Origin: Candidatus Enterousia onthequi
GTDB lineage: Bacteria; Pseudomonadota; Alphaproteobacteria; Rs-D84
Reading direction: 5' to 3'
Length of the DNA stretch: 64,000 bases
Assembly (NCBI GenBank): GCA_018064365.1
Contig: JAGHVJ010000005.1
Span: 7,982 to 71,981 of the forward strand
Positions 1 through 64,000 of this stretch are shown here, piece after piece. Position numbers and translations under genes: made by a program. The notes beneath the pieces are model-generated. The model made no database searches. It saw only the letters and a list, made by a program, of their open reading frames with translations, and was not told the DNA's origin. Positions within the stretch are counted from its first letter, which is position 1; the number at the start of each line of letters is the position of its first letter.

Positions 1-4
1 AAGT

Positions 5-1465
5 TTGATTGCATATTTTTCTGGTGGCGAGGTTATTATTTCGCGGACTCATAAATATGATGGTCGTGTGTTGGCGTTTTTAGATTTGTTGCGTGAACGC
101 AATATGACAACCAAAATGCCTTTTTATTCTGATTTGGGTTTAATATCGTCTATTTATAAAACTTACGAAGGACATTTTGGTAATGAAACGCGTGGGCGCG
201 CGGATTTTGATAACCAAATGCAAAAAGATTTTGTTGATATTATCGCACGTGCTGCATCGCAAAAAGTGTCTGATGTGCATATTGAGGTGTCGGACCAGAC
301 AACAATTTATTTTCGTATAGATGGTAGTATGCAGCCAGTGTTGGAATATAATTCTGCATGGGGTGAATCTTTTGTGCGTGCGGCATTTGCATCGGCAGAT
401 ATTTCAAATTCTAACTATGCACAAAATGAATATCAATCTGCGCAAAAAGACGGACGGACTCCGTTGCGTGGAACAAAAGATTTGTATTTGCCAGATGGTG
501 TTACCAGTATTCGTATGCAATTTAATCCGATTGCGTATGGTGCGCGATATGTTGTTATGCGATTGCTGTATGATAATCCGTCCGAAGGTATTAAAACAGA
601 ACAAGAGTTTGGTGAATATGAACGCAAATTGTTGGAACGGTTGCGCGCATATCCAACGGGTTTAGTAATTGTTGCAGGTCCTACTTCGTCTGGTAAATCA
701 ACAACATTGACCCGTAATATGTCGTTGATGTTAAAAGAACGTAATTATGAAATTAATTTGATTACAGTGGAAAATCCTGTGGAGCAAAAAATATTTGGTG
801 CGCATCAAATGCCGGTTGTGAATGCTATGAACGAAGAACAGCGTGATGAAAAATATACTGAGGCTTTGGCGGCGGCTTTGCGTAGTGACCCAGATACACT
901 GATGGTTGGTGAAATAAGAACTTTGGCGGCGGCACAATTGACTGTGCGTGGTGCGTTGTCAGGACATAATGTTTGGACAACTTTGCATGCGAATTCTGCG
1001 ATGGCTGCGTTGACCAGATTGTTAGATATGGGGGTCGAGGCGTTTAAGTTAAAAGAAGAAACTTTGATGCGTGGTTTGGTTTCTATGCGTTTGTTTAAAA
1101 AGTTATGTCCACATTGTCGTGAACCGTTGGCGAATCATCCAGAACATCCTGCATATAAACGTGTTATGGATTCTTTTGGCGAAATCGGGTTGAAGCAAAC
1201 TTTTATTCGTGGCGCAGGTTGCAGTCAATGTAATGGAGCAGGGACTTTTGGTCGTATCAAGGCTGGTGAAATTATTATTACCAACAGTGAATTTTTGCGT
1301 TTAGCAATATCTGGGAATACTGATTTGGCGTTAAAGTATTGGTTGGAAGAAATGGATGGACGCACATTAAAAGAATCTGCGGTGGAATTGATGTTAAAGG
1401 GTATTATTGGTGTTGATGAGTTAGAACGTTGGGTTGGTTTGTTGGATAGACCTGGGGAATATTAA
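5..1465 (+). CDS. GspE/PilB-family secretion/pilus-assembly ATPase (resembles type IVb pilus ATPases). The frame is open to the window edge, so the true N-terminus may lie upstream
   Basis: Walker A GPTSSGKST. Downstream Asp/His-box regions TLMVGEIR and WTTLHAN. Tetracysteine CPHC...CSQC, typical of GspE/PilB rather than PilT/VirB11. No in-frame stop between base 2 and the listed start. Confidence 0.85.
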   Translation: MIAYFSGGEVIISRTHKYDGRVLAFLDLLRERNMTTKMPFYSDLGLISSIYKTYEGHFGNETRGRADFDNQMQKDFVDIIARAASQKVSDVHIEVSDQTTIYFRIDGSMQPVLEYNSAWGESFVRAAFASADISNSNYAQNEYQSAQKDGRTPLRGTKDLYLPDGVTSIRMQFNPIAYGARYVVMRLLYDNPSEGIKTEQEFGEYERKLLERLRAYPTGLVIVAGPTSSGKSTTLTRNMSLMLKERNYEINLITVENPVEQKIFGAHQMPVVNAMNEEQRDEKYTEALAAALRSDPDTLMVGEIRTLAAAQLTVRGALSGHNVWTTLHANSAMAALTRLLDMGVEAFKLKEETLMRGLVSMRLFKKLCPHCREPLANHPEHPAYKRVMDSFGEIGLKQTFIRGAGCSQCNGAGTFGRIKAGEIIITNSEFLRLAISGNTDLALKYWLEEMDGRTLKESAVELMLKGIIGVDELERWVGLLDRPGEY

Positions 1466-1469
1466 ACAA

Positions 1470-2540
1470 ATGGAAAAATTAGAAATATTATATGCAAAAA
1501 TGGTGTTCAAATTGAACACAGAACATCGTTTGGCGATGTTGCGTAAACTGATGTCTTTGTTGCGTAATGATTTTTCGTTGATGGATGCGTTGGGGCGTAT
1601 CGAGCAAATAGAATCTTATAATGGTAAAAAACCAGATGAGCCATATGCGATTGCAATGCGTCAATGGCAAAAAAATCTGGAACAAGGTATGTCGTTTCCA
1701 GATGCAACACGTGGATGGGTGCCGGCAACCGAGACTTTGTTATTGACGTCTGCAAATGTTTCGGATTTGGTTGTTGCGTTGGAAAATATGGAAACGGTTG
1801 TGGTTGGCATGAATAAAATAAAAAATGCTATGCGTAGTGCAATCACATATCCGTTGTTTTTGTTGGTGTTGACTTTTGCTATTATTGTTATGGTTGGTAT
1901 ATATTTAGTGCCGCCGTTGGCATCTGTGGCGGGGTCTGATGTTGCGTGGACGGGGGCGGCAAGTTTGTTGATAACAGTATCTGAATTTTCAATAAATTAT
2001 TGGCATATTATTGCGGCGGTGTTTTTTGGTTTGTGTTTTTTAGTTTGGTTTTCTTTGCCAAATTGGACCGGTTCTTTACGAACAAAGTTTGATAATATTT
2101 CTCCGTGGAATATTTATAAAATACATATATCTGTTGGTTGGTTGATGTCTTTATCGGCAATGGTTGCGGCGGGGGTGTCTGTGCCAGATGCAATGCGTAA
2201 ATTGGCAGATAATTCAAATAGGTATTTGCGTGAAATTTTAGATTCTGCGTTGCAGTATATTGCAAATGGTGATAATTTAGGTGTTGCGCTGGCAAACACT
2301 GGGCGAAATTTTCCGAATAATGAATTGATTGGTGATTTGACTATTTATTCTGATATGAACGATTTTAGTACGAACATATCAAATGTTGCCAAAGATTATT
2401 TACAACATTCTGTGAAAAAAATGGAATCTTTGTCGAGTGCGTTAAACAGTGTTGGTATTTTGTTGGTGTCGGCGATTATTGCGTGGGTTGTTTTGGCTAC
2501 TTTCCAAATGCAAGACCAAATTACAATGATGTTGTCATAA
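1470..2540 (+). CDS. GspF/PilC-family inner-membrane platform protein (356 aa from ATG 1470)
   Basis: Starts 4 nt after the ATPase stop, with GGGGAA upstream. Has three long hydrophobic segments separated by cytoplasmic helical regions. Size and pairing with a GspE-like ATPase fit the family. The longer ORF start at 1434 overlaps the ATPase and was trimmed. Confidence 0.7.
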   Translation: MEKLEILYAKMVFKLNTEHRLAMLRKLMSLLRNDFSLMDALGRIEQIESYNGKKPDEPYAIAMRQWQKNLEQGMSFPDATRGWVPATETLLLTSANVSDLVVALENMETVVVGMNKIKNAMRSAITYPLFLLVLTFAIIVMVGIYLVPPLASVAGSDVAWTGAASLLITVSEFSINYWHIIAAVFFGLCFLVWFSLPNWTGSLRTKFDNISPWNIYKIHISVGWLMSLSAMVAAGVSVPDAMRKLADNSNRYLREILDSALQYIANGDNLGVALANTGRNFPNNELIGDLTIYSDMNDFSTNISNVAKDYLQHSVKKMESLSSALNSVGILLVSAIIAWVVLATFQMQDQITMMLS

Positions 2541-2546
2541 GATAAT

Positions 2547-2580
2547 AAAAAAATCCCAAAATAATATTTGGGATTTTTTT
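2547..2580. terminator. Bidirectional intrinsic terminator between convergent genes
   Basis: AAAAAAATCCCAAA / TTTGGGATTTTTTT perfect inverted repeat around a 6-nt loop, with an A-run on one side and a T-run on the other. Confidence 0.8.
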
Positions 2581-2598
2581 GTATATAAATTTAATTTT

Positions 2599-3168
2599 TT
2601 ATACCATAAATGGTAGGTTTTCTAGCGTCCCAGTTGTGACACGAACATTTACGTCAATCAACATAAATATTGAATCAGGGGTTTGTTTGAAACCGTCTGG
2701 GAAAATGTCTTGGGCCAGTAAATGACTTGTGTTGACGGTCAATTTTGTGACCAGATGGTCGTCGTCCAGAAGTGTATATATTGGGCCAATATTGTTTGGT
2801 GTGTTCGCACCGATTTCATGTTCGTTTTGTGGACAACGCAAACCGTCCATCAATGTTTTTATACGGTTGTCTATGTCAGAGTGTGCAACACCAACGATTT
2901 CTGGGTGCAGCATTAAAATATCTAATTCTGCAATCATATTCAAATTTGGGGTGATGATTGGATTCCAATCAATTCCACCAACATGACGTGTAATCAGTGG
3001 GTTTTTAGATGCGTTTGGTAACATATATTGTGTTAAATTGTCCCATGGAGAGTGTTCTACCAAACGTTTGAGTTGTGGATGAAATTGCATGCGGATATCA
3101 GCAATATGCTGGGCGCGTTTTTTAGGGTTTATAAGGATGTCGCCAAAATAAATAAGTTTGAATTTCAT
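2599..3168 (-). CDS. RusA-like (Holliday junction resolvase fold) protein, 189 aa, larger than canonical RusA
   Basis: Motif SDIDNRIKTLMDGL followed by LLDDDHLV resembles the RusA signature DxDNxxKxxxDxL ... DD. There is an apparent ~16-residue insertion between the acidic clusters. RBS AAAGGA lies 6 nt upstream of the ATG. Confidence 0.45.
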   Translation of the reverse strand: MKFKLIYFGDILINPKKRAQHIADIRMQFHPQLKRLVEHSPWDNLTQYMLPNASKNPLITRHVGGIDWNPIITPNLNMIAELDILMLHPEIVGVAHSDIDNRIKTLMDGLRCPQNEHEIGANTPNNIGPIYTLLDDDHLVTKLTVNTSHLLAQDIFPDGFKQTPDSIFMLIDVNVRVTTGTLENLPFMV

Positions 3169-3171
3169 ATT

Positions 3172-5968
<2,797 letters not shown>

Positions 5969-6005
5969 TCCAAATTTGTTTTTCTATTGATGGGGAGATT
6001 TTGTT

Positions 6006-6857
6006 ATGGATAAAGATAAGAAATTATCAGAACAACAAATAGAACAATTTAATGAGATAAGAAAAGAAATATTACGAAGGTTTAATCGTGTAAAAGCTTA
6101 TTCTCAATTTGATCCAAATGTTTTCCCAGTGAGCGCTCGGGCTTATTCTGAAATAAGTGAGGTTTTAGAGCCGCTTGTAGATGTGCTTAGACAAATAGAT
6201 TTAGAAAAATCTTATGACGATAAAAAATTGGAAAATTTTTTATTGGGGTGGAATAATTCTGCGAATGTTTTTTCTAAACATTATGATAAATTGCATGCCA
6301 AAGGTGTTTTGTATGAAGATGTTTGGGATGGTTTAAATGAATTGGATAGGGGGATAACAAATTTTATGCATGGCTTGGGTGTTTTTCAAGAGTATCAAGA
6401 AAAGAAAGAATTTTTAACAGAACAAGATAAAAATAAAAAAAAGCTGGAATTTGAAAAAGAAAAAACACAAGAATCTGACCCTGTGCAAAAATATGAAAAA
6501 GTAATTGCTGAATTGCGACACATTGATGAAATGGTTGATAGGCAACATAGTGATGAATCTTTTAAAAAAATGATGTTTGGATTAAAAGAACTGCGTGATA
6601 AAAAATTGCTGCCGGATAGATATGTTGAGGCATATAGGGCTATATTTAATGAAACGAAAAAGTGTCGTAATACAGAAAATGGTATATTGAGATTGTCTTC
6701 GGAAATAAATTGGCAAATACAAGAAATGCTTGATATAGACAGCAAAAAACAAAAGTTTGATGATGCAACTAAGGCTGTGCTTGATAAGGGACAAAGAAAA
6801 AATAAATTTTTTGAAGAAATGTTTGATAGAAACAAAATCAAAGGTCAGGATTTGTAA
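6006..6857 (+). CDS. Hypothetical Lys/Glu-rich, probably coiled-coil cytoplasmic protein (283 aa)
   Basis: Intact ORF with GGGGAG RBS. No signal peptide. Long charged heptad-like stretches. No family recognised. Confidence 0.6.
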   Translation: MDKDKKLSEQQIEQFNEIRKEILRRFNRVKAYSQFDPNVFPVSARAYSEISEVLEPLVDVLRQIDLEKSYDDKKLENFLLGWNNSANVFSKHYDKLHAKGVLYEDVWDGLNELDRGITNFMHGLGVFQEYQEKKEFLTEQDKNKKKLEFEKEKTQESDPVQKYEKVIAELRHIDEMVDRQHSDESFKKMMFGLKELRDKKLLPDRYVEAYRAIFNETKKCRNTENGILRLSSEINWQIQEMLDIDSKKQKFDDATKAVLDKGQRKNKFFEEMFDRNKIKGQDL

Positions 6858-6862
6858 TAATT

Positions 6863-7543
6863 ATGTTTACGGCGGATTGGTTTTGGCATCTGGATAAAAC
6901 TTTGCGAGAGCATGGTTTGGATTCGGATGCCATGTCTTTTGATGAAATACGCGCACGGTTGTCAAATCGTGAACGGTTGACTGGTGACGAATTTGCTTTT
7001 GAATGTGCGTATGTAATTTTGGCAGGCGGTTTTTCCCAAAAGACTGCAAAAAAAATTCATAAAATTATTTGTGAAAAATTAAAATCTGGTTGTTCAGATG
7101 TGGCAAGTTTGTTGCAAGTGTTTAATAACAAAAATAAAATAAATGCTATTTCTAAAATTTGGAATAATCGTGATGAATTATGTAATCTGTATTATTCACA
7201 GAAAACATTAGATGATAAATTGAATTTTATTGCGACTTTGCCACATATTGGAAAAATTACAGCAAATCATTTGGCGCGAAATTTGGGTGAAAATGTTGTT
7301 AAATATGATGTTTGGATTCAACGTTTGGGAATTGTGTTTGCACGACAAAAACAAAATTCATCTGTTTCGGTTTTTAATGTTGATAATAAAAAGTTAAGTC
7401 CACAAATAAAAAAATGTTGTGATGATATGTTTGATTGTTTGGCACAAGAAACAAATTTACCAATCGGATATATAGATGTTGTTTTATGGAAGTCTGCACA
7501 AAATGGTTTAATCGCGGAGGTGCAACATGGATGTGAAAATTGA
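6863..7543 (+). CDS. HhH-GPD superfamily DNA glycosylase-like protein (endonuclease III-like active-site spacing, no Fe-S cysteine motif seen)
   Basis: LPHIGKITANHLARNLGENVVKYDVWIQRLG parallels Nth LPGVGRKTANVVL...VDTHIFRV. The Lys and Asp are exactly 18 residues apart, as for K120/D138 of E. coli Nth. Overlaps the ung start by 17 nt. Confidence 0.55.
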   Translation: MFTADWFWHLDKTLREHGLDSDAMSFDEIRARLSNRERLTGDEFAFECAYVILAGGFSQKTAKKIHKIICEKLKSGCSDVASLLQVFNNKNKINAISKIWNNRDELCNLYYSQKTLDDKLNFIATLPHIGKITANHLARNLGENVVKYDVWIQRLGIVFARQKQNSSVSVFNVDNKKLSPQIKKCCDDMFDCLAQETNLPIGYIDVVLWKSAQNGLIAEVQHGCEN

Positions 7544-8189
7544 AGAATCGTGGAAACGCGAATTGTCGCCAGAATTTGATAAAGATTATTTTGTAAAATT
7601 GACTGATTTTGTGCGGCAAGAATATTTATCTGGGCGTGCGATTTATCCTGCGGCGCGTAATATTTTTAATGCGTTTAATTTGTGCCCTGTGGATAAAACG
7701 CGTGTTGTGATTATTGGGCAAGACCCATATCACGAACCAGGTCAAGCGATGGGACTTTGTTTTTCTGTGCCGTCTGGGATTACTGTGCCGCCGTCGTTGG
7801 TAAATATTTATCATGAAATTGAATCTGATTTAGGGCGACCGTCTGTGACCCATGGTGATTTAACGCATTGGGCAAACCAAGGAGTGTTATTATTAAATTC
7901 AACTTTGACTGTGCAGGCTCATTTGGCGGCATCGCATGCGGGTCGTGGTTGGGAACAATTTACAGATGCGGTGATTGCGACATTGGCGCGGCGAAAAAAT
8001 ATTGTTTATTTGTTATGGGGCAGTTATGCCCAGAAAAAAGCGGCCTTGGTTGATGCAACACAAAATCTGGTTTTGAAATCTGTGCATCCATCGCCTTTGT
8101 CGGCATATCGTGGTTTTTTTGGATGTAAACATTTTAGTCAGGCAAATGAATACCTGGTGCAACATGGTTTTCAGCCAATTGATTGGTAA
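7527..8189 (+). CDS. ung: Uracil-DNA glycosylase (family 1)
   Basis: Motifs VIIGQDPYHEPGQAMGLCFSV and HPSPLSA. 220 aa. Confidence 0.93.
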   Translation: MDVKIEESWKRELSPEFDKDYFVKLTDFVRQEYLSGRAIYPAARNIFNAFNLCPVDKTRVVIIGQDPYHEPGQAMGLCFSVPSGITVPPSLVNIYHEIESDLGRPSVTHGDLTHWANQGVLLLNSTLTVQAHLAASHAGRGWEQFTDAVIATLARRKNIVYLLWGSYAQKKAALVDATQNLVLKSVHPSPLSAYRGFFGCKHFSQANEYLVQHGFQPIDW

Positions 8190-8200
8190 TAGATTTTTGT

Positions 8201-8776
8201 TTAGAAATTATGTGTTAAACCCAATCCGTAAAACGCATAAGAGTGGTTATCATCCGCAGTGTTTGCGTTTGAAAAATGTTGAACGAATAGTTCTGTTGCC
8301 CATTTTTTGTTGATGTTATACCCCAGCATTACCTTGAATTGGAATACCAATTTTGCACCCAGACGGGCGTTTTCTTTGGCCTGGAGTCCGGCACCCGCAC
8401 CCGCGCCCATATAAAAACGTTTGTATCGAAATAGGGCGATATCTTCGGTTGCATAACCAATTGGAATAGTGTAATCTTGCCATTTCCAACCGTATTTTTC
8501 ACCCAAACCCAATGTCAGTGAAGCGTTTAAATTTCTACGCGCAGGAATTCTGAAAAATGTTGTTGGTTGAGAATATGTGATTGTCCCGATGTAAAAAGGC
8601 ACAGGGCGCACGGGGGGCGGAAAAAGAATACCGGTATCAAAACCCTGGCCAAAACCAAAGGAAAATTGGTTTTGATATTTGCCCATAAACGGGTTAACTT
8701 CTGGTAAAAAACAAGAATCAGCAAAAGCCATTGTTGGTAATATTATTGGTAATAAAAATAATGTTTTTTTCATCAT
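8201..8776 (-). CDS. Outer-membrane acyloxyacyl hydrolase, lipid A deacylase PagL-like
   Basis: Signal peptide MMKKTLFLLPIILPTMAFA. Beta-barrel-like alternating sequence ending in F. HFSNA motif near the C-terminus, like the PagL His-x-Ser catalytic pair. Start trimmed to the MMKK at 8776. Confidence 0.55.
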   Translation of the reverse strand: MMKKTLFLLPIILPTMAFADSCFLPEVNPFMGKYQNQFSFGFGQGFDTGILFPPPVRPVPFYIGTITYSQPTTFFRIPARRNLNASLTLGLGEKYGWKWQDYTIPIGYATEDIALFRYKRFYMGAGAGAGLQAKENARLGAKLVFQFKVMLGYNINKKWATELFVQHFSNANTADDNHSYAFYGLGLTHNF

Positions 8777-8841
8777 ACGAGCAATAATATCATATTTTGT
8801 GTGTAAAAACAAACGGAATAAATATGTTTTTTTGCAATTGC

Positions 8842-9050
8842 TTGATTTTTCAGATTTGTTAATGTATTATGCATCTCGCACAGGGTGTTCTTGTGTGGGG
8901 AATCACAGCCCCGTTGGTGGACACGATAGAGGTCGTGTTATGGACCTCTCCAACCTAGGTTGGAGTGCGGTGAATATATTGAATAAATCGCTCAATTCTT
9001 ACCAATTGCTGTGAAACTCCAACCATCTATTTTTAGATGGTTTTTTGTTT
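8842..9050 (+). promoter_or_regulatory. Candidate promoter plus ~170-nt structured leader or small RNA, ending in an intrinsic terminator just before the 9068 ORF
   Basis: Promoter: TTGATT (8842-8847), 17 nt spacer, TATTAT (8865-8870). Hairpins: GGGG/CCCC 8897-8912, AGAGGTC/GACCTCT 8928-8949, CTCCAACC/GGTTGGAG 8948-8965. A second CTCCAACC at 9017-9024 overlaps the terminator AACCATCTA-TTTT-TAGATGGTT (9021-9042), which is followed by a T-run. Confidence 0.4.
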
Positions 9051-9067
9051 GAAAATAGGGGGTTGAT

Positions 9068-9391
9068 ATGGTGTCGAGATATGATTCTAATTTTATAGAA
9101 AAACAAACAAAACAAATAAATGGTATATTGGATAATTATCAAAAATCTATGCCATTGGGGTTGGTTGACGAGTTTAAAAAGTTGCGCCCAAAAATTTTGG
9201 AAAAATTGTTGGTACATTATCCAATGGATGTTTTCGAACAGCCTGAAAAATTATGTCGTGATATAGAAATCTTGATTGTTGTTATAGCGTATGATACGGC
9301 GCAGATTACACGGTTCAAGAAACAAAGTGAAATTTTAAAACAAATTCATAAATTTGCGTTGGAACAAGTGCAAAAAAATTTGAGAAAATAA
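9068..9391 (+). CDS. Hypothetical protein (107 aa)
   Basis: Intact ORF with AGGGGG RBS 5-6 nt upstream of the ATG. No family recognised. Confidence 0.5.
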   Translation: MVSRYDSNFIEKQTKQINGILDNYQKSMPLGLVDEFKKLRPKILEKLLVHYPMDVFEQPEKLCRDIEILIVVIAYDTAQITRFKKQSEILKQIHKFALEQVQKNLRK

Positions 9392-9410
9392 GTTTTTTAC
9401 CGAGTTCTGA

Positions 9411-9484
9411 TGGTGCCCTAAGCAAGAATCGGACTTGCGACTCGTCCTTACCAAGGACGTGTTTTACCACTAGACTATTAGGGC
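9411..9484 (-). tRNA. tRNA-Thr (anticodon GGU), CCA encoded
   Basis: Manual cloverleaf on the reverse complement. Acceptor GCCCTAA/TTAGGGC. D-loop AGTGGTA. Anticodon stem CGTCC/GGACG with loop TTGGTAA. T-arm GCAAG-TCCGATT-CTTGC. Discriminator A, then CCA. Confidence 0.9.
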
Positions 9485-9542
9485 AACTGGGGCTATTATA
9501 TCGGGTTTGCTGTAAAAAGCAACAAAAAACGATTAAAAATAA

Positions 9543-9570
9543 TTGCAATTAAAAAAAACTCTGTTATAAT
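9543..9570 (+). promoter_or_regulatory. Sigma70-like promoter for the CAU tRNA
   Basis: TTGCAA (9543-9548), 16 nt spacer, TATAAT (9565-9570). The tRNA 5' end lies 11 nt downstream. Confidence 0.55.
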
Positions 9571-9580
9571 GCGTTCACTT

Positions 9581-9657
9581 GGCGGGATAGCTCAGCTGGT
9601 TAGAGCAGTGGAATCATAATCCACGTGTCGGGGGTCCGAGTCCCTCTCCCGCTACCA
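9581..9657 (+). tRNA. tRNA with CAU anticodon (elongator Met or lysidine-type Ile2, not initiator), CCA encoded
   Basis: Acceptor GGCGGGA/TCCCGCT (G1-U72 wobble). D-arm GCTC-AGCTGGTTA-GAGC. Anticodon stem GTGGA/TCCAC with loop ATCATAA. T-arm GGGGG-TCCGAGT-CCCTC. Lacks the initiator-specific 1:72 mismatch and the three G-C pairs in the anticodon stem. Confidence 0.9.
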
Positions 9658-9664
9658 AGATAAT

Positions 9665-9687
9665 GACCGATTTTGTCGGTCTTTTTT
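9665..9687 (+). terminator. Intrinsic terminator after the tRNA
   Basis: GACCGA-TTTTG-TCGGTC followed by TTTTTT. Confidence 0.7.
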
Positions 9688-9703
9688 GTTTTATAAATAA
9701 ATG

Positions 9704-9732
9704 TTGAAAGTTTTGTTTTTGGGGTATAAAAT
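9704..9732 (+). promoter_or_regulatory. Candidate promoter of the aspS leader
   Basis: TTGAAA (9704-9709), 17 nt spacer, TAAAAT (9727-9732). This would start the transcript ~10 nt before Stem I of the T-box. Confidence 0.45.
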
Positions 9733-9751
9733 ACTCTTGTTTGATTTAAAT

Positions 9752-9913
9752 CGTGTGATGATACGACTGACAACCGTGGAGCGCGTTTTGGGTCTGGCCA
9801 AAAGTAAAAAAGCAGGGTGGCACCGCGCGAAAAAATCTTAGCGCCCCTGGATTTTAAGATTGAAATCGGTGCCGGAAAATTCAATTAAAGCACCGAAATT
9901 AAATAACAAGGTG
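9752..9913 (+). promoter_or_regulatory. T-box riboswitch (tRNA-Asp sensing) controlling aspS
   Basis: GGGTGGCACCGCG at 9815-9827 is embedded in a canonical antiterminator: A1 9813-9817/9845-9849, bulge UGGCACC, A2 9825-9828/9841-9844. Upstream is a K-turn-like stem at 9752-9785 with GAC in its apical loop. Lies directly upstream of an aminoacyl-tRNA synthetase gene. Confidence 0.8.
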
Positions 9914-9920
9914 TTAAAAA

Positions 9921-11699
9921 ATGTTATCTTTGAAATCTAAATACAGAACTCATACTTGTGGTGAGTTGAATATCAGCAATGTTGGCGAAGTCGTGACATT
10001 GTCTGGTTGGGTACATCGTAAACGCGATCACGGGTCGTTGTTGTTTGTGGACTTGCGTGATAATTATGGTATTACACAATGTGTGTTTGATGGGGGCGAT
10101 GAAAATCTGGAAAAAATTCGTCCGGAATCAGTGGTGCAAATCACAGGTCGTGTTGTCGCGCGTGAAGTAGAGGCGATAAACGATAAAATCCCAACAGGTC
10201 ATATTGAAATCCAGGCTTCGGCAAGTGATGTTAAAATTTTAACTAATTCCGAAGTGTTGCCTTTCCAAGTGTTTGGCGATGAAGAAACATCCGAAGAATT
10301 GCGTTATAAATATCGTTTCTTGGATTTGCGTCGTGAAAAATTACATCACAGTATTTTAATGCGCAATAAAATGATGAAATGGTTGCGTGATAAAATGTGG
10401 GATTTGGGTTTTTCAGAATTTCAAACTCCGCTTCTTACTGCGGATTCACCCGAAGGTGCGCGTAGTTTCTTGGTGCCATCACGTTTGCATCATGGTAAAT
10501 TTTATGCGTTGCCCCAAGCACCACAAATGTTTAAACAATTGTTGCAAGTGTCTGGGTTTGACCGTTATTTCCAAATTGCGCCATGTTTTCGTGATGAAGA
10601 TTTGCGTGCGGATAGATTGTTGGAATTTTACCAATTAGATATGGAAATGTCTTTTGTAGATGTGTCTGATATTCAGGCCGTTGGTGAAGAAATTATGCCG
10701 GAAATGGTTAAAACTTTTGCACCTGATGCAAATGTGTATCTAGCAATTCCGCATATATCTTATGATGATGCAATGTTGAAATACGGGTGCGATAAACCGG
10801 ATTTGCGTAATCCTATTTTAATCAGTGATGTGACGGAAATTTTCCGTGGTTCTGAATTTGGGATTTTTGCAAATGCAATTGAAAACGGCAGTGTTGTGCG
10901 TGCTGTGCCGGCACCAAATACCGCAGACCGTCCACGTTCTTGGTATGATAAATTGGTCGAATATGCGGTTAAAGAATTAGGTTTAGGCGGATTGGGGTAT
11001 ATCATTTTTGCCGATGAAGCCAAAGGGCCTGTCGCTAAGAAATTGGATACGGCGCGTATTGAAAAATTGCATGAAATTGCAGGGGACAATTCTTCGTTGT
11101 TCTTTATATGTGATAATGTTGAAAATGCAGCACGTGCAGCGGGCAAATTGCGTAATAAATTAGGTGCAGATTTAGGATTGGTAAATCCACGTGATTTCGC
11201 GTTTTGTTGGGTCGATAATTTCCCGTTCTTTGAACCGGATGAAGACCGCGCAGGTGCGCCAAAATTTACGCATAATCCTTTTTCGTATCCGATTGTGGAT
11301 TCTGTGGAAGAATTATCAACACGCGACCCATTTTCTATCAAGGCGGCACAGTTCGATATGGTGTTGAATGGTCTTGAAATTTGTAGTGGTGGTTTGCGTA
11401 ATTATAATCCAGAGATTATGAAAAAATGTTTCGAAATTGCTGGATATCCATTAGAGGCGGTCGAGAAAAACTTTTCTGGATTATATACTGCGTTTCAATA
11501 TGGTGCGCCACCGCATGGTGGATGTGCGTTTGGTATTGAACGTGTGGTGTCTGAAATTTTGGGCAATGGTGACAGTGTTCGTGAAATCGTTGCGTTCCCT
11601 GCAAATCAACGTGGTCAAGATTTGTTGATGGGATCTCCGAACGATGTTTCTGAACAACAGTTGCGTGATGTTCATATTCAGATTCGCAAGAAAAACTAA
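9921..11699 (+). CDS. aspS: Aspartate--tRNA ligase (bacterial type, 592 aa)
   Basis: N-terminal OB fold (RTHTCGELN...GWVHRKRDHGSLLFVDLRD). Class II motifs FQIAPCFRDEDLRADR and GGCAFGIERV. Bacterial insertion domain present. Confidence 0.97.
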   Translation: MLSLKSKYRTHTCGELNISNVGEVVTLSGWVHRKRDHGSLLFVDLRDNYGITQCVFDGGDENLEKIRPESVVQITGRVVAREVEAINDKIPTGHIEIQASASDVKILTNSEVLPFQVFGDEETSEELRYKYRFLDLRREKLHHSILMRNKMMKWLRDKMWDLGFSEFQTPLLTADSPEGARSFLVPSRLHHGKFYALPQAPQMFKQLLQVSGFDRYFQIAPCFRDEDLRADRLLEFYQLDMEMSFVDVSDIQAVGEEIMPEMVKTFAPDANVYLAIPHISYDDAMLKYGCDKPDLRNPILISDVTEIFRGSEFGIFANAIENGSVVRAVPAPNTADRPRSWYDKLVEYAVKELGLGGLGYIIFADEAKGPVAKKLDTARIEKLHEIAGDNSSLFFICDNVENAARAAGKLRNKLGADLGLVNPRDFAFCWVDNFPFFEPDEDRAGAPKFTHNPFSYPIVDSVEELSTRDPFSIKAAQFDMVLNGLEICSGGLRNYNPEIMKKCFEIAGYPLEAVEKNFSGLYTAFQYGAPPHGGCAFGIERVVSEILGNGDSVREIVAFPANQRGQDLLMGSPNDVSEQQLRDVHIQIRKKN

Positions 11700-11718
11700 A
11701 TCCGTAAAAAAGAAAATG

Positions 11719-11745
11719 CCCACGATTTTTCGTGGGTATTTTTTT
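11719..11745. terminator. Intrinsic terminator between convergent aspS and the AsmA-family gene
   Basis: CCCACG-ATTTTT-CGTGGG followed by TATTTTTTT. An A-rich run on the other side allows bidirectional use. Confidence 0.75.
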
Positions 11746-11747
11746 GT

Positions 11748-14222
11748 TTAATATTTTTCGTGGCTTCTGGTAAATGCGCGCATATATCCAATGTCCAGAT
11801 TGTTGATAATGTCTGTGATTGAATATCTGCGTCGGCCAGATTCGTTTATTGTCATTTCAACAGATGCAGGTTTTGGTGCGGTTCCACGCAATACGAATTC
11901 AAATGTTCCGGTCATAACACGGTTGTTTATAAATAATGCACCAACACCTTCGACATGTGGCATTGATATTGTCAAAGGTCTGGATGTTTCAAAGTTTCCG
12001 TTGTTATATATGCCTGAAATTTTTAATTTCTTTAATCTGGTTTTTCCAGATTCCAGTGCTGCGCCAAGTATGTATTCGGCGTTTAATATTGTTAAATTAT
12101 CTGCATTACTGTAAAACGCATCAAATCCAATTCCAGATATTGTGCCACCTGTAAATGTTGCGTCTATATCGCCAGATAGATTATAAATTAAATCGTTTGC
12201 GGTTTGACCAGATGTGTGTAATTTTATTTCTGCGGTAATGTTAGAATCGCTGATGTTTAATGGTGTGTCAAAGTTTAACAATTCATTAAACATTTGGAAT
12301 TTGTTTAATTGGATTGATATGTCATAATCAAATTTTTTCTTTTCTATGATACTTAACATATTACCACGATTTGTGTCAGATATGGAAAATATTTGGGTGT
12401 CTGGCTTTAATGAATACACAAAGTTTCTGTATATTGTGTCGTTCAAAATCATTGTGTCTGCGGATAAAGATATGTTTATTGGCAAATCAAACAATGTTGC
12501 AATTGGGTGATTTGTTAAAAATTTCATTTCTTCATAATTTTCTGTAAATATTGGGTTGATGAAATTATCAAGGTTTAAAACTTTTGTGTCCAGTGTTAAA
12601 CCAGATTTTGTTGCAACACCAGATAATATTTGGTCGCCAATCATTATGTTTAAATCACTGATTGTGTCGTTGTTAAATGTTCCTGATATTGCGTATCCCA
12701 TATCGTTCAAGAATCGTAAATCAATTCTGGGTAACCATTGTTTGAAATTTATGCCTGTGATTGTGAAATTGTTTTCGTTTATTTCTAATGTCCACTGTTT
12801 ATTTTGTGGGATAAATGTTTTTTTGTTGTTTTTATGCGTATATGTGCCGGGTTGATTAAACATAAAATCTGGTAAAAATTTTATGTCTATATTTAACTCT
12901 TTCAAAGTCATATCGTTTGCATAATTGAATTTTGGTAATATTTGTTTTGGGGTTATAACTAAATTTCCAGACATATCTGAAAATGTAAAATCTATGGTGC
13001 CATTTTCACCAATTCTGGAAACTAATTTCCTGATGGTTTTTAATGATGGCATTTTGTCTGTTGATGTTGCTGTTATGTGAAATATGCCGTTGTCTGATGT
13101 GATTTCGCCAGTAATGTCATTATAGTTAAAGTTTTTGCATTCCCATTTTTGTGGTGTGCCAGAAAAAATACAACTGAATTTTTCGTTTTTGTTGTTTATT
13201 TGTAATCTTGTGTTGTGGACACCGTTGTTGTCGTATGTGCCATCGAATAATTCGATGTTATCCATTATAACATGTTTTAATTCCAGTTTGTTGTTGTTGC
13301 CCAAAGCATTTAATTTCAAATTTGAAAACATATTGTCTTTGAATTTTATTTTCCCAGATAAATCAAGTGTGATACTGGTGTTATTTAACATGGTTTTATC
13401 GGTTGCGATAAAAGATATATCCATGTTCGCATTAGATGATGCAAAGTTTATATATTTAAATCCGTCGGGTAATAATTTTATTGAGCCTGTATAATTATTT
13501 GCATTTATATTTGTGAAATCAAATCCGTATTCGCCATCCCAATTAAATTCCATGGATAAAGATACGGGTTCATTGATTTTTGGATTTTCAAATTCAAACC
13601 ATTTGTTTATGTCGGGAGTGTTTATTGACATTTCGCCTGCTGCGCCACCATCAGGAAATAATGTTCCGCGTATGTGCAAATTATCATTACTGTTTATAAC
13701 AATAAATTCTCCGTTGTCATAGTTTAATTCGTATTTATGTTGTGGGGTACGAATTTGACCAGAAAATTTATTGTTTGATAAAGTTCCCCGAACAATTTTA
13801 TATTCGTGATTCATAAAATCCAGTTCTGTATTATATATGTTTATGTTGTGTGATACAGGTCGAGGAAATAATTCTGTGATTTTGATATTTCCGTTATAAA
13901 TATCCAAATCTGGGTTTAATTTTGCATCTTTGAGATTGAATATTTGTTTAAAAGGGACAGAAAAAGAAACCCTGTCAATTTTGCCAGTTGGAATTTCAAC
14001 ATCGTGCGCAACAATTGTACTGGTCCCCAATAAACTGAAATTTACATTGCCGTTGATTTTTGTTGTCCAACCGGTTTGTTCTTGGATTTTGGCCTGTAAT
14101 ACAGGTTTCATTTTGTTCAGGTTTAACAATGGCGGAATACATAATATCCCGATTACACTAAGTCCCAGAAATACAACGATTGTCCAAAATAAACGGCGTT
14201 TGTGTCTTGGTTTGATTTTCAT
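11748..14222 (-). CDS. AsmA-family outer-membrane biogenesis protein (824 aa)
   Basis: N-terminal basic stretch plus a single TM (RRLFWTIVVFLGLSVIGILCIPPLL), then a long beta-rich Asn/Thr-rich periplasmic region. Architecture is typical of AsmA/TamB-like proteins. The family call is by architecture. Confidence 0.7.
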   Translation of the reverse strand: MKIKPRHKRRLFWTIVVFLGLSVIGILCIPPLLNLNKMKPVLQAKIQEQTGWTTKINGNVNFSLLGTSTIVAHDVEIPTGKIDRVSFSVPFKQIFNLKDAKLNPDLDIYNGNIKITELFPRPVSHNINIYNTELDFMNHEYKIVRGTLSNNKFSGQIRTPQHKYELNYDNGEFIVINSNDNLHIRGTLFPDGGAAGEMSINTPDINKWFEFENPKINEPVSLSMEFNWDGEYGFDFTNINANNYTGSIKLLPDGFKYINFASSNANMDISFIATDKTMLNNTSITLDLSGKIKFKDNMFSNLKLNALGNNNKLELKHVIMDNIELFDGTYDNNGVHNTRLQINNKNEKFSCIFSGTPQKWECKNFNYNDITGEITSDNGIFHITATSTDKMPSLKTIRKLVSRIGENGTIDFTFSDMSGNLVITPKQILPKFNYANDMTLKELNIDIKFLPDFMFNQPGTYTHKNNKKTFIPQNKQWTLEINENNFTITGINFKQWLPRIDLRFLNDMGYAISGTFNNDTISDLNIMIGDQILSGVATKSGLTLDTKVLNLDNFINPIFTENYEEMKFLTNHPIATLFDLPINISLSADTMILNDTIYRNFVYSLKPDTQIFSISDTNRGNMLSIIEKKKFDYDISIQLNKFQMFNELLNFDTPLNISDSNITAEIKLHTSGQTANDLIYNLSGDIDATFTGGTISGIGFDAFYSNADNLTILNAEYILGAALESGKTRLKKLKISGIYNNGNFETSRPLTISMPHVEGVGALFINNRVMTGTFEFVLRGTAPKPASVEMTINESGRRRYSITDIINNLDIGYMRAFTRSHEKY

Positions 14223-14267
14223 TCTCTTTCCCTTGTATTTTGATTATACTGTATTATATTTATATTT

Positions 14268-16259
14268 GTGAATAAAAAAAGTATATTTAATCTTGAATCT
14301 GATTATGCCCCAATGGGGGACCAGCCAAATGCCATACGCGAATTGGTTGACGGTGTTGAACATGGTCGGCGGTCCCAGGTTTTGTTGGGCGTGACGGGGT
14401 CGGGGAAAACATTTACAATGGCAAATGTTATTGCAGAATTGTCGCGGCCGGCATTGTTGATGGCACCTAATAAAATCTTGGCGGCCCAGTTATATACGGA
14501 AATGAAGGCTTTTTTCCCGCATAATCATGTTGAATATTTTGTTTCTTATTATGATTATTACCAGCCCGAGGCATATATTCCTACAACAGATACTTATATA
14601 GATAAAGATGCAGCGATAAATGAACAGTTAGACCGTATGCGGCACAGTGCGACGCGTGCAATGTTAGAAGAACGCGATGTTATTGTTGTGTCGTCTGTGT
14701 CTGCTATTTATGGTATGGGGTCGCCTGAACAATATTCGTCTATGCGGTTGCCATTAAATGTTGGTGATAAAATTGGTGTTGGTGATGTAATTCGTTCTTT
14801 GGTTGATATTCAATATAAAAGAAACGATGTTGCGCCTGCACGTGGTGATTTTCGTGTGCGTGGTGATGTGTTGGATTTGTTCCCGTCGCATACGGCGGAT
14901 ACGGGATGGAAAATTTCTTTTTGGGGTGATGAAATAGAAGAAATTTGGGATTTTGATACTTTGACTGGGGCTAAGTTGCATAAATTAGACAGGGTGGTTG
15001 TTTATCCCAATACTCATTATGCAACACCAATGCCGTCTGTATTACAGGCGATTGAAAATATTCGTCGTGATTTAGATGAACGGTTGAGATATTTTCATGA
15101 CAATATGAAGTATGTCGAAGAACAAAGATTACGCGAACGCGTGAATTTTGATATTGAAATGATGGAAACAACTGGGACTTGTCGTGGAATTGAAAATTAT
15201 TCGCGATATTTATCTGGGCGTTTGCCGGGACAACCACCCCCGACTTTGTTTGAATATTTACCACGTGATGCGGTTTTATTTATAGATGAAAGTCATGTGA
15301 CTGTGCCACAAATTGGTGCAATGTCGCGTGGGGACCGTGCGCGTAAAGAAAATCTGTCGCATTATGGTTTTCGGTTGCCGGCCTGTGTTGATAATCGGCC
15401 ATTGACTTTTGAAGAGTGGGATGCATTACGTCCACAAACTATATTTGTATCTGCAACACCGGCGCAATGGGAATTAGAACAATCAAATGGTGTTGTGTCA
15501 GAGCAAGTAATTCGTCCAACAGGATTGTTGGATCCGGTATGCGAGGTGCGACCAATCGAACACCAGGTTGATGATTTGTTGGAAACTTTGAAAAAAACAC
15601 GTGGACGTGCGCTGGTTACTACATTGACCAAAAAAATGGCAGAGCAATTAAATGATTATCTGAATGAAAATGGGGTCAGGGCGCGTTATCTGCACAGTGA
15701 TATTGAAACATTGGAACGCATAGAATTGTTGCGTGATTTGCGATTGGGTAAATATGATGTTTTGGTTGGAATAAATTTATTGCGTGAAGGTTTGGATGTC
15801 CCAGAGTGTGAATTGGTTGCGATTATGGATGCGGATAAAGAAGGATTTTTGCGTTCTACGCGGTCTTTGATTCAGACGATTGGGCGTGCGGCACGAAATG
15901 CAAATGGACGTGTGATTTTATATGCAGATAATATGACAGAATCTATGCGTGCGGCGTTGGAAGAAACTGCGCGTCGTCGCGAAATTCAAATGAAATATAA
16001 TGCAGAACACGGCATTGTCCCGAAAACTGTGTCCAAGGCCGTATTTGCCGAGGTTGGCGATAAAGATGAAAAAGTGGACAAGAAACGCAAATTTGTGTAT
16101 AATTCTGATGGTGCATGGGACGCGGCCAGTTTGCGCAAAGAAATTGCTGCGTTGACGAAACGTATGAAAAAATGTGCAGAAAATCTGGAATTTGAAGATG
16201 CGGCTGCAATTCGTGACACGATTAATAAAATGCAAGACGATTTGTTATTATTAGAATAG
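14268..16259 (+). CDS. uvrB: Excinuclease ABC subunit B
   Basis: YAPMGDQPNAI, Walker A GVTGSGKT, DESH box, helicase motifs, C-terminal UVR domain (EFEDAAAIRD). GTG start. Confidence 0.97.
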   Translation: MNKKSIFNLESDYAPMGDQPNAIRELVDGVEHGRRSQVLLGVTGSGKTFTMANVIAELSRPALLMAPNKILAAQLYTEMKAFFPHNHVEYFVSYYDYYQPEAYIPTTDTYIDKDAAINEQLDRMRHSATRAMLEERDVIVVSSVSAIYGMGSPEQYSSMRLPLNVGDKIGVGDVIRSLVDIQYKRNDVAPARGDFRVRGDVLDLFPSHTADTGWKISFWGDEIEEIWDFDTLTGAKLHKLDRVVVYPNTHYATPMPSVLQAIENIRRDLDERLRYFHDNMKYVEEQRLRERVNFDIEMMETTGTCRGIENYSRYLSGRLPGQPPPTLFEYLPRDAVLFIDESHVTVPQIGAMSRGDRARKENLSHYGFRLPACVDNRPLTFEEWDALRPQTIFVSATPAQWELEQSNGVVSEQVIRPTGLLDPVCEVRPIEHQVDDLLETLKKTRGRALVTTLTKKMAEQLNDYLNENGVRARYLHSDIETLERIELLRDLRLGKYDVLVGINLLREGLDVPECELVAIMDADKEGFLRSTRSLIQTIGRAARNANGRVILYADNMTESMRAALEETARRREIQMKYNAEHGIVPKTVSKAVFAEVGDKDEKVDKKRKFVYNSDGAWDAASLRKEIAALTKRMKKCAENLEFEDAAAIRDTINKMQDDLLLLE

Positions 16260-16272
16260 GGTGGGGGTTGAT

Positions 16273-16686
16273 ATGAACGAAGTTATTTTGCCAGATGTAA
16301 ATGCTACGCGTGCGTGGGCGCGTGAATTTGCCAAAACTTTGCATGCGCCGGTGACGGTTGCGTTGCATGGTGATTTGGGTATGGGAAAATCAGAAATTGC
16401 ACGTGCAATTATTCAAGAATTGCGCGGTGGAAATACTGTTGTGCCGTCGCCTACATTTACAATTGTGCAGAATTATGATGGGATTTCTCATTTTGATTTG
16501 TATCGTGTGACCGATGCGTCTGAATTGGAAGAAATTGGGCTGAGTTATGCAATTCAAAATGATATTACTTTGATAGAATGGCCGGATGTTGCGTCAGCGA
16601 TGTTGCCAAAGAATACTATTCATCTTTATATATCTTCGTGTGGTGTTGATTGCGATATGGGTCGCAAGGTTGTTATAAAAAAATAA
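16273..16686 (+). CDS. tsaE: tRNA t6A37 biosynthesis ATPase TsaE
   Basis: GDLGMGKSEIARAI P-loop, SPTFT, HFDLYR motifs. ~137 aa from ATG 16273. Confidence 0.85.
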   Translation: MNEVILPDVNATRAWAREFAKTLHAPVTVALHGDLGMGKSEIARAIIQELRGGNTVVPSPTFTIVQNYDGISHFDLYRVTDASELEEIGLSYAIQNDITLIEWPDVASAMLPKNTIHLYISSCGVDCDMGRKVVIKK

Positions 16687-16747
16687 TATCAGAAATTTTT
16701 TTGTTGTGCAGTGTGGTATGGTGGTAAAGCCCATGAAACCCGTTTTG

Positions 16748-16975
16748 AAATGGGTAAAAAAGTGTCGCAAAAAACCTAGGTTTTTTGACAAGTGTTTTTT
16801 TTAGTTTTTTTCAATTTTTTTAATTTTCGGTTTTTTAGCAAAATCAAAGGGTTATAAAATCCGGGCTTTGCACGGCAAAGTGTCGCAAAAAAACCTAGGT
16901 TTTTAGTATACTATTTACAAAGGGAAAAAACTAAGGAAATCTAAGGAAAAATTAAAAGTTTGGGAGAGTAAAAAA
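16748..16975 (+). repeat. 228-bp conserved upstream module, copy 1 (about 95% identical to 51139-51366). Contains two copies of GTGTCGCAAAAAACCTAGGTTTTT
   Basis: Base-by-base comparison with 51139-51366 gives about 12 mismatches. Internal 24-mers start at 16762 and 16880. Each carries the 16-bp palindrome AAAAACCTAGGTTTTT. TATACT at 16907-16912. GGA-rich 5' UTR. Confidence 0.9.
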
Positions 16976-17935
16976 TTGTCTAAAAAGCATATGTTTTTGA
17001 ACGTTTTTTCAAAAATCACACTTTTTGCGTGTGTGTTTTGTGCGTTTTTTATTTCGCCCGTGTTCGCCAGTTTGCCAGCCGGTTATACAGAATTAGAATA
17101 TATCGAATCCAGTGGAACACAGTATATCGATACGGGGATTGTTATAAATTCTTCTAATATTTCAAATGTAAAGTTAGAGTTGATAAATGCCTGTGCAGGT
17201 AATAATTCTGGAAGTATCAGTGGTATATCAAACAACAATATAAAACTGTGGCAAGGACTAACGGCTGTTGGCGCAGGTAGTGCTGATGCGGTGATATATT
17301 ACAGTACAGGGAATTCAGAAAACGGCATAAGTAAAAAAACAGCAAGAACCGATTTTTATAAGTATGTTATAGATACAGCAAACGGAATTTGGGGTATGTA
17401 TAATTTGGACAATTCGGTTGTTTATGAGAAGAACGATATTGTATTTTCAACCACAGAAACTGGTAATACAAAATACGGGTTGTTCGGATTTTACAGGGAC
17501 GCGTATTTCAGTACATCATCTTATGCTCAGAAAATATCATCATTTAAGGCAACGGTAGGTGGAACATTAGTAATTGATTTAATCCCTGCCAGGCGCAATT
17601 CAGATAATGTAGTTGGTATGTATGATTTGGTTTCTAATACATTCAAAAACAATTCAGGCTCTGGTTCGTTTATTGCTGGGCCGGTGGCGGAAATCAAAAT
17701 TGCTACAACAAAAATGGTTGATGAAGAATTTGCGGCGGCGGAGGCAAAATTAGCAACAACTGTTCAAACGATTGAAAGTGTTGTATCACGCACGATTGCT
17801 CAGACCGGACAGATTCAGATATTACAAGATACAAAACAAACCCGTCCTGATGAATCGTGTCCTGCAAATATGAAATGTTTACTTGTTCAAGATGAAGACG
17901 GCACACCGCATTGGTACCCCATCATCGAACCATAA
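16976..17935 (+). CDS. Secreted protein of a paralogous family (conserved signal peptide/N-terminus and C-terminal 80 aa, variable centre), copy 1, 319 aa
   Basis: TTG start after a GGGAGAG RBS. Signal peptide ...SPVFA/S. LPAGYTELEYIESSGTQYIDTG motif. C-terminus nearly identical to the 51367-52392 product. Confidence 0.8.
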   Translation: MSKKHMFLNVFSKITLFACVFCAFFISPVFASLPAGYTELEYIESSGTQYIDTGIVINSSNISNVKLELINACAGNNSGSISGISNNNIKLWQGLTAVGAGSADAVIYYSTGNSENGISKKTARTDFYKYVIDTANGIWGMYNLDNSVVYEKNDIVFSTTETGNTKYGLFGFYRDAYFSTSSYAQKISSFKATVGGTLVIDLIPARRNSDNVVGMYDLVSNTFKNNSGSGSFIAGPVAEIKIATTKMVDEEFAAAEAKLATTVQTIESVVSRTIAQTGQIQILQDTKQTRPDESCPANMKCLLVQDEDGTPHWYPIIEP

Positions 17936-17963
17936 ATTCCGGTACGGGCCGCCGGAATGACGA
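17936..17963. repeat. Solo GC-rich hairpin related to the right end of the 52485-52705 palindromic element
   Basis: ATTCCGG-9 nt-CCGGAATGACGA, compared with ATTCCGC-6 nt-GCGGAATGACGA at 52683-52707. Confidence 0.5.
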
Positions 17964-18044
17964 TAATTATTTTCTACCGTTTGTTTTCTTCTATCTTGAT
18001 TTATTTTTTTGTTTTTTTGGGGGTGGGGTGGTATAATATGAATT

Positions 18045-18524
18045 ATGAGAATTATTGGAATTGATCCGGGGTTATTGCATACTGGTTGGGCGGTGATTGA
18101 TGTCGCAGGCTCGTCACGCACATATATCGCCAGTGGTGTGATTTTGCCGTCGGCTAAATTAGAAATGCCAGAACGGTTAAAATTGATTTTTCGTGGTGTT
18201 ACAGATTTGTGTGAAAAATTCAAACCTGATGTTTGTAGTATAGAAATTATATTTGTGAACCAAAATCCCAAAACTACACTTGCGTTGGGTCAGGCGCGTG
18301 CGGCGGCAATAGTCGCGGTGGGAAATTTAGATATCCCGATTTTTGAATATGAACCAAATATTATTAAAAAGGCTCTGACGGGGGCGGGGCATGCGGACAA
18401 AGAACAGATTTATAAAATGTTGAAAATCTTGCTGCCTGTGGCAAAGCCGAAATCAGCCGATGAATCTGATGCAATTGCGATTGCGATGACGCATGCAAAT
18501 ATGGCACGATTTAATGTGCAATAG
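18045..18524 (+). CDS. ruvC: Crossover junction endodeoxyribonuclease RuvC
   Basis: MRIIGIDPGLLHTGWAVID, EIIFVNQNPKTTLALGQARAAA, DESDAIAIAMTH. 159 aa. Confidence 0.93.
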   Translation: MRIIGIDPGLLHTGWAVIDVAGSSRTYIASGVILPSAKLEMPERLKLIFRGVTDLCEKFKPDVCSIEIIFVNQNPKTTLALGQARAAAIVAVGNLDIPIFEYEPNIIKKALTGAGHADKEQIYKMLKILLPVAKPKSADESDAIAIAMTHANMARFNVQ

Positions 18525-18539
18525 ATGAATTATTGTTTT

Positions 18540-18768
18540 CAGTGCGTTTGCGCACTGTCTCTTCCTTTATGAAAGAAGGAGTACCCGCATTAGCGGGGGA
18601 GGTAATTGTGAAATGTTTGTTTTAACTGGTGTAAAATAATAATTATAAATGAAAGAATAATAAAATTTTTTATGGCGACTGTCGTCGCCGTGCACAATTA
18701 CCCCGTCTTGCTCGCTTCGCTTGCAATCCACCCCTTCTTTCATAAAGAAGGGGACGGTGACGTGGCGG
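18540..18768. repeat. Compound GC-rich palindromic element: two blocks of hairpins around a ~60-bp AT-rich core
   Basis: Left block hairpins: CAGTGCG/CGCACTG, CTCTTCCTTT/AAAGAAGGAG, CCCGC/GCGGG. GGTAATTGTG (18601-18610) is inverted to CACAATTACC (18693-18702). Right block hairpins: GGCGAC/GTCGCC and the perfect CCCCTTCTTT-CAT-AAAGAAGGGG (18731-18753). Confidence 0.75.
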
Positions 18769-18770
18769 TT

Positions 18771-18797
18771 AAAAAAAATCTGGGTGAAAACCCAGAT
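18771..18797 (-). terminator. Intrinsic terminator of the 752-aa gene
   Basis: On the minus strand: ATCTGGGT-TTTC-ACCCAGAT followed by TTTTTTTT. Confidence 0.75.
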
Positions 18798-18820
18798 TTG
18801 ATTTTATTGTTAAATAGTGA

Positions 18821-21079
18821 TTATCCATTATTGTTTCCTGGAACGTATATATAACCACCAGAATTGCTTCTTTTGTTATTTTGTATTTGTTTGTTCAAAT
18901 CATTAATACCCTTGGCAATCCCATTAAAACATGTTTCTACATTATTTGTACTAATTGATTTACAGTTATCGGTATATTTGCTGTCCAATAAAGTTTTCAA
19001 AACTGTTGAATCTGCGGTCAATTGTTTTTTTACATTGTTTTTCAAATTCTTTTTTGTGACATATGGTTGTAATTTAGAATAATTTGAACGCAAGCATGAT
19101 AATGCTGTTTCTTCATCGATTGGGCTGCATGTGTCAAACTCTACCTTGTCTGTGGATTGGTCATCGTCGGATGATGTGCCGCCGGCAACCTGGACAGATG
19201 CCTTTAATACTTCTTTTTCCAACATGACCTTTAATTGTTTAATCATTTGTTCCAGTGTTGCGTATTGTTTATACATTTGTTGTGCAATCACTGTTGTTTT
19301 CAATGCGATGATTTCGTTCATTTTTTCGCGGTCTTCGGATTTTGTTATTTCGTCATTCTTTGTAAATCCCGCGTTCCATGCGTGCGTATCACACAGTGCA
19401 AATACCGGATCAACATAAGAAATATCTATATCCAAATCATAACATGATGATTTGCATTTTTCGGAATCTGTGCCAGGTACATTTTCACAACATGCACCTT
19501 TATCTTTGGCATCTTGGCCCAATGCCTTGGAAACGGTTGCGGCTTTTAATTTATTAATCGCATTTTCTTTGGTGGTATCAAAACCCAATCCACACATTTG
19601 TGCCGCATCATTTGCACATGAGTTGTTGTTTGTAGTTACTATTATATCTGTGCAGTTGGATTTATGTTTTAATGAGCCCTCGGTTTGATTTAACAAAATT
19701 TCCAACAAATCGATATCGATGCCGGATTTATTTTTACTGCTGCTGCGGCGACGGCGAATAAGGCCGTTGTTGATACTGTCGCTGGCACAACCGATACGCA
19801 CAGAACCCGTGGATGATGCGTCGGGATTTAAGATTTTTTCTTGGATTGCGCCATCGTTTGGGTCCAGGTATTTATTCGGTGTGCATGCAATCAAATCTTC
19901 GGGTGGAATAACATTTCCTTCATAACAATCGTGTCCTCCACGAGTGATACCATTATTTTTGCTGGATTTATGTGTGTCTTTTATGCAATTATCTTCATAT
20001 TTATATGTTGGTAAACCGGATTCACATTTTCTGCTTTCTCCTTCGCCAGTGCATTTTTCAGCATAATTCCCGCGGCAAACGTATTCAGCCCAGCGGTTGC
20101 AAGAGCCACTGAAAAACATATAAATATTACCCAAATCGACACCGACCGATTGTGCGGTGAACAATGCGTCGTCCAGGTTGTCCGCCAATGCGTCGTATGG
20201 TTCCATAAATTTGTTTGCCAATTCGCGGAATTTTGCAACACGTTTTGGGGCACTGCAATTATTTCCATTGACCTCGTTACATTTGGCATAGCGGAACGCG
20301 TCACGCATTGTTGTTTTCAAATTATTCAAACTTTGGTCGACGCCTTCCATACTGGTTAAAATTTGTCCCGTTATTGTTGCACGCGCAATCACATCATCCG
20401 ATACACCCGATTTTGCCGCCGCTTCTTGCGCAGCCGTCAAACCAGTTCCCGGATTAGCCTGGACTGCCTGCGCTTGTACCTGTGCCGACGCCGCAGCCGC
20501 AGCCGCAGAAATTGCATCTTGGTTACTGCGTTGAGATTCCGCCAACTGTTGTTGCAAAGAATCTATTTGTGCGCTGTTTTGTTGTTGCATGGATGCCATT
20601 TGTTGCTGCATCGATTGTAATTGTTGTTGCAACGCCGCATTATTTTGTTCCGCCGCCGCGGTGGCTGCCGCCGCGTTTGCCGCCGCCGCATTTTGTGCCG
20701 CGATTGAATCAGATACCAATTGTGCCGCGATTGCGTTTATTAAATCGTCACCGTGTTTTTTGCATGTTGCATTTGAATTTACACATCCCGCAACAATCGG
20801 TTTTGCAATATCCATATTTGCACAACCGCCACCCGAACATTTGGGCGACGCACATCGCAAAATCAAAGAATTACAATTTCCAAAATCTGCCGTAGCCTTG
20901 GGCGACGCCGCATTATTACGCGGATTTGTTGCGTTGTTCCACTGATTACCAACCACCGACCCCATAGAACCATTATATTGGGTTAAATTACTGCCCGCGG
21001 TTTGCGCAATGGGTGCCGCCGCAACCGCAAATGGCGCGCATAAAAACAAAGTCGAAAAAATTTTAATGAACGTTCTCAA
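18821..21079 (-). CDS. Large secreted Cys-rich protein with an Ala/Gln-rich coiled-coil-like region (752 aa), function unknown
   Basis: Signal peptide MRTFIKIFSTLFLCAPFAVAAAP. About 40 Cys scattered through it. AAQNAAAANAAAATAAAEQNNAALQQQLQSMQQQMASMQQQ low-complexity block. No family recognised. Confidence 0.8.
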   Translation of the reverse strand: MRTFIKIFSTLFLCAPFAVAAAPIAQTAGSNLTQYNGSMGSVVGNQWNNATNPRNNAASPKATADFGNCNSLILRCASPKCSGGGCANMDIAKPIVAGCVNSNATCKKHGDDLINAIAAQLVSDSIAAQNAAAANAAAATAAAEQNNAALQQQLQSMQQQMASMQQQNSAQIDSLQQQLAESQRSNQDAISAAAAAASAQVQAQAVQANPGTGLTAAQEAAAKSGVSDDVIARATITGQILTSMEGVDQSLNNLKTTMRDAFRYAKCNEVNGNNCSAPKRVAKFRELANKFMEPYDALADNLDDALFTAQSVGVDLGNIYMFFSGSCNRWAEYVCRGNYAEKCTGEGESRKCESGLPTYKYEDNCIKDTHKSSKNNGITRGGHDCYEGNVIPPEDLIACTPNKYLDPNDGAIQEKILNPDASSTGSVRIGCASDSINNGLIRRRRSSSKNKSGIDIDLLEILLNQTEGSLKHKSNCTDIIVTTNNNSCANDAAQMCGLGFDTTKENAINKLKAATVSKALGQDAKDKGACCENVPGTDSEKCKSSCYDLDIDISYVDPVFALCDTHAWNAGFTKNDEITKSEDREKMNEIIALKTTVIAQQMYKQYATLEQMIKQLKVMLEKEVLKASVQVAGGTSSDDDQSTDKVEFDTCSPIDEETALSCLRSNYSKLQPYVTKKNLKNNVKKQLTADSTVLKTLLDSKYTDNCKSISTNNVETCFNGIAKGINDLNKQIQNNKRSNSGGYIYVPGNNNG

Positions 21080-21150
21080 TGTAAATCTCTCTCGTCATAC
21101 AATTTTATCATATTTTATGATTAAATAAAAGAAATAAATTTTATCTGTTT

Positions 21151-21240
21151 CACAACTGCCCCGTCTGACTCGCATTGCTCGTCATCCACCCCTTCTTTTT
21201 ACCCTGCGGGTAGAAAAGACGGGGAATATCCGGGGGAGGA
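21151..21240. repeat. GC-rich palindromic element whose first 48 nt match 18693-18740 (39/48), in the same orientation
   Basis: CACAACTGCCCCGTCTGACTCGCATTGCTCGTCATCCACCCCTTCTTT, then the hairpin TTTTTACCC-TGC-GGGTAGAAAAGACGGGG. The outer pair is CCCCGTCT/AGACGGGG. Confidence 0.75.
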
Positions 21241-21243
21241 GAA

Positions 21244-21582
21244 CTATTTTTTGTATGTGATTTTGGAAATGGCAGGATATCCGAAATATTTATTTATGCG
21301 GCGCAATATTTCATCGTTTGCGTACGACAACTGTAATGCCAATGCGGTGTTTGCAGGTTTTATAACAACACTATATTTGTTGTCGATTGTTTTTTTTATT
21401 GCAACCAGTTTTGCAATAGATGCAATGTCTGGGCCCATTATTTCATCCCATCGTTCGGTTAAATCAGATACAGATGCAGGTCTGTGAAATGTGCCAAACA
21501 AATTGCCAAACACGCCCGCGAGTGTTGTTGGGCGTGTAATGCGAATGTTTAATTTTTTATCGAATTTATTTTCATTTGACAT
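21244..21582 (-). CDS. DUF721-family protein (113 aa from ATG 21582)
   Basis: RWDEIMGPDIASIAKLVAI...VVIKPANTALALQLSYANDEILRRINKYFG fits the DUF721 pattern (W..i.G......h..p..l......L.v.v......eL......il.rin). The longer ORF-track start overlaps mltA and was trimmed. Confidence 0.65.
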   Translation of the reverse strand: MSNENKFDKKLNIRITRPTTLAGVFGNLFGTFHRPASVSDLTERWDEIMGPDIASIAKLVAIKKTIDNKYSVVIKPANTALALQLSYANDEILRRINKYFGYPAISKITYKK

Positions 21583-22666
21583 TTGTATAAACCTTGGGCA
21601 ACAAGATAAACATTTCGCCAGATGAATGTTGACCGTGTGCATATTTATATGCCGCATCACCAGAGCCAAAGAATATGTCTGCACGAATCCAACCGCGGAT
21701 TGCACTGCCGGTGTCTTGGGCAATCATTAATCGTTGAAATTTGCTGCCGTCTGATAAATTTGTGTTTATGTATACAGGCATACCGACGGTGTAAATACTG
21801 TCGTCGACGGCAATACTGCGAATTTTAGAAAGTGGTGTGCCCAGTTTCCCAATGACTTTTTGAGATTCTGCGGTTTTGAAATATACATATCGTGGATTGT
21901 TATAAATGACTTCGCGTGCAAGCGATGGATTTTTTTTCAAATGTTTCCAAACGGCATCGGCACTGTATCCGCCATCAGGTTTGATACCACGTGCGCGTAA
22001 TTGTTCGCCAATAGATTTAAACTGCATATCGTTTGTTGCACCAAAGTTTAATTTGACAGTTGAACCGTCATCCAATGCCAATAGACCACTGCCTTGGATT
22101 TGGATGTTTTGGACATCGACAATGTTTGCCCAGTATAAAACGCGACCGATTTTATTTTCTACGATTTTCTTTTTGTGGACATTTTTATATTTCGCAGGGT
22201 TGTCTGGGGCCGCCATTAACGGTTCGTTACACTGGGCGGTTTTTGTTCGGCATGCAGGAATTGTTGGTGAATAGTATCCAGTATATGTGCCGGTTTTTTT
22301 GCCAGAATCGTCATAAATGCGATATGGTTGGAAATGTGATTCAAACCATTTGCGCACGGTTTTTGTACTGGCATTTGCGCCAGGCAACATATTGCATTTT
22401 TCACGAACCAGTGCGGCGTCTGGAATTACGCGACCAGTATATTGCAGTTTTGCATTGCATGAATTACGAAATGCTTGTAATGCGTATCTAACATCGTCGT
22501 CTTGCCATCCGGGTAGGTCTGTGTATGACACTGCGCGCAGGTTGGACGGGGCGACTTGGTCATTATTTGTATGGGTTGGGGTTGACATGTCGCAAGATGT
22601 AAGTGTAAAAGCCAGTAATATTGCGCTGAAAATACTGGAAATTTTGGTTGTTTTGAAAATAGTCAT
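21572..22666 (-). CDS. mltA: Membrane-bound lytic murein transglycosylase A (lipoprotein)
   Basis: Lipobox LTSC after the signal peptide. MltA-specific region (LPGWQDDD...ALQAFRNSC). C-terminal 3D-domain motifs QDTGSAIRGWIRADIFFGSG. Confidence 0.85.
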   Translation of the reverse strand: MTIFKTTKISSIFSAILLAFTLTSCDMSTPTHTNNDQVAPSNLRAVSYTDLPGWQDDDVRYALQAFRNSCNAKLQYTGRVIPDAALVREKCNMLPGANASTKTVRKWFESHFQPYRIYDDSGKKTGTYTGYYSPTIPACRTKTAQCNEPLMAAPDNPAKYKNVHKKKIVENKIGRVLYWANIVDVQNIQIQGSGLLALDDGSTVKLNFGATNDMQFKSIGEQLRARGIKPDGGYSADAVWKHLKKNPSLAREVIYNNPRYVYFKTAESQKVIGKLGTPLSKIRSIAVDDSIYTVGMPVYINTNLSDGSKFQRLMIAQDTGSAIRGWIRADIFFGSGDAAYKYAHGQHSSGEMFILLPKVYTNVK

Positions 22667-22748
22667 TTTTTTATTACTCCGCCACTTGTAAAATGTTTTT
22701 CATTTGTTATATTATCATAAAAGCGAGTAAAAAAAAAGGAGCAATCGC

Positions 22749-23204
22749 ATGTCACAGTTTAAAATTATTTCTCAGTTCTTGAAAGATATTTCGTTTGAAA
22801 GTCCAAATGTCCCAGAATTGTTCTTTAACCAAGATAATGGTCAGGCAAAAATTGAAATAAATATCGATATTCAAATCAAGGGTGCAGAAAATAATGTCTT
22901 TATGGTTGATTTGTTGACCAAAGTTCATTCCAAGTTGGATAAAGATAGCAAATCTATCTTTTTAATCGAAACAACTTATTCTGGTTTGGTGCAAATGGAA
23001 GAAGAAAAAGATGAAGAAGCCAAACGTCGTACTTTGTTGATTGATGTGCCACATATGTTGTTCCCGTCTGTACGTGCGTTGGTGACCCGTTTGACAGCAG
23101 AATCTGGATTCCCAGCATTTGTGATGCAACCTGTGGATTTCGAAGCGTTGTATGAACAAAGAAAAAATTCTGCACAACAAAATAATAAACCTGCAAATCA
23201 ATAA
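22749..23204 (+). CDS. secB: Protein-export chaperone SecB
   Basis: FKIISQFLKDISFESPNVPELFF, LLIDVPHMLFPSVRALVTRLTAESGFPAFVMQPVDFEALY. 151 aa. Confidence 0.9.
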   Translation: MSQFKIISQFLKDISFESPNVPELFFNQDNGQAKIEINIDIQIKGAENNVFMVDLLTKVHSKLDKDSKSIFLIETTYSGLVQMEEEKDEEAKRRTLLIDVPHMLFPSVRALVTRLTAESGFPAFVMQPVDFEALYEQRKNSAQQNNKPANQ

Positions 23205-23232
23205 AAAATTTTTGATTTTGGTTGTTTGTTTT

Positions 23233-23267
23233 ATCCCCCATTTGAATTTTTGTGGGGGATTTTTTTG
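23233..23267 (+). terminator. Intrinsic terminator after secB
   Basis: ATCCCCCA-12 nt-TGGGGGAT followed by TTTTTTT. Confidence 0.75.
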
Positions 23268-23334
23268 TGCTGTTTGTATTAGTAAAAAAACTGTGATATA
23301 ATATTTAGACTTATAGAGTTAACAGGAGATAGTT

Positions 23335-24549
23335 TTGGCAAAAGAAAAATATATTGCAATAAATGAAAATGTTGATGGATATTCGTTCGCGAATCTGGGG
23401 TTGTTTACAGGATTTGCAACGGGTGTTTATAATGCTGTTTATTCTTTGGTGATATTGGGGATTTTTACCGGAATTTTTGGTGATGAAAAACTGGCGTCGT
23501 CTGTTGTTGGTGTTTATGTTGCGATGTATTCTGTGTTCTGTATGATGGTTGGTTTGTTTTCCAAAGAATTGCTGCGTTGGTTTTCCAAGGCCAGATTGTT
23601 GGCGTGTGCGTTTTTGTTGACCGCTGTGTGTTATTCGATGATGAGTTTTTCTGTTAAACCTGCAACTTTTTTTGCTTTGGATTATGTGTCTGGGATTGGA
23701 TCAACGATTGTGTTGATATTGATTCCGTTATTTATGGCGGATTTTTCCAAAAATATTGGTATGGCAAAATTAAATGCTCGGTATCATTTATGGGTAAATA
23801 TTGGATGTTTGGTTGCGCCTTTGTTTGCGTTGAATATTGCGGAATGGTTCGGTAATTACAGAATCCCATTTTTGGCATCTGCTATGATTTATGCAGGGGG
23901 GTTGTTGTTCTTTCACCGTTTTGGTATTGTGCAACAAGAAAAAGAAATTAAAAAGGTTAGTCCACGACGTACAATTAAAGCGTTATGGATAAATACTTTG
24001 GCGTTTTTTAGATGCCCAGGTATGCCACGTGCGTATTGTGTGAATTTTGGCTATTATGCGTTGTATGCAATGCGTATTTTGTATGTGCCTATTATTGTGA
24101 TAGAGCAGGGTTTTTCGGCGAGTGTGTTGGGTTGGGTTTTAACACTGGGGATTTTGCCGTATATTATATTTGATTTATTTATAGGAAATTGGGTTAAACG
24201 ATTGGGTAGCAAGTTGTTGATGTCGATTGGCTTGCTGTCTTTTTCTGTGTTGGCATTGTGCGCAACTGTGGTGCATGGCTGGGGGTTGTTGGCAATATTT
24301 GTATTGTGGCAAATTTCTGGGGCGTTTATGGAACCTGTGCATGATTTGTTGTTTTTTGATAATACCAGAAAAAGCGAACAAGACAGATTTTATGGTGTGT
24401 TTCGGACGACTTCGTATTTGCCAAATGTTATTGCGCCGATGTTGGGGGCGTTATGTATTGCGATAACGGGTTCAACATCATCAGTTTGGTATGTTTCTGT
24501 GGTGGTTGGTGTATTTACTTTGTTTGTTTTGCTATCTAAAAAAAGATAA
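23335..24549 (+). CDS. MFS-type transporter (about 12 TM segments), substrate unknown
   Basis: TTG start 8 nt after AGGAG. 404 aa with ~12 hydrophobic helices arranged 6+6 around a basic central loop (QQEKEIKKVSPRRT). Confidence 0.6.
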   Translation: MAKEKYIAINENVDGYSFANLGLFTGFATGVYNAVYSLVILGIFTGIFGDEKLASSVVGVYVAMYSVFCMMVGLFSKELLRWFSKARLLACAFLLTAVCYSMMSFSVKPATFFALDYVSGIGSTIVLILIPLFMADFSKNIGMAKLNARYHLWVNIGCLVAPLFALNIAEWFGNYRIPFLASAMIYAGGLLFFHRFGIVQQEKEIKKVSPRRTIKALWINTLAFFRCPGMPRAYCVNFGYYALYAMRILYVPIIVIEQGFSASVLGWVLTLGILPYIIFDLFIGNWVKRLGSKLLMSIGLLSFSVLALCATVVHGWGLLAIFVLWQISGAFMEPVHDLLFFDNTRKSEQDRFYGVFRTTSYLPNVIAPMLGALCIAITGSTSSVWYVSVVVGVFTLFVLLSKKR

Positions 24550-24619
24550 TTTTATGGCACTTGCAAACGGCAAATTTTCTTAGTATGATTCTTTGTGAAA
24601 AAACAAAGGGGAAATATTT

Positions 24620-25699
24620 ATGGCAAAGAAAGAAAAAGATACTGCGACCGTGTCGGCGAAAAATCCGGCGTTGGAATCTGCTTTGGCGCAAATTCAAAAA
24701 CAATTTGGTAAAGAGGCCATTATGAAAATGGGTGATGGCTCTCAGCAAAATATCGAGGCAATATCGTCTGGTTCATTGGGGTTGGATATCGCATTGGGGA
24801 TTGGTGGTTATCCACGTGGGCGTATTGTTGAGATTTACGGTCCAGAAAGTTCTGGAAAAACAACACTTGCGTTGCATGCCGTGGCCGAGGCTCAGAAAAA
24901 AGGTGGAACATGTGCGTATATTGATGCGGAAAATGCGCTGGACCCAAGTTATGCAAAAAAATTGGGGTGTAATGTTTCTGAATTGATTATTTCACAACCT
25001 GATTCTGGAGAACAGGCGTTAGAAATTGCAGATACTTTGATTAAATCTGGGGCGGTTGATGTCGTGGTTATCGATTCGGTGGCTGCGTTGGTGCCCAAGG
25101 CCGAATTAGAAGGTAATATCGGTGATTCTTTTGTTGGAACGACTGCGCGTTTGATGTCGCAATCTTTGAAAAAATTGGCAGGGTCTGTGTCGCGTAGTAA
25201 TACTCTGTTGATTTTCATAAACCAGATTCGTATGAAAATCGGTGTTATGTTTGGAAATCCAGAAACGACATCTGGTGGAAATGCGTTAAAGTTCTATGCG
25301 TCTGTGCGTTTGGATATTCGCCGGACTGGTGCAATCAAAGATAAAGAAAATGTTATCGGTAATGAAACGCGTGTCAAAATTGTGAAAAACAAAGTTGCGC
25401 CACCTTTTCGGACTGTGGATTTCAAAATTATGTATGGCGAGGGTATTTCCAGAATATCTGAAATTTTGGATATGGGTGTTAAATACAATATTATTGAAAA
25501 GGCAGGTTCGTTTTATTCGTATAATAATGAACGTATGGGCCAAGGTGAGGCTAATGCGCGTCAATGGATAAAAGACCGTCCAGATGTTCAACAAGAATTG
25601 TTGGATAAAATTATGGCCCAGGCGAGTGGTATTGCCGAAGAAATGACTACGGGGCCTGTGGATGATGATAGTGATGCGTCAAGTGATATGGGTGAGTAA
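24620..25699 (+). CDS. recA: Recombinase RecA
   Basis: [85 protein letters not shown]. Confidence 0.98.
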
Positions 25700-25764
25700 A
25701 TTTTTCGGGCGGCGCAAATTTGTGTCGCCTGATATTTAATAAAAAACATAAAAAGGAGTTATAC

Positions 25765-26661
25765 ATGAATTTAGCGCGTTTTTTTGCAGTCGGTGAAGTC
25801 GTTGTGTTGGGGCATATTTTTAATCCTTTGTGGTGGTCGCGTGAACATAGACGCCAACGTCGCAGTGATGTTATATCACGTGTTATACCAAAATATTTTA
25901 AACGGTATTTGCCTGCAGCGGCAGCAATAGATGAACGCCGTGTTGTCAAAGATGATGAACATGAAAAAATTTGGACAATATGGTTGCAGGGCGAAGATAA
26001 AGCGCCGGCTTTGGTAAAGGCGTGTTTCCGCAGTGTTCGTCGTCATTGTAAACAAGAATTGGTTGTTTTGGATGAAAATACGATTTTTGATTATATAACT
26101 TTGCCAGTCGAAATTGTGCAAAAATACAAGGCAGGAAAAATCGCACGTGCGCATTTTGCTGATATTTGTCGTGTGGAATTGTTATATGAACATGGTGGAA
26201 TTTGGTTGGATGCAACTGCATTTGTGACATCGCCGATTGATGATTGGATTATTGAACAAGATTTCTTTGTTTTTTTAACAGGTCATGCAGGCAGTCCATA
26301 CAGTTTTATGCAGAACTGTTTTATTCGTAGTCGCAAAGGGGCGTATTTGTTAGACGCTTGGCGTGCAATGATTTTAGATTATTGGATGCATGAAAATCAT
26401 AACTTTGATTATTTTATGCATCAATTGTTATTTAAAACTTTGGTTATGAATGATGAACGTGCAAAGAAATATTTTGCAAAAATGCCGCATGTAGACCAAG
26501 ATCCGACGCATGTGCTGTGGTGGGATTATCAACATAAACCGTTTAATCAAGAAACTTTTGAGAAGGTGACATCTGGGGCTTTTTTTCAAAAGGTGACATA
26601 TCGTGGTTCGGAAAATCCGGTGCCGGGTTCTTATGCAGATGTAATGATAAATAAAATGTAG
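25765..26661 (+). CDS. Capsular-polysaccharide-synthesis family glycosyltransferase
   Basis: IWTIWLQGEDKAPALVKACFRSV ... HFADICRVELLYEHGGIWLDATAFV matches the Caps_synth-type signature as I recall it. AAAAGGAG RBS before ATG 25765. The ORF-track start at 25720 was trimmed. Confidence 0.65.
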   Translation: MNLARFFAVGEVVVLGHIFNPLWWSREHRRQRRSDVISRVIPKYFKRYLPAAAAIDERRVVKDDEHEKIWTIWLQGEDKAPALVKACFRSVRRHCKQELVVLDENTIFDYITLPVEIVQKYKAGKIARAHFADICRVELLYEHGGIWLDATAFVTSPIDDWIIEQDFFVFLTGHAGSPYSFMQNCFIRSRKGAYLLDAWRAMILDYWMHENHNFDYFMHQLLFKTLVMNDERAKKYFAKMPHVDQDPTHVLWWDYQHKPFNQETFEKVTSGAFFQKVTYRGSENPVPGSYADVMINKM

Positions 26662-26670
26662 GAGATTTTT

Positions 26671-27696
26671 ATGCCAAATAAAAAACCAAAAATTTCAATC
26701 ATTATTCCAATGTATGGTGTGGAAAAATATTTGCGCCGGTGTTTGGATTCTGTATTAAATCAAACTTTTACTGATTGGCAGGCAATTTGTGTTGATGATG
26801 GAAGCCCGGACAAATCTGGGGAAATTGCAGAAGAATATGCCGGGCGGGATGAACGATTTGTTGTTTTGCATAAAGAAAATGGTGGTTTGTCTGATGCACG
26901 AAATTATGGGATGCCACATGCAACGGGTGAATACGTTATGTATTTGGATAGTGATGATTTTATTCATCCGCAAACAATGGAAATTGCATGGAATTTAGCA
27001 CAACGTAATAATAGTGATATTGTATCGTTTACTTATGATAGATTTTATCGCCCGCAATTGATGGTGTATCATAAATTGGGTTTGGATACAGATAATGTTG
27101 TGCCATTTGGTATTCGTAAAAAGTACAATATTGATAAAATAAAATCTAAAACAGTTATGGATGTTTATGAATATGCAACCGACAGTGCGCATAATGCATT
27201 TAACCAAAATCGCAAATGGTTGATTAAACATTGTCAGGTTTGGAAAAATATGTATCGCCGTGATTTGATTTCAGATATTCCGTTTATCAAGGGTATTTTG
27301 TTCGAAGATTTTCCTTGGTGGTCGCGCGTTATGTTGCGTAATCCGCGTGTTACGATTGCCCCATTGCCTTTGTATTATTATATTCCAAACTTTGGTGGAA
27401 TTGTGTTGTCTGCAAAACAATTACGTATTATGCAGAGTTTAATTGCAGGCATTAAAGATTCGTTTGTTTTGTATCGTGACCAGGCAAATGCGCACCAGAT
27501 GGAAAAGTGGTCGGAAAACTTTTTATGGTTCTTTATAAATTGGGCTTTTCGTAAGATTAAATATTTAAAAACTGATGAAGAATTAGCAATTGCGCATCGT
27601 GAATTTACCGATTTATATGATTTGGGGGTGTTTGAAAAGGTGCCAAAAAATCGCCGTAAATTAGCGTTAAAGATAATGGATTTTATTGGTAAATAA
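26671..27696 (+). CDS. Family 2 glycosyltransferase
   Basis: ISIIIPMYGVEKYLRRCLDSVLNQT, VDDGSPD, LDSDD motifs. Confidence 0.85.
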   Translation: MPNKKPKISIIIPMYGVEKYLRRCLDSVLNQTFTDWQAICVDDGSPDKSGEIAEEYAGRDERFVVLHKENGGLSDARNYGMPHATGEYVMYLDSDDFIHPQTMEIAWNLAQRNNSDIVSFTYDRFYRPQLMVYHKLGLDTDNVVPFGIRKKYNIDKIKSKTVMDVYEYATDSAHNAFNQNRKWLIKHCQVWKNMYRRDLISDIPFIKGILFEDFPWWSRVMLRNPRVTIAPLPLYYYIPNFGGIVLSAKQLRIMQSLIAGIKDSFVLYRDQANAHQMEKWSENFLWFFINWAFRKIKYLKTDEELAIAHREFTDLYDLGVFEKVPKNRRKLALKIMDFIGK

Positions 27697-27698
27697 AA

Positions 27699-28697
27699 AT
27701 GAAGACAGCAAAAGTATCAATTATTATTCCGATATATAATGTGGAAAAATATTTGCGGAGGTGTTTGAATTCGGTTGTGGCTCAGACATTTCAAGATTGG
27801 CAGGCGATTTTAATTGATGATGGCGCGACCGATAAGTCTGGTAAAATTGCTGATGAATATGCTGGGCGGGATGAACGATTTGTTGTTATTCATAAAAAAA
27901 ATGCGGGGGTGTCAGCTGCGCGTAATGATGGGTTGAAATTGGCGTGTGGTAAATATGTTTTGTTTGTGGATTCTGATGATATGATACATCCCCAGTTGTT
28001 GGAAATCACCTGTGGTTTTGCAGAAAAAAATGATGCGGATATCGTGTCGTTCAGATATGATAAGGCTTTGTACAATTCTGTGGCACGTGGTATGGATGTT
28101 GATATATGTTTGAAAATGTTTAATTGTAAAAATTATGATTTAAATAAATTGTGCTATAAAAAAACAGATAATTTGATTCGTTTTGCTACAGAAAAAAATC
28201 ATAGTTTTGGTGCGTTTAAAATAAGACATTGTTATCCTGTTGTGCATTTATATAAACGTAGGTTGTTAAAAAATATTAAGTTTGATACTAATATTAAAAT
28301 TGCAGAAGATTTTCCATTTTGGACATCTGTATTGTTGAAAAATCCGCATGCGATTATTTTGACTGTGCCTTTGTATTTTTATATTCCGAACAATCTGTCG
28401 GCATTAAAGACGGCAAATGCACTGAAAGAATTTAGTAATATTTTAATGGCAACAATGGCAGCTTTTAATTCTGTGATGCGTGCGAATCCGGATAAAAAAT
28501 GGATGAAGATATGGAATCGGGAATTTTTATGGCCATTTATAATAACATCTATGCGTTTGGGGTATGAAGTTGATGATGTTGATTTTGTAAAAAAACAATT
28601 GTCAGAAATGGTAATGATTGGTGCATTGGATAATCCACCGACTTTGCAGGCGCGTAAATACAAACGCAGAATTCAAAGATTTATATCTGGAAATTAA
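27699..28697 (+). CDS. Family 2 glycosyltransferase, tandem paralogue of the preceding gene
   Basis: VSIIIPIYNVEKYLRRCLNSVVAQT, IDDGATD, VDSDD. The N-terminal ~100 aa are clearly similar to the 26671-27696 product. Confidence 0.85.
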   Translation: MKTAKVSIIIPIYNVEKYLRRCLNSVVAQTFQDWQAILIDDGATDKSGKIADEYAGRDERFVVIHKKNAGVSAARNDGLKLACGKYVLFVDSDDMIHPQLLEITCGFAEKNDADIVSFRYDKALYNSVARGMDVDICLKMFNCKNYDLNKLCYKKTDNLIRFATEKNHSFGAFKIRHCYPVVHLYKRRLLKNIKFDTNIKIAEDFPFWTSVLLKNPHAIILTVPLYFYIPNNLSALKTANALKEFSNILMATMAAFNSVMRANPDKKWMKIWNREFLWPFIITSMRLGYEVDDVDFVKKQLSEMVMIGALDNPPTLQARKYKRRIQRFISGN

Positions 28698-29530
28698 ATT
28701 CCTGATTTCTTGAAACGTTGTGGGATTTTAACAACTGGCTTTAATCCCATCATACTGGGTTTATCAAATGCGTAAATTGGACGCAAGATTGTTTGCATAA
28801 TGCGTGCAATTTTTAGCCAGTTTTCACCGTGGATTTTAGAGTTGCTTACCGCGTTGATTGTGCCATTTCCGCGTCGTTTCAGGTGGTTTAACCAATCTGT
28901 GCCACGGGCGGCGGCCTTTTGTTCCAACATTTTCAAATCTATTGCGCCGAAATGCAACAGGTATAAATTTTTATCAATATGGAAGTTTTTGCCGCGGACA
29001 CTGTGAAAACCACTGCCCCAGGGGGCGGGTGAATTTTTTACCACAGGTTTTGTGTATCTGGTGGATAATAATGCGTATTCGCGTTGTTCTAAAAATGGTG
29101 CGTTTACATCCAATTCCGATTCGCAATTTGTGTTTTGTCCGATATCCAGTCCCAGTCCAGATAGCGATGTTTTGATTTTTTTATTTGATAAATATTCGGC
29201 CAATGTTTGCTTTGTATTTGGGTCAACAATTAAAAATTCGTCAGAATCACAGCCGATTACAATGTCGTATGTTTTTAATAATTCAGATGCCAAATTCGAT
29301 AGTTTGCCGATTCGGTATTTGTCGCCAGTGCTGCGCGACATTGGGGTATGTGGTAATTTTGTTATATGTGCGTTGCCGGCATTTTGTGGTGCGTTTTGGT
29401 CTGTGCCGTCCAGTAATATATATAAATTTTCTGTGCCGAATTGTTTGCCGTAATATGCAATCCAACGGGATAAAAAAAATTCGTCGTCTCTGGCCATGGT
29501 GATTGCAGCGATTTTTTTTATTTTTTTCAT
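28694..29530 (-). CDS. Putative glycosyltransferase (GT2-like / GT92-like fold)
   Basis: IAAITMARDDEFFLSRWIAYY...YILLDGTDQ...GCDSDEFL pattern. Start trimmed to MKKIKK at 29530, directly after the upstream gene stop. Confidence 0.5.
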   Translation of the reverse strand: MKKIKKIAAITMARDDEFFLSRWIAYYGKQFGTENLYILLDGTDQNAPQNAGNAHITKLPHTPMSRSTGDKYRIGKLSNLASELLKTYDIVIGCDSDEFLIVDPNTKQTLAEYLSNKKIKTSLSGLGLDIGQNTNCESELDVNAPFLEQREYALLSTRYTKPVVKNSPAPWGSGFHSVRGKNFHIDKNLYLLHFGAIDLKMLEQKAAARGTDWLNHLKRRGNGTINAVSNSKIHGENWLKIARIMQTILRPIYAFDKPSMMGLKPVVKIPQRFKKSGI

Positions 29531-29532
29531 GT

Positions 29533-30378
29533 TTATTTCCCCCAAAATTTTTGTATTGCGTATTTTATTCCGCGAATAATAGGTGCAAATGGATTTGGTG
29601 TTAGTAGCCAAGATATGTATTCGCGTGTATATGTGTCGTTTGCGCTAGATATAATTGCATCGTGTGCGGTTTTATCACAGTGCGACAGGACATAATATAA
29701 TTGATGACCGATTGCGCCATTGTGACGGGTGAAAGACATTTTTTTTATAAAAGGACATCCCGATTTGAATAATCTTTTGGGGCTGTTGTATGTCGCGCGT
29801 CCGTATACATGATACAATCCTGACCACGAGCAATTATTGTTTTTGATTAAATTTGATAGACCGTGTTCGTATAAAATGGTAACTGCGCATTTATTGGTTT
29901 GCCGTGTGATGTTGGACATAAATTCGTTAAACCATGTGGAAGTTGCAATTTTTTTGTTTATACACACAAACCAAGATTCCATAAAACGGTGGGTTTTGTG
30001 TATGGATTCTGTCAAACCGCATGCGTCTGTGTTTTGCGATTCCATTTGTTTTAATATTGGCTTGATATTGTGTAAAGGTCCGTAAACAGAATCATTTACC
30101 ATATATACAAAATCATAATCGTTTAAAATATTGTGTTCCAGAGCGTATTGATATGCACGTTTATATGAACCAAAATCGTATTCGCCGTGACGTGTTCCAA
30201 ATGCGGTAATAGTGTAGGGGGTGATTTTAGATAGTTCTGGATCAGAACAATCAGAATCCATACACAAGATAACGTCACCATATTTAGATAATGATTTTAT
30301 ATAAAAAACCAAAGCATCGTCAATGATGCCTTTTTTATTATAACCCGCAAGTAAGAATAATCGTTTATTTCTAGACAT
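29533..30378 (-). CDS. Putative polysaccharide/LPS biosynthesis protein, RgpF (rhamnan synthesis F)-like
   Basis: HGEYDFGSYKRAY, MVNDSVYGP, ESWF motifs resemble the RgpF-type family. Assigned from memory only. Confidence 0.45.
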   Translation of the reverse strand: MSRNKRLFLLAGYNKKGIIDDALVFYIKSLSKYGDVILCMDSDCSDPELSKITPYTITAFGTRHGEYDFGSYKRAYQYALEHNILNDYDFVYMVNDSVYGPLHNIKPILKQMESQNTDACGLTESIHKTHRFMESWFVCINKKIATSTWFNEFMSNITRQTNKCAVTILYEHGLSNLIKNNNCSWSGLYHVYGRATYNSPKRLFKSGCPFIKKMSFTRHNGAIGHQLYYVLSHCDKTAHDAIISSANDTYTREYISWLLTPNPFAPIIRGIKYAIQKFWGK

Positions 30379-30442
30379 GAATTTAATCTTTGTTTATAAT
30401 ATACATGTTTTATGGATGTTTTGCAAGAAGGGATATATTAAA

Positions 30443-31366
30443 ATGGCTGTTATAACATATGACAATAAACGACAAGACATAACATTTTGTACAATGTTGT
30501 TTAAGATGCCAGAACAGAAAAATCTTGGTGCGTTAAAGCATATGGAACGTAAGTTTGAAAACTTTTACCTGCCGTCATTGAAAAATTTAATAGAAACATT
30601 TAAGCGGGTCGCATTGTGGTGTGATAAAGAGACTGCAGAATATTTGAAAAAATATGGATTAGATAAACAGATTGATATGCGTGTAATGGATTTTACAGAT
30701 TTGCCACATTATTGCGAAAAACAAGAATGGCTGGATATTTTGTATAAAATGTATGGTAAAACAGGCTATCTTTTCCATCATAAGACACCCGAAGACTGGA
30801 TTGATTATTTGATATTGATTGCTGCAAAACCGTCTGTTATGGACTGGGCGGCAACAAGAAATACTTTTAAAACAAAATATTTTATGTGGTTAGATGGCGG
30901 GTCTTTTAATTCTAATTATGCTGGGGTTTGGAAAGATTGGAATGGAAGTATAAAGGCAAATCCGGAAAGGGTGCGTATTACAATATCTAAAACATTGGGT
31001 AAGACCAGGCCGCGTTTTGTTCCTAATTTTATTTATAGAATATATAGGAAAACACAAAAAATTATGCCTGCAACCAAACAAACTTTGGTTAGACAGTCGT
31101 TGCAAGATATTGCGATGATTAATGCGGATTATGATGTGCCCGCATGTAGTTTTATGGCAACTGCTGAAAATGTTCATAAATTTTATGATTGGTTTGAAAT
31201 GGTGCGTAAAATAATGAAAAATCATGGTTGGGTTTCGACTGAACAGGCTGTGTTCCAGGCGATGATGAAATTTGATACAACAAATATGTTTGAATTGTCT
31301 TATGTGTACGGGTATTCAGGTGTTTATGCAGAGGTTGCAAAAGAAAAACCAGATCATTTATTGTAA
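30443..31366 (+). CDS. Hypothetical protein, possibly HtrL/WlaTC-like glycosyltransferase
   Basis: Divergently transcribed from the previous gene inside the glycosyltransferase island. Weak resemblance around DYLILIAAKPSVMDWAA...YFMWLDGG. Start set at ATG 30443. Confidence 0.35.
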   Translation: MAVITYDNKRQDITFCTMLFKMPEQKNLGALKHMERKFENFYLPSLKNLIETFKRVALWCDKETAEYLKKYGLDKQIDMRVMDFTDLPHYCEKQEWLDILYKMYGKTGYLFHHKTPEDWIDYLILIAAKPSVMDWAATRNTFKTKYFMWLDGGSFNSNYAGVWKDWNGSIKANPERVRITISKTLGKTRPRFVPNFIYRIYRKTQKIMPATKQTLVRQSLQDIAMINADYDVPACSFMATAENVHKFYDWFEMVRKIMKNHGWVSTEQAVFQAMMKFDTTNMFELSYVYGYSGVYAEVAKEKPDHLL

Positions 31367-31371
31367 AAAAT

Positions 31372-31396
31372 ATCGGATTTTAATCCGATGTTTTTT
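31372..31396 (+). terminator. Intrinsic terminator after the 30443-31366 gene
   Basis: ATCGGATT/AATCCGAT inverted repeat followed by GTTTTTT. Confidence 0.6.
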
Positions 31397-31436
31397 AGTT
31401 TTGGTATATATTTATTCATTATGTCATCATACAAGT

Positions 31437-31460
31437 AAAACCGCCGATTGGGCGGTTTTG
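31437..31460 (-). terminator. Intrinsic terminator after typA
   Basis: CCGCC-GATTG-GGCGG flanked by an A-run (a T-run on the minus strand). Confidence 0.65.
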
Positions 31461-31462
31461 TT

Positions 31463-33310
31463 TTAATCAGCATTTTCTGCGAAACGGTATGCTTTTTTGC
31501 GTTTGCCACTGTCTAATTCTTTTTTACGCAGGCGAATCGTTGTTGGGGTTACCTCTACTAATTCGTCGTCTTGGATATAAGACAATGCTTCTTCTAATGA
31601 TATTCTGCGTGGTGGGGCCAAGAATAATTTTTCATCAGCCGTTACACTACGCACATTGGTCAATTGTTTGCCACGAACTGGGTTGACTTCGATATCATTT
31701 TCTTTGCTGTGTTCGCCGACAATCATACCACTGTAAACTTCGGTTTGTGGTTCAACAAACAAAACACCACGTGGTTCCAAGTTGTGTAATGCGTATGTTG
31801 TGGTTTGTCCAGCCTCCATCGATACCAAAACGCCAGGGCGGTATTGAGTGATTGGACCGCGGTATAAATCGTATTTATCAAATACGCGGTTCATAATACC
31901 TGTGCCACGTGTGTCTGTACGGAATTCTGATAAATAACCAATAAGTCCGCGTGATGGTGCAGAAAATACGATGCGTGTTTTACCGATACCGGATGGTTTC
32001 ATTTCTGTAATTGTTGCCTTGCGCTTGGTCATTTTTTCAATAACAACACCGCTGAATTCATCGTCTACATCGATAACAACTTCTTCGATTGGTTCTAATT
32101 TTTCGCCGTTTTCGTTTGCGTGTGTGATAACACGTGGGCGACTGACGGATAATTCAAAACCTTCGCGGCGCATTGTTTCAATCAAAATTCCCAGTTGCAA
32201 TTCACCACGACCAGAAACTTCGAAAGATTCATTGTTTGCGCTTTGTGTTACTTTCAATGCGATGTTTGTTTCGGCTTCGCGGAACAATCTTTCGCCAATC
32301 ATACGAGATGTCAATTTTTTACCAGATTTACCAGCTAAAGGTGATGTGTTCACAAAAAATGTCATCGTCAGGGTTGGTGGGTCAATTGGTAATGCAGGGA
32401 TTGGTTCTGAAACACTGGGGTCGCATAATGTGTCCGCCACAGTTGCCTTGGAAAATCCAGCCAAAACAACAATGTCGCCGGCAGATGCAGAATCGCGAGA
32501 TACTTTGTTCACGCCCGCATGTTCGATAATTTTGGTGATTTTTGCAGTTTCAATCAATTCGCCTTTCATATTTATTGCTTTGACTGTTTGTCCGACGCGG
32601 ACACTGCCGGATTCAATTTTTCCTGTTAAAATGCGTCCGACATAGGGGTCGGCCTCTAATGTTGTGGCCAACATTGTAAATGGTGCATCCAGTTGGCAGC
32701 GTGTGCCGTTGCAATCAGGTGCCGGAACGTGGTCTACAATCAGTTGGAATAATGGTTTTAAATTTTTGTCTGGGTTATTGACGTCGGTCAAATCACGCAC
32801 AGCCCAACCATCACGGCCAACAGCATATAAATAAGGGAAGTCTAATTGTGCGTCTGTGGCACCCAATTTGTCGAACAGGTCAAATGTTTCTGATAACACT
32901 TCGTCAGGACGGGCATCGCCACGGTCGATTTTGTTGATGCACACGATTGGGCGTAGTCCCAGTTTTAATGCCTTGGACAATACAAATTTTGTTTGGGGCA
33001 GTGGACCTTCGGCACTGTCGACCAATAATACCACGCCATCAACCATAGATAAAATACGTTCAACTTCGCCACCGAAATCAGCGTGGCCCGGAGTGTCAAC
33101 AATGTTGATTTTATATTCGCCCCATTGGATAGATGTTGGCTTTGCGGATATTGTAATTCCGCGTTCGCGTTCGATATCGCCACTGTCCATAACGCGGTCT
33201 TCGACGCGTTCGTTATCGCGGAAAGTTCCCGCCTGTTTTAACATGTTATCGACCAAGGTTGTTTTTCCGTGGTCCACGTGAGCAATAATTGCAATATTGC
33301 GAATTTTCAT
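31463..33310 (-). CDS. typA: Translational GTPase TypA/BipA
   Basis: MKIRNIAIIAHVDHGKTTLVD, DTPGHADFGGEVER, NKIDR. Five-domain EF-G-like layout, 615 aa from ATG 33310. Confidence 0.95.
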   Translation of the reverse strand: MKIRNIAIIAHVDHGKTTLVDNMLKQAGTFRDNERVEDRVMDSGDIERERGITISAKPTSIQWGEYKINIVDTPGHADFGGEVERILSMVDGVVLLVDSAEGPLPQTKFVLSKALKLGLRPIVCINKIDRGDARPDEVLSETFDLFDKLGATDAQLDFPYLYAVGRDGWAVRDLTDVNNPDKNLKPLFQLIVDHVPAPDCNGTRCQLDAPFTMLATTLEADPYVGRILTGKIESGSVRVGQTVKAINMKGELIETAKITKIIEHAGVNKVSRDSASAGDIVVLAGFSKATVADTLCDPSVSEPIPALPIDPPTLTMTFFVNTSPLAGKSGKKLTSRMIGERLFREAETNIALKVTQSANNESFEVSGRGELQLGILIETMRREGFELSVSRPRVITHANENGEKLEPIEEVVIDVDDEFSGVVIEKMTKRKATITEMKPSGIGKTRIVFSAPSRGLIGYLSEFRTDTRGTGIMNRVFDKYDLYRGPITQYRPGVLVSMEAGQTTTYALHNLEPRGVLFVEPQTEVYSGMIVGEHSKENDIEVNPVRGKQLTNVRSVTADEKLFLAPPRRISLEEALSYIQDDELVEVTPTTIRLRKKELDSGKRKKAYRFAENAD

Positions 33311-33458
33311 ATGATTATCCCTATGTTTTTTTGTAATAAGTGTATAGATTATACTATATTTTTTTAATTTCAACAAATTATATTACATATATTGACTTTT
33401 TGTAATTTTTGTCTATAATACAGTGTGTAAGTGATAAAAATAGAAAAAGAGGGTTGTT

Positions 33459-33932
33459 ATGGAAAAACAATTAGATATGGCAAAAGTAATCGAAAAATTT
33501 TTTAATTCTGCGGCACAATACATAGAGAAAATGCGTGCTTTATATGTTGATAAAGCAGATTTAGAATCGTTTGATAGGGGAATTTCTAATTTTTCTGAAT
33601 TGCGTAAAGTTGCGGAATCTTTGCCAAATATCACAGATTGGAATACAAGATATGGTGTGGCACAAAAATTGTCAGGAATGCATGTGGATGCAATGTTGTT
33701 TATGAAACCAGATTCACGTGATAATAGCACGTATATTGCTTTTAGAGACTTTTTGTATGCGTTGTCTAATTATTATCAATTGGGTGGTGTTGGTACGTTA
33801 AGAGAACAATTTTTGGCAGCTTATAAAGTGTGGTGTTATAAGATGTCTAGTAATCCTTTGAAGGATTTTATATATCCGTTTGTACCTGTGTCTTATTTCG
33901 CTAAACAGGCACAAAAGGAAACATCAAGATAA
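33459..33932 (+). CDS. Hypothetical cytoplasmic protein (157 aa)
   Basis: Intact ORF followed by a strong terminator. No signal peptide. No family recognised. Confidence 0.55.
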   Translation: MEKQLDMAKVIEKFFNSAAQYIEKMRALYVDKADLESFDRGISNFSELRKVAESLPNITDWNTRYGVAQKLSGMHVDAMLFMKPDSRDNSTYIAFRDFLYALSNYYQLGGVGTLREQFLAAYKVWCYKMSSNPLKDFIYPFVPVSYFAKQAQKETSR

Positions 33933-33960
33933 AAAAAACGCCCATTTGGGCGTTTTTTTT
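33931..33960. terminator. Bidirectional intrinsic terminator between the 33459 ORF and serS
   Basis: AAAAAAAACGCCCA-TT-TGGGCGTTTTTTTT. Confidence 0.85.
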
Positions 33961-35239
33961 AATGTGTGCCACCAATTTTTGTTCTGCCCCCCATAAGTGG
34001 TTGCAAAGCCTTTGGTATGTTCACCGAACCGTCTGCATTTTGATGGTTTTCAATTATTGGTACCAATGCGCGGGGCAGTGCAATTCCGGTGTTGTTTAAT
34101 GTTGCAACAAATTTGACTTCGTTTGTTCCGTTTTCGCGATAACGTGTGTTCGTGCGGCGGGCCTGGAATGTGCCGATTGATGAGCAAGAACCCAATTCAC
34201 GATATGTGTTTTCAGATGGAATCCATGCCTCGACATCGTTCATTTTAACCTTGTTAAATCCCATGTCGCCGGTCGAGTTTGCAATTACGCGATATGGTAA
34301 TTCTAAATCTTGCATAATTTCACATAGGTTGTTTAATAGAAATTCGTGCATTTGGTCAGATTCTTCCGGTTTGCAGAATATGTATTGTTCAACCTTGTTA
34401 AATTGGTGAAAACGAACCAATCCACGTGTGTCGCGACCGGCGGCACCGGCCTCGCGTCGGAAACATGGTGAAAATCCAGCGTATTTAATTGGTAATGCGG
34501 ATTCTGGTAAAATTTCATCTGTATGCAAAGAATTTAATATGATTTCAGCCGTTCCAGCCAAGCATCTGTCTGTGCCATTTAACATAAACACATCGTCGTT
34601 CATAACTGATAAATCCGAACCAATAAAATGACCGGCGTTGAATATTGTTTGTGGTTTTGTAATTGCGGGACATTCTATGTAAGTGAATCCTTTGGATATT
34701 AGTTTTTGTATTACATATGTTTGTATTGCCAGTTCTAATTCAGCCAATTCACCGCGTAATGCGTATGTGCGTGTGCCACAAATGCCAGCGATTTTTTCTG
34801 GACACCACCAGTTGTTCATATCCAGTAAATCCCATTGTGGACGTGGTGTAAAATCAAATTTGCGTGGTGTACCAACGGTTTTTATAACAGTGTTTGCCGA
34901 TTCATCTGGACCAATTGGTGCGTTTTTAGATGGAACCTGCGGAACACGATGCATTAAATCGTTTAATTTGATTTCCAGGTCGGATAATGCCGCCATATCA
35001 TTTGCAATTTCTTGGGAAATTTCTTTGCTGCGTTGAATCAATGGGGCTTTATCAGTTGCTGTTGGAATTTCGCGTGATATTTTGTTTTTTTCAGCCGTCA
35101 TTGTTTGAGTGACTGTTTTTAATTCACGAACTCGTGCGTCTGTCATTAATAATTCGTCAACCACATCAGGAAAGTTCTTAACCCGACATGCGTTGCGCAC
35201 GATATCTGGATTTTCACGAATAAATTTTATATCCAACAT
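33959..35239 (-). CDS. serS: Serine--tRNA ligase
   Basis: N-terminal coiled-coil arm (MLDIKFIRENPDIV...). Class II motifs FSPCFRREAGAAGRDTRGLVRFHQFNKVE and NNTGIALPRALVPIIENHQ. Confidence 0.96.
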   Translation of the reverse strand: MLDIKFIRENPDIVRNACRVKNFPDVVDELLMTDARVRELKTVTQTMTAEKNKISREIPTATDKAPLIQRSKEISQEIANDMAALSDLEIKLNDLMHRVPQVPSKNAPIGPDESANTVIKTVGTPRKFDFTPRPQWDLLDMNNWWCPEKIAGICGTRTYALRGELAELELAIQTYVIQKLISKGFTYIECPAITKPQTIFNAGHFIGSDLSVMNDDVFMLNGTDRCLAGTAEIILNSLHTDEILPESALPIKYAGFSPCFRREAGAAGRDTRGLVRFHQFNKVEQYIFCKPEESDQMHEFLLNNLCEIMQDLELPYRVIANSTGDMGFNKVKMNDVEAWIPSENTYRELGSCSSIGTFQARRTNTRYRENGTNEVKFVATLNNTGIALPRALVPIIENHQNADGSVNIPKALQPLMGGRTKIGGTH

Positions 35240-35240
35240 T

Positions 35241-36140
35241 TTAGTTATCCTTTGTGTTTATATACGCAATAGCAGACATGGCGGCACTGCATCCAGTTCC
35301 CACAGCGGTTGCAACCTGCATTTGAATACCACTTTGTTCGTCGCCTGCAACAAACAAACCGCGGGGCAGGTTGTCTGGAATTACGCGTCCCATGTTGTCG
35401 CGTTTTATATCTTCGGTCAGGTAATCTGTATTAGCCTCGTGTCCGATGGCAACAAAAATTCCGTCGCAAATAATATCTTCGCCGGTTGTGGTGGTTGCAA
35501 TCAATTCGTCCGAATCGTCTTTTTTACGAATAGATTTTAATTCTGTATTGAATACAGGTGTGATATTTTCACGGGCGGCCACACGGTCGCATAAAATAGC
35601 CTCGGCCCGGGTGAACGCAGATTTGCGGTAAATGATTTTTACATTTTCTGCCAAATCGGATAAATACAGTGCGTCATTTAGTGCGCTGTTTCCGCCACCG
35701 ATAACCAATACGCGTTTTCCAGAATAGAAAAATCCGTCACATGTTGCACAATATGAAACGCCACGTCCAACCAGATTGCATGCACCATCAATTTCAAGTC
35801 TGCGTGCGCGTGCGCCGGTTGCCATTATAACCGCCGGGGCGGTGTATGTTTTGCCGTTATCGCATTGGACAGTATATGTGAAATTATCGTCCCATTTTAT
35901 ATCTGTTGCCGATGCATATGTGATTTCGGCACCGAATTTTGTTGCCTGGTTCAGTGTTGCCTGAATCCAGTCCATGCCAGACCCCATATACCCTGGGAAA
36001 TTTTCCAAGTTCGCAATTTCAGATGTTTGGCCACCCAATGTGTCGCCCGCAATAATTAAAGTTTTTTTGTTTGCACGTGCAGTATATATTGCGGCGGTCA
36101 ATCCTGCGGGACCCGAGCCTAGAATAATAATATCGTACAT
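35241..36140 (-). CDS. trxB: Thioredoxin-disulfide reductase
   Basis: IIILGSGPAGLTAAIYTARA, redox-active CATCDG, GGGNSA NADPH motif. 299 aa. Stop is 1 nt from the serS start. Confidence 0.93.
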   Translation of the reverse strand: MYDIIILGSGPAGLTAAIYTARANKKTLIIAGDTLGGQTSEIANLENFPGYMGSGMDWIQATLNQATKFGAEITYASATDIKWDDNFTYTVQCDNGKTYTAPAVIMATGARARRLEIDGACNLVGRGVSYCATCDGFFYSGKRVLVIGGGNSALNDALYLSDLAENVKIIYRKSAFTRAEAILCDRVAARENITPVFNTELKSIRKKDDSDELIATTTTGEDIICDGIFVAIGHEANTDYLTEDIKRDNMGRVIPDNLPRGLFVAGDEQSGIQMQVATAVGTGCSAAMSAIAYINTKDN

Positions 36141-36214
36141 TTTTATATCCCTATTTTCCTTTTTCGTTTGGCCTTAGCATAACACGGGTGGTGTAAATGT
36201 GCAACCGAATTAAA

Positions 36215-36715
36215 TTATTTATTAAAATGTTTTTTTAATGTGTTGTATGCGGTTGTTATTTTGGTAAATTCGGTCGCAGCAGATGATTTATCGGCGGCGG
36301 TGTCGGGGTGATATTTTTTTGCAAGTGCGCGATATTTTGTGCCAATTTCACGCCAACTGGCGGTTAACGGTAATCCCAGCGTTTTTAATGCCCCACTGAT
36401 AGATGTTGGTAATTTGCTTTTTGGGGGCGTATAGTCAAATTGACCGCGGCCAGATAAAAAATCGTTCAAGAATTTTATGTAATCTGCTGTGTCTGCATTA
36501 GATTTTGTTTTTTCTTTTAATGGTGCGCCAAATGTTTCGCGTTCCCAGTCCGCTTCGATTTCTTCGGGGGTCATATCGGCATAATAATTCCAGTTTTTAT
36601 TGTATTCAGCCGCGTGTTCTGGACAGAAATGCCAATATTCGCGCAAATCACGATTTTTTGGCGCACGACATGTGCCGGCCTTGGTGCAGCCTGGGTGATC
36701 ACATTTTGTTATCAT
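36215..36715 (-). CDS. J-domain (DnaJ-like) protein with an N-terminal Cys/His cluster
   Basis: C-terminal J domain with HPD (YRALAKKYHPDTAADK). N-terminal CDHPGC...CRAP...HFCPEH. Confidence 0.7.
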   Translation of the reverse strand: MITKCDHPGCTKAGTCRAPKNRDLREYWHFCPEHAAEYNKNWNYYADMTPEEIEADWERETFGAPLKEKTKSNADTADYIKFLNDFLSGRGQFDYTPPKSKLPTSISGALKTLGLPLTASWREIGTKYRALAKKYHPDTAADKSSAATEFTKITTAYNTLKKHFNK

Positions 36716-37581
36716 TATTGTTTGACCTTTGCTTTATTTGATAATGGATGATAATTTTCCACAGTTGTGCGTAATTGTTCAGGCAAAACATGGGTATAAA
36801 TTTGTGTTGTTGAAATGTCTTCGTGACCCAACATTGTTTGTATTGCGCGCAAATTCGCGCCATGTGATAGTAAATGCGATGCAAACGAGTGGCGTAATAC
36901 GTGCGGCGATACGCGGTTTGGTTCGATGCCGGCAAGTATCGCACATTTTTTTAGTATTTTGAAAAATCCATCGCGTGTTATGTGGCCTGTTTGGCCTGTG
37001 CCAGGAAAAATGTATTTAGAATCGGTGTCTCCGCGTATATCCAGCCATTTATGTAATGCCATAATGGCGCCTTGGTGCATCGGAACAATGCGTTCTTTGG
37101 CACCTTTGCCATGGATTAGCAAGTGGTCGCCCAGATTTGCGGTCATGGGTAATTCGCATAATTCAGATACGCGTAATCCTGATGCGTAAACCAGTTCCAG
37201 CATTGCATGCAGACGAACGGAATTTTTTATGTCGCCCGCAGATGATATTAGTAATTCTATTTCATCAACAGATAATAATTTTGGCAATGGTCGTGTGCGT
37301 TTTGGTAATTCTAAATTTTTTGTTGGGTTTGTTTGAATTATTTTTTCCAACATTAAAAATTTATAAAATCCACGTAGACTACTTGCCTTGCGAGCAATAG
37401 AAGATGCACGGTCGGGCAGGTTGGATAAATAATTTTGTATGTCGTCTGGGGTTGCGTTTATTAATCCATTTGGTAATGCATCGTTCGCATGATTCAAATC
37501 TGATGCATAACTTTGGATTGTTTTTTCGCCACGACCACGTTCGGCAGATAGTGCTTCGAGAAAGATATCTATATAATTCAT
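36715..37581 (-). CDS. xerD: Tyrosine site-specific recombinase XerD (XerC not excluded)
   Basis: ASGLRVSEL, HGKGAKERIVP, LRHSFASHLLSHGANLRAIQTMLGHEDISTTQIYTHV. Housekeeping context. TAATG overlap with the downstream J-domain gene. Confidence 0.75.
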   Translation of the reverse strand: MNYIDIFLEALSAERGRGEKTIQSYASDLNHANDALPNGLINATPDDIQNYLSNLPDRASSIARKASSLRGFYKFLMLEKIIQTNPTKNLELPKRTRPLPKLLSVDEIELLISSAGDIKNSVRLHAMLELVYASGLRVSELCELPMTANLGDHLLIHGKGAKERIVPMHQGAIMALHKWLDIRGDTDSKYIFPGTGQTGHITRDGFFKILKKCAILAGIEPNRVSPHVLRHSFASHLLSHGANLRAIQTMLGHEDISTTQIYTHVLPEQLRTTVENYHPLSNKAKVKQ

Positions 37582-37706
37582 GGATACAGTTCCAATTCAA
37601 TGGTTGTTTGTGTGGGGGCAAAATACATAATCATAAATGCAACCAATATGATAATGAATATCCAAATTAGAATTTTTTTTGTGTTTTTCTTCTTTTTTAA
37701 CGGCAT
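37578..37706 (-). CDS. Candidate small membrane protein (42 aa), below the ORF-track size cutoff
   Basis: MPLKKKKNTKKILIWIFIIILVAFMIMYFAPTQTTIELELYP. AAGGGA RBS 6-7 nt upstream. Stop overlaps the xerD start (ATGA). Basic N-terminus plus one TM. Confidence 0.35.
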   Translation of the reverse strand: MPLKKKKNTKKILIWIFIIILVAFMIMYFAPTQTTIELELYP

Positions 37707-37727
37707 CAGATTTCCCTTTTATAAAAA

Positions 37728-38789
37728 TTATATCGTGTCAAAGTGTTCGATAAATACGCCAGCCGCAGCAATGATTATGATTGGTGGTGCGATAATTGCC
37801 AATATTGGGGGTAATGCGCCCGTTGACCCCAGTGCATTAAATGTGTTGATTAAGAAATACATTAAAAAGCATGTGATGATTCCCAAACTGAATTTTAATC
37901 CGAAATTAAAGTTTCTGCGTTGACGAGTTTGGGAAAAAGCGACCCCCAATGTTGTCATGGCAATCATTGTCAATGGTAAAAACAATAATGTCCAAAATTG
38001 AACCAGGTGTCCCCGCATCGGTGCGCCAATAGATGTCATTTTTTGGATAAATTTTGGCAATTCCCAAAATGAAATTTGATTTGGTTGCAGGTATCTGTCC
38101 AATACTGTTTGTGGTGTTGTTTTGGTTGCTATTTCCCATGCCCCAGACGATATGTTTCCGCGTGAATCCCATATTTGTGCATTGTTTGAAAACATGCCGG
38201 ATTCTGATAATGTGACAGATTCTGTTTGAATGCGGTTTTGTAATTTAAAGTTTTTATCTTGGATAAAAATTTTTGCGTCTATAAAAACCAGATTTGAATC
38301 TTGTTTTTTCATATCACGTGCCGCCATAGTTAAAAAATGGTTGTTTCCTTCTTCGCGGAGCCATATTGTGTCGTCAACCAATTGTAAATCATGATTGTTT
38401 AGATTTTTATAACTGATGCTCACAAAATATGGATTTATAACGGTTGTTGTGAATATGCCGATGATTGCAGCACCAACTAAAAAAGGACGTGCAATTTGAT
38501 ATGGGGACATACCTGCGCTGGATATTATAATAGATTCAGATGATTTTGTCATATTGTACATGGCCAGTAATGTGCCCATAAATACCGCCAGTGGTAAAAA
38601 CATTGGGACGTATTCTAATAATCGTATCCATGCGTCTGTGATTGCAGACCACACGTCGGGGTTTGATGGTAAGCGTTCAACAAATGTGACAGCATAAATA
38701 ATGCCGCATACAATGAGTAATATTAAACCAACGCCACCAAAAAAGCGACGCAACAAGAATCTGGATAAAATATTTGGTACAATACGCAT
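37728..38789 (-). CDS. LPS export ABC permease, LptF/LptG family
   Basis: N-terminal ILSRFLLRRFFGG... Six hydrophobic segments with a large periplasmic loop in the middle. 353 aa from ATG 38789. Confidence 0.8.
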   Translation of the reverse strand: MRIVPNILSRFLLRRFFGGVGLILLIVCGIIYAVTFVERLPSNPDVWSAITDAWIRLLEYVPMFLPLAVFMGTLLAMYNMTKSSESIIISSAGMSPYQIARPFLVGAAIIGIFTTTVINPYFVSISYKNLNNHDLQLVDDTIWLREEGNNHFLTMAARDMKKQDSNLVFIDAKIFIQDKNFKLQNRIQTESVTLSESGMFSNNAQIWDSRGNISSGAWEIATKTTPQTVLDRYLQPNQISFWELPKFIQKMTSIGAPMRGHLVQFWTLLFLPLTMIAMTTLGVAFSQTRQRRNFNFGLKFSLGIITCFLMYFLINTFNALGSTGALPPILAIIAPPIIIIAAAGVFIEHFDTI

Positions 38790-38885
38790 TATCTTTATGA
38801 TTATAACCTTGTTATTTGATAATTGCAAAATTAAAATGAAAGTGTATAATTTCGCGGTGTAGTTATAAATTGTTAGGTGATTATT

Positions 38886-39356
38886 ATGGAAAAGAAACCA
38901 ATTTCACGTGCTGGATTTGAAGCACTGTTAAAAGAATTAAAAGATTTAAAGGAAGTTCAACGCCCTGAAATATTGCGTGTTGTTCAATGGGCGCGGTCTT
39001 TGGGGGATTTGTCAGAAAATGCTGATTACAGTGCGGCACGTGAAAAACAACGTCAAATTGATAAAAGAATTCAATATATCGAAGAAATTGTGTCTAATGC
39101 AAATGTGATTGATGTTGATTCTTTGTCTGGGAATCGTGTTGTGTTTGGCGCGCGTGTTGTTGCCGAAGATGAAGATGGCAATCGTATGCAATGTCGGATT
39201 TTGTCGGATGTGGAATCTGATGGACGACAAATAATTTCTTGTACTTCGCCGGTGGGACGTGCGTTGATTGGTCGCTGTGTTGGTGATTGTTGCACGGTTA
39301 AATTGCCGTCTGGGGAAAAAGAATTTGAAATTATCGAGGTTAAATTCAAAGAATAA
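38886..39356 (+). CDS. greA: Transcription elongation factor GreA
   Basis: ISRAGFEALLKELKDLKEVQRPEILRVVQWARSLGDLSENADYSAAREKQ. AGGTGA RBS before ATG 38886. Confidence 0.93.
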   Translation: MEKKPISRAGFEALLKELKDLKEVQRPEILRVVQWARSLGDLSENADYSAAREKQRQIDKRIQYIEEIVSNANVIDVDSLSGNRVVFGARVVAEDEDGNRMQCRILSDVESDGRQIISCTSPVGRALIGRCVGDCCTVKLPSGEKEFEIIEVKFKE

Positions 39357-39387
39357 AATTTTTTAAATCAGAAAGGTAAGGAAATTT

Positions 39388-41163
39388 ATGTCTGTTCGGG
39401 TATTGCCTGATTTTTTGGTGAATCAAATCGCTGCCGGCGAGGTGGTAGAAAATCCCGCCAGTGTGGTTAAAGAACTGGTGGAAAATGCGCTGGATGCGGG
39501 GGCAGACCAAATTGTTATTGATGTCGTTGATGGTGGACGGACAAGTATTTCTGTTGTTGATAATGGGCATGGGATGGGGCGTGAAGATTTGTCTCGGGCG
39601 ATATTGCGACACGCAACTTCTAAATTGCCAGATGATGATTTAACGCATATTACATATATGGGGTTCCGTGGCGAGGCATTGCCTTCAATCGCTTCTGTGT
39701 CGGATATGACGATTGATACATTTACAGATGGTGATGTAAATGGATGGCAATTAAATGCGACAACTGGTGAAATACGGCCTTGTTCGTGGGATAGTGGAAC
39801 GCGTATTCGTGTGCAAAATTTATTTTCACGAACGCCGGCTCGATTAAAATTTTTGCGTGGGGATAGGGCGGAAACAATGTCCGTGTTGGATGTTGTTAAA
39901 CGGTTGGCGATGGCGCGTCGTGATGTTGGATTTGTATTGAATAACAAATGGTTTTTTCCAAAAAATCAAGATTTATTAGAACGTATGGTCGCAGTTATGG
40001 GGGATGATATTGTCGGACGCATGTTGGAAATCAATGCAAAATCCGAATCGGATGATATGAAATTGACGGGTTTTATATCAGAACCGACTCTGCGGCGTGC
40101 GTCGGGTGTTGACCAATTTTTATTTGTTAACGGCAGACCTGTTAAAGACAAGGTTGTTGTTGGGGCTTTGCGTGCGGCATATATGGATGTTATGCATGCG
40201 CGTGAGTTTCCTTTGTGTGCTTTGTTTCTGGAATTAAATCCGGCAAATGTTGATGTTAATGTATCGCCTGCCAAGACCGAAGTGCATTTTTTAGAACCAT
40301 CGCATGTGCGTGCGTTTATAATAAAGCATTTACGTGCACGATTGGCCGAGACAATGCATGATGTTTCGTTGAATAATGTTGTGCGACATACTGAAATGAC
40401 GCCTGTTCAAATGAATATACCAAAACAGAGTAATAGTGTTGATTTTGCGCGTACTGAAAATAAAGCAGGTGTGTTTCGTGTTGCGGCACCTGAATCACAT
40501 AAAGATTTCTTTGTGCCACATGTTGCATCTGATTTTACTGTCAAAAAAGTGCCATGCGGTGATGTGGTGTCGCAATGTGTGGATGATGCGTTTTCTGATA
40601 TGCCTTTGGGACGGGCGATTGGACAAATTGGTGATAAATATATATTGGCTGAAAAAGATAATAATTTAATTATTGTTGACCAACATGCGGCGCATGAACG
40701 TATCACGTATGAACGTGTTCGCCAACATGCGATAAAGGTGCAGCCTTTGTTAACGCCGATTGTTATAAATATGCGTGATGCGGATGTTGTTGCGATTATG
40801 TCAATCCAAGATGAATTAAAATCTTCGGGGTTGGGGGTGGATGCGTTTGGTGATACGGCGGTCGCAATATTTGAAAAACCCAGCAGTTGGGATTTGAATT
40901 GGGCAGATTTGTTGCATGATATTGCAGACGAGGTTCGCGCCAATGGACATTCGGTACAATTAAATGAAAAACTGCATTTGAAATTGGCAAATTGGGCGTG
41001 TCATCATTCTGTGCGTGCAGGACAAAAATTAGATTTGAATCAAATGAACGCGTTATTGCGTGATATAGAAAATACTACACGTGGCGGTCAATGTAATCAT
41101 GGGCGTCCAGTGTATAAAATTATTCCAATTTCTGATTTGGATATAATTTTTGAAAGAAGTTAA
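39388..41163 (+). CDS. mutL: DNA mismatch repair protein MutL
   Basis: IAAGEVVENPASVVKELVENALDAGA, VVDNGHGM, GFRGEALPSI. C-terminal dimerisation domain with DQHAAHERI. Confidence 0.95.
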   Translation: MSVRVLPDFLVNQIAAGEVVENPASVVKELVENALDAGADQIVIDVVDGGRTSISVVDNGHGMGREDLSRAILRHATSKLPDDDLTHITYMGFRGEALPSIASVSDMTIDTFTDGDVNGWQLNATTGEIRPCSWDSGTRIRVQNLFSRTPARLKFLRGDRAETMSVLDVVKRLAMARRDVGFVLNNKWFFPKNQDLLERMVAVMGDDIVGRMLEINAKSESDDMKLTGFISEPTLRRASGVDQFLFVNGRPVKDKVVVGALRAAYMDVMHAREFPLCALFLELNPANVDVNVSPAKTEVHFLEPSHVRAFIIKHLRARLAETMHDVSLNNVVRHTEMTPVQMNIPKQSNSVDFARTENKAGVFRVAAPESHKDFFVPHVASDFTVKKVPCGDVVSQCVDDAFSDMPLGRAIGQIGDKYILAEKDNNLIIVDQHAAHERITYERVRQHAIKVQPLLTPIVINMRDADVVAIMSIQDELKSSGLGVDAFGDTAVAIFEKPSSWDLNWADLLHDIADEVRANGHSVQLNEKLHLKLANWACHHSVRAGQKLDLNQMNALLRDIENTTRGGQCNHGRPVYKIIPISDLDIIFERS

Positions 41164-41232
41164 ATTTTTTGATTGTGGAAAAAATAGAAATATGTTATTA
41201 TTTACAGCAAGATGTGAACAAAGGAAGGGAAC

Positions 41233-41661
41233 ATGAAAAAAATTTTGTTTGGTATTTTTGGTGTGTTGTTGGGTGTTGCTGGTGCAAATGCGGCGGATAT
41301 AATAAAAACAGCGACAACAAATACTGTGAATAGAAGGATTTATAATATCAATTATGGTAGTGCGGCGACTGCAGATTTGACCAGAGGGTATCGCAAGGGG
41401 GTTATTCCGCAGACGAATGAGTTGAATACAGCAGAGGGCAATACAAGTAGTGATATTAGTGGTGTTACAGTTGGAAATTTGGCTGCTGCGTCGACCGAGT
41501 CAATAACGGCAAATACTGCGAATATCAAGGTGTTGGATCGTGATAAATTGGTGACGCCAGGGACTGGTAATTGTACGACGGGTGTGCCGTGTGGGTATGT
41601 GACAATTGGAAATCATGCTAATGATTCAACAAATCATGTTTGGGTCAAGATTGTTGAATAG
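41233..41661 (+). CDS. Small secreted protein (142 aa) sharing a C-terminal Cys-loop module with the 16976 and 51367 paralogues
   Basis: Signal peptide MKKILFGIFGVLLGVAGANA. The C-terminus IKVLDRDKLVTPGTGNCTTGVPCGYV...HVWVKIVE parallels IQILQDTKQTRPDESCPANMKCLLV...HWYPIIEP. Confidence 0.65.
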   Translation: MKKILFGIFGVLLGVAGANAADIIKTATTNTVNRRIYNINYGSAATADLTRGYRKGVIPQTNELNTAEGNTSSDISGVTVGNLAAASTESITANTANIKVLDRDKLVTPGTGNCTTGVPCGYVTIGNHANDSTNHVWVKIVE

Positions 41662-41717
41662 TTGTGTATTGATATGGATAGAAAAAAATTGTGATATATT
41701 CGTTTTTTTGAATTTTG

Positions 41718-41746
41718 TTCGGCATATTTTTATGCCGAATTTTTTT
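41718..41746 (+). terminator. Intrinsic terminator
   Basis: TTCGGCATA-TTTT-TATGCCGAA followed by TTTTTTT. Confidence 0.8.
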
Positions 41747-41835
41747 GTTTTTATCCTTTGTTGAGTTTTGGTAATTTTTTCTTTACTTTTTCGGCTTTTT
41801 TGTCTATGTTGCACACATAATCAAAAGGAGAAATC

Positions 41836-42153
41836 ATGGAAAATACTGTTGATATGGCAAATGTTGTAACCCCAGATGCGGCTGCGGCCCAGAATGGCAG
41901 TTGGTTTGGTATGCTGGTGTATTGTGCGATTGTGTTTGGAATTATTTATTTTGTGATGGTGTGTCCGACTAAACGTCGTATGGCAGAATATCAAAAAATG
42001 CTGGATTCTTTGCAGGTTGGTAATCGTGTTTTGGCAGGCGGTATTTATGGAACGATTAAGTCTATAAGTGAAAAATCTGTTGAATTAGAAATTGCAAAAG
42101 GCGTTGTTGTCGAGGTCAGCAAAAATGCTGTGGCGTCTGTTGAATCAAAATAA
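41836..42153 (+). CDS. yajC: Preprotein translocase subunit YajC
   Basis: Single TM, then PTKRRMAEYQKMLDSLQVGNRVLAGGIYGTIKSI. Immediately upstream of secD. Confidence 0.88.
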   Translation: MENTVDMANVVTPDAAAAQNGSWFGMLVYCAIVFGIIYFVMVCPTKRRMAEYQKMLDSLQVGNRVLAGGIYGTIKSISEKSVELEIAKGVVVEVSKNAVASVESK

Positions 42154-42168
42154 AAGGGTGGTTTAGTT

Positions 42169-43728
42169 ATGTTTAAAAAACTGGCGATTGTTTTTGTTGC
42201 GCTGTTTTGTGTGTTGTTGTCTGTGCCGACAATGTTTTCTGGGGCGGCGCGGTATTTCCCGTCTTGGGTTCATCCGATAAATCTGGGTTTGGATTTAAAA
42301 GGTGGGGCTCAATTATTATTAGAGGTCAATACCGACCAAATGTTTGTGGATAAATCTGTCCAATTGTATGACGAAGTTCGTGCTGCATTGGTGGACAGAA
42401 ATCGTGGTGTTATTCGGTTTTCTAATTTGCGCAATGTGGATGGTGTTATTACATTAAATGTGCGTGATTCGTCAGAAGTGTCCAAGGCCAAGGGTAGATT
42501 GAAAAGTGTCTTGGGAACAGGAACAGATGTGTCATCGTCGGGTTCTGTGGTGCGTGTGGCATATACGGACAAGCAGAAACAGGAAATGGTAAATGATGCT
42601 TTGGCACGTAGTATCGAAATTGTGCGTCGTCGTATAGATGCGTTGGGGACAAAAGAACCGTCTATTCAAAGTCAGGGTGGTAAATATATATTGGTACAGT
42701 TGCCGGGGGTTGATAACCCGGAACGTATTAAAGAGTTGATTGGACAGACTGCAAAAATGACATTTCATTTGGTAAATGAAAGTGTGTCGCCAGAACAGTT
42801 GTATTCTGGTCATGCGCCAAATGGAACGATGTTTTTACCATATATGGAAAACCCGGCGCAAATGGTGCCGGTGTATTCCAGAGTTGAGGTGTCTGGTGAT
42901 TCTTTGAAAGATTCCCAGGCGGATTTTGACCAAAATAATATGCCTGTGGTGACAACTGTGTTTGATGCGGCTGGGGCGCGTCGGTTTGCAAAGTTGACGA
43001 CCGAGCATGTAAATGAAAGATTCGCGATTGTTTTGGATGGTAAGGTTTTGTCTGCGCCAAATATTCGTGAACCAATTCCAGGTGGACGTGGTCAGATTTC
43101 TGGTGGGTTTACATTACAAGGTGCCAAAGATTTGGCTGTGTTGTTGCGTAGTGGTGCGTTGCCTGCGCCGCTGATAGTGATTGAAGAACGCACAGTGGGG
43201 GCTGGTTTGGGGGCGGATACAATTGCGTCTGGTAAAATTGGCTCTGCGATTGGTGTGTTGTTTGTTATATTGTTTATGATAATAACATACGGATTTTTTG
43301 GTTTTATTGCGGATGTTGTATTGTTGGTGAATTTGGCGATGATTGTTGGTGTTTCTGCGTTATGTGGTGCAACATTAACTTTGCCAGGTATCGCAGGTAT
43401 CGTGTTGACTTTGGGTATGGCGGTGGACGCGAATATTTTGCCGTATGAACGTATCCGTGACGAAGTGCGTGCCGGTGTCCCAACGTTGCGTGCGGTCGAT
43501 ATGGGCTTTACGCGTTCTGTCAAGACTGTTATGGATGGAAATTTGACGAATTTAATTTGCTCGTTGATATTGTTTGAATTTGGTGCAGGTCCGATTCGTG
43601 GGTTTGCTGTGACATTATCAATCGGTGTGATAACAACTTTGTTTACTTGTCTTGTGTTGTCGCGTGTGTTGATTGATTGGTATATGGGTGGTAAAAATAA
43701 AAAAATCGGATTTATTAGAAATAAGTAA
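42169..43728 (+). CDS. secD: Protein translocase subunit SecD
   Basis: INLGLDLKGGAQLLLEV, large periplasmic domain, C-terminal six-TM bundle with GIAGIVLTLGMAVDANIL. Confidence 0.93.
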   Translation: MFKKLAIVFVALFCVLLSVPTMFSGAARYFPSWVHPINLGLDLKGGAQLLLEVNTDQMFVDKSVQLYDEVRAALVDRNRGVIRFSNLRNVDGVITLNVRDSSEVSKAKGRLKSVLGTGTDVSSSGSVVRVAYTDKQKQEMVNDALARSIEIVRRRIDALGTKEPSIQSQGGKYILVQLPGVDNPERIKELIGQTAKMTFHLVNESVSPEQLYSGHAPNGTMFLPYMENPAQMVPVYSRVEVSGDSLKDSQADFDQNNMPVVTTVFDAAGARRFAKLTTEHVNERFAIVLDGKVLSAPNIREPIPGGRGQISGGFTLQGAKDLAVLLRSGALPAPLIVIEERTVGAGLGADTIASGKIGSAIGVLFVILFMIITYGFFGFIADVVLLVNLAMIVGVSALCGATLTLPGIAGIVLTLGMAVDANILPYERIRDEVRAGVPTLRAVDMGFTRSVKTVMDGNLTNLICSLILFEFGAGPIRGFAVTLSIGVITTLFTCLVLSRVLIDWYMGGKNKKIGFIRNK

Positions 43729-43741
43729 AAGGGTGGATGTT

Positions 43742-44605
43742 ATGCAATTACATTTTATGAAATATCGCAAGTTGTCTTACTGGATATCTGGGATATTGGT
43801 TTTGTTGTCGGTTGTGTGTTTGGTCTTTCGTGGATTAAATTATGGAATTGACTTTTCTGGGGGTATCTCGATGGAGGTTATTCCGCAATCTGCTGATTAT
43901 ACTGTTGATAAAATGCGTGCGGCGTTGGCGGAATTTAAACCAGAATTACAGGCCGTGGATGGTGGTGCTGTGTTGGTGCGTGTTGGTTTGCCAAAAGGTT
44001 CAACTGATGCTCAACAAAATGAAAGGGTTAGCCAGATTAAAAATATCTTGGGTGATAATGTTTCTTATTCCCAGGTACAGATTGTTGGACCAAAAATTGG
44101 TGGCGAATTGATTCGTGGCGGTATTTTGGCTGTATTAGTTTCGTTTGTTTTGATGTCTGTTTATATCTGGATTCGTTATCGCGGCGGATATGCGGTTGGC
44201 TCATTTGTATCGTTGGTTTTGGATTTTGTTTTAATGTTTGGGTTCTTTTCGTTGACAGGATTAGAATTTAATCAGACGGCAATTGCAGTTATTTTGATGG
44301 GTATCGGATATTCTATTAATGACAAGGTTGTAAACTATGACCGAATCGATGAAAATATTAAACGCTATCATAAAATGCATATGGATGATTTGATTGATTT
44401 ATCTGTGAATGAAATGTTGCATCGAACTGTGATGACCAGTGTTTCGACAATTCTGGCGATGGTCGGGTTGTATGTGTTTGGTGGTATAATGCTGCATGAT
44501 TTTGCGGTTGCTATGACATTTAGTATTGTTATGGGAACATTGACATCTATTTATATTTCTAATGTTATTTTGTATCACTTTAATTTGCGTGAAACAAAAT
44601 ATTAA
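43742..44605 (+). CDS. secF: Protein translocase subunit SecF
   Basis: LNYGIDFSGG, GYSINDKVVNYDRIDEN. Start set at ATG 43742 rather than the overlapping ORF-track start. Confidence 0.9.
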   Translation: MQLHFMKYRKLSYWISGILVLLSVVCLVFRGLNYGIDFSGGISMEVIPQSADYTVDKMRAALAEFKPELQAVDGGAVLVRVGLPKGSTDAQQNERVSQIKNILGDNVSYSQVQIVGPKIGGELIRGGILAVLVSFVLMSVYIWIRYRGGYAVGSFVSLVLDFVLMFGFFSLTGLEFNQTAIAVILMGIGYSINDKVVNYDRIDENIKRYHKMHMDDLIDLSVNEMLHRTVMTSVSTILAMVGLYVFGGIMLHDFAVAMTFSIVMGTLTSIYISNVILYHFNLRETKY

Positions 44606-44638
44606 ACGTATTGGTCAATGCATAAAAAGGGGGGCGTA

Positions 44639-46102
44639 ATGAAAATATCAACAATAATTTGTTCTATGGTTTTTGCATTGACTGTTGGTTTAGCGCATGC
44701 AAATGTGCCGGATGCTGCGGTTGATACATTTGCAGAAATTTATGAAAAGTTAGATTCTGTCCAGTGGGGTGGAAAAAATATAGGCGTTGTTATTGAGTCG
44801 TTAGAACATTTAAGTCCAAATGCGCATTTGGCGGCAACAGATGATAGAATTATTTTAGTGTGGCGCGATTCTATTGTGGGTAATTTTGCGCAACCGCGTG
44901 CCGGAGATTGGGTAGGATATGGTAAAATTACAACTGCGTTGATTGATAAGATGCGTGAACGCGATGATTCTTTGGCGGCGATGAATATGGATGAAATGTA
45001 TGAACGCGCGTTTGATGCGTTGATGCAAGGGATAGATGAAAGTGGTAGATATATTCCACAAAAAAAATTATTAGCAAATTATGATAATCGTATTTTAACC
45101 AGTCTTGGCTTGTCGGGGTGGCGCGATGAAAAAGGCAATTTTCGTGTCGGATCTGTGATTCAAGGGTCACCTGCTGATATGGCTGGGGTGGCACAATACG
45201 ATTTGATTGATATGGTTAATGGAAAATATGTTCGTGATATGAATGATTTGGAATTAGATGCGGTTTTCCAAGGCTTAAACAGTGGAACTGCAAAATTGCA
45301 TTTGTTGACACCGTCTGGTAATCGTAGTGTTGTTTTACGTCGTGCAACAATTGTTTTAACAGATGCGGATATTATTTTCCGTCCAATAGATGATGGTGGA
45401 ATATTGGAAATTATCGTAAATGAAGTTTCTGATAATGCGGTCAATATTGTGAACGAAGCTTTGGCTAAATATAAAAATGCAACGGGAATTATTTTAGATT
45501 TAAGGGCGGCAAATGGTACTGATGCGCGTGTTGCGACAAAGTTGGCTGGATTATTCTTGGGTGGGAAACCTGTTATGCGTGTATCTCAGACTGCGGGTGA
45601 AGATATGGAATATGTGCCGGGTGGCGATGCGGCAACGGACGCAATGTTGGTTGTTTTAATGTCGAATACTACACGTGGAACGCCAGAGGCGATTGCGTCT
45701 GCGATTTATGAAAATTCGCGTGGGGTGTTGGTCGGAACCCCAACAGCAGGGGGTGCGCGTATCGCAACACGTATTGATTTGTCAAATGGTGGCGCATTGG
45801 AATTATTGAACAAGTCTATTAAATCTGGTTCTGGGATTGATTTAGATTCTCGGGGTGTTTTCCCAATTGTGTGTTTATCAAATATTCGTTCAAATCGTCA
45901 GCAAAATGCTTTCTTTGTAAATGTGATAAATAATGATTTTAATATTCAAGATTTTAACAAAAATAAAAAAGTTGATGTGGCGGCTGTGCGCAAGGGATGT
46001 CCTGTGTTTACCAGTGGCGATGATGAAGATATGATGGCATCTGCGGTCGCAACAAAAATTTTAACGGATAAAATAATATATAATAGGTTGATTGCAGAGT
46101 AA
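44639..46102 (+). CDS. S41 (C-terminal processing peptidase)-family homologue with PDZ domain. The catalytic Ser/Lys appear substituted
   Basis: Signal peptide. PDZ segment VIQGSPADMAGVAQYDLIDMVNG. S41 core ILDLRAANG... . The SASASE...TFGKG block of Prc aligns without gaps to TRGTPE...TAGGA. Confidence 0.7.
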   Translation: MKISTIICSMVFALTVGLAHANVPDAAVDTFAEIYEKLDSVQWGGKNIGVVIESLEHLSPNAHLAATDDRIILVWRDSIVGNFAQPRAGDWVGYGKITTALIDKMRERDDSLAAMNMDEMYERAFDALMQGIDESGRYIPQKKLLANYDNRILTSLGLSGWRDEKGNFRVGSVIQGSPADMAGVAQYDLIDMVNGKYVRDMNDLELDAVFQGLNSGTAKLHLLTPSGNRSVVLRRATIVLTDADIIFRPIDDGGILEIIVNEVSDNAVNIVNEALAKYKNATGIILDLRAANGTDARVATKLAGLFLGGKPVMRVSQTAGEDMEYVPGGDAATDAMLVVLMSNTTRGTPEAIASAIYENSRGVLVGTPTAGGARIATRIDLSNGGALELLNKSIKSGSGIDLDSRGVFPIVCLSNIRSNRQQNAFFVNVINNDFNIQDFNKNKKVDVAAVRKGCPVFTSGDDEDMMASAVATKILTDKIIYNRLIAE

Positions 46103-46112
46103 GGAAAGGCAA

Positions 46113-46796
46113 ATGTTTATTTCAAAACAAAATACAATTAGATGGAAACTTTTGGTTGTTGCAATGTTGGTTGTTGCGGTGGCTGTGTGGTTGGGTGTTC
46201 GTCAATATGATATACCTGTGTATTTATATTTGCAGCGATATAATTATGCTGTGTGGCGTTGGTTTGCACATATTTTCGATGGCAAGGTTTGGATTGTTGT
46301 GTTTGGTTTGGCAACGATAATTATGTATTTGAAAAAAACATATGATTTGCGAAATGACCCGACAACGCATATGCATTGGTTTAATATTAAATTTTTAACA
46401 CGTGATGCGTATGCAAAATTAAAAAACAGTAATGCGTTTTTGGTATTTTGTTCTTTGTTGGGAACGGGTGTTGTTGTTGAAATATTAAAGTTTGTGATTG
46501 GACGTGCGCGACCAATATTTTTTGATGAATTTAGAATCGTTGGATTTTTCCCGTGGACATCAGAGTGGGCTTTTAATTCTATGCCATCTGGACATACAGC
46601 GTTATCGTTTGCAGGATTGGTTATGTTGGGCATGTTGATGCCACGGTTTAAATGGTTGACGTGGACATTGGCGATTGTAATTGGGGTATCCCGTGTTGCG
46701 GTTGGGGCGCATTGGCCGACAGATGTGTTGTTGGGGGCGTTTATAGGTATGGTAATGGCCGATTTTGTTTTGGCAATCGTACGAAGAAAAAAATGA
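46113..46796 (+). CDS. PAP2-family membrane phosphatase (lipid phosphatase; lipid A/undecaprenyl-PP phosphatase type)
   Basis: All three PAP2 motifs are present: KFVIGRARP, PSGH, SRVAVGAHWPTD. Multiple TM segments. Confidence 0.8.
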   Translation: MFISKQNTIRWKLLVVAMLVVAVAVWLGVRQYDIPVYLYLQRYNYAVWRWFAHIFDGKVWIVVFGLATIIMYLKKTYDLRNDPTTHMHWFNIKFLTRDAYAKLKNSNAFLVFCSLLGTGVVVEILKFVIGRARPIFFDEFRIVGFFPWTSEWAFNSMPSGHTALSFAGLVMLGMLMPRFKWLTWTLAIVIGVSRVAVGAHWPTDVLLGAFIGMVMADFVLAIVRRKK

Positions 46797-46802
46797 TTTA
46801 AT

Positions 46803-46831
46803 CCGACGGAATTCCGTCGGTTTTGTTTTTT
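46803..46831 (+). terminator. Intrinsic terminator
   Basis: Perfect palindrome CCGACGGAATTCCGTCGG followed by TTTTGTTTTTT. Confidence 0.8.
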
Positions 46832-46877
46832 GTAAACCTGTCTTTAATTTTAGGATTTTTTGTGATATAATCGGCGT

Positions 46878-49100
46878 ATGGAGAAAAAATCTAGATTTTT
46901 ACCGGAAAGGTTATCTGGTGCATTAAAAGACTTGGCTTGGCGTTTGTTGGGCGGGTTGATGTTTTTGTTTGGTGGTGTCGCAATTTTGGCGGCTGTGTTT
47001 CATAATCCGTATCTGGATGGATGGGCGACTGCCAGTACTTTTGGTAATCATGGTTTAATGGGGAATTTTATTGCGTTTATGCGATATGTGTTTGGTTTTA
47101 TGCCAATGATATTCTTGTTTTTGTGTTTGATGCGTGGTGGATTGTATTTTATCGGTGGGCGAAGTGATGATGTAACCCCAGAATACAATGTGTTGCGTGG
47201 ATTTATTGCATTATGTTTTGGTTGTATGGCGTTTGGAATGTTGGTGCCAGGTGGGTCTTTTGGTGGAATGTTGGGTGCGATTGTATCATCTGATATTGGT
47301 TATTTGATTGGTAATTGGCAGATTGCAATTGGTATTTTGTGTTTGGTTTCTTTTGCATGGATGGCGGGTGTTTTGTTAAATATAAAATGGTCATATGTTG
47401 TTCGTGTTGCCAAGTTGGTATGGAAAACAATTCGTTGGGTGTTGTCTGCGTTTCATATTTTGCCTGTGCGCGCTGATGATGAAATTGCAGAAGAAGAGGT
47501 TGTTGAAGAGGAAGCAGTAGAAGAAGAACAAGAAGAAGTCGCAGAAGAAAAACCAAAGAAAAAACGCAATGTTCGCAAGGTTGCACGCAATGATGAAACA
47601 GTTGTGGAATATGAATTGCCAGATCCTGCGTTTTTGGAAAAATCTGTGTTTGGAAAAAATATTGTGACCCCAGAATTAAAACGCAATGCCGAAGCGATGG
47701 AAGTTCATTTTTCGCAATATAATGTGTATGGCACGGTTACTGGAATTCGGCCTGGGCCGATTGTAACATTGTATGAATTTATGCCGGATGACGGAACAAA
47801 AATTGCCGATGTGACCAAGACTGTCAAAGATATGACACGCGCCATGGCGACAGAAAATATCCGTATTGCACATATTCCGTCTACTCAATTGATTGGTGTA
47901 GAAATGGTGAATTTGAAACGGCAAACGGTGCGTTTTCGTGGGCTGATTGAAAACGATATATTTGTAAATTCGCGGTATAAAATACCATTGGCGTTGGGTG
48001 TGGATATTGGTGGTAATCCAATGTATTTTGATTTGGCAAAAATGCCACATATGTTGATTGCTGGACGCACTGGGTCTGGAAAATCTGTATTTGTACAAAC
48101 AATAATTACTTCGATTGTGTATCATTTTACACCAGATAAATGCAAGTTGATTATTATTGATCCAAAAGGTGTCGATTTTGGATTTTGGGATGATATCCCG
48201 CATTTGATTACACCAATTGTAAAATTAGATCCGGCGGCGGCTGTAAATGCATTGAAATGGGCGGTGCGTGAAATGGAAGAACGTTATAAACAATTACAAA
48301 TTGTAAATGCGCGTAATATTGAAAGTTATAATGAAATTGTTGCTGGTAAACGTGCGGCAGGTGAAAAAATTACTCAACAAGTTGCGGTTGGCACAGATGA
48401 AGAAACTGGTGAAATGTTATTTGAAACGCAAGAGGTTGATTTGTCTGATATGCCGTATATAGTGATTATTATTGACGAGGTTGCGGATTTGATGTCTTTG
48501 GCGCGCAAAGAGGTCGAGGCATGTGTTCAACGTATTGCCCAAAAGGCGCGTGCGGCGGGAATTCATTTGGTTATGGCAACCCAGCGACCTGATGCTACGA
48601 CAATTACCGGCGTTATCAAGGCGAATTTCCCAACACGTGTTTCTTTCCAGGCGCGTAGTGTGATTGATTCGATGACTACATTGGGCGAAAAAGGCGCAGA
48701 ACAATTGTTGGCGATGGGCGATATGTTATTCAGCGAAGCGGGCAGGGTGCCTGTGCGAATTCATGCGGCATTTATTTCTGATGAGGAGTTGACGCGGATT
48801 GGTGATTTCTTGCGTAATATGGCAGAGCCAGAATATGCGGCGGGTGTTACTGATATGTCAGACCCAGAAGATGGTGCTGCGGTCGCTGCCCAATCTGCGT
48901 CAGAGAGTAAAGCCGCCAAAGATGGGGATTTATATACCCAAGCCAAGGAAATTGTTATTCGTGATAAAAAACCGACAATTTCTTATATCCAACGACGGTT
49001 AGGAATTGGTTATAACAAGGCTGCTGGATTTATGGAACGTATGGAACAAGAAGGTATTGTCAGTGCGCCTGATGCAAATAACAAACGGCAAATATTGTAA
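46878..49100 (+). CDS. ftsK: DNA translocase FtsK
   Basis: N-terminal TM domain. Acidic linker (EEEVVEEEAVEEEQEE). Motor with Walker A GRTGSGKS and IIIDEVADL. C-terminal gamma winged helix (ISYIQRRLGIGYNKAAGFMERME). Confidence 0.95.
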   Translation: MEKKSRFLPERLSGALKDLAWRLLGGLMFLFGGVAILAAVFHNPYLDGWATASTFGNHGLMGNFIAFMRYVFGFMPMIFLFLCLMRGGLYFIGGRSDDVTPEYNVLRGFIALCFGCMAFGMLVPGGSFGGMLGAIVSSDIGYLIGNWQIAIGILCLVSFAWMAGVLLNIKWSYVVRVAKLVWKTIRWVLSAFHILPVRADDEIAEEEVVEEEAVEEEQEEVAEEKPKKKRNVRKVARNDETVVEYELPDPAFLEKSVFGKNIVTPELKRNAEAMEVHFSQYNVYGTVTGIRPGPIVTLYEFMPDDGTKIADVTKTVKDMTRAMATENIRIAHIPSTQLIGVEMVNLKRQTVRFRGLIENDIFVNSRYKIPLALGVDIGGNPMYFDLAKMPHMLIAGRTGSGKSVFVQTIITSIVYHFTPDKCKLIIIDPKGVDFGFWDDIPHLITPIVKLDPAAAVNALKWAVREMEERYKQLQIVNARNIESYNEIVAGKRAAGEKITQQVAVGTDEETGEMLFETQEVDLSDMPYIVIIIDEVADLMSLARKEVEACVQRIAQKARAAGIHLVMATQRPDATTITGVIKANFPTRVSFQARSVIDSMTTLGEKGAEQLLAMGDMLFSEAGRVPVRIHAAFISDEELTRIGDFLRNMAEPEYAAGVTDMSDPEDGAAVAAQSASESKAAKDGDLYTQAKEIVIRDKKPTISYIQRRLGIGYNKAAGFMERMEQEGIVSAPDANNKRQIL

Positions 49101-49160
49101 TTTAGGGCTTTTTTATAATTTTAATATGTGATATAATTTCGGATAGAAAAGGAGTTTTTA

Positions 49161-50339
49161 ATGAAAAAAAGTTTATTTGGTTTTTGTGCAGTTTTGGGCT
49201 GTGTTGCGGCATTGGATGCGTCAGCGGCCACAGGACGCAGCGCGGTGTATTCCAGTATTGATATGCGAAATGCTGATGGTGATACAATCAGAATAAATCG
49301 CAGTGCGAGTGAATCTTATTCAAATGATTTTGATAGACGTGTGCCTGGTCGCACAACAACGACAAGTCGTTCAGGAATGTATGATGGTATGACCAGTGGT
49401 TATACTCGTCATGTTGAACCTGTTGCGGTTTCAGAACATAAAATGGTTTCTAAACGCACATATTTGCCGGGTAAGACATATAAATCTGCAAAACGTAAAT
49501 ATTTTATTGCAAATCCGTTCTATCAACCATTACAGGGTCGTTTTGGTGCGGTTACAACGGGCGAATATATGCAAGGAACTTATAAATTTGCAGATGTTGA
49601 TAGAACTTTGACCGAGATGTCCATCAAAGAAGATTTTAGTTATGGTTTGACAGATAGAATCGCTTTGCAGGGGATGGCAAAATATAATTCTGATAAATTG
49701 AGTTGGAAGAATTCCCTTGGGGTTGAAGATGTCAATAAAGGGCACAGTTTGAATTTGTATGGTTTGGGAATCCAAGGTCGCATTGTTGATACAGATGAAT
49801 GGATTTCAACATTGTCTGGATATTATGAACATCAAAAACACGGTGTTGATTATTTTATCGCAGATTTAAAGGCTGGATATAAAGTTGCAACATCTACTAT
49901 CTATGGTTTGGGACGTGTGTGGGCTGTGGATATGGAAGGTGATATTTATGGTGATTATATGGAAGATGCAACAACGTGGGCAATGTTAAAATATGGTAAT
50001 GCTGATGACACTTTGCTGATGGGCGAATTGGGCATGGGTGTTTGGACTGTTTTGGCCGAAGATTGGACTTTGAATGTCGAAGGTGTGTTTGGTGCATATG
50101 ATTGGCATAACCAGTTTTCAATCAAAGGCGCTTTTGGTTGGCAACCAAATGATAATTTCGCTTTGAATTTGTATGCAAAAACATCTTTGTATGACAGTGC
50201 AGATGGTAAAGATTTGGATTTGTATTATGGGAATTTGCCATTGAATGCGACTAATTGGGCGGCTGCAACATTGTATAATGTTGAATTGTCCAAAGTGCAA
50301 GAATGGTCTGTGGGATTGCAGGTTATGTTTCAATTTTAA
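49161..50339 (+). CDS. Putative outer-membrane beta-barrel protein (392 aa)
   Basis: Signal peptide ending ALDASA. Alternating hydrophobic pattern. Gly/Tyr/Asp rich. C-terminal ...GLQVMFQF with a terminal Phe. Confidence 0.55.
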   Translation: MKKSLFGFCAVLGCVAALDASAATGRSAVYSSIDMRNADGDTIRINRSASESYSNDFDRRVPGRTTTTSRSGMYDGMTSGYTRHVEPVAVSEHKMVSKRTYLPGKTYKSAKRKYFIANPFYQPLQGRFGAVTTGEYMQGTYKFADVDRTLTEMSIKEDFSYGLTDRIALQGMAKYNSDKLSWKNSLGVEDVNKGHSLNLYGLGIQGRIVDTDEWISTLSGYYEHQKHGVDYFIADLKAGYKVATSTIYGLGRVWAVDMEGDIYGDYMEDATTWAMLKYGNADDTLLMGELGMGVWTVLAEDWTLNVEGVFGAYDWHNQFSIKGAFGWQPNDNFALNLYAKTSLYDSADGKDLDLYYGNLPLNATNWAAATLYNVELSKVQEWSVGLQVMFQF

Positions 50340-50364
50340 TATCTAGTTGCGCTGGGATAAAAAA

Positions 50365-51093
50365 ATGAAAAAAGTGTTGTTTGGTATTTTTGGGGCGATT
50401 GCAATAACGTGTTCTGGATATGCAGAAGATGTTGAATTGTTGCCGGTGGATACATCTGACCCATTGTATATGTTGGAAGATGAACATTTGTTGTCTGTAT
50501 CAGATATCACATATGGCGATGATTTGTTGCGTTTGGGACAATCGTTTTCTTATGGATTGAATAATCGTTTGATGGCGGGCGCAAATGTGCATTACCAGTT
50601 TGATTTTGTGCGCGCACGCAAAGAACGCGGTTTTTCCAGTATTGAATTGACTGGGGCGTATCGTGCGGGGCTGCCAGATGATAATTCTGCAAATGTGTCA
50701 ACCGACATATTGTTCGGTGCGCGATTCGGTGGTAATCGCCATGTGCGTGAACCAGATTTTGCGAAATCCAGTTATTTCGCAGGATTGCGTGTTGGTCGTC
50801 AATGGGCGGGGTTGACATTGTCTGGGACAGTAAAATCGACATGGGTGTTTGATGATACACGTGGTGTGTCGTATATCGATTTTGTGCCCGAGGCGTATTT
50901 CCGTATGGTTTATGGTTGGCGTGCAGGTATCGGGTTTACGGCACGTGTTGCGACAAATCCTGAATTTGATCGCGAGTGGTGGAAATTCAAATTGGTTAAA
51001 CAATTTGGTCGAACTCAGTATGGTGCAATGTATTCTTATGAATACGAAGAAGAAAATTCTACGGTTGGTTTGTATGTAAATATATTGTTTTAA
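50365..51093 (+). CDS. Putative small outer-membrane beta-barrel protein (242 aa)
   Basis: Signal peptide MKKVLFGIFGAIAITCSGYA. Beta-strand-like alternation. C-terminal ...GLYVNILF. Confidence 0.5.
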   Translation: MKKVLFGIFGAIAITCSGYAEDVELLPVDTSDPLYMLEDEHLLSVSDITYGDDLLRLGQSFSYGLNNRLMAGANVHYQFDFVRARKERGFSSIELTGAYRAGLPDDNSANVSTDILFGARFGGNRHVREPDFAKSSYFAGLRVGRQWAGLTLSGTVKSTWVFDDTRGVSYIDFVPEAYFRMVYGWRAGIGFTARVATNPEFDREWWKFKLVKQFGRTQYGAMYSYEYEEENSTVGLYVNILF

Positions 51094-51117
51094 AAAAGTG
51101 CCAAATGGCACTTTTTT
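51092..51117 (+). terminator. Intrinsic terminator
   Basis: AAAAAAGTGCCA-AA-TGGCACTTTTTT. Confidence 0.8.
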
Positions 51118-51138
51118 ATTTCATAAAATTGGTCGTGT

Positions 51139-51366
51139 AAATGGGTAAAAAAGTGTCGCAAAAAACCTAGGTTTTTTGACAAGTGTTTTTTTTAGTTTTT
51201 TTCAATTTTTTTAATTTTCGATTTTTTAGCAAAATCAAAGGGTTATAAAATCCGGGCTTTGTAGGGCAAAGTGTCGCAAAAAAACCTAGGTTTTTGGTAT
51301 ACTATGCACAAAGGGAAAAACCTAAGGAAATCTAAGGAAAAATTAAAATATCGAGAGAGTAAAAAA
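51139..51366 (+). repeat. 228-bp conserved upstream module, copy 2 (see 16748-16975)
   Basis: Same length and ~95% identity to copy 1. CCTAGG palindromes at 51166-51171 and 51285-51290. TATACT retained. Confidence 0.9.
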
Positions 51367-52392
51367 ATGCATAAAAAACACATATTTTTGAGCATTTTTT
51401 CAAAAATCACAATTTTTGCATGTGTTTTTTGTGCATTTTTTGTGTCGCCCGTATTCGCAACTTTGCCAGCCGGTTATACAGAGTTGGAATATATCGAATC
51501 CACCGGAACACAGTATATTAATACGGGAGTAACAGGTTCAACTACATTAGGTTTAAATATAGATTATATGTATACTACAGCAAATTCACCAGCAGGGTTA
51601 ATTGGTATTTACCAACCAACTGTTCCACGTAATGATACTCTTTTCGTTACGACAAACTCTGGTTCGGTTGATGCTTCTGGTCTGATGTTGATTTCTAAAG
51701 GTAAAGATATTTCAAACAAAAATCGTAAAACTCCTCCTATAAACGAAAAGTTTAATGCGAAGATTAACTGGTTAGGTGATGGAGAAATCAACTGGAATAA
51801 TGGCGAATCAACTAATACAGATGGCTCAAATGATGCAGTAGCGCATAGTATAATTTTGTTTGGTAGAGAATACAATAGTGCATATAAATATACTAATGCA
51901 AGAGTGTACTTATGTCAAATATCTGATGGAGCACGTATTGTTATGAACTTCATCCCTGCTAAACGCACTGCCGATAATGTTTTGGGTATGTATGATACTG
52001 TGTCGGGGACATTTTTTACGAATTCTGGGACAGGCGATTTTGTTGCGGGGCCGGTTGCTAATTGTAAAACTTTTGGAACAGACGGTGTTATGTGTGCCGC
52101 ATGTAAATCTGGTTATAGACTTGATAGTAATGGCGGCTGCGTGGGTGTGATAGAGATTGCAACGACAAAAATGGTGGATGATGAATTTGCGGCGGCGGAG
52201 GCCAAATTGGCAACCACAGTTCAAACAATTGAAAGTGTTGTATCACGCACAATAACCCAAACTGGGCAGATTCAGGTATTACAAGATACAAAACAAACAC
52301 GCCCCGATGAAAGTTGCCCTGCGAATATGAAATGCCTACTGGTCCAAGATGAAGACGGGACACCACATTGGTACCCGATTATCGAGCCGTAA
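51367..52392 (+). CDS. Secreted protein of the paralogous family, copy 2 (341 aa from ATG 51367)
   Basis: N-terminal 54 aa ~80% identical and C-terminal 80 aa 76/80 identical to the 16976 product. Divergent centre plus an extra Cys-rich insert NCKTFGTDGVMCAACKSGYRLDSNGGC. The ORF-track start at 51271 lies in the conserved non-coding module and was trimmed. Confidence 0.8.
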   Translation: MHKKHIFLSIFSKITIFACVFCAFFVSPVFATLPAGYTELEYIESTGTQYINTGVTGSTTLGLNIDYMYTTANSPAGLIGIYQPTVPRNDTLFVTTNSGSVDASGLMLISKGKDISNKNRKTPPINEKFNAKINWLGDGEINWNNGESTNTDGSNDAVAHSIILFGREYNSAYKYTNARVYLCQISDGARIVMNFIPAKRTADNVLGMYDTVSGTFFTNSGTGDFVAGPVANCKTFGTDGVMCAACKSGYRLDSNGGCVGVIEIATTKMVDDEFAAAEAKLATTVQTIESVVSRTITQTGQIQVLQDTKQTRPDESCPANMKCLLVQDEDGTPHWYPIIEP

Positions 52393-52484
52393 TACAGTTT
52401 TGGTTTTATGGTTGATATATGTTGACTTATAAAATCAAAAAAACAGATGCATGAAAATGTGTCAAAACTTTCAGGGCTTTTTTT

Positions 52485-52705
52485 GTCATTGCGAGCGAAC
52501 GGAGTTCAACTTGCGCAACAGCGCAAGGCCGAACGAGTGAGACGTGGCAATCCAGTCAATAATAAAGTCCAGCATACTGCTTGTGTTCTGCGTCATACCG
52601 CCGCAGGGCGGTATCCAGTTGCCCATCGGGCAACCTGTGTAATGATGCAAAATGACGCAAGTTTTGCAAAATGCAAAACTGGATTCCGCACTCCTGCGGA
52701 ATGAC
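52485..52705. repeat. GC-rich nested-palindrome element (REP/RPE/MITE-like, ~220 bp) in a convergent intergenic region
   Basis: Ends GTCATTGCGAGCG... and ...CTGCGGAATGAC are imperfectly inverted. Internal hairpins: CTTGCGC/GCGCAAG, TACCGCC/GGCGGTA, GTTGCCC/GGGCAAC, AATCCAGT/ACTGGATT. Much more GC-rich than its surroundings. Confidence 0.75.
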
Positions 52706-52763
52706 GAATTTGAATTATCGTTGATGTTCGTTATTGCTTTTATCTGTGTTATGGTTTTTGAAA

Positions 52764-54041
52764 TTATTTTTTGTTTAATTTTTCCCTTAATCCGTCCCAG
52801 TATTCTATGCGTTTTTTTATTTCGCGTTCGAATCCGCGTTCAACGGGTGTATAAAAACGCGTGCGCGGCATTTTTTCTGGAAAACAGTTTTGTCCGGAAA
52901 ATCCCAATGCGGTATCTGGTTCGTAAATGTATCCGGCGCCATATCCCATATTCTTCATCATTTTTGTTGGCGCATTCAAAATGTTTTTTGGTGGGGGCAG
53001 ACTGCCTGTGTCACGCGCGGATTTATATGACGATATTATTGCGCGTTCACATGCGTTGCTTTTTGGGGCAGTGCCTAAATATACAACCAATTCTGTTAGT
53101 GCGATGTCGCCTTCGGGACTGCCCAAACGTTCGTATGCGTTCCATGCGTTGATTGCGACGGATAATGCGTTGGGGTCTGCCAGTCCGATATCTTCCATTG
53201 CGAATCGGGTCAGACGTCTGAATATATATTTTGCATCTTGGCCGGATGTCATCATGCGTGCAACCCAATATAATGCCGCGTCTGTATCACTTGCACGTAA
53301 TGATTTATGCACAGCCGATATTAAATTATAGTGTTCGTCGCCAGTTTTATCTGATAATGGTGAACGTTTTTGAATCGCGTTGTCCAGTGCATCGTTGTCT
53401 AAATCGTGTTTGAAATTTGCGTTGCTGATATATTCAACTGTGTTTAATAAAAATCTGGCATCGCCGTCAGCCATTTGTGCCAAATGGATTTTTGCATCAT
53501 TGGTCAATGGTAATTTTTTGCCCAGAAATTTTTCAGCCCTGGATATTAAAATCATTAAATCGTCTGTCCCCAATGCCGTCAATACCCCAATGTGGCAACG
53601 GGACAATAATGCGTTGTTTAAATTAAAACTGGGGTTTTCGGTGGTTGCGCCAATAAATACAACTGTGCCGTCTTCTAGATATGGTAATAATGTGTCTTGT
53701 TGGGTTTTGTTAAACCGGTGAATTTCGTCGATAAACAGTAATGTGCCACGTCCGATGTCGCGATTCATGCGTGCAGCATCCATTGCTTTTTTTATATCGT
53801 TCGAGCCAGAAAAAACTGCAGACATTGGAACGAAATCCATGTCTATGGTATTCGCCAATGCGCGCGCAATTGTTGTTTTGCCGCACCCCGGAGGCCCCCA
53901 TAAAATTATGTTTGATAATTTTTGGTTATCTACCATGCGCCGTATTAGTCCGTTTTCGCCCAACAGGTTTGTTTGCCCCACAATTTCATCTATGGTTTCT
54001 GGGCGCATTTGGTCGGCCAAAGGTCTGGATTCGTTTTTCAT
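52764..54041 (-). CDS. rarA: Replication-associated recombination protein A (RarA/MgsA AAA+ ATPase)
   Basis: RPETIDEIVGQ, ILWGPPGCGKTTIARALA, LFIDEIHRFNKTQQD, C-terminal MgsA domain YLGTAPKSNA. Confidence 0.93.
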   Translation of the reverse strand: MKNESRPLADQMRPETIDEIVGQTNLLGENGLIRRMVDNQKLSNIILWGPPGCGKTTIARALANTIDMDFVPMSAVFSGSNDIKKAMDAARMNRDIGRGTLLFIDEIHRFNKTQQDTLLPYLEDGTVVFIGATTENPSFNLNNALLSRCHIGVLTALGTDDLMILISRAEKFLGKKLPLTNDAKIHLAQMADGDARFLLNTVEYISNANFKHDLDNDALDNAIQKRSPLSDKTGDEHYNLISAVHKSLRASDTDAALYWVARMMTSGQDAKYIFRRLTRFAMEDIGLADPNALSVAINAWNAYERLGSPEGDIALTELVVYLGTAPKSNACERAIISSYKSARDTGSLPPPKNILNAPTKMMKNMGYGAGYIYEPDTALGFSGQNCFPEKMPRTRFYTPVERGFEREIKKRIEYWDGLREKLNKK

Positions 54042-54114
54042 TGTTTTATTTTACTTTATTTTACTTGTTGTTTATTTGTGGTATAATTGTAGAAAATAAA
54101 AGGTTTTTTGGCAA

Positions 54115-54480
54115 ATGGTAAATAATATAAAAAATAGTAACGAGTGGACTTTGGCGGTTGCAAATCTGGCAGCGGCGGCGATGGCGAATAATCCAAATTT
54201 GTCGATGGTTGATGCGGTAAATGCGGCACGGGCTACGTTATGTGGAACAACGGTTACACCACAACAAATCGCGGATTCTGTGCATTCAGACAAGATTCAA
54301 TGTCTGGAAGATGGAACGTGGCATGTTATGTTGCGGCGGTATATTAGACGGCGTTTTAATATGACGCCTGAACAATATCGTGCCAAGTGGGGATTGCCAG
54401 AAGATTATCCTTTTGTTGCGCCAAACTATGCTCATGTGCGGTCGAAAATTGCAAAAAAAACGGGATTGGGTAAAAAATAA
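54115..54480 (+). CDS. mucR: MucR/Ros-family transcriptional regulator with substituted zinc ligands
   Basis: CLEDGTWHVMLRRYIRRRFNMTPEQYRAKWGLPEDYPFVAPNYAHVRSKIAKKTGLG aligns with Ros [44 protein letters not shown]. Confidence 0.85.
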   Translation: MVNNIKNSNEWTLAVANLAAAAMANNPNLSMVDAVNAARATLCGTTVTPQQIADSVHSDKIQCLEDGTWHVMLRRYIRRRFNMTPEQYRAKWGLPEDYPFVAPNYAHVRSKIAKKTGLGKK

Positions 54481-54483
54481 TTT

Positions 54484-56292
54484 ATGGGGGAAATTATGAC
54501 TGAAAAATATCGCAAGGCAGTTTACAAGCCAATTAAATTGATGAATAAGCAAATTGGAAAAATTGCAAAAAAAGATGCGCCTACAAAGACTAAAAAGTTT
54601 CTAAAAGGGTCGGCTTTGGTTGGTTTAGGGTTGGTTGATTTGATAATGATGCTGACTCGGTTGATTGCGTTTGATAACAGGGCAATGCGTTTGTTGGAAA
54701 AAAAATTGTCTGAAATTAATGTTGGAAAAGACAAACAGGGACGTGATAAAAAATTTCCATCTTTGGTGAAAAACAATCCAAATGTGTCTGCATTTATTAT
54801 TTGGTGGGCAATGCTGGCTGGGACGATTGGTATTGGGTCGGCGATTACAAATGCGTTTGGTGATAAAGATATCGATAATGTTAAACGGCAAGAGGAAAAA
54901 GTAAAAAAACAGTCTGGTACAGATGAAAAAACTGTGTCTTTTGAAGTTGCCAAAAAACAGGCGCAAATAAAAGAAAGGTTGGATAAAAAAATAAAAATGA
55001 CCAATGACAGTGTTTTGAAACAAGCGGTGTTGGATAATTTTGCATATACCCAGGCGGTTTTGTTTTCTACTGAAAATTATAGAACAGATTGGTTTTGTGA
55101 TTATAACACAGGTAATGCAAATACTTTGGGGGTTGGTTTGTTTTATTTGCCAGATGCGAAACATTCGTATGATTTTACATCTACGTCGTGGGCAAAAACA
55201 TCTGATATGTACAAAGAATATCCAAAAAATAAATCTGGTAAGCCCAGAGATTTGACTGATGATGAAGTGTATGATGGAATTGCTGGGTGGTTCTTTTATA
55301 TGGATGGTGGACGTAATTTTAAGCGTGGTATGTGCGATGTTTTGGGTAAATCTAACATTTATTTAACACCTCGTGATTTAACTGTGATTTCTTCTGTGAC
55401 TTTTAATTCGTTGCAATGTGGTAAAAAGTTTTGTGAATTTATTGTTGCACACCCTAATAATCGTCAGGCTTGGGCGAAATATTTGTTGCAGGTTGATGAT
55501 GTGGTTAGTGCGAATAGATTAAACAATTTTCCAGGTTTAAAATCGCGCCGAGTGCATGAAATCTTGTTGTTATTGGATGTTGATAATTATTGCAGTGATA
55601 TGTTCTGTGTGCAAATTGATGGACATCATTCCAGTGCTGTATCGTATGCAAATAATTATTTTGATAAATTGAAAATAAATTTTGCAGATTCTGTTTTGGT
55701 GCAGGCAAAAAGTGCTATTTGTAATGGTGTTGTTGCAAATGGTTTTAATGTGTGTGAAGCAGTACAAAAGTCTGAGAAATATCGTGATGATGTTTTTGCG
55801 TATTGTGCGGATGTCGATTCGTTCTTGTACGCGGATAAATCTCGTCAGAAAATATATGATGAGGCATTGGAAAGTTATCGTGATAAAGATTATGAAACTG
55901 CGTTGCGTGGTTTTAACAAGGTTGTTGAAATGGGTGGGGTTAGTCCGGATTTGTTTAATGATTTGGCAATTACATATATTCATTATGAAGATTATGATAT
56001 GTCTATCAAGATGTCTAAGCGTGCATTGGATTTTGGTAATAAAAAAACAATGTCTGCGTCTTATTTTAATTTAGGACTGGCATATGAAAAGAAGGGGGAT
56101 AAAAAACAGGCAGAGGTATATTATTCTAAAGCGGTAGAATTAGATAATGAAACTGCGAAAAAGAAGTTAAATAAATTGAAAAAAGATAATGCGAAAAAAA
56201 TGTCGAATGCTGTGGCAGAAATAACTCGTAAGCAAATGAATACATCTGGTTTTGCAAAGGGGCTGTTTGTAAAAGATAAAAATTATGTTTAA
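54484..56292 (+). CDS. Membrane-anchored protein with a possible lysozyme-like (GH24-type E...D...T motif) central region and C-terminal TPR repeats
   Basis: Two hydrophobic helices near the N-terminus. STENYRTDWFCDYNTGNANTLGVG resembles the T4-lysozyme E-x8-D-x5-T-x-G-x-G motif, with a 2-residue insertion (T at +17 not +15). TPR-like YETALRGFNKVVEMGG and NLGLAYEKKGDKKQAEVYYSKAVELD. Confidence 0.5.
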   Translation: MGEIMTEKYRKAVYKPIKLMNKQIGKIAKKDAPTKTKKFLKGSALVGLGLVDLIMMLTRLIAFDNRAMRLLEKKLSEINVGKDKQGRDKKFPSLVKNNPNVSAFIIWWAMLAGTIGIGSAITNAFGDKDIDNVKRQEEKVKKQSGTDEKTVSFEVAKKQAQIKERLDKKIKMTNDSVLKQAVLDNFAYTQAVLFSTENYRTDWFCDYNTGNANTLGVGLFYLPDAKHSYDFTSTSWAKTSDMYKEYPKNKSGKPRDLTDDEVYDGIAGWFFYMDGGRNFKRGMCDVLGKSNIYLTPRDLTVISSVTFNSLQCGKKFCEFIVAHPNNRQAWAKYLLQVDDVVSANRLNNFPGLKSRRVHEILLLLDVDNYCSDMFCVQIDGHHSSAVSYANNYFDKLKINFADSVLVQAKSAICNGVVANGFNVCEAVQKSEKYRDDVFAYCADVDSFLYADKSRQKIYDEALESYRDKDYETALRGFNKVVEMGGVSPDLFNDLAITYIHYEDYDMSIKMSKRALDFGNKKTMSASYFNLGLAYEKKGDKKQAEVYYSKAVELDNETAKKKLNKLKKDNAKKMSNAVAEITRKQMNTSGFAKGLFVKDKNYV

Positions 56293-56303
56293 GGTGTTGC
56301 AAG

Positions 56304-58235
56304 ATGAAAGTTTGTGTCAATTACAACGATAAACGTTGGAAAAAATATAATATAGATTTTGAAAAAATTGCAAATGCAGTTGTTGGTAAAAAATGTCAAG
56401 ATGCCGAAGTGTCTATTATATTGACAGATGATGCGGAAATTCACGCGTTGAATAAAATGTATCGTAATATTGATAAACCGACAAATGTTTTGTCTTTTGA
56501 ATTGGATGATGATATTTTGCTGGGTGATATTTATATATCGTTGGATACTGTTGTGACCCAGGCGCGTGATGCGGGTATTTCTGTGGAGGCACATACGGCG
56601 CATATGGTTGTACATGGTATGTTTCATTTATTGGGGTATGACCATTTGACAGAAAGAGAAGCGTGCGTAATGGAATCCAAAGAAATAAAAGTTTTGAAAA
56701 AACTGGGTATAAAAAATCCGTATGGTGATGAACAAAGTTTTCCATGGTGGAAGTATGTTGCAACGGGTGTGTTGGGCGCGGTTGCTGCGTTTGGTTTTGC
56801 ACCGTTTAATTTATGGTGGTTGACTGTTTTGTCTGTGGCTGGGGCGTATTGGTTGTTGTGTTCTGGTGGGGCAAAGGTTGGCTTTTGGCGTGCTTGGTTG
56901 CGTGCAATGCCGTTTGGTGCAATGTATGCGATATCTATGTTTTGGTGGGTGTTAAATTCGATTTATGTGGTGCCTGAACTGGCACGTCAGTTTGCGATAT
57001 GGACTGTGCCGGGGTTGGTTGGCATTGGTATCGTTGGTGCAATTATATTTACAATTCCGTTTGTATTGACATTGTGTATATACATAAAATCTGGGGCGAG
57101 ACCAATTTTGTTTGCTGGGGCTTGGATGAGTGTCTTGTGGTTGCGCGAATGGTTGTTTACTGGTTTTCCGTGGAATCCGATTGCAAATATTATGTTGCCG
57201 TATCCGGTGGTTTCTAATTCTATGTCTGTATTTGGGGCGTTGGGGTTGACGTTTATTATTGTTGGATTGGTGGCGACGGTTGTACAAATGTTGTGTAATC
57301 GGCGTAATTGGGTATTACGTTGGGTGTTTTTGTTTTTTGTTTTATTGTTGGGTATCGGCATTCTTGGTGGATATAATAATATCAAATTGTCTGGTTTGGG
57401 TGATGATTCTGGTGTTGTGCGTATTGTACAACCTGCGACGACACAGCAAAAAAAGATTTCTTTATCGCGTGTAGATGCATTGAATCAGGCAAAAAATAGA
57501 GTTCAATCGTTGATTGATTTGGCGGGTGATGTGAGTAATGTTGATTTGGTTGTATATCCAGAAACATCGTATCCGTTTGTTTTGTTGCGTAATGATGTAT
57601 TGCCTATTGCAGAAAAATTAAACAAGCGCGTTATCATTGGTTCAAATGTGTATGATGCGGGTAATGTTTATAATTCTTTGGTTGTTTCAGGAGCAGATGG
57701 TTCGATATTTGATATATATGATAAATCGCATTTAGTGCCTTTTGGTGAATATGGACCGATTAAATTTGTGCCTGCGCCGGCAAATTTAACCGCGGGTGAT
57801 GGCGCGACTGTTATATCGATAGATGGTAGTGCAGGGCGAAATTTCGTTTTTGCACCGGCTGTATGTTATGAAATTATTTTTTCTGATGCAGTTGTAAAAC
57901 AATCTGGGGTAGATGCGATTATAAATATAACAAATGATACTTGGTTTGGAAAAACACCGGGGACGTATCAACATTTGGATATGGTGCGTCGTGCAGCAAT
58001 AGAATCAGGAGTTCCGGTTATACGTGCGAATTATTCTGGTATCAGTGCTTTTGTTGGTGCAGATGGGGCGATAATTTCGCAGTTGCCGATTGGTCAGGTT
58101 GGAATTTTGGACGGAACAGTACATGGTTCGCATATGACATTATATCGTATGTTGGGTCGTGATGCGTGGTTTTTTATAATCTTTTTGATTGCGTTTTTTG
58201 CCGGATTTGTTGCGTATAGAGCAGATAAAGAATAA
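56304..58235 (+). CDS. Single 643-aa ORF fusing endoribonuclease YbeY (aa 1-140) to apolipoprotein N-acyltransferase Lnt (aa ~145-643)
   Basis: YbeY part: TNVLSFE, HGMFHLLGYDH. Lnt part: multi-TM N-domain, then CN-hydrolase motifs VVYPETS, YDKSHLVPFGEY, VCYEIIF. There is no stop codon and no ATG between the two parts. Confidence 0.85.
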   Translation: MKVCVNYNDKRWKKYNIDFEKIANAVVGKKCQDAEVSIILTDDAEIHALNKMYRNIDKPTNVLSFELDDDILLGDIYISLDTVVTQARDAGISVEAHTAHMVVHGMFHLLGYDHLTEREACVMESKEIKVLKKLGIKNPYGDEQSFPWWKYVATGVLGAVAAFGFAPFNLWWLTVLSVAGAYWLLCSGGAKVGFWRAWLRAMPFGAMYAISMFWWVLNSIYVVPELARQFAIWTVPGLVGIGIVGAIIFTIPFVLTLCIYIKSGARPILFAGAWMSVLWLREWLFTGFPWNPIANIMLPYPVVSNSMSVFGALGLTFIIVGLVATVVQMLCNRRNWVLRWVFLFFVLLLGIGILGGYNNIKLSGLGDDSGVVRIVQPATTQQKKISLSRVDALNQAKNRVQSLIDLAGDVSNVDLVVYPETSYPFVLLRNDVLPIAEKLNKRVIIGSNVYDAGNVYNSLVVSGADGSIFDIYDKSHLVPFGEYGPIKFVPAPANLTAGDGATVISIDGSAGRNFVFAPAVCYEIIFSDAVVKQSGVDAIINITNDTWFGKTPGTYQHLDMVRRAAIESGVPVIRANYSGISAFVGADGAIISQLPIGQVGILDGTVHGSHMTLYRMLGRDAWFFIIFLIAFFAGFVAYRADKE

Positions 58236-58241
58236 TAAAAA

Positions 58242-58445
58242 TTATTTATGAACAGTTTTTAATATCCAAACGCGGATTGCCGAAGACAAGTTTGTGTTTG
58301 GTGTGCGTGTTTGGTCTATTTCAGATATAATAGATGCAATAGATTTGTTTTTGATTCGTGCTATATGCTGTAATTCTGCAATAAATTCTTGTTCCAATGA
58401 TATACTGGTTTGGTGACCGGATAAAGATACGGATAATTTTTTCAT
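58242..58445 (-). CDS. Ribbon-helix-helix protein (RHH_4-like), 67 aa from ATG 58445
   Basis: KLSVSLSGHQTSISLEQEFIAELQHIARIKNKSIASIISEID...NLSSAIRVWIL matches the RHH_4 pattern as I recall it. The start overlaps the upstream stop (TAATG). Confidence 0.6.
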   Translation of the reverse strand: MKKLSVSLSGHQTSISLEQEFIAELQHIARIKNKSIASIISEIDQTRTPNTNLSSAIRVWILKTVHK

Positions 58446-58879
58446 TATAATTTTCCCCCCATTAGGCAATCGTATAATGCGCGATATGCATTGTCGTATG
58501 TCCTTAGAGTATTACCGTTTATGTTATTTAACATATAATATGTGCCAAAAGAATCGAATGCAAACCAAAACAAATCGTTTCTGGCGAATACGGTTTTGTT
58601 TTTTAATGTTGGTATGTTGCGTATTTCTTCGTTTATTTGCACAATACTGGGGATTGGAAAATTTGCCCCGTTTGGTAATTCTGATGGTCCAAACATGTAT
58701 CCAGTGCCCAGGTTAATTCCGGCTGTTTGCATATATAAACTGATAATTTGGTTTGGTAACATGGCGCATTTTTTTTGTTGCAGATTTGAATTTGCAAATT
58801 CTATGGTTCGGGTGTTTGATGGCCCCCATATTAGTGCGCCTTTGTTTTTTATTGATGATAAAAATTCGTCTAGGTTCAT
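58445..58879 (-). CDS. SMI1/KNR4 (SUKH)-like protein, 144 aa
   Basis: Pattern LPNQIISLYMQTAGINLGTGYMFGP ... TVFARNDLFWFAFDSFGTYYML resembles SUKH immunity-type domains. Motif-level call only. Confidence 0.45.
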   Translation of the reverse strand: MNLDEFLSSIKNKGALIWGPSNTRTIEFANSNLQQKKCAMLPNQIISLYMQTAGINLGTGYMFGPSELPNGANFPIPSIVQINEEIRNIPTLKNKTVFARNDLFWFAFDSFGTYYMLNNINGNTLRTYDNAYRALYDCLMGGKL

Positions 58880-58884
58880 ATTTT

Positions 58885-59391
58885 TTATCCCAAAGAGTTG
58901 TTGTTAGCAATTTGTGCCGCCATTTGTGCGAGCCTGTCAGATGTTGCGTTTCCGCCGGCACCGCCACCAGCCGTGTGTGTTGTAATATATATTGCGTGCG
59001 CAGGATTTGGTAACCATAATGTTTCGTTTCCAGATTGTTCCATAATAAATCTGTCTAGTCTGTGTGAATGTGGAAATGTTTGGCATAAAAACATATTTTC
59101 AATAGATAGTTCGCCACCAAGTGTAATTGGTATTCTCCATCGAATAGACGTGTTGCGTGGTAATGCGCGTCCGGTCAATAATCCCATAAATTCGTTTTGT
59201 GATAAATTCATAAACGCTAGTTCTGTTGCGCAATCTGTTAATGTCATCATAAAATCGTGTGCCAATTTATGATATTTTTGAAACCAATCTGGTGGTAATT
59301 GTGTTGTATGTGGGGTGTATTCAATAATTGGCATATCATCCATCCCCAGTTCTGATATTCGTGCAATGGCAGCGGTTTCAGATATTTTCAT
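58885..59391 (-). CDS. Hypothetical 168-aa protein with a degenerate HNH-like (beta-beta-alpha-metal) segment and a Gly-rich tail
   Basis: RWRIPITLGGELSIENMFLCQTFPHSH resembles HHIIPxxxGGxxxxxNLxxLCxxCH, but with the first His pair replaced. Followed by GGGAGGN. ATGA overlap with the upstream gene. Confidence 0.4.
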   Translation of the reverse strand: MKISETAAIARISELGMDDMPIIEYTPHTTQLPPDWFQKYHKLAHDFMMTLTDCATELAFMNLSQNEFMGLLTGRALPRNTSIRWRIPITLGGELSIENMFLCQTFPHSHRLDRFIMEQSGNETLWLPNPAHAIYITTHTAGGGAGGNATSDRLAQMAAQIANNNSLG

Positions 59392-60281
59392 TGTTTTTTC
59401 CCAAGGTATGTAATAACTGTTTCAATATATCCACGAAACGCGTTCATGCTGTCTGATTCTATATCTGCATCAGATTCAGAGATGTTTGGTGTTTCGTCGA
59501 TTATCGTTGCTAAATCGTCAAGTGTTTCTAGGTCTAAAATCGCGTCTACTTTGTCATTGTCAATTGGATTTATTATAAAGGCATTTATATCGATGTCGAT
59601 ATCTTCAAGTGTTTCTTGGAAAGTCGATTGCAATGCCAACATGACGTCCGTCATTTGTTCGTGTGATATGTCGCATGCACCCAACCACAATGTTTCGTCT
59701 GTTCCTAATGCAATTACAGATAATTGTGTGTTGGCAATGTTTGTTTGTGATAATACAGTATAATCATTTTTTTCAAAAATATCCCGGATTTCATGCGTAT
59801 AGCGCGGTTCTGGTGTTTGTGTTTTTTGCTGTGTTGTTGTGGTGGTATTGTGTGTTTTGGTTTGTCTGTTTGGTAAATTATTTTGTGAATTGATTTGTAT
59901 GTGTAAATGCGGGGGGCGTTGAATTGTTGGCGTTTTTTCAGTTGTATTTTGTTGTGTTGGTTGTGTTTCTGGAATTGTTGGTATTGGTGATGTGGTGTTT
60001 TTTTCTGGTTCTGGTTTTTTTATAATGATTTTTCTAAAACGGGGGCGAAATAACATATACAGGCCCAGTATCCCAGATGTTATTGCAATGGTGATTGCAA
60101 TATAAAATCCGGTCGCAATTTGTTGGTTGGTTGCCTGGGCTTTGGCGACGTATGTCCAATGTGTGTTTGAAAATATATTGAAATTATATACGGTGTTTAA
60201 CCAAAAGTCCAAAGCCAACACTATGGCCAAACACCATAGCGTACCAAGTAAAATACAATTTATGCGTTCGTGTAATTTCAT
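59388..60281 (-). CDS. Membrane protein with two N-terminal TM helices, a Thr/Pro/Gln-rich linker and an acidic C-terminal domain (297 aa from ATG 60281)
   Basis: Hydrophobic segments ILLGTLWCLAIVLALDFWL and FYIAITIAITSGILGLYMLF. Low-complexity PEPEKNTTSPIPTIPETQPTQQNTTEKTPT...TTTTTQQKTQTPEP. First gene of a four-gene overlapping operon. Confidence 0.6.
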   Translation of the reverse strand: MKLHERINCILLGTLWCLAIVLALDFWLNTVYNFNIFSNTHWTYVAKAQATNQQIATGFYIAITIAITSGILGLYMLFRPRFRKIIIKKPEPEKNTTSPIPTIPETQPTQQNTTEKTPTIQRPPHLHIQINSQNNLPNRQTKTHNTTTTTQQKTQTPEPRYTHEIRDIFEKNDYTVLSQTNIANTQLSVIALGTDETLWLGACDISHEQMTDVMLALQSTFQETLEDIDIDINAFIINPIDNDKVDAILDLETLDDLATIIDETPNISESDADIESDSMNAFRGYIETVITYLGKKQ

Positions 60282-60323
60282 TTGTTTCAATTATATCATA
60301 TTTATGATAAACTAGAAAGCATA

Positions 60324-60998
60324 ATGATAAATATGAAAGAGATTTTTGAAAATGATAATGTCATCAAGCGGGTCTTGTGGTGGCTGGATGATGAATCAGA
60401 TGATGCAGATTTGGCGGGTGGGGCGGAAAATGCTGTGAACTCGCATGTTGTGAGGTTGTCTGTTGTTCCGGCCAAGGTTCGTGTGGTTTGGCCATGGGTG
60501 GAACGTTTTAGAATTAAAATTATTCCGCGTTTTTATGTCGATTCTGTTGCCGGGAATTGTGTTCCAGAGTTGTGTGCTGATATAAATTCTTGTTTGAAGC
60601 ATGGGGCAGATGGTGCACATGTTATTCTGAAATTAAATGATTTGAATCGATTCGTTGAATCTGTGTCTCCGGTTAGGAGTGATTTGTTTTTTAACAAGTT
60701 TTTGTCTGTTGGTTTTGATGTGTTCGATATTTGGCCGTTGGATTGGACGGGTGTGTTTGATGCGTTAAAAAAGTTGCGTGCAAATTCTTTGTTATTGGTG
60801 TTGACACATGATGACGGTGATAAGTCTGATTTTATTGGTCGTATTTATGGTGCGTTAGAAAATTGGGATGCGTTACCAGACACAGAATTGCACATTATGT
60901 TGGGGGATGGTTTTAACCGTGCCGAGCAAGTGTATCGTTTGGTTGAAAAAGTAAAACCCGAATTATTGGATAAATTATATTTCTGGGTTGGGTATTGA
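60324..60998 (+). CDS. Hypothetical protein (about 224 aa), divergent from the four-gene operon
   Basis: Intact ORF. Start uncertain (ATG 60324 or 60333). The 3' end overlaps the convergent trmB by 24 nt. No family recognised. Confidence 0.5.
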   Translation: MINMKEIFENDNVIKRVLWWLDDESDDADLAGGAENAVNSHVVRLSVVPAKVRVVWPWVERFRIKIIPRFYVDSVAGNCVPELCADINSCLKHGADGAHVILKLNDLNRFVESVSPVRSDLFFNKFLSVGFDVFDIWPLDWTGVFDALKKLRANSLLLVLTHDDGDKSDFIGRIYGALENWDALPDTELHIMLGDGFNRAEQVYRLVEKVKPELLDKLYFWVGY

Positions 60999-61631
60999 TT
61001 TTGTTAAAATCATATATTTGGGTTCTATGGTGCCAGCCATATTTTTTTCTTGATAACGTGTATGAATTGTAGAAAGTGGCGGAAACAATGCATATAGCGC
61101 GGTTTTTTTGTTTTGTTCTGCAATCCAATCAAAATATTCCCAATGGTCGGTGCCAATTATAATTTGGCCGTTTTGTGTTAAATGTTCGCCCAATAAGTTT
61201 AAAAAATCTGAATTTAATAATCGACGTTTTTCGTGTCTTGCTTTGGGCCAAGGGTCAGGGTGTAAAACCCATATTTCGGAAAATTTTATATCAGAATCAT
61301 GTAATAATTTACGAACATCGTCAGGCCAAATCTGGATGTTTTTATATTCTGGTATGATTTGATTGTCCGATTCGCTGGTTATTGCAGATAATAATGCCGC
61401 AACGCCGTTCATAAATGGTTCTGCGCCAATAATTATAGAGGCGGGATTTCGAATCGCTAATTCGCGGACATGTTCACCATTTCCAAACCCAATTTCCAGA
61501 ATTAAATCCCCGGTGTTTTTTGCGTTTTTTGGTGAAATGGCCGGCAAAATATTCGCCAGTAACGATTGTTTTCGTGACGATAATTTTTTACCGTGACGGC
61601 GACCAAATGTTCTTATTTCTTGTTTTTCCAT
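60975..61631 (-). CDS. trmB: tRNA (guanine46-N7)-methyltransferase
   Basis: LEIGFGNGEHV SAM motif and HPDPWPKARHEKRRL signature. Confidence 0.9.
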   Translation of the reverse strand: MEKQEIRTFGRRHGKKLSSRKQSLLANILPAISPKNAKNTGDLILEIGFGNGEHVRELAIRNPASIIIGAEPFMNGVAALLSAITSESDNQIIPEYKNIQIWPDDVRKLLHDSDIKFSEIWVLHPDPWPKARHEKRRLLNSDFLNLLGEHLTQNGQIIIGTDHWEYFDWIAEQNKKTALYALFPPLSTIHTRYQEKNMAGTIEPKYMILTKSIPNPEI

Positions 61632-61677
61632 ATAATTAGTATAGAATCAGTTTGTTATAAACACAAGGAAAACGAAA

Positions 61678-63255
61678 ATGCGTAACGGATTAAAACCAGA
61701 TTTAATTGAACGGGTTTTGGGGGCAAAGCCAAAATATACTATTGCAGAGTTAGAAGAAAAGTTCCCTGTGCGTGATTTGCCAGATGGTGCTTTTGTGACG
61801 CGTTTTGCGCCCAGTCCGACAGGTTTTATGCACTTGGGTAATTTATACAGCGGTTTGATTGATTATAAATTAGCGCAACAATCAAATGGTATTTTTATGT
61901 TACGAATCGAAGATACAGATACTAAACGTGAAATCAAAGAGGCGGTTGGTGTTGTAATAGATTCTTTGGCAAAGTTTGGCATCACATATACTAATGATGA
62001 AAAGTATGGACCATATTATCAATCACAACGCAAGGATATTTATCATAGTGTTGCTGCGTATTTATTGGAAAAAGGTTTAGCATATCCTTGCTTTTTAACC
62101 CAAGAAGAGATGGATGAAATTCGTGAAAACCAGAAATCTGCGGGTTTTGCCACTGGTATTTATGGTGAATTTGCACGTGATCGTGATTTGACAGATACAG
62201 AAATTATTGCGCATTTAGATAAAGGCGAGGTTCCATCGATTCGTTTGTATTCTACGGGAAGTCCAGAACAACGCATTTTTTGTAAAGATGCTGTGCGCGG
62301 TTCTATTTCGGTTCCAGAAAATAACGAAGATATTGTTTTGATTAAATCAACAGATCGGTTGCCGACATATCATTTTGCGCATTTGTGTGATGACCATTTT
62401 ATGCGTGTGACACATGTTGTGCGTGGCGAAGAATATTTTGGAACGGTTGCACTGCATATTCAAATGTTTCGGATGATGGGTTGGAAATTACCAAATTATA
62501 TTCATACATCAACATTGGATAAAATTGATTCTGAAACAGGAAAACAACGTAAGATGTCTAAACGTAAAGATCCTGAAAACAATGTTGCGTTTTTCTTGTC
62601 TGGTGGTTGGCCGGCAGAGGCTTTGATTGAATACCTTGGAAATATCTTGGCGCCTGGATATGAAGAGGCAAAAAACAAAGGCATGGTTAAAAATTTCTGG
62701 GAATACGAAATGAAGCCAAAGAAAATTCCAATGTCTGGTGCGTTGTTTGATATGAATAAATTGCAGTGGTGGGCCAAGGAATATATTGGGGCAATGGCGG
62801 TTCCTGATTTGGTAAAAAGTGTTTGTGATTGGGTAAATGAATATGGTGATGATGTTAATAAAAAACAAATTGCAGATGTCGATTACCTGACGCGCATTTT
62901 ATCAATTGAACGCGATAATCCAAAGCGTATACGCAAGGATTTTATTACATGGAAACAAACATTAAACGAGGTTGCGTATTTTTGGGATGATTTGTTCCAA
63001 TCTAATAAAGATTTTGATTTTAACAAAGATATATTAGATGCGTTTTTATCAAGTTTTGATATCTCGGATGATAAAGATACTTGGTGGAATAAAATTGTTG
63101 AAATTGCTCAACGCATGGGGGTAAAAAACGGCGATGTGGCGATGAATTTACGTGTTGCTGTAACGGGGCGCACAAATACGCCGGATTTGTATTCGGTAAT
63201 GCAAGTGATGGGTAATGCGCGTGTTGTTGCCAGGGTGAACAAGGCGAAAAAATAG
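61678..63255 (+). CDS. gltX: Glutamate--tRNA ligase
   Basis: RFAPSPTGFMHLGN (HIGH-type), KMSKRK (KMSKS-type), C-terminal anticodon-binding region NLRVAVTGRTNTPDLYSVMQVMG. Confidence 0.9.
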   Translation: MRNGLKPDLIERVLGAKPKYTIAELEEKFPVRDLPDGAFVTRFAPSPTGFMHLGNLYSGLIDYKLAQQSNGIFMLRIEDTDTKREIKEAVGVVIDSLAKFGITYTNDEKYGPYYQSQRKDIYHSVAAYLLEKGLAYPCFLTQEEMDEIRENQKSAGFATGIYGEFARDRDLTDTEIIAHLDKGEVPSIRLYSTGSPEQRIFCKDAVRGSISVPENNEDIVLIKSTDRLPTYHFAHLCDDHFMRVTHVVRGEEYFGTVALHIQMFRMMGWKLPNYIHTSTLDKIDSETGKQRKMSKRKDPENNVAFFLSGGWPAEALIEYLGNILAPGYEEAKNKGMVKNFWEYEMKPKKIPMSGALFDMNKLQWWAKEYIGAMAVPDLVKSVCDWVNEYGDDVNKKQIADVDYLTRILSIERDNPKRIRKDFITWKQTLNEVAYFWDDLFQSNKDFDFNKDILDAFLSSFDISDDKDTWWNKIVEIAQRMGVKNGDVAMNLRVAVTGRTNTPDLYSVMQVMGNARVVARVNKAKK

Positions 63256-63340
63256 AGTTATCTTTACTTTTTTGCTTGGTTTTGAAATCTTGTGGTTGAG
63301 AAATGTTGACTTTTGTCACGTTTTTGTTTATGATTGTCTC

Positions 63341-63403
63341 ATGATTTTTGAAAAGTTTATTTTTACTATGACTACTACTACAACCCCTGTGGGGGTGCGG
63401 TAA
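63341..63403 (+). promoter_or_regulatory. Candidate Thr-rich leader mini-ORF upstream of thrS (MIFEKFIFTMTTTTTPVGVR, or the 11-codon version from ATG 63368)
   Basis: ACT ACT ACT ACA ACC at 63371-63385, in frame with ATGs at 63341 and 63368 and a TAA at 63401. Promoter-like TTGACT-17-TATGAT at 63306-63334. No convincing Shine-Dalgarno. Confidence 0.3.
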
Positions 63404-63409
63404 TTTTAT

Positions 63410-63438
63410 TTGCACATATTTTTTGTGCGTATTATAAT
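63410..63438 (+). promoter_or_regulatory. Candidate thrS-proximal promoter
   Basis: TTGCAC (63410-63415), 17 nt spacer, TATAAT (63433-63438). Confidence 0.5.
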
Positions 63439-63492
63439 CTAAATCAATTTCAAATTAAAAAATAAAAATATAGATAAAAAAGGTTGTTTATT

Positions 63493-64000
63493 ATGTCTTA
63501 TCCGATTGAAACGATTCGTCACTCGTTGGCACATGTTATGGCGGCGGCGGTTAAAAAATTACATCCGGAAATTAAATTTGCGGGTGGTCCGGCAATTGAA
63601 AACGGATTCTATTATGATTTCGATACAGATTACAGATTTTCCGAGGAAGATTTTGAAAAAATCGAAAAGGAAATGCGGGATTTGATTAAATCAAATGGTA
63701 GATTTGAACAAAGAATTGTAAGTTTGTCTGAGGCCAAAGAGTTATTTCATGATCAACCATATAAAATGGAATGGTTAAATGAATATGATGCCGCAGGCGA
63801 GGCTTTGTCTGTTTATACATTCCGTGATTTTACGGATTTGTGTCGTGGACCCCATGTTGAAAGTTCCAAAGATTTGCCACGTGATGGTTTTAAAATTCGT
63901 TCTGTGGCGGGGGCGTATTGGAAGGGGGATTCTAAAAATAAAATGCTGCAAAGAATTTATGTTGATGCATTTGCCAGCAGAGAAGATTTGGATAATTTCT
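63493..64000 (+). CDS. thrS: Threonine--tRNA ligase, 5' part (runs off the window). Begins at the editing-domain motif without a TGS domain
   Basis: MSYPIETIRHSLAHVMAAAVKKLHPEIKFAGGPAIENGFYYDFD parallels E. coli ThrRS residues ~66-105 ([38 protein letters not shown]). AAAAGG RBS. An in-frame TAA lies 15 nt upstream of the ATG. Confidence 0.9.
   Translation, partial: MSYPIETIRHSLAHVMAAAVKKLHPEIKFAGGPAIENGFYYDFDTDYRFSEEDFEKIEKEMRDLIKSNGRFEQRIVSLSEAKELFHDQPYKMEWLNEYDAAGEALSVYTFRDFTDLCRGPHVESSKDLPRDGFKIRSVAGAYWKGDSKNKMLQRIYVDAFASREDLDNF

Follow-up and report, generated by a model that had tools for sequence, protein, structure and literature searches.

A Strongly Reduced T-Box Riboswitch Variant in an Alphaproteobacterial aspS Leader

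Introduction

T-box riboswitches that act on translation through a short Stem I have been found mostly in Actinobacteria (PMC7583486). The T-box core of M. tuberculosis occupies 166 nt, and leaders of this kind reportedly cannot bind and discriminate tRNA without Stem II, the IIA/B pseudoknot, and Stem III (PMC7583486, PMC12647780). A truncated Stem I is reported to require Stem II for appreciable tRNA binding, and an antiterminator deprived of Stem III not to bind tRNA appreciably (PMC7583486, PMC12647780). Within the Proteobacteria, the literature consulted places T-boxes only at leuA of Geobacter and Pelobacter (PMC2494555), and the class II model of TBDB has been run on Actinobacteria only (PMC7778990).

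In this study we analyzed a 64-kb stretch of DNA (hereafter the window), for which a preliminary description had proposed a minimal T-box with an Asp specifier in front of aspS, in a host that appeared to be alphaproteobacterial. That host assignment was borne out by the relatives of the locus, which are low-GC alphaproteobacterial MAGs from gut and rumen, and so was the remark that such a host is unusual for a T-box: the literature searched reports none in gut or rumen Alphaproteobacteria. We find that the aspS leader is a real, strongly reduced T-box riboswitch of ~100 nt, a judgment reached from sequence and one in which tRNA binding is inferred. The host is unusual, and the leader is a new, minimal version of an established riboswitch class, for which there are no tRNA-binding data in this form.

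Results

All features described here lie on the + strand. The regulated gene, aspS (9921–11699), encodes an aspartate--tRNA ligase (AspRS) of 592 aa, and its ORF scores 707.3 bits against NCBIfam NF001750, for which the cutoff is 443. The 5′ UTR has its own promoter and a leader of ~180 nt. A sigma-70-type promoter at 9704–9732 (TTGAAA, a 17-nt spacer, and TAAAAT, with 10/12 consensus matches) is the only promoter-like site in 9550–9960, and a transcription start near 9739–9741 is inferred; the terminator of the preceding tRNA-Met gene, at 9665–9681, closes the upstream transcription unit. In the relatives, similar promoter hexamers can be recognized by eye 20–45 nt upstream of Stem I.

The sensor spans ~98 nt (9752–9849). 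Its short Stem I (9752–9785), the helices of which are conserved and covarying, is built from a C-stem (CGTGT 9752–9756 with GCGCG 9781–9785), a K-turn, inferred from its sequence, consisting of the bulge GAU (GAT, 9757–9759) and tandem G.A/A.G pairs (GA 9760–9761 opposite GA 9779–9780), and an upper stem of 4 bp (TACG 9762–9765 with CGTG 9775–9778). This upper stem closes a 9-nt terminal specifier loop, ACTGACAAC (9766–9774), in which the codon GAC (Asp, 9769–9771) is preceded by U9768, followed by the conserved purine A9772, and matches the regulated gene. A linker hairpin, UUUUGG-GUCUGG-CCAAAA (9786–9803), comes next and is specific to this genome, and a purine-rich linker, AAGU-N-A-N-AA (9802–9810), recognized by its conservation, lies directly 5′ of helix A1. 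The antiterminator-type (anti-sequestrator) element at 9813–9849, supported by pairing, covariation, and Rfam alignment, comprises helix A1 (CAGGG 9813–9817 with CCCTG 9845–9849), the 7-nt T-box bulge UGGCACC (9818–9824), and helix A2 (GCGC 9825–9828 with GCGC 9841–9844), which closes a 12-nt loop (9829–9840). Rechecked base by base, the positions that the preliminary description had assigned to the 13-mer, A1/A2, the bulge, the K-turn stem, the loop, and the hairpin are all correct.

Within this element the 13-mer GGGTGGCACCGCG (that is, GGGUGGCACCGCG) at 9815–9827 is an exact T-box match that occurs once in the window. The Rfam T-box model RF00230 gave a divided answer. At its gathering threshold of 93 bits there was no T-box match in the window or in 12 relatives, the only matches being tRNAs; below it, the leader of the window matched with 26.1 bits (E 4e-4 on 311 nt), a sub-threshold but non-random score. 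The alignment has a posterior probability near 1 over the antiterminator (9813–9849) and bypasses the greater part of the Stem I model, leaving out 87 positions for the leader of the window and 80 for L028, a more distant aspS leader described below. The preliminary description had named the lack of a significant covariance-model hit as grounds for abandoning its proposal, and at the Rfam gathering threshold that rule would have wrongly discarded a T-box. Because the leader scores 26 bits against a threshold of 93, standard annotation misses it. The low Rfam score is also the sole support for regarding the T-box look of the leader as a chance resemblance to the consensus. Dinucleotide shuffles yield an expectation of only 0.01 exact 13-mer matches per window, and 15 other sequences have a covarying element that is likewise placed with respect to aspS; this reading is already refuted, and we give it practically no weight.

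To compare leaders we aligned 16 sequences, namely the window, 11 alphaproteobacterial MAGs (L001–L011), and four metagenome contigs (L105, L143, L148, and L156). All 15 of the latter carry the same element ~100 nt upstream of aspS, and the AspRS proteins of L001–L011 are 73–88% identical. Across the 16 leaders 93.8% of the cells in the proposed helices are paired, versus 76% in shuffles and 36–52% with slid partners. Changes on both sides were observed at 15 of the 24 pairs, and the covariation score of 0.573 (versus 0.222) was reached by 0 of 500 shuffles. The element is more than a chance match because it recurs upstream of aspS in these other sequences and covaries there. The preliminary description had suggested comparing related aspS leaders for covariation in its helices, and such covariation is what they show.

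The constraint is distributed unevenly. All six pairs of the C-stem have changed on both sides (90.6% of cells paired), as have two pairs of the upper stem (93.8% paired) and two of A1, which is 100% paired and reads CAGGG/CCCUG in some leaders and UCGGG/CCCGA in others. In A2 (93.8% of cells paired) the core is invariant and an extension into the loop covaries. In the K-turn, the G and A of the 5′ side and the A of the 3′ side are invariant, and the 3′ G is nearly so. The UGGCACC bulge is invariant in 16/16 leaders and in L028. All leaders but one have GAC as specifier (15 of 16), the exception being L003 with AAC (Asn); the next base, A, never changes, positions 1–3 and 8–9 of the specifier loop vary, and the distance from specifier to T-box is constant at 48–51 nt. 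Within the linker, no change is seen at A9802, A9807, A9809, or A9810, and conservation is ≥90% at A9803, G9804, and U9805. Around the K-turn G.A pairs, the bulge, and the codon with its A, loops and linkers cannot be aligned. Homology to T-boxes, the identity first proposed for this leader, is shown by three conserved and covarying parts: the antiterminator that carries UGGC in a 7-nt bulge, the K-turn, and the apical GAC+A loop.

Searches for further members of the class found it at aspS only. A covariance model of the class (R1) detected no further copy in the window or in 80 genome loci and did not recover L028, and a metagenome scan with a linker and T-box pattern that left the discriminator position open returned mostly canonical Firmicute T-boxes, together with four new aspS leaders and no other gene.

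Stem I ends in the 9-nt specifier loop above a 4-bp helix in 16/16 leaders. The distal platform (AG bulge plus distal loop, which stacks on the tRNA elbow) is therefore absent, in agreement with the preliminary description, and so is Stem II, as it had also claimed. Only ~25 nt separate Stem I from A1, leaving no room for Stem II or the IIA/B pseudoknot, and no such pseudoknot is present in the leaders of the minimal class. Judged by the TBDB class II criterion (a short Stem I, Stem II, and IIA/B), the leader has the apical loop and lacks Stem II and IIA/B.

The relatives also have no conserved hairpin between Stem I and A1 that could represent Stem III. The preliminary description had assigned this role to the hairpin at 9786–9803, which has no counterpart in any of the 15 relatives, including the closest ones (L001, L002, and L004); as a family-level Stem III it was rejected as not conserved. 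Since only this genome has the hairpin, the reduction of the class goes further than initially proposed. In eight relatives the corresponding stretch instead contributes CCC, which pairs as the 3′ strand with GGG in an additional helix at the bottom of Stem I (AGG/CCU in L156). The linker purines AAG...AA (9802–9810) resemble the RRRxG...AA string found on both sides of Stem III in canonical discriminators (PMC7583486), without a hairpin between the two halves, and their homology to it is only inferred.

Among described systems, the actinobacterial translational T-boxes are similar in having a short Stem I whose apical loop, above a K-turn, holds the codon, in lacking an elbow-binding distal platform, in the A1/bulge/A2 arrangement with UGGN, in an output (inferred for our leader) through SD accessibility rather than a terminator, and in regulating an aminoacyl-tRNA synthetase gene. 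They differ in keeping Stem II, the IIA/B pseudoknot, and Stem III, none of which the class described here conserves; conversely, the alphaproteobacterial host, the gene aspS, and an extra E2/E3 hairpin in the platform set our leader apart from them. With Firmicute T-boxes (RF00230, including glyQS, the smallest well-studied canonical transcriptional T-box leader) the leader of the window shares the T-box sequence GGGUGGNACCGCG, the antiterminator geometry, the GA/K-turn motif, and a codon followed by a purine, and its A-rich stretch AAGUNAUAA before A1 also occurs in many Firmicute T-boxes from metagenomes. Firmicute T-boxes, in contrast, have a long Stem I with an AG bulge and a distal loop, a Stem III, and a terminator, all of which are missing from this leader.

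With Stem II and Stem III missing, the leader may bind tRNA only weakly, or some feature still to be recognized may be required. The absence of these parts, without which comparable T-boxes reportedly do not bind tRNA well (PMC7583486), raises the possibility that the leader is a decayed relic that no longer senses tRNA and has kept its structure for another role, such as mRNA stability or the binding of AspRS or another protein. Thermodynamic folding provides no signal either: when single sequences were folded, the T-box fold was not recovered, and neither the core (z = 0.12) nor the full leader (z = −1.06) favored it relative to shuffles. Folding of this kind is uninformative for K-turn and bulged structures. 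What speaks against a relic is where the constraint falls. Outside their structured parts the 16 leaders have diverged too far to be aligned, yet throughout the set it is strongest on the tRNA-contacting motifs, namely the codon with its A and the UGGC with its discriminator-matching C, and the only codon change is to Asn, which is linked to AspRS function. Moreover, mimicry of the anticodon arm toward AspRS is ruled out, since the specifier loop holds the codon GAC and lacks the anticodon GUC. Hence, we regard a relic as improbable and continue to favor a functional T-box. Bacterial tRNA-Asp and tRNA-Asn are known to carry G73. No tRNA-Asp gene was found in the window or in the fetched aspS loci, where the only tRNA genes found were those for tRNA-Thr, tRNA-Met, and tRNA-Gln.

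The preliminary description did not address the expression platform. In the window this comprises element E2 (UCGGUGCC, 9866–9873; GGGUGCC in most relatives), which forms the 5′ arm of a platform hairpin, element E3 (GCACCGA, 9890–9896), which forms its 3′ arm and is a candidate anti-SD, and the Shine-Dalgarno sequence AAGGUG (9908–9913) followed by the aspS start AUG (9921–9923). All 15 leaders with a platform have the E2 core GGUG[C/U]C without change, while its partner E3 varies; pairing is nonetheless kept across E3 sequences as different as GCACCC, GGUACCC, GGUGCCC, GGCGUCC, GCUCCCGA, and others, with hairpin energies of −6.4 to −18.6 kcal/mol. L009 has neither E2 nor E3, and the platform of L001 folds differently.

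There is no intrinsic terminator between the T-box and the AUG (9849–9921), the only one in the region belonging to the upstream tRNA-Met, and a transcription terminator within the aspS leader was accordingly rejected. T-boxes most often act by transcription attenuation as in Firmicutes, where antiterminator and terminator compete (PMC7583486); this would require a hairpin and U tract that 9849–9921 lacks, and no relative's platform ends in a U run, making this mode very unlikely here. Control is most likely translational, acting through the conserved GGGUGCC / anti-SD / SD platform by a route that remains unresolved.

In the mechanism that we propose, uncharged tRNA-Asp would make two contacts: its presumed anticodon GUC with the GAC in the 9-nt terminal loop of the short Stem I with basal K-turn, and its free 3′ end (presumably G73-C-C-A) with the UGGC in the 7-nt bulge of A1/A2. 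By stabilizing A1/A2, the tRNA would leave E2 free to pair with E3, opening the SD for translation of aspS; with charged tRNA-Asp, A1/A2 would not be stabilized and the leader would be expected to refold with the SD paired, switching translation off. In the modeled ON state the SD is free in most leaders, while in modeled OFF states, which lie within a few kcal/mol of ON, it is paired. Since the partner strands do not vary, covariation gives no proof of any SD-sequestering alternative.

Three OFF routes can be drawn. E2 is complementary not only to E3 but also to the whole UGGCACC bulge and to the antiterminator 3′ strand (GCGCC). In the route that we rank as most likely, although we hold it only tentatively, E2 pairs with the T-box bulge and E3 is released to the SD-AUG region. 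For the full leader of the window, the minimum-free-energy fold is an OFF state with E2 on the bulge. Compared with shuffles, the E3-SD duplex is moderately above chance (mean z = −1.5; in 7 of 14 leaders ≤8% of shuffles are as good).

A second, canonical route would use the 3′ strand of A1, CCCU, as the anti-SD: unless tRNA holds A1 together, CCCU would pair directly with the AGGG of the SD, and E2:E3 would serve merely as a spacer bringing these strands close to each other. It mirrors the sequestrator logic of Actinobacteria (PMC7583486), is the only option for L009 with its missing E2 and E3, and is the minimum-free-energy fold in L003, L006, L007, L008, and L010; in leaders with the SD AGGGA it ranges from 2.9 kcal/mol more stable to 2.7 less stable than ON. 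However, the helix has just 3–4 bp, it is 2–8 kcal/mol worse than ON in the window, L001, L002, and L004 (SD GGUGU), and the route leaves unexplained why E2 is conserved in sequence while E3 varies. We therefore consider this second route possible but doubtful, and prefer pairing of E2 with the bulge. In a third route, which we think has little chance of being correct, E2 would pair with the antiterminator 3′ strand GCGCCC; this lies 3–10 kcal/mol above ON, except in L007 (12 bp, slightly more stable) and in the window (within 1 kcal/mol).

The distant leader L028 precedes aspS in a Rickettsiales MAG from water deer colon, its AspRS is 52% identical, and RF00230 scores it at 49.4 bits (E 4.7e-10). 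Like the leader of the window it belongs to aspS in the same host class, with a UGGCACC bulge, a K-turn, a 9-nt loop with the codon at positions 4–6 and then A, and no terminator. In contrast to that leader, it is a fuller T-box: its Stem II bears an AGUA S-turn, CCGUCA sits in a IIA/B-like hairpin, Stem III is present as AAGAG-Stem III-GAAG, and its codon is AAC. In architecture L028 seems to stand between the T-boxes of Actinobacteria and the class described here. No clear SD sequestrator was found on folding it.

An Asn specifier in place of GAC is found both in L028 and in the sister leader L003. A non-discriminating AspRS can also serve tRNA-Asn, and AAC in these two leaders fits such an enzyme. 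Saad et al. 2012 (J Biol Chem 287:20382; cited in PMC4206432) reportedly described an Asn-specifier T-box on the tRNA-dependent asparagine pathway of Clostridium acetobutylicum. Judged from its title and general knowledge, that T-box is a precedent for a tie to the indirect Asn-tRNA pathway and fits AAC in L003 and L028, although it belongs to a Firmicute, unlike the leader of the window.

Discussion

We consider it probable that the aspS 5′ UTR carries a reduced T-box that senses uncharged tRNA-Asp and acts by the translational mechanism outlined above. T-box homology, the conservation and covariation of the helices, the concordance of codon and gene, and the absence of a terminator are shown here, whereas the binding of tRNA, the sensing of its charging state, the translational output, and the switching route are inferred.

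A bolder reading is also conceivable, but we regard it as speculative and unlikely to hold in full. The ~98-nt sensor, working with just two tRNA contacts (anticodon and 3′ end) and without Stem II, pseudoknot, Stem III, or elbow platform, might be the smallest natural T-box yet described. It would switch by strand displacement: E2 (GGGUGCCR, ending GCCR) would mimic the tRNA acceptor end within the UGGCACC bulge in the OFF state, and uncharged tRNA-Asp would displace E2, which would then capture the anti-SD arm E3 and so free the ribosome-binding site. Within the family the specifier would have been retuned between Asp and Asn to report on both substrates of a non-discriminating AspRS.

The aspS leader extends T-boxes to Alphaproteobacteria of gut and rumen. 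Because threshold-based Rfam annotation misses such variants entirely, the distribution of the T-box family is probably underestimated. A T-box that works without the parts reported to be necessary would define the true minimal core for tRNA sensing and would suggest a compensating interaction still to be found; such a minimal T-box would also be a compact scaffold for engineered tRNA-responsive switches.

The aspS leader as read in the window

Re-reading the sequence upheld the parts from which the preliminary description had assembled a minimal T-box riboswitch, as well as the identity of the regulated gene as aspS (ORF 9921–11699; NF001750, 707 bits). The T-box 13-mer GGGTGGCACCGCG lies at 9815–9827, and its flanks can form an antiterminator in which helices A1 (9813–9817/9845–9849) and A2 (9825–9828/9841–9844, closed by a 12-nt loop) surround the 7-nt bulge UGGCACC (9818–9824). 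The upstream K-turn-like hairpin at 9752–9785 has a lower stem of 5 bp, a 3-nt GAU bulge, tandem G·A/A·G pairs, and an upper stem of 4 bp, capped by a 9-nt specifier loop, ACUGACAAC, in which an A follows GAC. The window holds a single exact copy of the 13-mer versus 0.01 in dinucleotide shuffles; the T-box pattern with two mismatches is not enriched (3 found, 2.2 expected in 64 kb). No second T-box-like element was found anywhere in the 64 kb. A scan of other aminoacyl-tRNA synthetase leaders for the motif, suggested in the preliminary description and run here on the window, found serS, gltX, and thrS without a T-box, indicating that T-box control is not a genome-wide regulatory habit.

Two tRNA genes adjoin the aspS leader, a tRNA-Thr(GGU) at 9411–9484 (−) and a CAU-anticodon tRNA at 9581–9657 (+), and this neighborhood is kept in most relatives (L001–L012). 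The tRNA-Thr of L008 ends some 45 nt short of Stem I; L004 and L010 have a promoter-like site and, after it, an apparent tRNA 3′ fragment (...GGGGCACCA) just 5′ of the leader.

About 80 nt upstream of thrS (start 63484), a short ORF at 63369–63404 (+; ATG ACT ACT ACT ACA ACC CCT GTG GGG GTG CGG TAA, MTTTTTPVGVR) contains five consecutive Thr codons, with overlapping hairpins 3′ of it (CCCCUGUGGGG; GUGCGG...UUGCAC; GCACAUAUUUUUUGUGC). This arrangement looks like a Thr leader-peptide attenuator of thrS (threonyl-tRNA synthetase), found in one genome alongside the T-box on aspS. A single 643-residue ORF at 56304–58235 (+) matches both the rRNA maturation RNase YbeY (residues 10–137) and the apolipoprotein N-acyltransferase Lnt (204–589), either as a gene fusion or as two adjacent genes in-frame without an intervening stop codon. 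All 4-kb bins of the window (1–64000) show positive GC skew (0.04 to 0.35), G strongly exceeding C on the + strand, and cumulative skew climbs without a turn, so the whole window apparently lies on one replichore.

Database models and single-sequence folding

The Rfam T-box model RF00230, which the preliminary description had proposed as a check, gave no match in the window at the gathering score; on the 311-nt leader alone it returned only a sub-threshold score of 26.1 bits (threshold 93; E = 4e-4), with the antiterminator alone confidently aligned and most Stem I positions skipped. Single-sequence folding performed no better than shuffles (z = 0.12 and −1.06) and did not recover the proposed fold. 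With a sub-threshold Rfam score and uninformative folding, the case would be weak if it rested on the window alone.

Conservation and covariation in related leaders

A search with the AspRS protein against one genome per GTDB species yielded 80 loci. The MAGs of the closest relatives (AspRS 73–88% identical) carry the labels Alphaproteobacteria, proteobacterium, or Rickettsiales, and record names among the closest point to sheep, goat, and other ruminant gut; such record titles, with gene content, are the basis of the host assignment. G+C of the window is 36–41%. L001–L011 and the more distant L028 (AspRS 52% identical) carry the 12-mer GGTGGNACCNCG about 100 nt 5′ of aspS; it was not found in the remaining 68 of the 80 loci, including the next-closest relatives, L012–L015. 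A metagenome scan for the linker and T-box pattern added four similar leaders (contigs L105, L143, L148, and L156). None of the relatives scored at or above threshold with RF00230. A covariance model built from the window, L001–L011, and the four metagenome leaders gave the window, itself in the training set, 94.8 bits; it did not recover L028 and found no other copy in the window or the 80 loci.

We compared these 16 leaders in a gapless register, cutting fixed-length blocks at constant offsets from invariant anchors and then counting the proposed pairs. Standard pairs occupy 93.8% of 384 cells, versus 76% in column shuffles and 36–52% with partners slid by 1–3 columns. Both sides are altered in 15 of the 24 proposed pairs, and the covariation score (0.573 versus 0.222) was reached by none of 500 shuffles. 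Nearly every leader has its own sequence in the lower stem of Stem I, with pairing kept (for example, CGUGU/GCGCG, AAAUAU/GUAUUU, ACAAUGU/GCAUUGU, and UCAGAUGU/AUAUCUGA), and A1 varies from CAGGG/CCCUG to UCGGG/CCCGA and, by eye, to CAAGG/CCUUG in L028. The comparison of related aspS leaders envisaged in the preliminary description thus found the helices conserved and covarying. All 16 leaders come from one clade, and shared ancestry inflates some covariation counts; the slid controls argue strongly against the covariation being an artefact. Invariance falls on the functionally meaningful positions: the K-turn G·A pairs, the loop-closing G-C, the specifier A and C with the following A, the T-box bulge, and the A2 core. 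Specifier and T-box are 48–51 nt apart in each of the 12 leaders taken from genomes, and the four metagenome leaders keep to this narrow range. Outside the helices, anchors, and invariant motifs the leaders cannot be aligned, and a structure kept in unalignable surroundings is the signature of selection on structure.

Parts missing from the class

Stem I ends with the specifier loop, leaving no AG bulge or distal loop, and only about 25 nt separate it from A1, such that Stem II and the IIA/B pseudoknot are absent; the preliminary description had already noted the lack of Stem II and of a distal Stem I platform. The hairpin proposed to fill the Stem III position (9786–9803) did not survive comparison: it has no counterpart in any relative, even the closest (L001, L002, and L004), and in eight relatives this stretch is used by an extra lower Stem I helix, GGG/CCC (AGG/CCU in L156). 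Just 5′ of A1 lies a conserved purine motif, AAGU-N-A-N-AA (9802–9810). In canonical discriminators an RRRxG...AA string flanks Stem III (PMC7583486); the motif resembles this string, but with nothing between its two halves. The occurrence of AAGUNAUAA nine bases 5′ of GGGUGG in many Firmicute T-boxes of the metagenomes marks the motif as a T-box-like trait, while the same role in the window's class is inference only. In many of those canonical T-boxes (L081–L160) the spacing is exactly 9 nt, with no room for a hairpin between the motif and A1, and the bulge mostly carries the discriminator-pairing A/U.

Promoter and expression platform

The aspS leader has its own promoter (TTGAAA-17 nt-TAAAAT, 9704–9732), downstream of a tRNA-Met terminator (9665–9681). 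No terminator-like hairpin precedes the aspS AUG in the window, and the platform lacks a U tract in all relatives' leaders, which makes translational control the most likely mode. Three elements follow the antiterminator in 15 of 16 leaders: a conserved arm, E2 (GGGUGCC; CGGUGCC in the window, 9867–9873); a variable arm, E3 (9890–9896 in the window), that pairs with E2 through differing sequences (−6.4 to −18.6 kcal/mol); and the Shine-Dalgarno (SD) sequence, which reads AAGGUG in the window (9908–9913) and mostly AAGGGAC in the relatives. E2 could pair with either of two upstream partners, the entire T-box bulge (UGGCACC with GGUGCCR) or the antiterminator 3′ strand (GCGCCC with GGGUGC). Complementarity of E3 and the U-rich loop before it to the SD-AUG region is moderately above chance (mean z = −1.5), with at most 8% of shuffles as good in 7 of 14 leaders.

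Under constrained folding, the modelled ON state (antiterminator plus E2:E3) leaves the SD free in most leaders, and three OFF routes can be drawn. Pairing of E2 with the bulge and E3 with the SD is the minimum-free-energy fold for the window, including its full leader, and for L002 and L004; elsewhere E2 on the bulge lies 0.1–4 kcal/mol above ON. In leaders whose SD is AGGGA, direct pairing of the A1 3′ strand CCCU with the SD AGGG differs from ON by about 3 kcal/mol or less, and five of these leaders have it as their minimum-free-energy fold; the direct route is the only one open to L009, which lacks E2 and E3. Pairing of E2 with GCGCCC is poor except in L007 (12 bp) and the window (within 1 kcal/mol of ON). 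Because the partner strands are invariant, covariation gives no basis for deciding among the three, though the contrast of a conserved E2 with a variable E3 favors a route that gives E2 a second partner.

AAUCUUA in the antiterminator loop (9834–9840) is also complementary to UAAGAUU just 3′ of A1 (9855–9861). This 7–8-bp pairing, common only to the window, L001, L002, and L004 and without covariation, would enclose the antiterminator 3′ strand or form a pseudoknot.

Specifier codon and relation to known T-boxes

The specifier is GAC in 15 of 16 leaders and AAC (Asn) in L003 (2848–2856); L028 also has AAC in the same loop register (about 2842–2850), and both AAC leaders keep the UGGC bulge. 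Besides Asp, only Asn has a link to AspRS, since a non-discriminating AspRS charges tRNA-Asn as well; tRNA-Asn and tRNA-Asp share G73, and AsnRS is missing from many Alphaproteobacteria. For Clostridium acetobutylicum, a 2012 study by Saad and colleagues (cited in PMC4206432) reportedly, from its title, links a T-box to the tRNA-dependent Asn pathway. The AAC leaders suggest that in some lineages aspS is tuned to uncharged tRNA-Asn, which a non-discriminating AspRS would lead one to expect. A U precedes the codon in 15 of 16 leaders and, speculatively, would allow a fourth pair with tRNA A37.

Surveys place >95% of T-boxes in Firmicutes and list only Geobacter and Pelobacter leuA among Proteobacteria (PMC2494555), in line with the preliminary statement that T-boxes are not a known alphaproteobacterial feature. 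Short-Stem-I translational T-boxes are mostly actinobacterial (PMC7583486), and the TBDB class II model was searched only in Actinobacteria (PMC7778990). Our full-text literature search for T-box riboswitches and Alphaproteobacteria returned no title or abstract concerning such an element.

The L028 leader (49.4 bits against Rfam, E 4.7e-10) is fuller, with a K-turn and short Stem I ending in a 9-nt loop, UUUAACACA, a Stem II with AGUA, a IIA/B-like hairpin with CCGUCA, and AAGAG-Stem III-GAAG before the same UGGCACC bulge as in the window's class. This layout is of the actinobacterial ultrashort-Stem-I type. The class found in the window seems to have been reduced further from it, with L028 an intermediate form.

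A truncated Stem I is reported to need Stem II for appreciable tRNA binding, an antiterminator without Stem III is reported to show no appreciable binding, and the minimal construct used is a 166-nt M. tuberculosis core (PMC7583486, PMC12647780). The window's sensor spans about 98 nt and has neither Stem II nor a conserved Stem III. Its tRNA sensing is inferred from sequence without experimental data, and no tRNA-Asp gene was found in the window or the aspS loci. On this comparative evidence the aspS leader descends from a T-box and, by inference, works like one, but it fails several features of canonical and actinobacterial T-box definitions.

Follow-up and report, generated by a model that had tools for sequence, protein, structure and literature searches.

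A reduced T-box in the aspS leader of gut and rumen Alphaproteobacteria, most likely a translational switch with a four-element relay

What can a tRNA-sensing leader act upon when no terminator lies between it and the start codon of the gene downstream? The question is raised by the leader of aspS in a 64,000-nucleotide stretch of DNA from Candidatus Enterousia onthequi (hereafter, the window), in which a T-box-like antiterminator is followed by several short complementary segments and then by the Shine-Dalgarno (SD) region. The answer that we favor, at a probability of roughly 0.58, is that the leader (approximately 9740-9920) would be a minimal T-box that responds to uncharged tRNA-Asp and governs the initiation of translation via a relay of four pairing elements. 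This would most likely be a translational switch of a design not described for the T-box riboswitch family. The features of the locus are as follows.

9704-9732, + strand: sigma-70-like promoter (TTGAAA, 17 nt, TAAAAT), a consensus match only, with 10 of 12 matches
9752-9785, + strand: ultrashort Stem I, from sequence, RNAfold and alifold
9769-9772, + strand: specifier GAC (Asp) with a conserved purine A, from sequence and from the identity of the gene downstream, aspS
9786-9803, + strand: window-specific hairpin UUUUGG-GUCUGG-CCAAAA, present in the minimum free energy (MFE) fold
9802-9810, + strand: conserved single-stranded linker AAGUNAUAA, here AAGUAAAAA, from homologue comparison
9813-9849, + strand: antiterminator/antisequestrator, from the Rfam alignment; hairpin of -11.0 kcal/mol
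9818-9825, + strand: element 1, the bulge UGGCACC plus G9825; its duplex with element 2 has 8 bp and -14.8 kcal/mol
9867-9874, + strand: element 2, CGGUGCCG, the cis complement of the bulge
9889-9896, + strand: element 3, putative anti-SD, AGCACCGA, from folding and covariation with element 2
9908-9915, + strand: element 4, SD region AAGGUGUU, with GGUG at 9910-9913; paired in the full-leader MFE structure
9921-11699, + strand: aspS, aspartate--tRNA ligase, 592 aa (NCBIfam aspS equivalog, 707 bits)

The identity of the leader is established by the 14-mer AGGGUGGCACCGCG at 9814-9827, which exactly matches the general T-box sequence AGGGUGGNACCGCG and contains the GGCACCG of 9819-9825; GGGTGGCACCGCGC is present in 91 of the 91 leaders collected. 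The antiterminator aligns to the Rfam T-box model RF00230, with scores of 26.1 bits for the window leader and 31-33 bits for its relatives, all below the gathering score of 93. At the gathering threshold, Rfam reports two tRNAs only and not the leader T-box, and at permissive E-values there is no credible match over the leader besides the T-box. The linker AAGUNAUAA was the anchor of a metagenome scan, and 71 distinct homologous leaders from gut and rumen Alphaproteobacteria, all but a few of them upstream of aspS, were recovered; 64 leaders are of the relay type, and an alifold alignment covers 68 homologues. The T-box motif stands before aspS in each of the 11 closest genomes and not in any of 69 others that are more distant, from Alphaproteobacteria and other groups.

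The anatomy of the aptamer is extremely compact. Transcription is predicted to start near 9740. Stem I, as predicted by RNAfold on the nascent prefix of the window, consists of a C-stem (CGUGU 9752-9756 with GCGCG 9781-9785), a bulge GAU (9757-9759), sheared GA (9760-9761) against GA (9779-9780), an upper stem of 4 bp (UACG 9762-9765 with CGUG 9775-9778) and an apical specifier loop of 9 nt, ACUGACAAC (9766-9774). The succession of C-stem, GAU, GA ... GA and C-stem is the sequence pattern of a predicted K-turn (GA motif) at the base of Stem I, and the flanking stems covary: in the alifold alignment of 68 homologues, the C-stem pairs occur in 4-6 pair types each, with stem pairs of the GC/AU/GU and UA/CG kinds. 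The antiterminator comprises the helices A1 (9813-9817 with 9845-9849) and A2 (9825-9828 with 9841-9844), separated by the 7-nt bulge UGGCACC (9818-9824). All 68 sequences keep A1 and A2, with covariation in the outer A1 pairs (CG/UA/UG and AU/CG/GC/GU) and in the apical A2 pairs. The long form of Stem I, with its AG bulge and the distal loop that makes up the tRNA elbow platform, is absent from the window and the homologues; likewise, the alifold alignment contains no conserved helix between Stem I and the T-box that could correspond to Stem II with its S-turn or to the Stem IIA/B pseudoknot. In the homologues, Stem I and the T-box are separated by only some 20-28 A-rich nucleotides. The hairpin at 9786-9803, which may be a Stem III-like element, is not part of the family consensus in the same alignment, and the conserved linker, by our inference, is the counterpart of the RAG linker motif in T-boxes already known. 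In short, the leader is a genuine T-box, though a highly reduced one.

As to what is sensed, about 47 of 70 unique aptamers carry the specifier GAC and about 17 carry AAC (Asn), and no homologue has a triplet other than these two. Bacterial tRNA-Asp and tRNA-Asn carry the discriminator G73, which is what a UGGC bulge expects. By established T-box knowledge, the partner of this bulge should be the GCCA 3' end of tRNA-Asp (PMC7778990). No gene for tRNA-Asp or tRNA-Asn is found in the 64-kb window or in 60 related loci. Two coding alternatives were rejected: attenuation by a leader peptide, because the AUG in the K-turn opens a 27-codon reading frame in the window but is followed immediately by UGA in relatives, and an antisense reading frame (9600-9884, - strand) that overlaps the tRNA-Met gene and is spurious.

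The four short elements proposed in the initial annotation all lie where it had put them, namely, GGCACCG in the T-box, CGGTGCC at 9867-9873, GCACCG at 9890-9895, and GGTG at 9910-9913, with 7 nt between the latter and the ATG at 9921; they are also kept in orthologous leaders, as detailed below. The strongest evidence concerns element 2. In 65 of the 71 leaders, a complement to the bulge that is perfect in 7 of 7 positions (GGUGCCR) lies downstream, compared to 1.1% of shuffled leaders. The 64 kb of the window contain 14 copies of GGTGCCR on the + strand and 10 on the - strand, so that one copy within a leader of about 95 nt is only a few-percent event. An invariant GGUGCC makes up element 2 in 60 of the 64 relay-type leaders; the entropy of its core is 0-0.12 bits, whereas its partners in element 3 drift through G-C/G-U and U-A/U-G changes. 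The target of element 2 is the bulge (9818-9824) together with G9825, rather than the 3' strand of the antiterminator that is used by classical T-boxes. The classical topology is possible and weaker, both in the window (-8.6 versus -14.8 kcal/mol) and on average (-10.7 versus -14.0 kcal/mol), and was set aside. The putative capture of element 2 by the aptamer strand is marked by a complementarity of 7/7 and by strong conservation; since the T-box side is invariant, covariation between the bulge and element 2 cannot arise. We would interpret element 2 as a mimic of the tRNA acceptor end or of the SD, with the role of an anti-anti-SD.

Element 3 has two mutually exclusive partners. In the window, 9866-9872 of element 2 can pair with 9890-9896 (7 bp; hairpin of -10.0 kcal/mol), or 9889-9894 can pair with 9910-9915 of the SD region (6 bp; hairpin of -6.6 kcal/mol). 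The helix between elements 2 and 3 is paired in 86% of cases and covaries, with a score of 0.331 that none of 500 shuffles reached, compared to at most 0.139 for slid controls, and with 33 cells changed on both sides. The pairing between element 3 and the SD is available in all 64 relay-type leaders (-5 to -12 kcal/mol), and the two segments change together among three flavors, GRCACY/GGUGU, GGU[R]CCC/GGGACC and UCGCC/GGCGA. The mean energy is -8.46 kcal/mol for cognate combinations, -7.35 for non-cognate ones (0 of 5000 permutations) and -4.78 with shuffled element 3. The preference for the cognate partner is pronounced over all leaders (z = -4.2) and is not significant after thinning to 22 clusters (z = -1.5, p = 0.07), and the alignment-based count of 0.272 is a modest excess over the slid controls (at most 0.22). 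This step is the weakest link of the relay.

Taken in order, these pairings suggest the following mechanism. The aptamer would consist of the K-turn Stem I, presenting GAC-A to the anticodon, the AAGUNAUAA linker and the antiterminator-type helix, the UGGC bulge of which would pair with the GCCA end of the tRNA. In the OFF state, the presumed default, the seven nucleotides of the bulge would pair in the cell with element 2 (GGUGCCG), leaving element 3 (AGCACC) free to pair with the SD (GGUGUU), probably strongly enough to block initiation. In the ON state, uncharged tRNA would sit in the bulge and stabilize A1 and A2, element 2 would form a hairpin with element 3, and the SD would be released. 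Secondary effects through Rho or mRNA decay may accompany this switch.

Folding agrees with such a scheme and sequesters the SD in the absence of a tRNA constraint. In the window, the probability that the SD core is unpaired is 0.01 both in the free ensemble and with the bulge forced onto element 2, versus 0.49 when the antiterminator is forced and the bulge blocked. The means over the 64 leaders are 0.39 (ON) and 0.15 (OFF), and the ON value is the higher one in 56 of them (p = 1.6e-9). The conditional ensembles are nearly exclusive, with 7.6 bp between elements 2 and 3 and 0.6 bp between element 3 and the SD in the ON state, against 0 and 7.0 bp in the OFF state. As the nascent window RNA is extended element by element, the predicted fold passes from the antiterminator to the pairing of elements 1 and 2, then to the antiterminator plus the 2-3 hairpin, and then to elements 1 and 2 plus element 3 with the SD. 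With the antiterminator forced, the state with paired elements 2 and 3 is ahead of the one with element 3 on the SD by only about 0.9-1 kcal/mol, and the window SD can also pair weakly with codons 2-3. These contrasts come from sub-domain folding with the SD-core measure, which replaced folding of the whole leader; RNAfold on whole leaders with a broad SD interval (-14 to -5) gives nearly no contrast between the states (0.43 versus 0.43 in the window), because the flanks are rich in A and element 2 pairs spuriously with sequence upstream of it. The MFE of the leader itself is unremarkable (z-score of -0.45). The two-state relay proposed in the initial annotation is supported: two of the three outcomes named there as refuting it, elements not kept in orthologous leaders and an SD that is never sequestered, were put to the test, and neither came about. 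The match between the bulge and element 2, the covariation of elements 2 and 3 and the contrasting ensembles hold up; the pairing between element 3 and the SD loses significance upon thinning.

The folding results also bring up the alternative that survives best, although we consider it improbable, namely, that the strands of the opened antiterminator themselves sequester the initiation region, with the 5' half of the T-box (GGUGGCA) pairing with the AUG-proximal UGUUAUC and the 3' strand of A1 (CCCU) with AGG(G) of the SD, so that the hairpin of elements 2 and 3 is a constitutive spacer. Five short leaders lack elements 2 and 3, and this fold is the MFE structure in all five. In relatives of the GGGACC type, the free ensemble prefers this other OFF fold, in which the start-codon region is taken up by the 5' half of the T-box (0.53 of 7 bp) and GGG by CCC (0.70 of 3 bp). 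The duplex between the T-box and the start region is also stronger than in shuffled sequences (-6.06 versus -4.35 kcal/mol; 59 of 71 leaders), and UGUUAUC is encoded by an N-terminal extension, MLSLKSK, that is specific to the clade that has the leader. However, the same pairing is negligible in the window and in the other GGUGU-type leaders (0.03-0.05 and 0-0.13), the window SD lacks GGG, its pairing with the A1 3' strand is negligible as well, and the helix contains many G-U pairs and closes a large multiloop. Moreover, this model gives no reason why element 2 ends in an invariant GCCR or why it matches the bulge 7/7.

Additional evidence for the relay comes from leaders with a different arrangement. 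In two relatives of a direct type, L121 and L088/L153, the bulge finds its complement in the SD itself; the sequence of this SD in L121 and L088 is GGUGCCG or GGUGUCA, and the duplexes with the T-box have -13.1 and -11.3 kcal/mol. By sequence comparison, these leaders appear to represent a two-element version of the same logic, and they provide independent support for the relay model. The T-box and relay also precede a gene of the Peptidase_S51 family (aspartyl-dipeptidase-like).

That the antiterminator is not followed by a terminator, as initially noted, was confirmed. A consensus terminator scan of 9300-10300 finds no site between the antiterminator and the ATG; the only terminator-like sites are at 9443, 9665 (behind tRNA-Met) and 10024. 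By the same criteria, terminator-like sites fall within the interval from T-box to ATG in 2 of the 71 leaders. This rule, which demands perfect stems, missed both classical controls, and a second scan used hairpin energies instead. It detected the classical-terminator relatives L120 and L144, the positive controls, at -30 and -24 kcal/mol, whereas the best value among the 71 aspS leaders was -18 kcal/mol, with 16 of 71 at or below -8 kcal/mol; these are long-range folds only, most of which end in weak or interrupted U stretches. Neither scan found an intrinsic terminator overlapping the 3' strand of the antiterminator. Control could conceivably still be transcriptional, the choice between the antiterminator and the pairing of the bulge with element 2 deciding on Rho-dependent or other non-canonical termination or on a pause, with the SD pairing being secondary. 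The leader is long and A/U-rich, U runs are located just 5' of element 3 in many relatives, and coupling to Rho is frequent among the translational riboswitches of Proteobacteria. This possibility appears slightly less probable still than sequestration by the antiterminator strands, given that the scans found no hairpin with an adjacent U tract, that the U runs form the 3' strand of the helix between elements 2 and 3, paired to the A run that follows element 2, that in the direct-type relatives the complement of the bulge coincides exactly with the SD, and that the leader is A-rich and C-poor, unlike a Rho utilization site. Finally, that the locus is a decayed T-box that no longer binds tRNA, owing to the loss of Stem II, Stem III and the elbow platform, in a constitutive leader with a stabilizing or processing hairpin, is the least likely reading, notwithstanding the Rfam score of 26 bits versus 93 and the loss of domains held essential for tRNA affinity elsewhere (PMC7583486, PMC11297988), because 70 distinct leaders share the 14-mer, bulge, K-turn, specifier loop and linker and show compensatory changes, no specifier other than GAC or AAC occurs, and the module is reused upstream of the aspartyl-dipeptidase-like gene.

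Sherwood et al. (2015) reportedly placed the anti-SD of the ileS class of translational T-boxes inside the tRNA-stabilized helix. In the aspS leaders, by contrast, the switch strand would be the NCCA-binding bulge, with two extra relay elements. In other respects, the closest known counterparts are these class II ileS T-boxes of Actinobacteria (Mycobacterium, Nocardia), which are tRNA-sensing synthetase leaders without a terminator; their short Stem I presents the specifier apically and has no platform for binding the elbow, the antisequestrator contains a UGGN bulge, and the output is exposure of the SD, which here is predicted (PMC7583486, PMC7778990). The aspS leaders have the corresponding traits of a Stem I of about 34 nt with an apical specifier loop and, as a thermodynamic prediction only, an SD that is hidden without tRNA and exposed with it. 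Unlike the ileS leaders, they lack Stem II and the IIA/B pseudoknot, mostly lack Stem III, specify Asp or Asn instead of Ile, and belong to Alphaproteobacteria. With the class I T-boxes (RF00230), they share the 14-mer, the antiterminator of A1, bulge and A2, the K-turn at the base of Stem I and the specifier followed by a purine, but lack the specifier side-bulge, AG bulge, distal loop, Stem II and terminator, and their competing strand targets the bulge on the 5' side, not the 3' strand of the antiterminator. The glycine T-boxes (glyQS) also naturally do without the Stem II domain (PMC7583486); however, they retain Stem III, an intrinsic terminator and a long Stem I that bears the interdigitated T-loop platform, act on transcription, and rely on a strong GGC:GCC codon-anticodon pair. 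For a T-box without Stem II and the Stem I elbow platform, weak binding of tRNA is to be expected (PMC7583486).

The expression platform itself resembles a different group of riboswitches. In anti-SD/anti-anti-SD platforms such as that of the E. coli thiM TPP riboswitch, the aptamer strand, anti-anti-SD, anti-SD and SD form a chain in which the ligand picks the partners. The chain of alternative helices in the aspS leader would be of the same kind, although the ligand here would be the 3' end of a tRNA instead of a metabolite, the sign would be opposite, with the ligand turning expression on, and elements 2 and 3 resemble copies of the SD and the T-box bulge (GGUGCC, GGCACC).

More tentatively, and at somewhat less than even odds, we suggest that these leaders make up a previously unrecognized minimal class of T-boxes that is restricted to uncultured Alphaproteobacteria of the gut and rumen and whose aptamer, about 100 nt long, lacks the elbow platform, Stem II, IIA/B and usually Stem III. 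In this class, the NCCA-binding bulge would double as the switch strand, for which GGUGCCR, a mimic in cis of the acceptor end or SD, competes with the tRNA 3' end; the signal would reach the ribosome-binding site either directly, when the SD is the mimic, or through a duplicated pair of mimic and anti-mimic, and either tRNA-Asp or tRNA-Asn would be read, depending on the member, with aspS as the gene in both cases.

T-boxes are considered to be a Gram-positive device. The proteobacterial T-boxes in early surveys were two deltaproteobacterial leuA leaders (PMC2494555), and translational T-boxes are known essentially as the actinobacterial ileS leaders (PMC7778990 and its preprint). Annotation based on Rfam misses the whole family of aspS leaders (26-33 bits versus the gathering score of 93). 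If functional, these leaders would extend the T-box mechanism to Alphaproteobacteria and would contain the smallest natural tRNA-sensing aptamer so far, which bears on the need for Stem II, Stem III and the elbow platform; at about 170 nt, they would be compact enough for in vitro tests and for use as a sensor of tRNA charging. They would, moreover, embody a new logic of the expression platform, in which the 3' end of a tRNA competes with a mimic in cis, and the switch between GAC and AAC specifiers would be a natural experiment on the tuning of the expression of a non-discriminating AspRS.

The leader upstream of aspS is very probably a genuine T-box-type leader. An Rfam search at the gathering score reported no T-box in it, and at a permissive threshold the T-box family RF00230 matched 9695-9851 with 26.1 bits (E = 4e-4; gathering score 93), the confident columns being confined to the T-box 14-mer AGGGUGGCACCGCG and the antiterminator. 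The low score is accounted for by Stem I, which, as read from the sequence and reproduced by RNAfold on the nascent prefix, is cut down to ~34 nt: a C-stem (CGUGU with GCGCG), a K-turn of canonical pattern (bulge GAU, tandem GA/GA), an upper stem of 4 bp above it and a 9-nt apical loop, ACUGACAAC, that displays GAC and then A. The relatives score only 31-33 bits, so that minimal T-box leaders of this kind are missed by standard annotation. The consensus of 68 aligned aptamers consists of Stem I, an A-rich linker with the invariant AAGUNAUAA and the antiterminator, with plentiful covariation in the C-stem, the short stem, the outer A1 and the apical A2 (the antiterminator helices that flank the bulge), and contains no Stem II, IIA/B pseudoknot or conserved Stem III. 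Between Stem I and the linker, the window has a specific hairpin (UUUUGG-GUCUGG-CCAAAA, 9786-9803) that is not found in the relatives, in many of which a GGG...CCC helix encloses Stem I in its place.

The known translational T-boxes are actinobacterial ileS leaders, which combine short Stem I variants with obligatory Stem II and IIA/B, Stem III and an antisequestrator (PMC7583486, PMC7778990, PMC11297988, PMC12647780); the aspS leader family, in contrast, has neither Stem II nor IIA/B. A truncated Stem I without Stem II showed barely detectable tRNA binding (PMC7583486). Glycine T-boxes are also devoid of Stem II, yet retain a long Stem I. The only proteobacterial T-boxes in early surveys were those of leuA leaders in Geobacter and Pelobacter (PMC2494555), and our full-text search, with partial coverage of the literature, brought up no account of a translational T-box that is alphaproteobacterial, Asp/Asn, or Stem II-/Stem III-less.

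The initial annotation described an aspS T-box without a terminator, in which a relay of four pairing elements would control translation. All four elements lie exactly at the positions given there. The only terminator-like sites of a consensus scan are within aspS and after the upstream tRNAs; the leader has none. The promoter would place the transcript start near 9740.

Features of the aspS leader and its surroundings (window positions; elements 1 to 4 read from the sequence)
9411-9484, minus strand: tRNA-Thr(GGU), inverted relative to the leader
9581-9657, plus strand: tRNA-Met(CAU), preceding the leader
9665-9690: terminator-like hairpin of tRNA-Met(CAU), before the leader
9704-9732, plus strand: sigma-70-like promoter (consensus scan)
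9819-9825, plus strand: element 1, GGCACCG (in the T-box)
9867-9873, plus strand: element 2, CGGTGCC (proposed anti-anti-SD)
9890-9895, plus strand: element 3, GCACCG (proposed anti-SD)
9910-9913, plus strand: element 4, GGTG (Shine-Dalgarno, SD), 7 nt before ATG 9921
9921-11699, plus strand: aspS ORF (NCBIfam equivalog, 707 bits)

The proposed pairing of element 2 with the T-box is supported with one correction, namely, that the partner is the bulge, the predicted site of the tRNA NCCA end: element 2 complements exactly the seven bulge nucleotides UGGCACC (9818-9824) and, in the window, also G9825. Classical terminators use the antiterminator 3' strand, whereas element 2 would target the bulge; its pairing with that strand, possible but weaker (mean -10.7 vs -14.0 kcal/mol with the bulge; in the window, -8.6 vs -14.8 kcal/mol), was rejected. 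The 7/7 bulge complement GGUGCCR is present downstream in 65 of the 71 leaders, compared to 1.1% of shuffled leaders. The core of element 2 is invariant (entropy 0 to 0.12 bits), and the three variants seen (GGUGUC, GGUGCU and GGUGCCU) each retain 6 or 7 bulge pairs, while the partner bases in element 3 drift (C/U facing G, G/A facing U), the pattern expected if element 2 has a second, invariant partner.

Helix 2:3 is found in all 64 relay-type leaders, those with elements 2 and 3, at -7 to -19 kcal/mol (RNAduplex). Alignment of 53 leaders with MAFFT shows 86% pairing in this helix and 33 cells in which both sides have changed; its covariation score is 0.331, a value that 0 of 500 shuffles reach, and slid registers give at most 0.139. 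Compensatory change in orthologous leaders, as the relay predicts, is observed in this helix. Many leaders have a U run just before element 3; it is the inner 3' strand of helix 2:3, paired with the A run that follows element 2, and not a terminator tail.

Helix 3:SD is the weakest link of the relay. In the window, AGCACC (9889-9894) pairs with GGUGUU (9910-9915) in a hairpin of -6.6 kcal/mol, and across the family the two strands come in three flavours, GRCACY with GGUGU, UUGGU[R]CCC with GGGACCAA, and UCGCC with GGCGA. Cognate pairs average -8.46 kcal/mol, compared to -7.35 for non-cognate pairs (0/5000 permutations) and -4.78 for shuffled element 3; once the leaders are thinned to 22 clusters (80% identity), the preference is no longer significant (z = -1.5, p = 0.07), and the alignment-based count exceeds that of slid controls only modestly. 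Part of the signal arises because the SD region resembles element 2 (GGGACCAAAA vs GGGUGCCAAAA). In window-type leaders, element 3 repeats the bulge letter for letter (UGGCACCG), which suggests that the relay arose when a direct bulge/SD pair was duplicated. Within the putative helix, the loop tolerates insertions. A dispersed, small GC-rich hairpin repeat, AUCCC[AC]C...G[UG]GGGAC, lies exactly between element 3 and the SD in ~10 leaders (L095, L104/L105/L158, L110, L122, L124, L126, L129, L138, L142 with two copies, and L090) and occurs elsewhere in these genomes (L011:186, L087:6238(-)), with no copy in the window.

An initial fold in which the SD region was broadly defined gave almost no ON/OFF contrast. 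Folding was then constrained from the T-box to just beyond the start codon. Enforcing the antiterminator while blocking the bulge, as a proxy for bound tRNA (ON), lets helix 2:3 form (mean 7.6 bp) but not 3:SD (0.6 bp); enforcing bulge:element 2 (OFF) reverses the outcome, with zero 2:3 and 7.0 bp of 3:SD. For the SD core, the unpaired probability averages 0.39 ON vs 0.15 OFF, with ON above OFF in 56/64 leaders (Wilcoxon p = 1.6e-9). In the window, the values are 0.49 and 0.01 and the unconstrained ensemble equals OFF; as originally proposed, the SD is predicted to be sequestered unless the antiterminator is constrained. There, OFF lies at -28.0 and ON at -24.1 kcal/mol, a gap of ~3.9 kcal/mol that tRNA binding could plausibly pay; under ON, the 2:3 state leads the 3:SD state by only ~0.9 kcal/mol, and weak pairing of the SD with codons 2-3 is possible. 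In nascent-prefix folds of the window, the antiterminator appears first, 1:2 once element 2 is present, the antiterminator with 2:3 after element 3, and 1:2 with 3:SD after the SD. The relay interpretation, with the bulge as the partner of element 2, has comparative and thermodynamic support: the leader quite probably acts on translation initiation, and for the full four-element relay as stated we estimate a probability of roughly 0.6.

For the short and GGGACC-type relatives, modeling presents a real rival, a clamp in which the T-box 5' half GGUGGCA (9816-9822) would pair, with G-U pairs, with UGUUAUC at the start codon, and CCC with GGG. The strands are present in all aspS leaders, UGUUAUC being supplied by codons of the AspS N-terminal extension MLSLKSK (9921-9941). 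RNAfold favours the clamp in many GGGACC-type relay leaders and in the five short leaders (L009, L091, L103, L106, L118), in which elements 2 and 3 are missing and the bulge has no good complement (SD GGGACCA or GGGUCCA, matching the bulge at only 5/7); in the window, however, it is negligible (0.03). The extension is specific to the AspS of this clade and is not found in other Alphaproteobacteria.

L121 and L088/L153 have no elements 2 and 3; there the bulge finds its full complement in the SD itself (GGUGCCG or GGUGUCA; -13.1 and -11.3 kcal/mol), which sits 10-11 nt ahead of the ATG. Judging by sequence, this would be a direct two-element form with the same regulatory sign as the relay. L120/L144 combine the linker and T-box with classical terminators, as apparently does L148, where the record ends after the hairpin. 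In L115, L128 and L154, from sludge-type and other metagenomes, the same minimal aptamer and a strong relay (UGCACC in element 3 with GGUGCA in the SD) precede a gene of the Peptidase_S51 (aspartyl-dipeptidase/cyanophycinase) family (L154:664-1500). A chain of aptamer strand, anti-anti-SD, anti-SD and SD is also known from metabolite riboswitches, thiM among them.

In many relatives (L086, L105, L154, L158, L128 and others), the T-box is immediately preceded, at ~70-250 nt, by a tRNA-Thr(GGU) gene of the same orientation, which suggests that the two may be co-transcribed. Identifiable neighbours of aspS are gyrB, ung and uvrB; several nearby ORFs, two of them 824 and 752 aa long, gave no NCBIfam hit at E <= 1e-10 (11748-14222 (-), 18821-21079 (-), 6006-7543 (+), 8201-8812 (-), 16976-17935 (+)). 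GC skew is positive (0.04-0.35) in every 4-kb bin of 1-64000, at 36-41% G+C, which places the whole window within a single replichore and marks an unusually strong asymmetry between the strands.

AspS shares 85-88% identity with proteins encoded by MAGs of uncultured Alphaproteobacteria from the gut of sheep, goat and cattle, and ~50-55% with those of Rickettsiales, Pelagibacterales and other Alphaproteobacteria. All 11 of the closest genomes (AspS identity >=73%) carry the T-box motif ahead of aspS, and the other 69 loci fetched do not; a single metagenome scan with the linker and T-box as the query gave 79 loci, mainly from rumen or gut, and genomes and metagenome loci combined yield 71 distinct aspS leaders. 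Among 70 unique aptamers, the specifier codon is GAC (Asp) in ~47 and AAC (Asn) in ~17 (loci of the switch: window 9769-9771; L003, L089, L097, L102, L104, L108, L110, L111, L117, L119, L131, L135, L136, L141, L146, L152, L155). Throughout this switch in orthologous aspS leaders the bulge remains UGGC, which suggests that some lineages may tune a non-discriminating AspRS to tRNA-Asn charging.

Follow-up and report, generated by a model that had tools for sequence, protein, structure and literature searches.

A duplicated 228-bp module in Candidatus Enterousia onthequi is probably a miniature invertible promoter for lectin-like surface proteins

Why do two loci with unrelated surroundings, in a 64-kb stretch of Candidatus Enterousia onthequi DNA (the window), carry the same 228 bp immediately upstream of a gene? 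Pairwise comparison of positions 16748-16975 with 51139-51366, 228 bp each, gave 95.2% identity with zero gaps, confirming a preliminary description of an equal-length pair of about 95% identity. The duplication had been described as non-coding; a non-coding module is indeed present, but the similarity passes the start codon by about 165 nt, to around 17140 and 51531, and spans the signal peptide and a LPAGYTELEYIES.GTQYI motif. The gene downstream of copy 1 (16976..17935, + strand) encodes a secreted protein of 319 aa that combines a signal peptide with a ConA/pentraxin-like beta-sandwich, a long helix and, at the C terminus, a small Cys-containing domain; neither Pfam nor NCBIfam yielded a match. 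Its counterpart downstream of copy 2 (51367..52392, + strand) encodes a 341-aa paralogue that is alike in its N- and C-terminal parts and different in its centre. The reported divergence of the gene centres was borne out, with the proteins 50% identical overall, and the 3' ends are alike again (83% identity over the last ~250 nt). Among genomes sharing 97% identity, gene 1 has its whole centre replaced. The DNA upstream of 16748 and of 51139 is unrelated and the neighbouring genes also differ; a segmental duplication including flanking sequence was therefore ruled out as the origin of the module. The case that had been named as speaking against a regulatory cassette, a module confined to two loci with duplicated flanks, does not apply, as more loci were found and the flanks are unrelated. 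An Rfam scan of the window returned two tRNAs only, with no match in the module.

Each module contains the palindrome AAAAACCTAGGTTTTT twice. This sequence occurs exactly four times in the 64-kb window (at 16770, 16889, 51161 and 51280; 0.05 expected by chance), the spacing from CCTAGG to CCTAGG is 119 bp in both copies, and each end of the intervening segment is bounded by a palindrome of 16-18 bp. CTAG is depleted about 10-fold in the window (20 observed vs 213 expected), and four of the five CCTAGG sites lie inside the two modules. It had been stated that a 24-mer occurs twice per module, 118 bp apart. The repeated palindrome stands, but the exact 24-mer is present only once per module, given a 1-nt indel between the repeats (distal, GTGTCGC-A6-CCTAGG-T6; proximal, GTGTCGC-A7-CCTAGG-T5), and the distance between the CCTAGG cores is 119 bp.

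We consider it likely that the 228-bp module combines a miniature invertible promoter (inverton) with a 5' UTR, acting as an on/off switch for lectin-like surface proteins. The A6-7-CCTAGG-T5-6 palindromes would be hix-like sites of a small Hin/Gin-like serine invertase with a 2-bp TA crossover centre. In copy 1, the predicted distal recombination site (hix-like, ~26 bp; 16765..16790; GTCGC-A6-CC-TA-GG-T6-GACA) has its TA centre at 16777-16778, and the predicted proximal site (16884..16909; TCGC-A7-CC-TA-GG-T5-AGTAT), which fills the promoter spacer, has its own at 16896-16897. The predicted invertible segment (16778..16896; 119 bp between the central TA dinucleotides) would carry a -35 hexamer, TTGTCA, together with an A/T-rich upstream region, leaving the -10 box (TATACT, 16907..16912, + strand), the 5' UTR and the gene fixed outside. 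As assembled, the -35 hexamer (16786..16791, - strand) lies at the far end and is directed away from the gene. Both window modules read TCGCAA-18 bp-TATACT in this orientation, taken here as OFF or basal. An inversion from one TA centre to the other would yield TTGTCA-18 bp-(TGg)TATACT, the putative ON state, with predicted flipped junctions CACTTGTCAAAAAACCTAGGTTTTT(A/G)GTATACT and GTGTCGCAAAAAACCTAGGTTTTTTTGCGACAC. Copy 2 has the same layout and the same OFF orientation, with predicted distal and proximal sites at 51156..51181 (TA centre 51168-51169) and 51275..51300 (TA centre 51287-51288), a predicted 119-bp segment at 51169..51287, TTGTCA at 51177..51182 (- strand) and an extended -10 box, TGgTATACT, at 51295..51303 (+ strand).

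Flipping the segments in silico gave TTGTCA-18-TATACT (10/12) in all six window-species modules scored (two from the window and four from a conspecific MAG), as against TCGCAA in the assembled orientation, and no plus-strand sigma-70-like promoter was predicted in the assembled state of the module. The same TTGTCA end is found in L067 and L068, two more modules of the MAG. The -10-like box previously noted by the proximal palindrome is present at 16907-16912. A TTGACA adjoining the distal palindrome had also been noted; this plus-strand motif (16785-16790) overlaps the minus-strand TTGTCA, and it is the latter that would become the -35 for TATACT, only after inversion. As a forward -35, TTGACA was rejected, with no usable -10 at 16-19 bp and no conservation of the motif in the RUG genus. 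The half-segment next to the hexamer (16792..16840, - strand) is rich in T-tracts, which on inversion would give A-tracts upstream of the -35, so that it may act as an UP-like element. Intrinsic bending by phased T-tracts as an aid to a 119-bp loop was rejected, since the 10-11-bp periodicity was not significant (464 of 2000 shuffles reach it).

Downstream of the -10 box, the predicted 5' UTR of copy 1 extends over 16919..16975 (+ strand), its start being placed from the -10 box, and contains AAGGGAAA (16920-16927), CTAAGGAAA twice (16931-16939 and 16941-16949) and a Shine-Dalgarno sequence, GGGAGAG (16962-16968). The 5' UTR is conserved in conspecific paralogues. The GGA motifs in it (16920-16949) are present as first described and are likewise kept in these paralogues, but not in the RUG genus. 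The same holds for the 6-bp hairpin CTTTGC-ACG-GCAAAG (16866..16880, + strand) within the segment: it exists, and among conspecific paralogues it is kept or partly kept in L046, L048, L067 and L068, weaker in L005 and lost in L050, but it is absent from the RUG genus modules. Both elements were rejected as conserved RNA signals because they are only genus-specific. Upstream of copy 2, the preceding gene is followed by a terminator-like hairpin (51098..51117, + strand; GTGCCAAATGGCAC, then T6), which would shield copy 2 against read-through transcription; terminator-like hairpins also precede the L005 and L009 modules.

The window species was sampled through the 64-kb window and 101 kb of the conspecific MAG (GCA_024402795.1). 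At least 27 paralogues of the secreted lectin-fold protein are encoded in a conspecific genome of about 800 genes, and the earlier view of a dedicated cassette common to a gene family held up: all seven family genes of the conspecific MAG with readable upstream DNA have one, six as complete modules and one in a single-site version. The window paralogues share 92-95% identity over module and signal peptide, which are nearly unchanged in the conspecific ones. No flipped module was found among the eight (two window, six conspecific MAG), which share one orientation. In the conspecific paralogue L046:1409, exactly one site joins the outer-left to the outer-right arm, the product expected from deletion. 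Counting against an invertible promoter, the two sites in the window genus, whose TA centre is symmetric, also match as direct repeats (24/25 nt), which should permit deletion besides inversion.

The architecture extends beyond the species. A pair of A-tract-CCWWGG-T-tract palindromes, separated by 107-119 bp and followed by a -10-like box, was found in the window genus, in the sister genus RUG13870 (at least 19 loci) and in further lineages, in which the spacings are 107, 108 and 111 bp. Between genera the palindromes survive, with the sequence between them about 65% identical and the 5' UTR about 64-68%, and they appear to be the conserved, functional part of the module. The higher-GC relatives of the P0024 lineage have the protein family but no CCTAGG module, and the switch is therefore lineage-restricted. 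The two-site pattern search of metagenomes behind these counts returned 40 matches, of which about half were unrelated tandem or dispersed repeats from other environments and were set aside (L006-L008, L013-L014, L016-L018, L020-L023, L025, L029, L031-L032, L036, L040 and L045). Metagenome assemblies were also seen to break or form chimeras at the sites (L011, L073 and L074).

The split promoter is conserved along with the sites. In every lineage examined, one end of the segment has a TTGnnn motif with an A6-8 run ahead of it, conserved as an AAAAAA-(G/A)TGG-TTGAC-like sequence, and a -10-like box lies at the same distance from the proximal site and always outside the segment. The TTGAC-like end is turned towards the gene in L009, L026 and L057; in the remaining 13 tabulated modules it points the other way. 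L026 reads TTGACA-17-TACCAT, and the putative ON state of the P0146 lineage reads TTGACT-17-TACCAT. In the RUG genus, hexamer counts fail to separate the two states (assembled, TCGAAA-17-TATAAT, 10/12; flipped, TTGCTT-18-TATAAT, 9/12).

Homologous segments lie inverted in L009, L026, L057, L063 and L066, from which it is evident that inversion occurs naturally in related gut and rumen Alphaproteobacteria. L009 and L019 are 0.82 identical in the U flank and 0.93 in the D flank, and the interior of L009 matches that of L019 only as the reverse complement (0.87 vs 0.57 forward), an orientation opposite to that of 18 other modules between identical flanks. L011, the L009 locus from a different sample, joins an A-type to a B-type junction. 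A recombinase-linked locus, recovered from 10 independent assemblies with flanks 90-100% identical in nine, has its 105-bp interior forward in L059-L062, L064 and L065 (0.96-1.00) and reversed in L057, L063 and L066 (0.98-0.99 as the reverse complement, 0.58 forward). Site centres of the P0146 lineage are alike but for the middle dinucleotide, AA vs TT in inverted orientation, which fits a 2-bp serine-type crossover.

What might catalyse the inversion? In five related lineages a serine recombinase adjoins the homologous switches, its gene of 196-200 aa standing directly beside them in L024, L026, L027, L042, L057-L066 and L069-L075. Two of these proteins, P0123 and P0146, have a Resolvase domain (PF00239) and HTH_7 (PF02796) and contain a MIYGYCRVST motif; the layout of a small serine recombinase, with the active-site Ser in an N-terminal catalytic domain and an HTH at the C terminus, is seen in relatives only. 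Among solved structures, the Gin invertase matches best (4m6f; full length, E=2e-10), and identity to Hin is only about 29% by tblastn with an approximate Hin query. In L027 the recombinase-adjacent switch drives a member of the protein family of the window genes, and an invertase-adjacent adhesin switch shares its site and internal segment with other dispersed modules; we infer that one recombinase acts on many dispersed modules with a common site. For the window species, tblastn found no serine recombinase gene in the 64-kb window or in the 101 kb of conspecific MAG (six conspecific contigs). The best 120 of about 8000 database matches (clusters), which are 76-100% identical to the recombinase, include none from the conspecific MAG, none of ten recombinase clusters checked by accession comes from it, and a synteny search with P0146-lineage neighbours gave no match for a conspecific invertase. 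The only recombinase gene found in the window (36715..37581, - strand) encodes a XerD-like tyrosine recombinase of 288 aa with Pfam Phage_integrase and Phage_int_SAM_1 domains; the protein passes the NCBIfam 'tyrosine recombinase' subfamily cutoff (297 vs 279 bits), falls below the XerD and XerC equivalog cutoffs and is more probably a chromosome-dimer resolvase than an invertase.

Could the palindromes instead be paired operators of a classical dimeric factor, either a repressor or a MerR-like spacer-binding activator, perhaps looping the 119 bp and rearranging nothing? Perfect 16-18-bp palindromes, the proximal one occupying the -35/-10 spacer, conservation across genera of a palindromic site that overlaps a promoter, the single orientation throughout the window-species modules, and spacings (119 and 109 bp) that differ by about one helical turn would all suit such a factor, for which the preliminary description had argued. 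Against this, the inverted stretch of the homologous segments, whose flanks are identical, runs exactly from one palindrome centre to the other, the conserved neighbouring gene encodes a serine recombinase rather than a regulator, and no candidate regulator gene was found beside any module; helical phase is not preserved either, given spacings of 107, 108 and 111 bp in other lineages. We consider operators improbable as the whole explanation, and the earlier claim is not upheld. The two functions are nonetheless compatible: an invertase dimer sitting on the site would by itself block the promoter.

Two further explanations accept a past or present inversion. One assigns it to the XerD-like enzyme encoded at 36715-37581, the 6-bp CCTAGG then being the central region between two 11-bp arms. 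The site can be divided as 11+6+11, no other recombinase gene was found in the window, the protein scores under both the XerD and XerC equivalog cutoffs, and the mpl inversions of M. penetrans are ascribed to Xer-like enzymes (PMC2268961). However, chromosome dimer resolution would in any case call for one Xer-type enzyme, the switch-adjacent gene in the five sister lineages encodes a serine recombinase, and P0146 centres that differ only by AA vs TT fit a 2-bp serine-type crossover; we hold a Xer-type catalyst to be very improbable. It is likewise very unlikely that the switches are relics, with gene conversion homogenising family and cassette, the invertase lost or silent, and transcription driven by a constitutive weak or extended -10 promoter. 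Such a history would agree with the uniform orientation of all eight modules and the lack of an invertase gene in about 145 kb of sampled DNA, with the TGn-extended -10 of most copies, which could work without a -35, and with the identity of 92-95% in module and signal peptide, consistent with concerted evolution. Yet in the window species none of the 16 palindromic sites is broken and all eight modules retain an intact TTGTCA end, the sample covers only ~17% of the genome, and a phase-variable family of many paralogues should give a majority-OFF assembly consensus. An invertible promoter flipped by a serine invertase thus remains our preferred explanation of the module.

For the window species, dozens of switches would be served by a single invertase whose gene lies elsewhere in the genome, giving combinatorial phase variation of a secreted lectin-fold family in a genome of <1 Mb. 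Given the symmetric TA crossover centre, the same enzyme could delete segments as well as recombine different loci. A deletion would leave its gene locked, as may be the case in L046:1409, and recombination between loci could help to shuffle the variable lectin-like cassettes. The full picture, in which a ~0.85-Mb genome has at least 30 mini-invertons with a split -35/-10 and one Hin-like invertase that needs neither Fis nor an enhancer and also deletes or recombines loci, is a tentative one that we find rather doubtful as a whole.

Candidatus Enterousia and the order Rs-D84 are uncultured, genome-reduced, fermentative gut bacteria (PMC12306168), and a full-text literature search gave no paper linking Rs-D84 with invertons or phase variation. 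If each paralogue, and the trimeric autotransporter adhesin as well, has its own flip switch, variable attachment would be central to this lifestyle, with the host, a partner cell or glycans as targets and a strategy parallel to that of mycoplasmas. As a switch design, a split-promoter inverton of ~110 bp and hix-like sites would be compact and portable, and it would probe the minimum segment length that a serine invertase can synapse; to our knowledge, segments of 107-119 bp would be the shortest invertible ones known. In metagenomic practice, assemblies give only the majority orientation.

Among known systems, the sites call to mind those of Hin-type invertases. hixL reads TTCTTGAAAACCAAGGTTTTTGATAA, and we take the window sites to resemble hix in being ~26-bp imperfect palindromes with A-tract-CC-NN-GG-T-tract cores. 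Hin-type invertible segments are usually ~1-3 kb, with the invertase inside or adjoining; here the segment is 107-119 bp, about 10-fold shorter, the invertase gene lies outside it and there would be dozens of targets per genome. The recombinases are small serine enzymes of equal architecture, and P0146 sites with an AA/TT centre are found inverted as in Hin/Gin systems, but the window sites lack an asymmetric central dinucleotide, being symmetric CC-TA-GG with the same outer left arm at both sites. With symmetrical hixC sites at its ends, a 200-bp segment/promoter is also flipped by Hin (PMC2427008). Known Hin-type enzymes depend on Fis and an enhancer (PMC4513852), a requirement that is unlikely for switches of the window type.

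In M. penetrans, each of the 38 mpl genes is thought to have its own invertible promoter (PMC2268961, citing Horino 2003). The P35 (mpl) system is similar in its very small genome and in the phase variation of a large surface-protein family from scattered genes with short promoters of their own. Its candidate enzymes are Xer-like tyrosine recombinases, whereas the evidence here points to a serine invertase, and the proteins are unrelated. The mycoplasma segment is 135 bp long, with 12-bp repeats and the entire promoter inside.

In Bacteroides, a conserved serine recombinase flips 7-13 capsule promoters (10.1101/2022.10.31.514637). The present system differs from Mpi of Bacteroides fragilis in belonging to genome-reduced Alphaproteobacteria of the order Rs-D84, in its unrelated A-tract-CCTAGG-T-tract sites, in having only the -35 and upstream half inside the segment instead of the whole promoter, and in targeting single protein genes rather than polysaccharide operons. 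Bacteroides invertible segments are ~170-230 bp long; those described here are shorter (107-119 bp). The two would be alike in pairing one conserved small serine recombinase with many dispersed short invertible promoter segments, in a gut bacterium, which would set surface structures to combinatorial ON/OFF states.

The two copies of the module (16748-16975 and 51139-51366) are both 228 bp long and align without gaps at 95.2% identity in pairwise comparison, in agreement with the ~95% duplication noted in the preliminary description. Each carries the palindrome AAAAACCTAGGTTTTT twice, giving four copies in the window against 0.05 expected by chance, with a CCTAGG core-to-core distance of 119 bp. 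The 24-mer described as occurring twice per module recurs as a palindrome but not as an exact repeat, the distal copy reading GTGTCGC-A6-CCTAGG-T6 and the proximal copy GTGTCGC-A7-CCTAGG-T5. The tetranucleotide CTAG is found 20 times in the window, ~10-fold below the 213 expected from base composition, and four of the five CCTAGG sequences are module sites. The similarity extends ~165 nt past the start codon, covering the signal peptide and the motif LPAGYTELEYIES.GTQYI, and the two genes are alike again over their final ~250 nt (83% identity). Copy 1 has UvrB/TsaE on one side and RuvC on the other, and copy 2 lies between FtsK with two unannotated ORFs and RarA. Neither the DNA 5' of the modules nor the gene neighbourhood is related between the two copies, which rules out a segmental duplication and argues for two dispersed paralogous genes with a common 5' cassette.

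The module-driven proteins, of 319 and 341 aa, gave no match in Pfam or NCBIfam, and their family comprises 759 database relatives, nearly all in gut/rumen Alphaproteobacteria MAGs. At least 27 paralogues are present among roughly 800 genes of MAG GCA_024402795.1 (locus tags MJ164_), whose contig 1 is collinear with window 9411-17141 at 97.4% identity and which represents the same species as the window; another MAG with family members bears the name Candidatus Enterousia onthequi. Enterousia belongs to the order Rs-D84 and comprises fermentative organisms of farm-animal guts with genomes of 0.75-1.0 Mb (PMC12306168). In an AlphaFold model (mean pLDDT 70), a signal helix is followed by a beta-sandwich (residues 37-224) and then by a long helix (247-285), with a small hairpin at the C-terminus. 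The sandwich weakly matches pentraxins, laminin-G modules and sialic-acid-binding CBM40 modules (E about 2e-4 to 4e-3, TM about 0.5 on target), and with moderate confidence the family may be regarded as secreted or surface lectin-like proteins. At the orthologous locus of the conspecific MAG (L067), the centre of the family gene shows no nucleotide similarity (window 17141-17691, L067 10166-10797; proteins of 319 and 346 aa) and identity at its 3' end drops to 85.6%, compared to 97.4% across housekeeping genes; the cassette has been replaced within one species.

Several other features of the window were recorded. Across its whole length the GC skew is strongly positive (+0.2 to +0.37). Between a PagL-like gene and ORF 9068-9391, near two tRNA genes, lies an 18-bp perfect palindrome, CTCCAACCTAGGTTGGAG (8943-8975), which is kept in the conspecific MAG (L067, about 976) and has no Rfam match. 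A ~1-kb indel adjoining tRNA genes (window 9411-9418, L067 1439-2435) gives the conspecific MAG an extra 286-aa ORF. A 48-nt repeat of 81% identity (18693-18740 and 21151-21198) lies on either side of a 752-aa ORF (18821-21079, minus strand) and resembles a REP or MITE element (…CCCCGTCT…ATCCACCCCTTCTTT, then AAAGAAGGGG); a GAAGGGG motif similar to that of the repeat is found 5' of the module in L005, a locus of the conspecific MAG. Two tandem, paralogous family-2 glycosyltransferase genes (26671-27696 and 27699-28697), 74% identical over 300 nt close to the 5' end (repeat D2), are part of a surface-polysaccharide cluster (Caps_synth, GT2, RgpF).

The proposal of a dedicated regulatory cassette common to a gene family was borne out in the conspecific MAG, where all seven family genes with readable upstream DNA have it, six as the complete two-site module (L005, L046:7164, L048, L050, L067 and L068) and one in a single-site version (L046:1409). 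A scan of species-representative genomes placed the motif 5' of two paralogues in MAG RUG13870, of a sister genus, and a metagenome scan with the two-site pattern returned 40 loci, about half of them rumen/gut contigs sharing one architecture: outer flank, site 1, ~100 nt, site 2, -10-like box, UTR and family gene. Compared with the RUG genus, the window genus shows only ~65% identity in the inter-site sequence and ~64-68% in the UTR, while both palindromes and the -10 box are kept; the palindromes are the conserved core of a family-wide cassette. The 6-bp hairpin and the CTAAGGAAA / AAGGGAAA motifs are present as previously described but restricted to the window genus. In some lineages the two-site unit stands 5' of other secreted proteins (L012 and L030) or of a YadA-anchor trimeric autotransporter adhesin (L024, L026, L042 and L069). 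Higher-GC relatives (L052-L056) encode a 495-aa member of the window's family, with no CCTAGG switch 5' of the gene; the switch is restricted to low-GC lineages.

Comparison of relatives shows natural inversion of the segment between the sites. When two RUG-genus modules, L009 and L019, were oriented by the downstream gene, their flanks were 0.82 (upstream) and 0.93 (downstream) identical, and the L009 interior matched L019 only as reverse complement (0.87 vs 0.57); 18 other modules of that genus have the interior opposite to L009. The recombinase protein P0146 is encoded on 22 contigs from independent samples and assemblers, and ten places were read at its locus. Nine share flanks (90-100% identical), with the 105-bp interior forward in six (L059-L062, L064 and L065) and reverse-complemented in three (L057, L063 and L066, with identity of 0.98-0.99 to the reverse complement and 0.58 to the forward sequence); at the tenth place L058, a diverged relative, also has it forward. 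Each breakpoint coincides with the middle of one site, ACAAAAACC-AA-GGTT or AACC-TT-GGTTTAAA; these sites are of the same kind as those of the window but in inverted orientation with an asymmetric middle dinucleotide. L011, the L009 locus from another sample, joins one junction of each type before the contig ends, and we interpreted it as assembler output from a mixed population. Several metagenome contigs begin or stop exactly at a recombination site (L073 (1), L074 (1), L075 (11) and the ends of L010 and L011); assemblers break at these switches, and L011 is a junction chimera. In L046:1409 (site region 1404-1440; gene 110-1333, minus strand), a single CCTAGG site links the outer-left arm (GTAAAAAGTGTCGC-A6) straight to the -10 side and outer-right arm (T5-GGTATACT), as if the invertible segment had been deleted, putatively leaving the gene locked. 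This is the product predicted for deletion, which a symmetric TA centre should permit. No flipped module was found in the window species, all eight being in one state within ~145 kb sampled of roughly 0.85 Mb.

One segment end carries an AAAAAA-(G/A)TGG-TTGAC-like motif whose distance to the site is fixed in every lineage, in the form TTGTCA in the window genus, TTGCTT or TTGCAA at RUG family genes, TTGACA, TTGACT or TTGATT at adhesin switches, and TTGAAT and TTGAAA in L012 and L030. A -10-like box (TATACT, TATAAT, TACCAT or TACACT) lies directly outside the proximal site. With the TTG end beside the gene the spacing is 17-18 bp (TTGACA-17-TACCAT in L026, TTGACT-17-TACCAT in L057), and the recombination site therefore sits within the promoter spacer; the -35 and its A-rich upstream region would move with inversion and the -10 would stay fixed. 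In both window copies the TTG end is the one distant from the gene; they read TCGCAA-18-TATACT, and a promoter scan found no plus-strand promoter in the module as assembled. In-silico inversion between the TA centres yields TTGTCA-18-TATACT in copy 1 (16778-16896) and TTGTCA-18-TGgTATACT in copy 2 (51169-51287), and on this comparison the assembled state of both is called, as a prediction, OFF or basal. Some basal expression could arise from the TGn-extended -10 that copy 2 shares with most MAG copies. Among 16 modules tabulated, 13 are predicted OFF and three ON, the pattern to be expected when a phase-variable family with many paralogues is assembled to a consensus. In the RUG genus (TCGAAA-17-TATAAT vs TTGCTT-18-TATAAT) plain hexamer counting fails to separate the states, and the putative ON assignment is based on homology of the TTGAC end. 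The start point of transcription is a prediction.

Although the palindrome was initially taken for a dimeric-regulator operator, it is better read as an invertase site, resembling hix and gix sites (hixL being TTCTTGAAAACCAAGGTTTTTGATAA). A tblastn search with Hin located a gene for a ~200-aa protein directly beside the switches in L024, L026, L027 and L042. The protein begins MIYGYCRVST, contains Resolvase and HTH_7 domains and has Gin DNA invertase as its best solved relative (4m6f, E=2e-10, full length); its 120 best-matching database clusters are 76-100% identical, some labelled "DNA invertase Pin-like" by their sources. The gene is divergent from a YadA adhesin gene, with the switch between, in two lineages. 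This arrangement with a YadA_anchor adhesin gene is constant at L057-L066, L069-L072, L024, L026 and L042, and the complete adhesin genes are very variable in length (513-798 aa). The adjoining switch in L027 controls a gene of the same family as the window proteins, and the adhesin-switch interior of the P0126 lineage is homologous to the RUG-genus family-gene switches; one enzyme plausibly serves all of these switches. The invertase gene was not found in the ~145 kb sampled of the roughly 0.85-Mb genome of the window species. The window does encode a XerD-like tyrosine recombinase (36715-37581, minus strand), which clears no NCBIfam cutoff more specific than that of the general 'tyrosine recombinase' subfamily and scores below the XerD and XerC equivalog cutoffs. 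It is a rival candidate for catalyst of the inversion, but more likely the dimer-resolution enzyme. For the serine invertase, a test for phased T-tracts as a possible aid to synapsis of sites 107-119 bp apart in the absence of Fis was negative.

A full-text literature search returned no paper linking Rs-D84 or Enterousia with invertons. In logic the predicted system is like Bacteroides Mpi, one conserved serine recombinase that flips many dispersed promoters (10.1101/2022.10.31.514637), and like Mycoplasma penetrans mpl, in which each surface-family gene of a small genome has its own invertible promoter (PMC2268961). Its sites bear no relation to the repeats of Bacteroides. The resemblance to Hin/Gin is in the type of enzyme and the shape of the sites; the difference is that the invertase gene lies outside a segment about ten times shorter than theirs. 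Compared to the defining features of known systems, the site centre in the window lineage is symmetric and the promoter is split rather than wholly contained within the segment.
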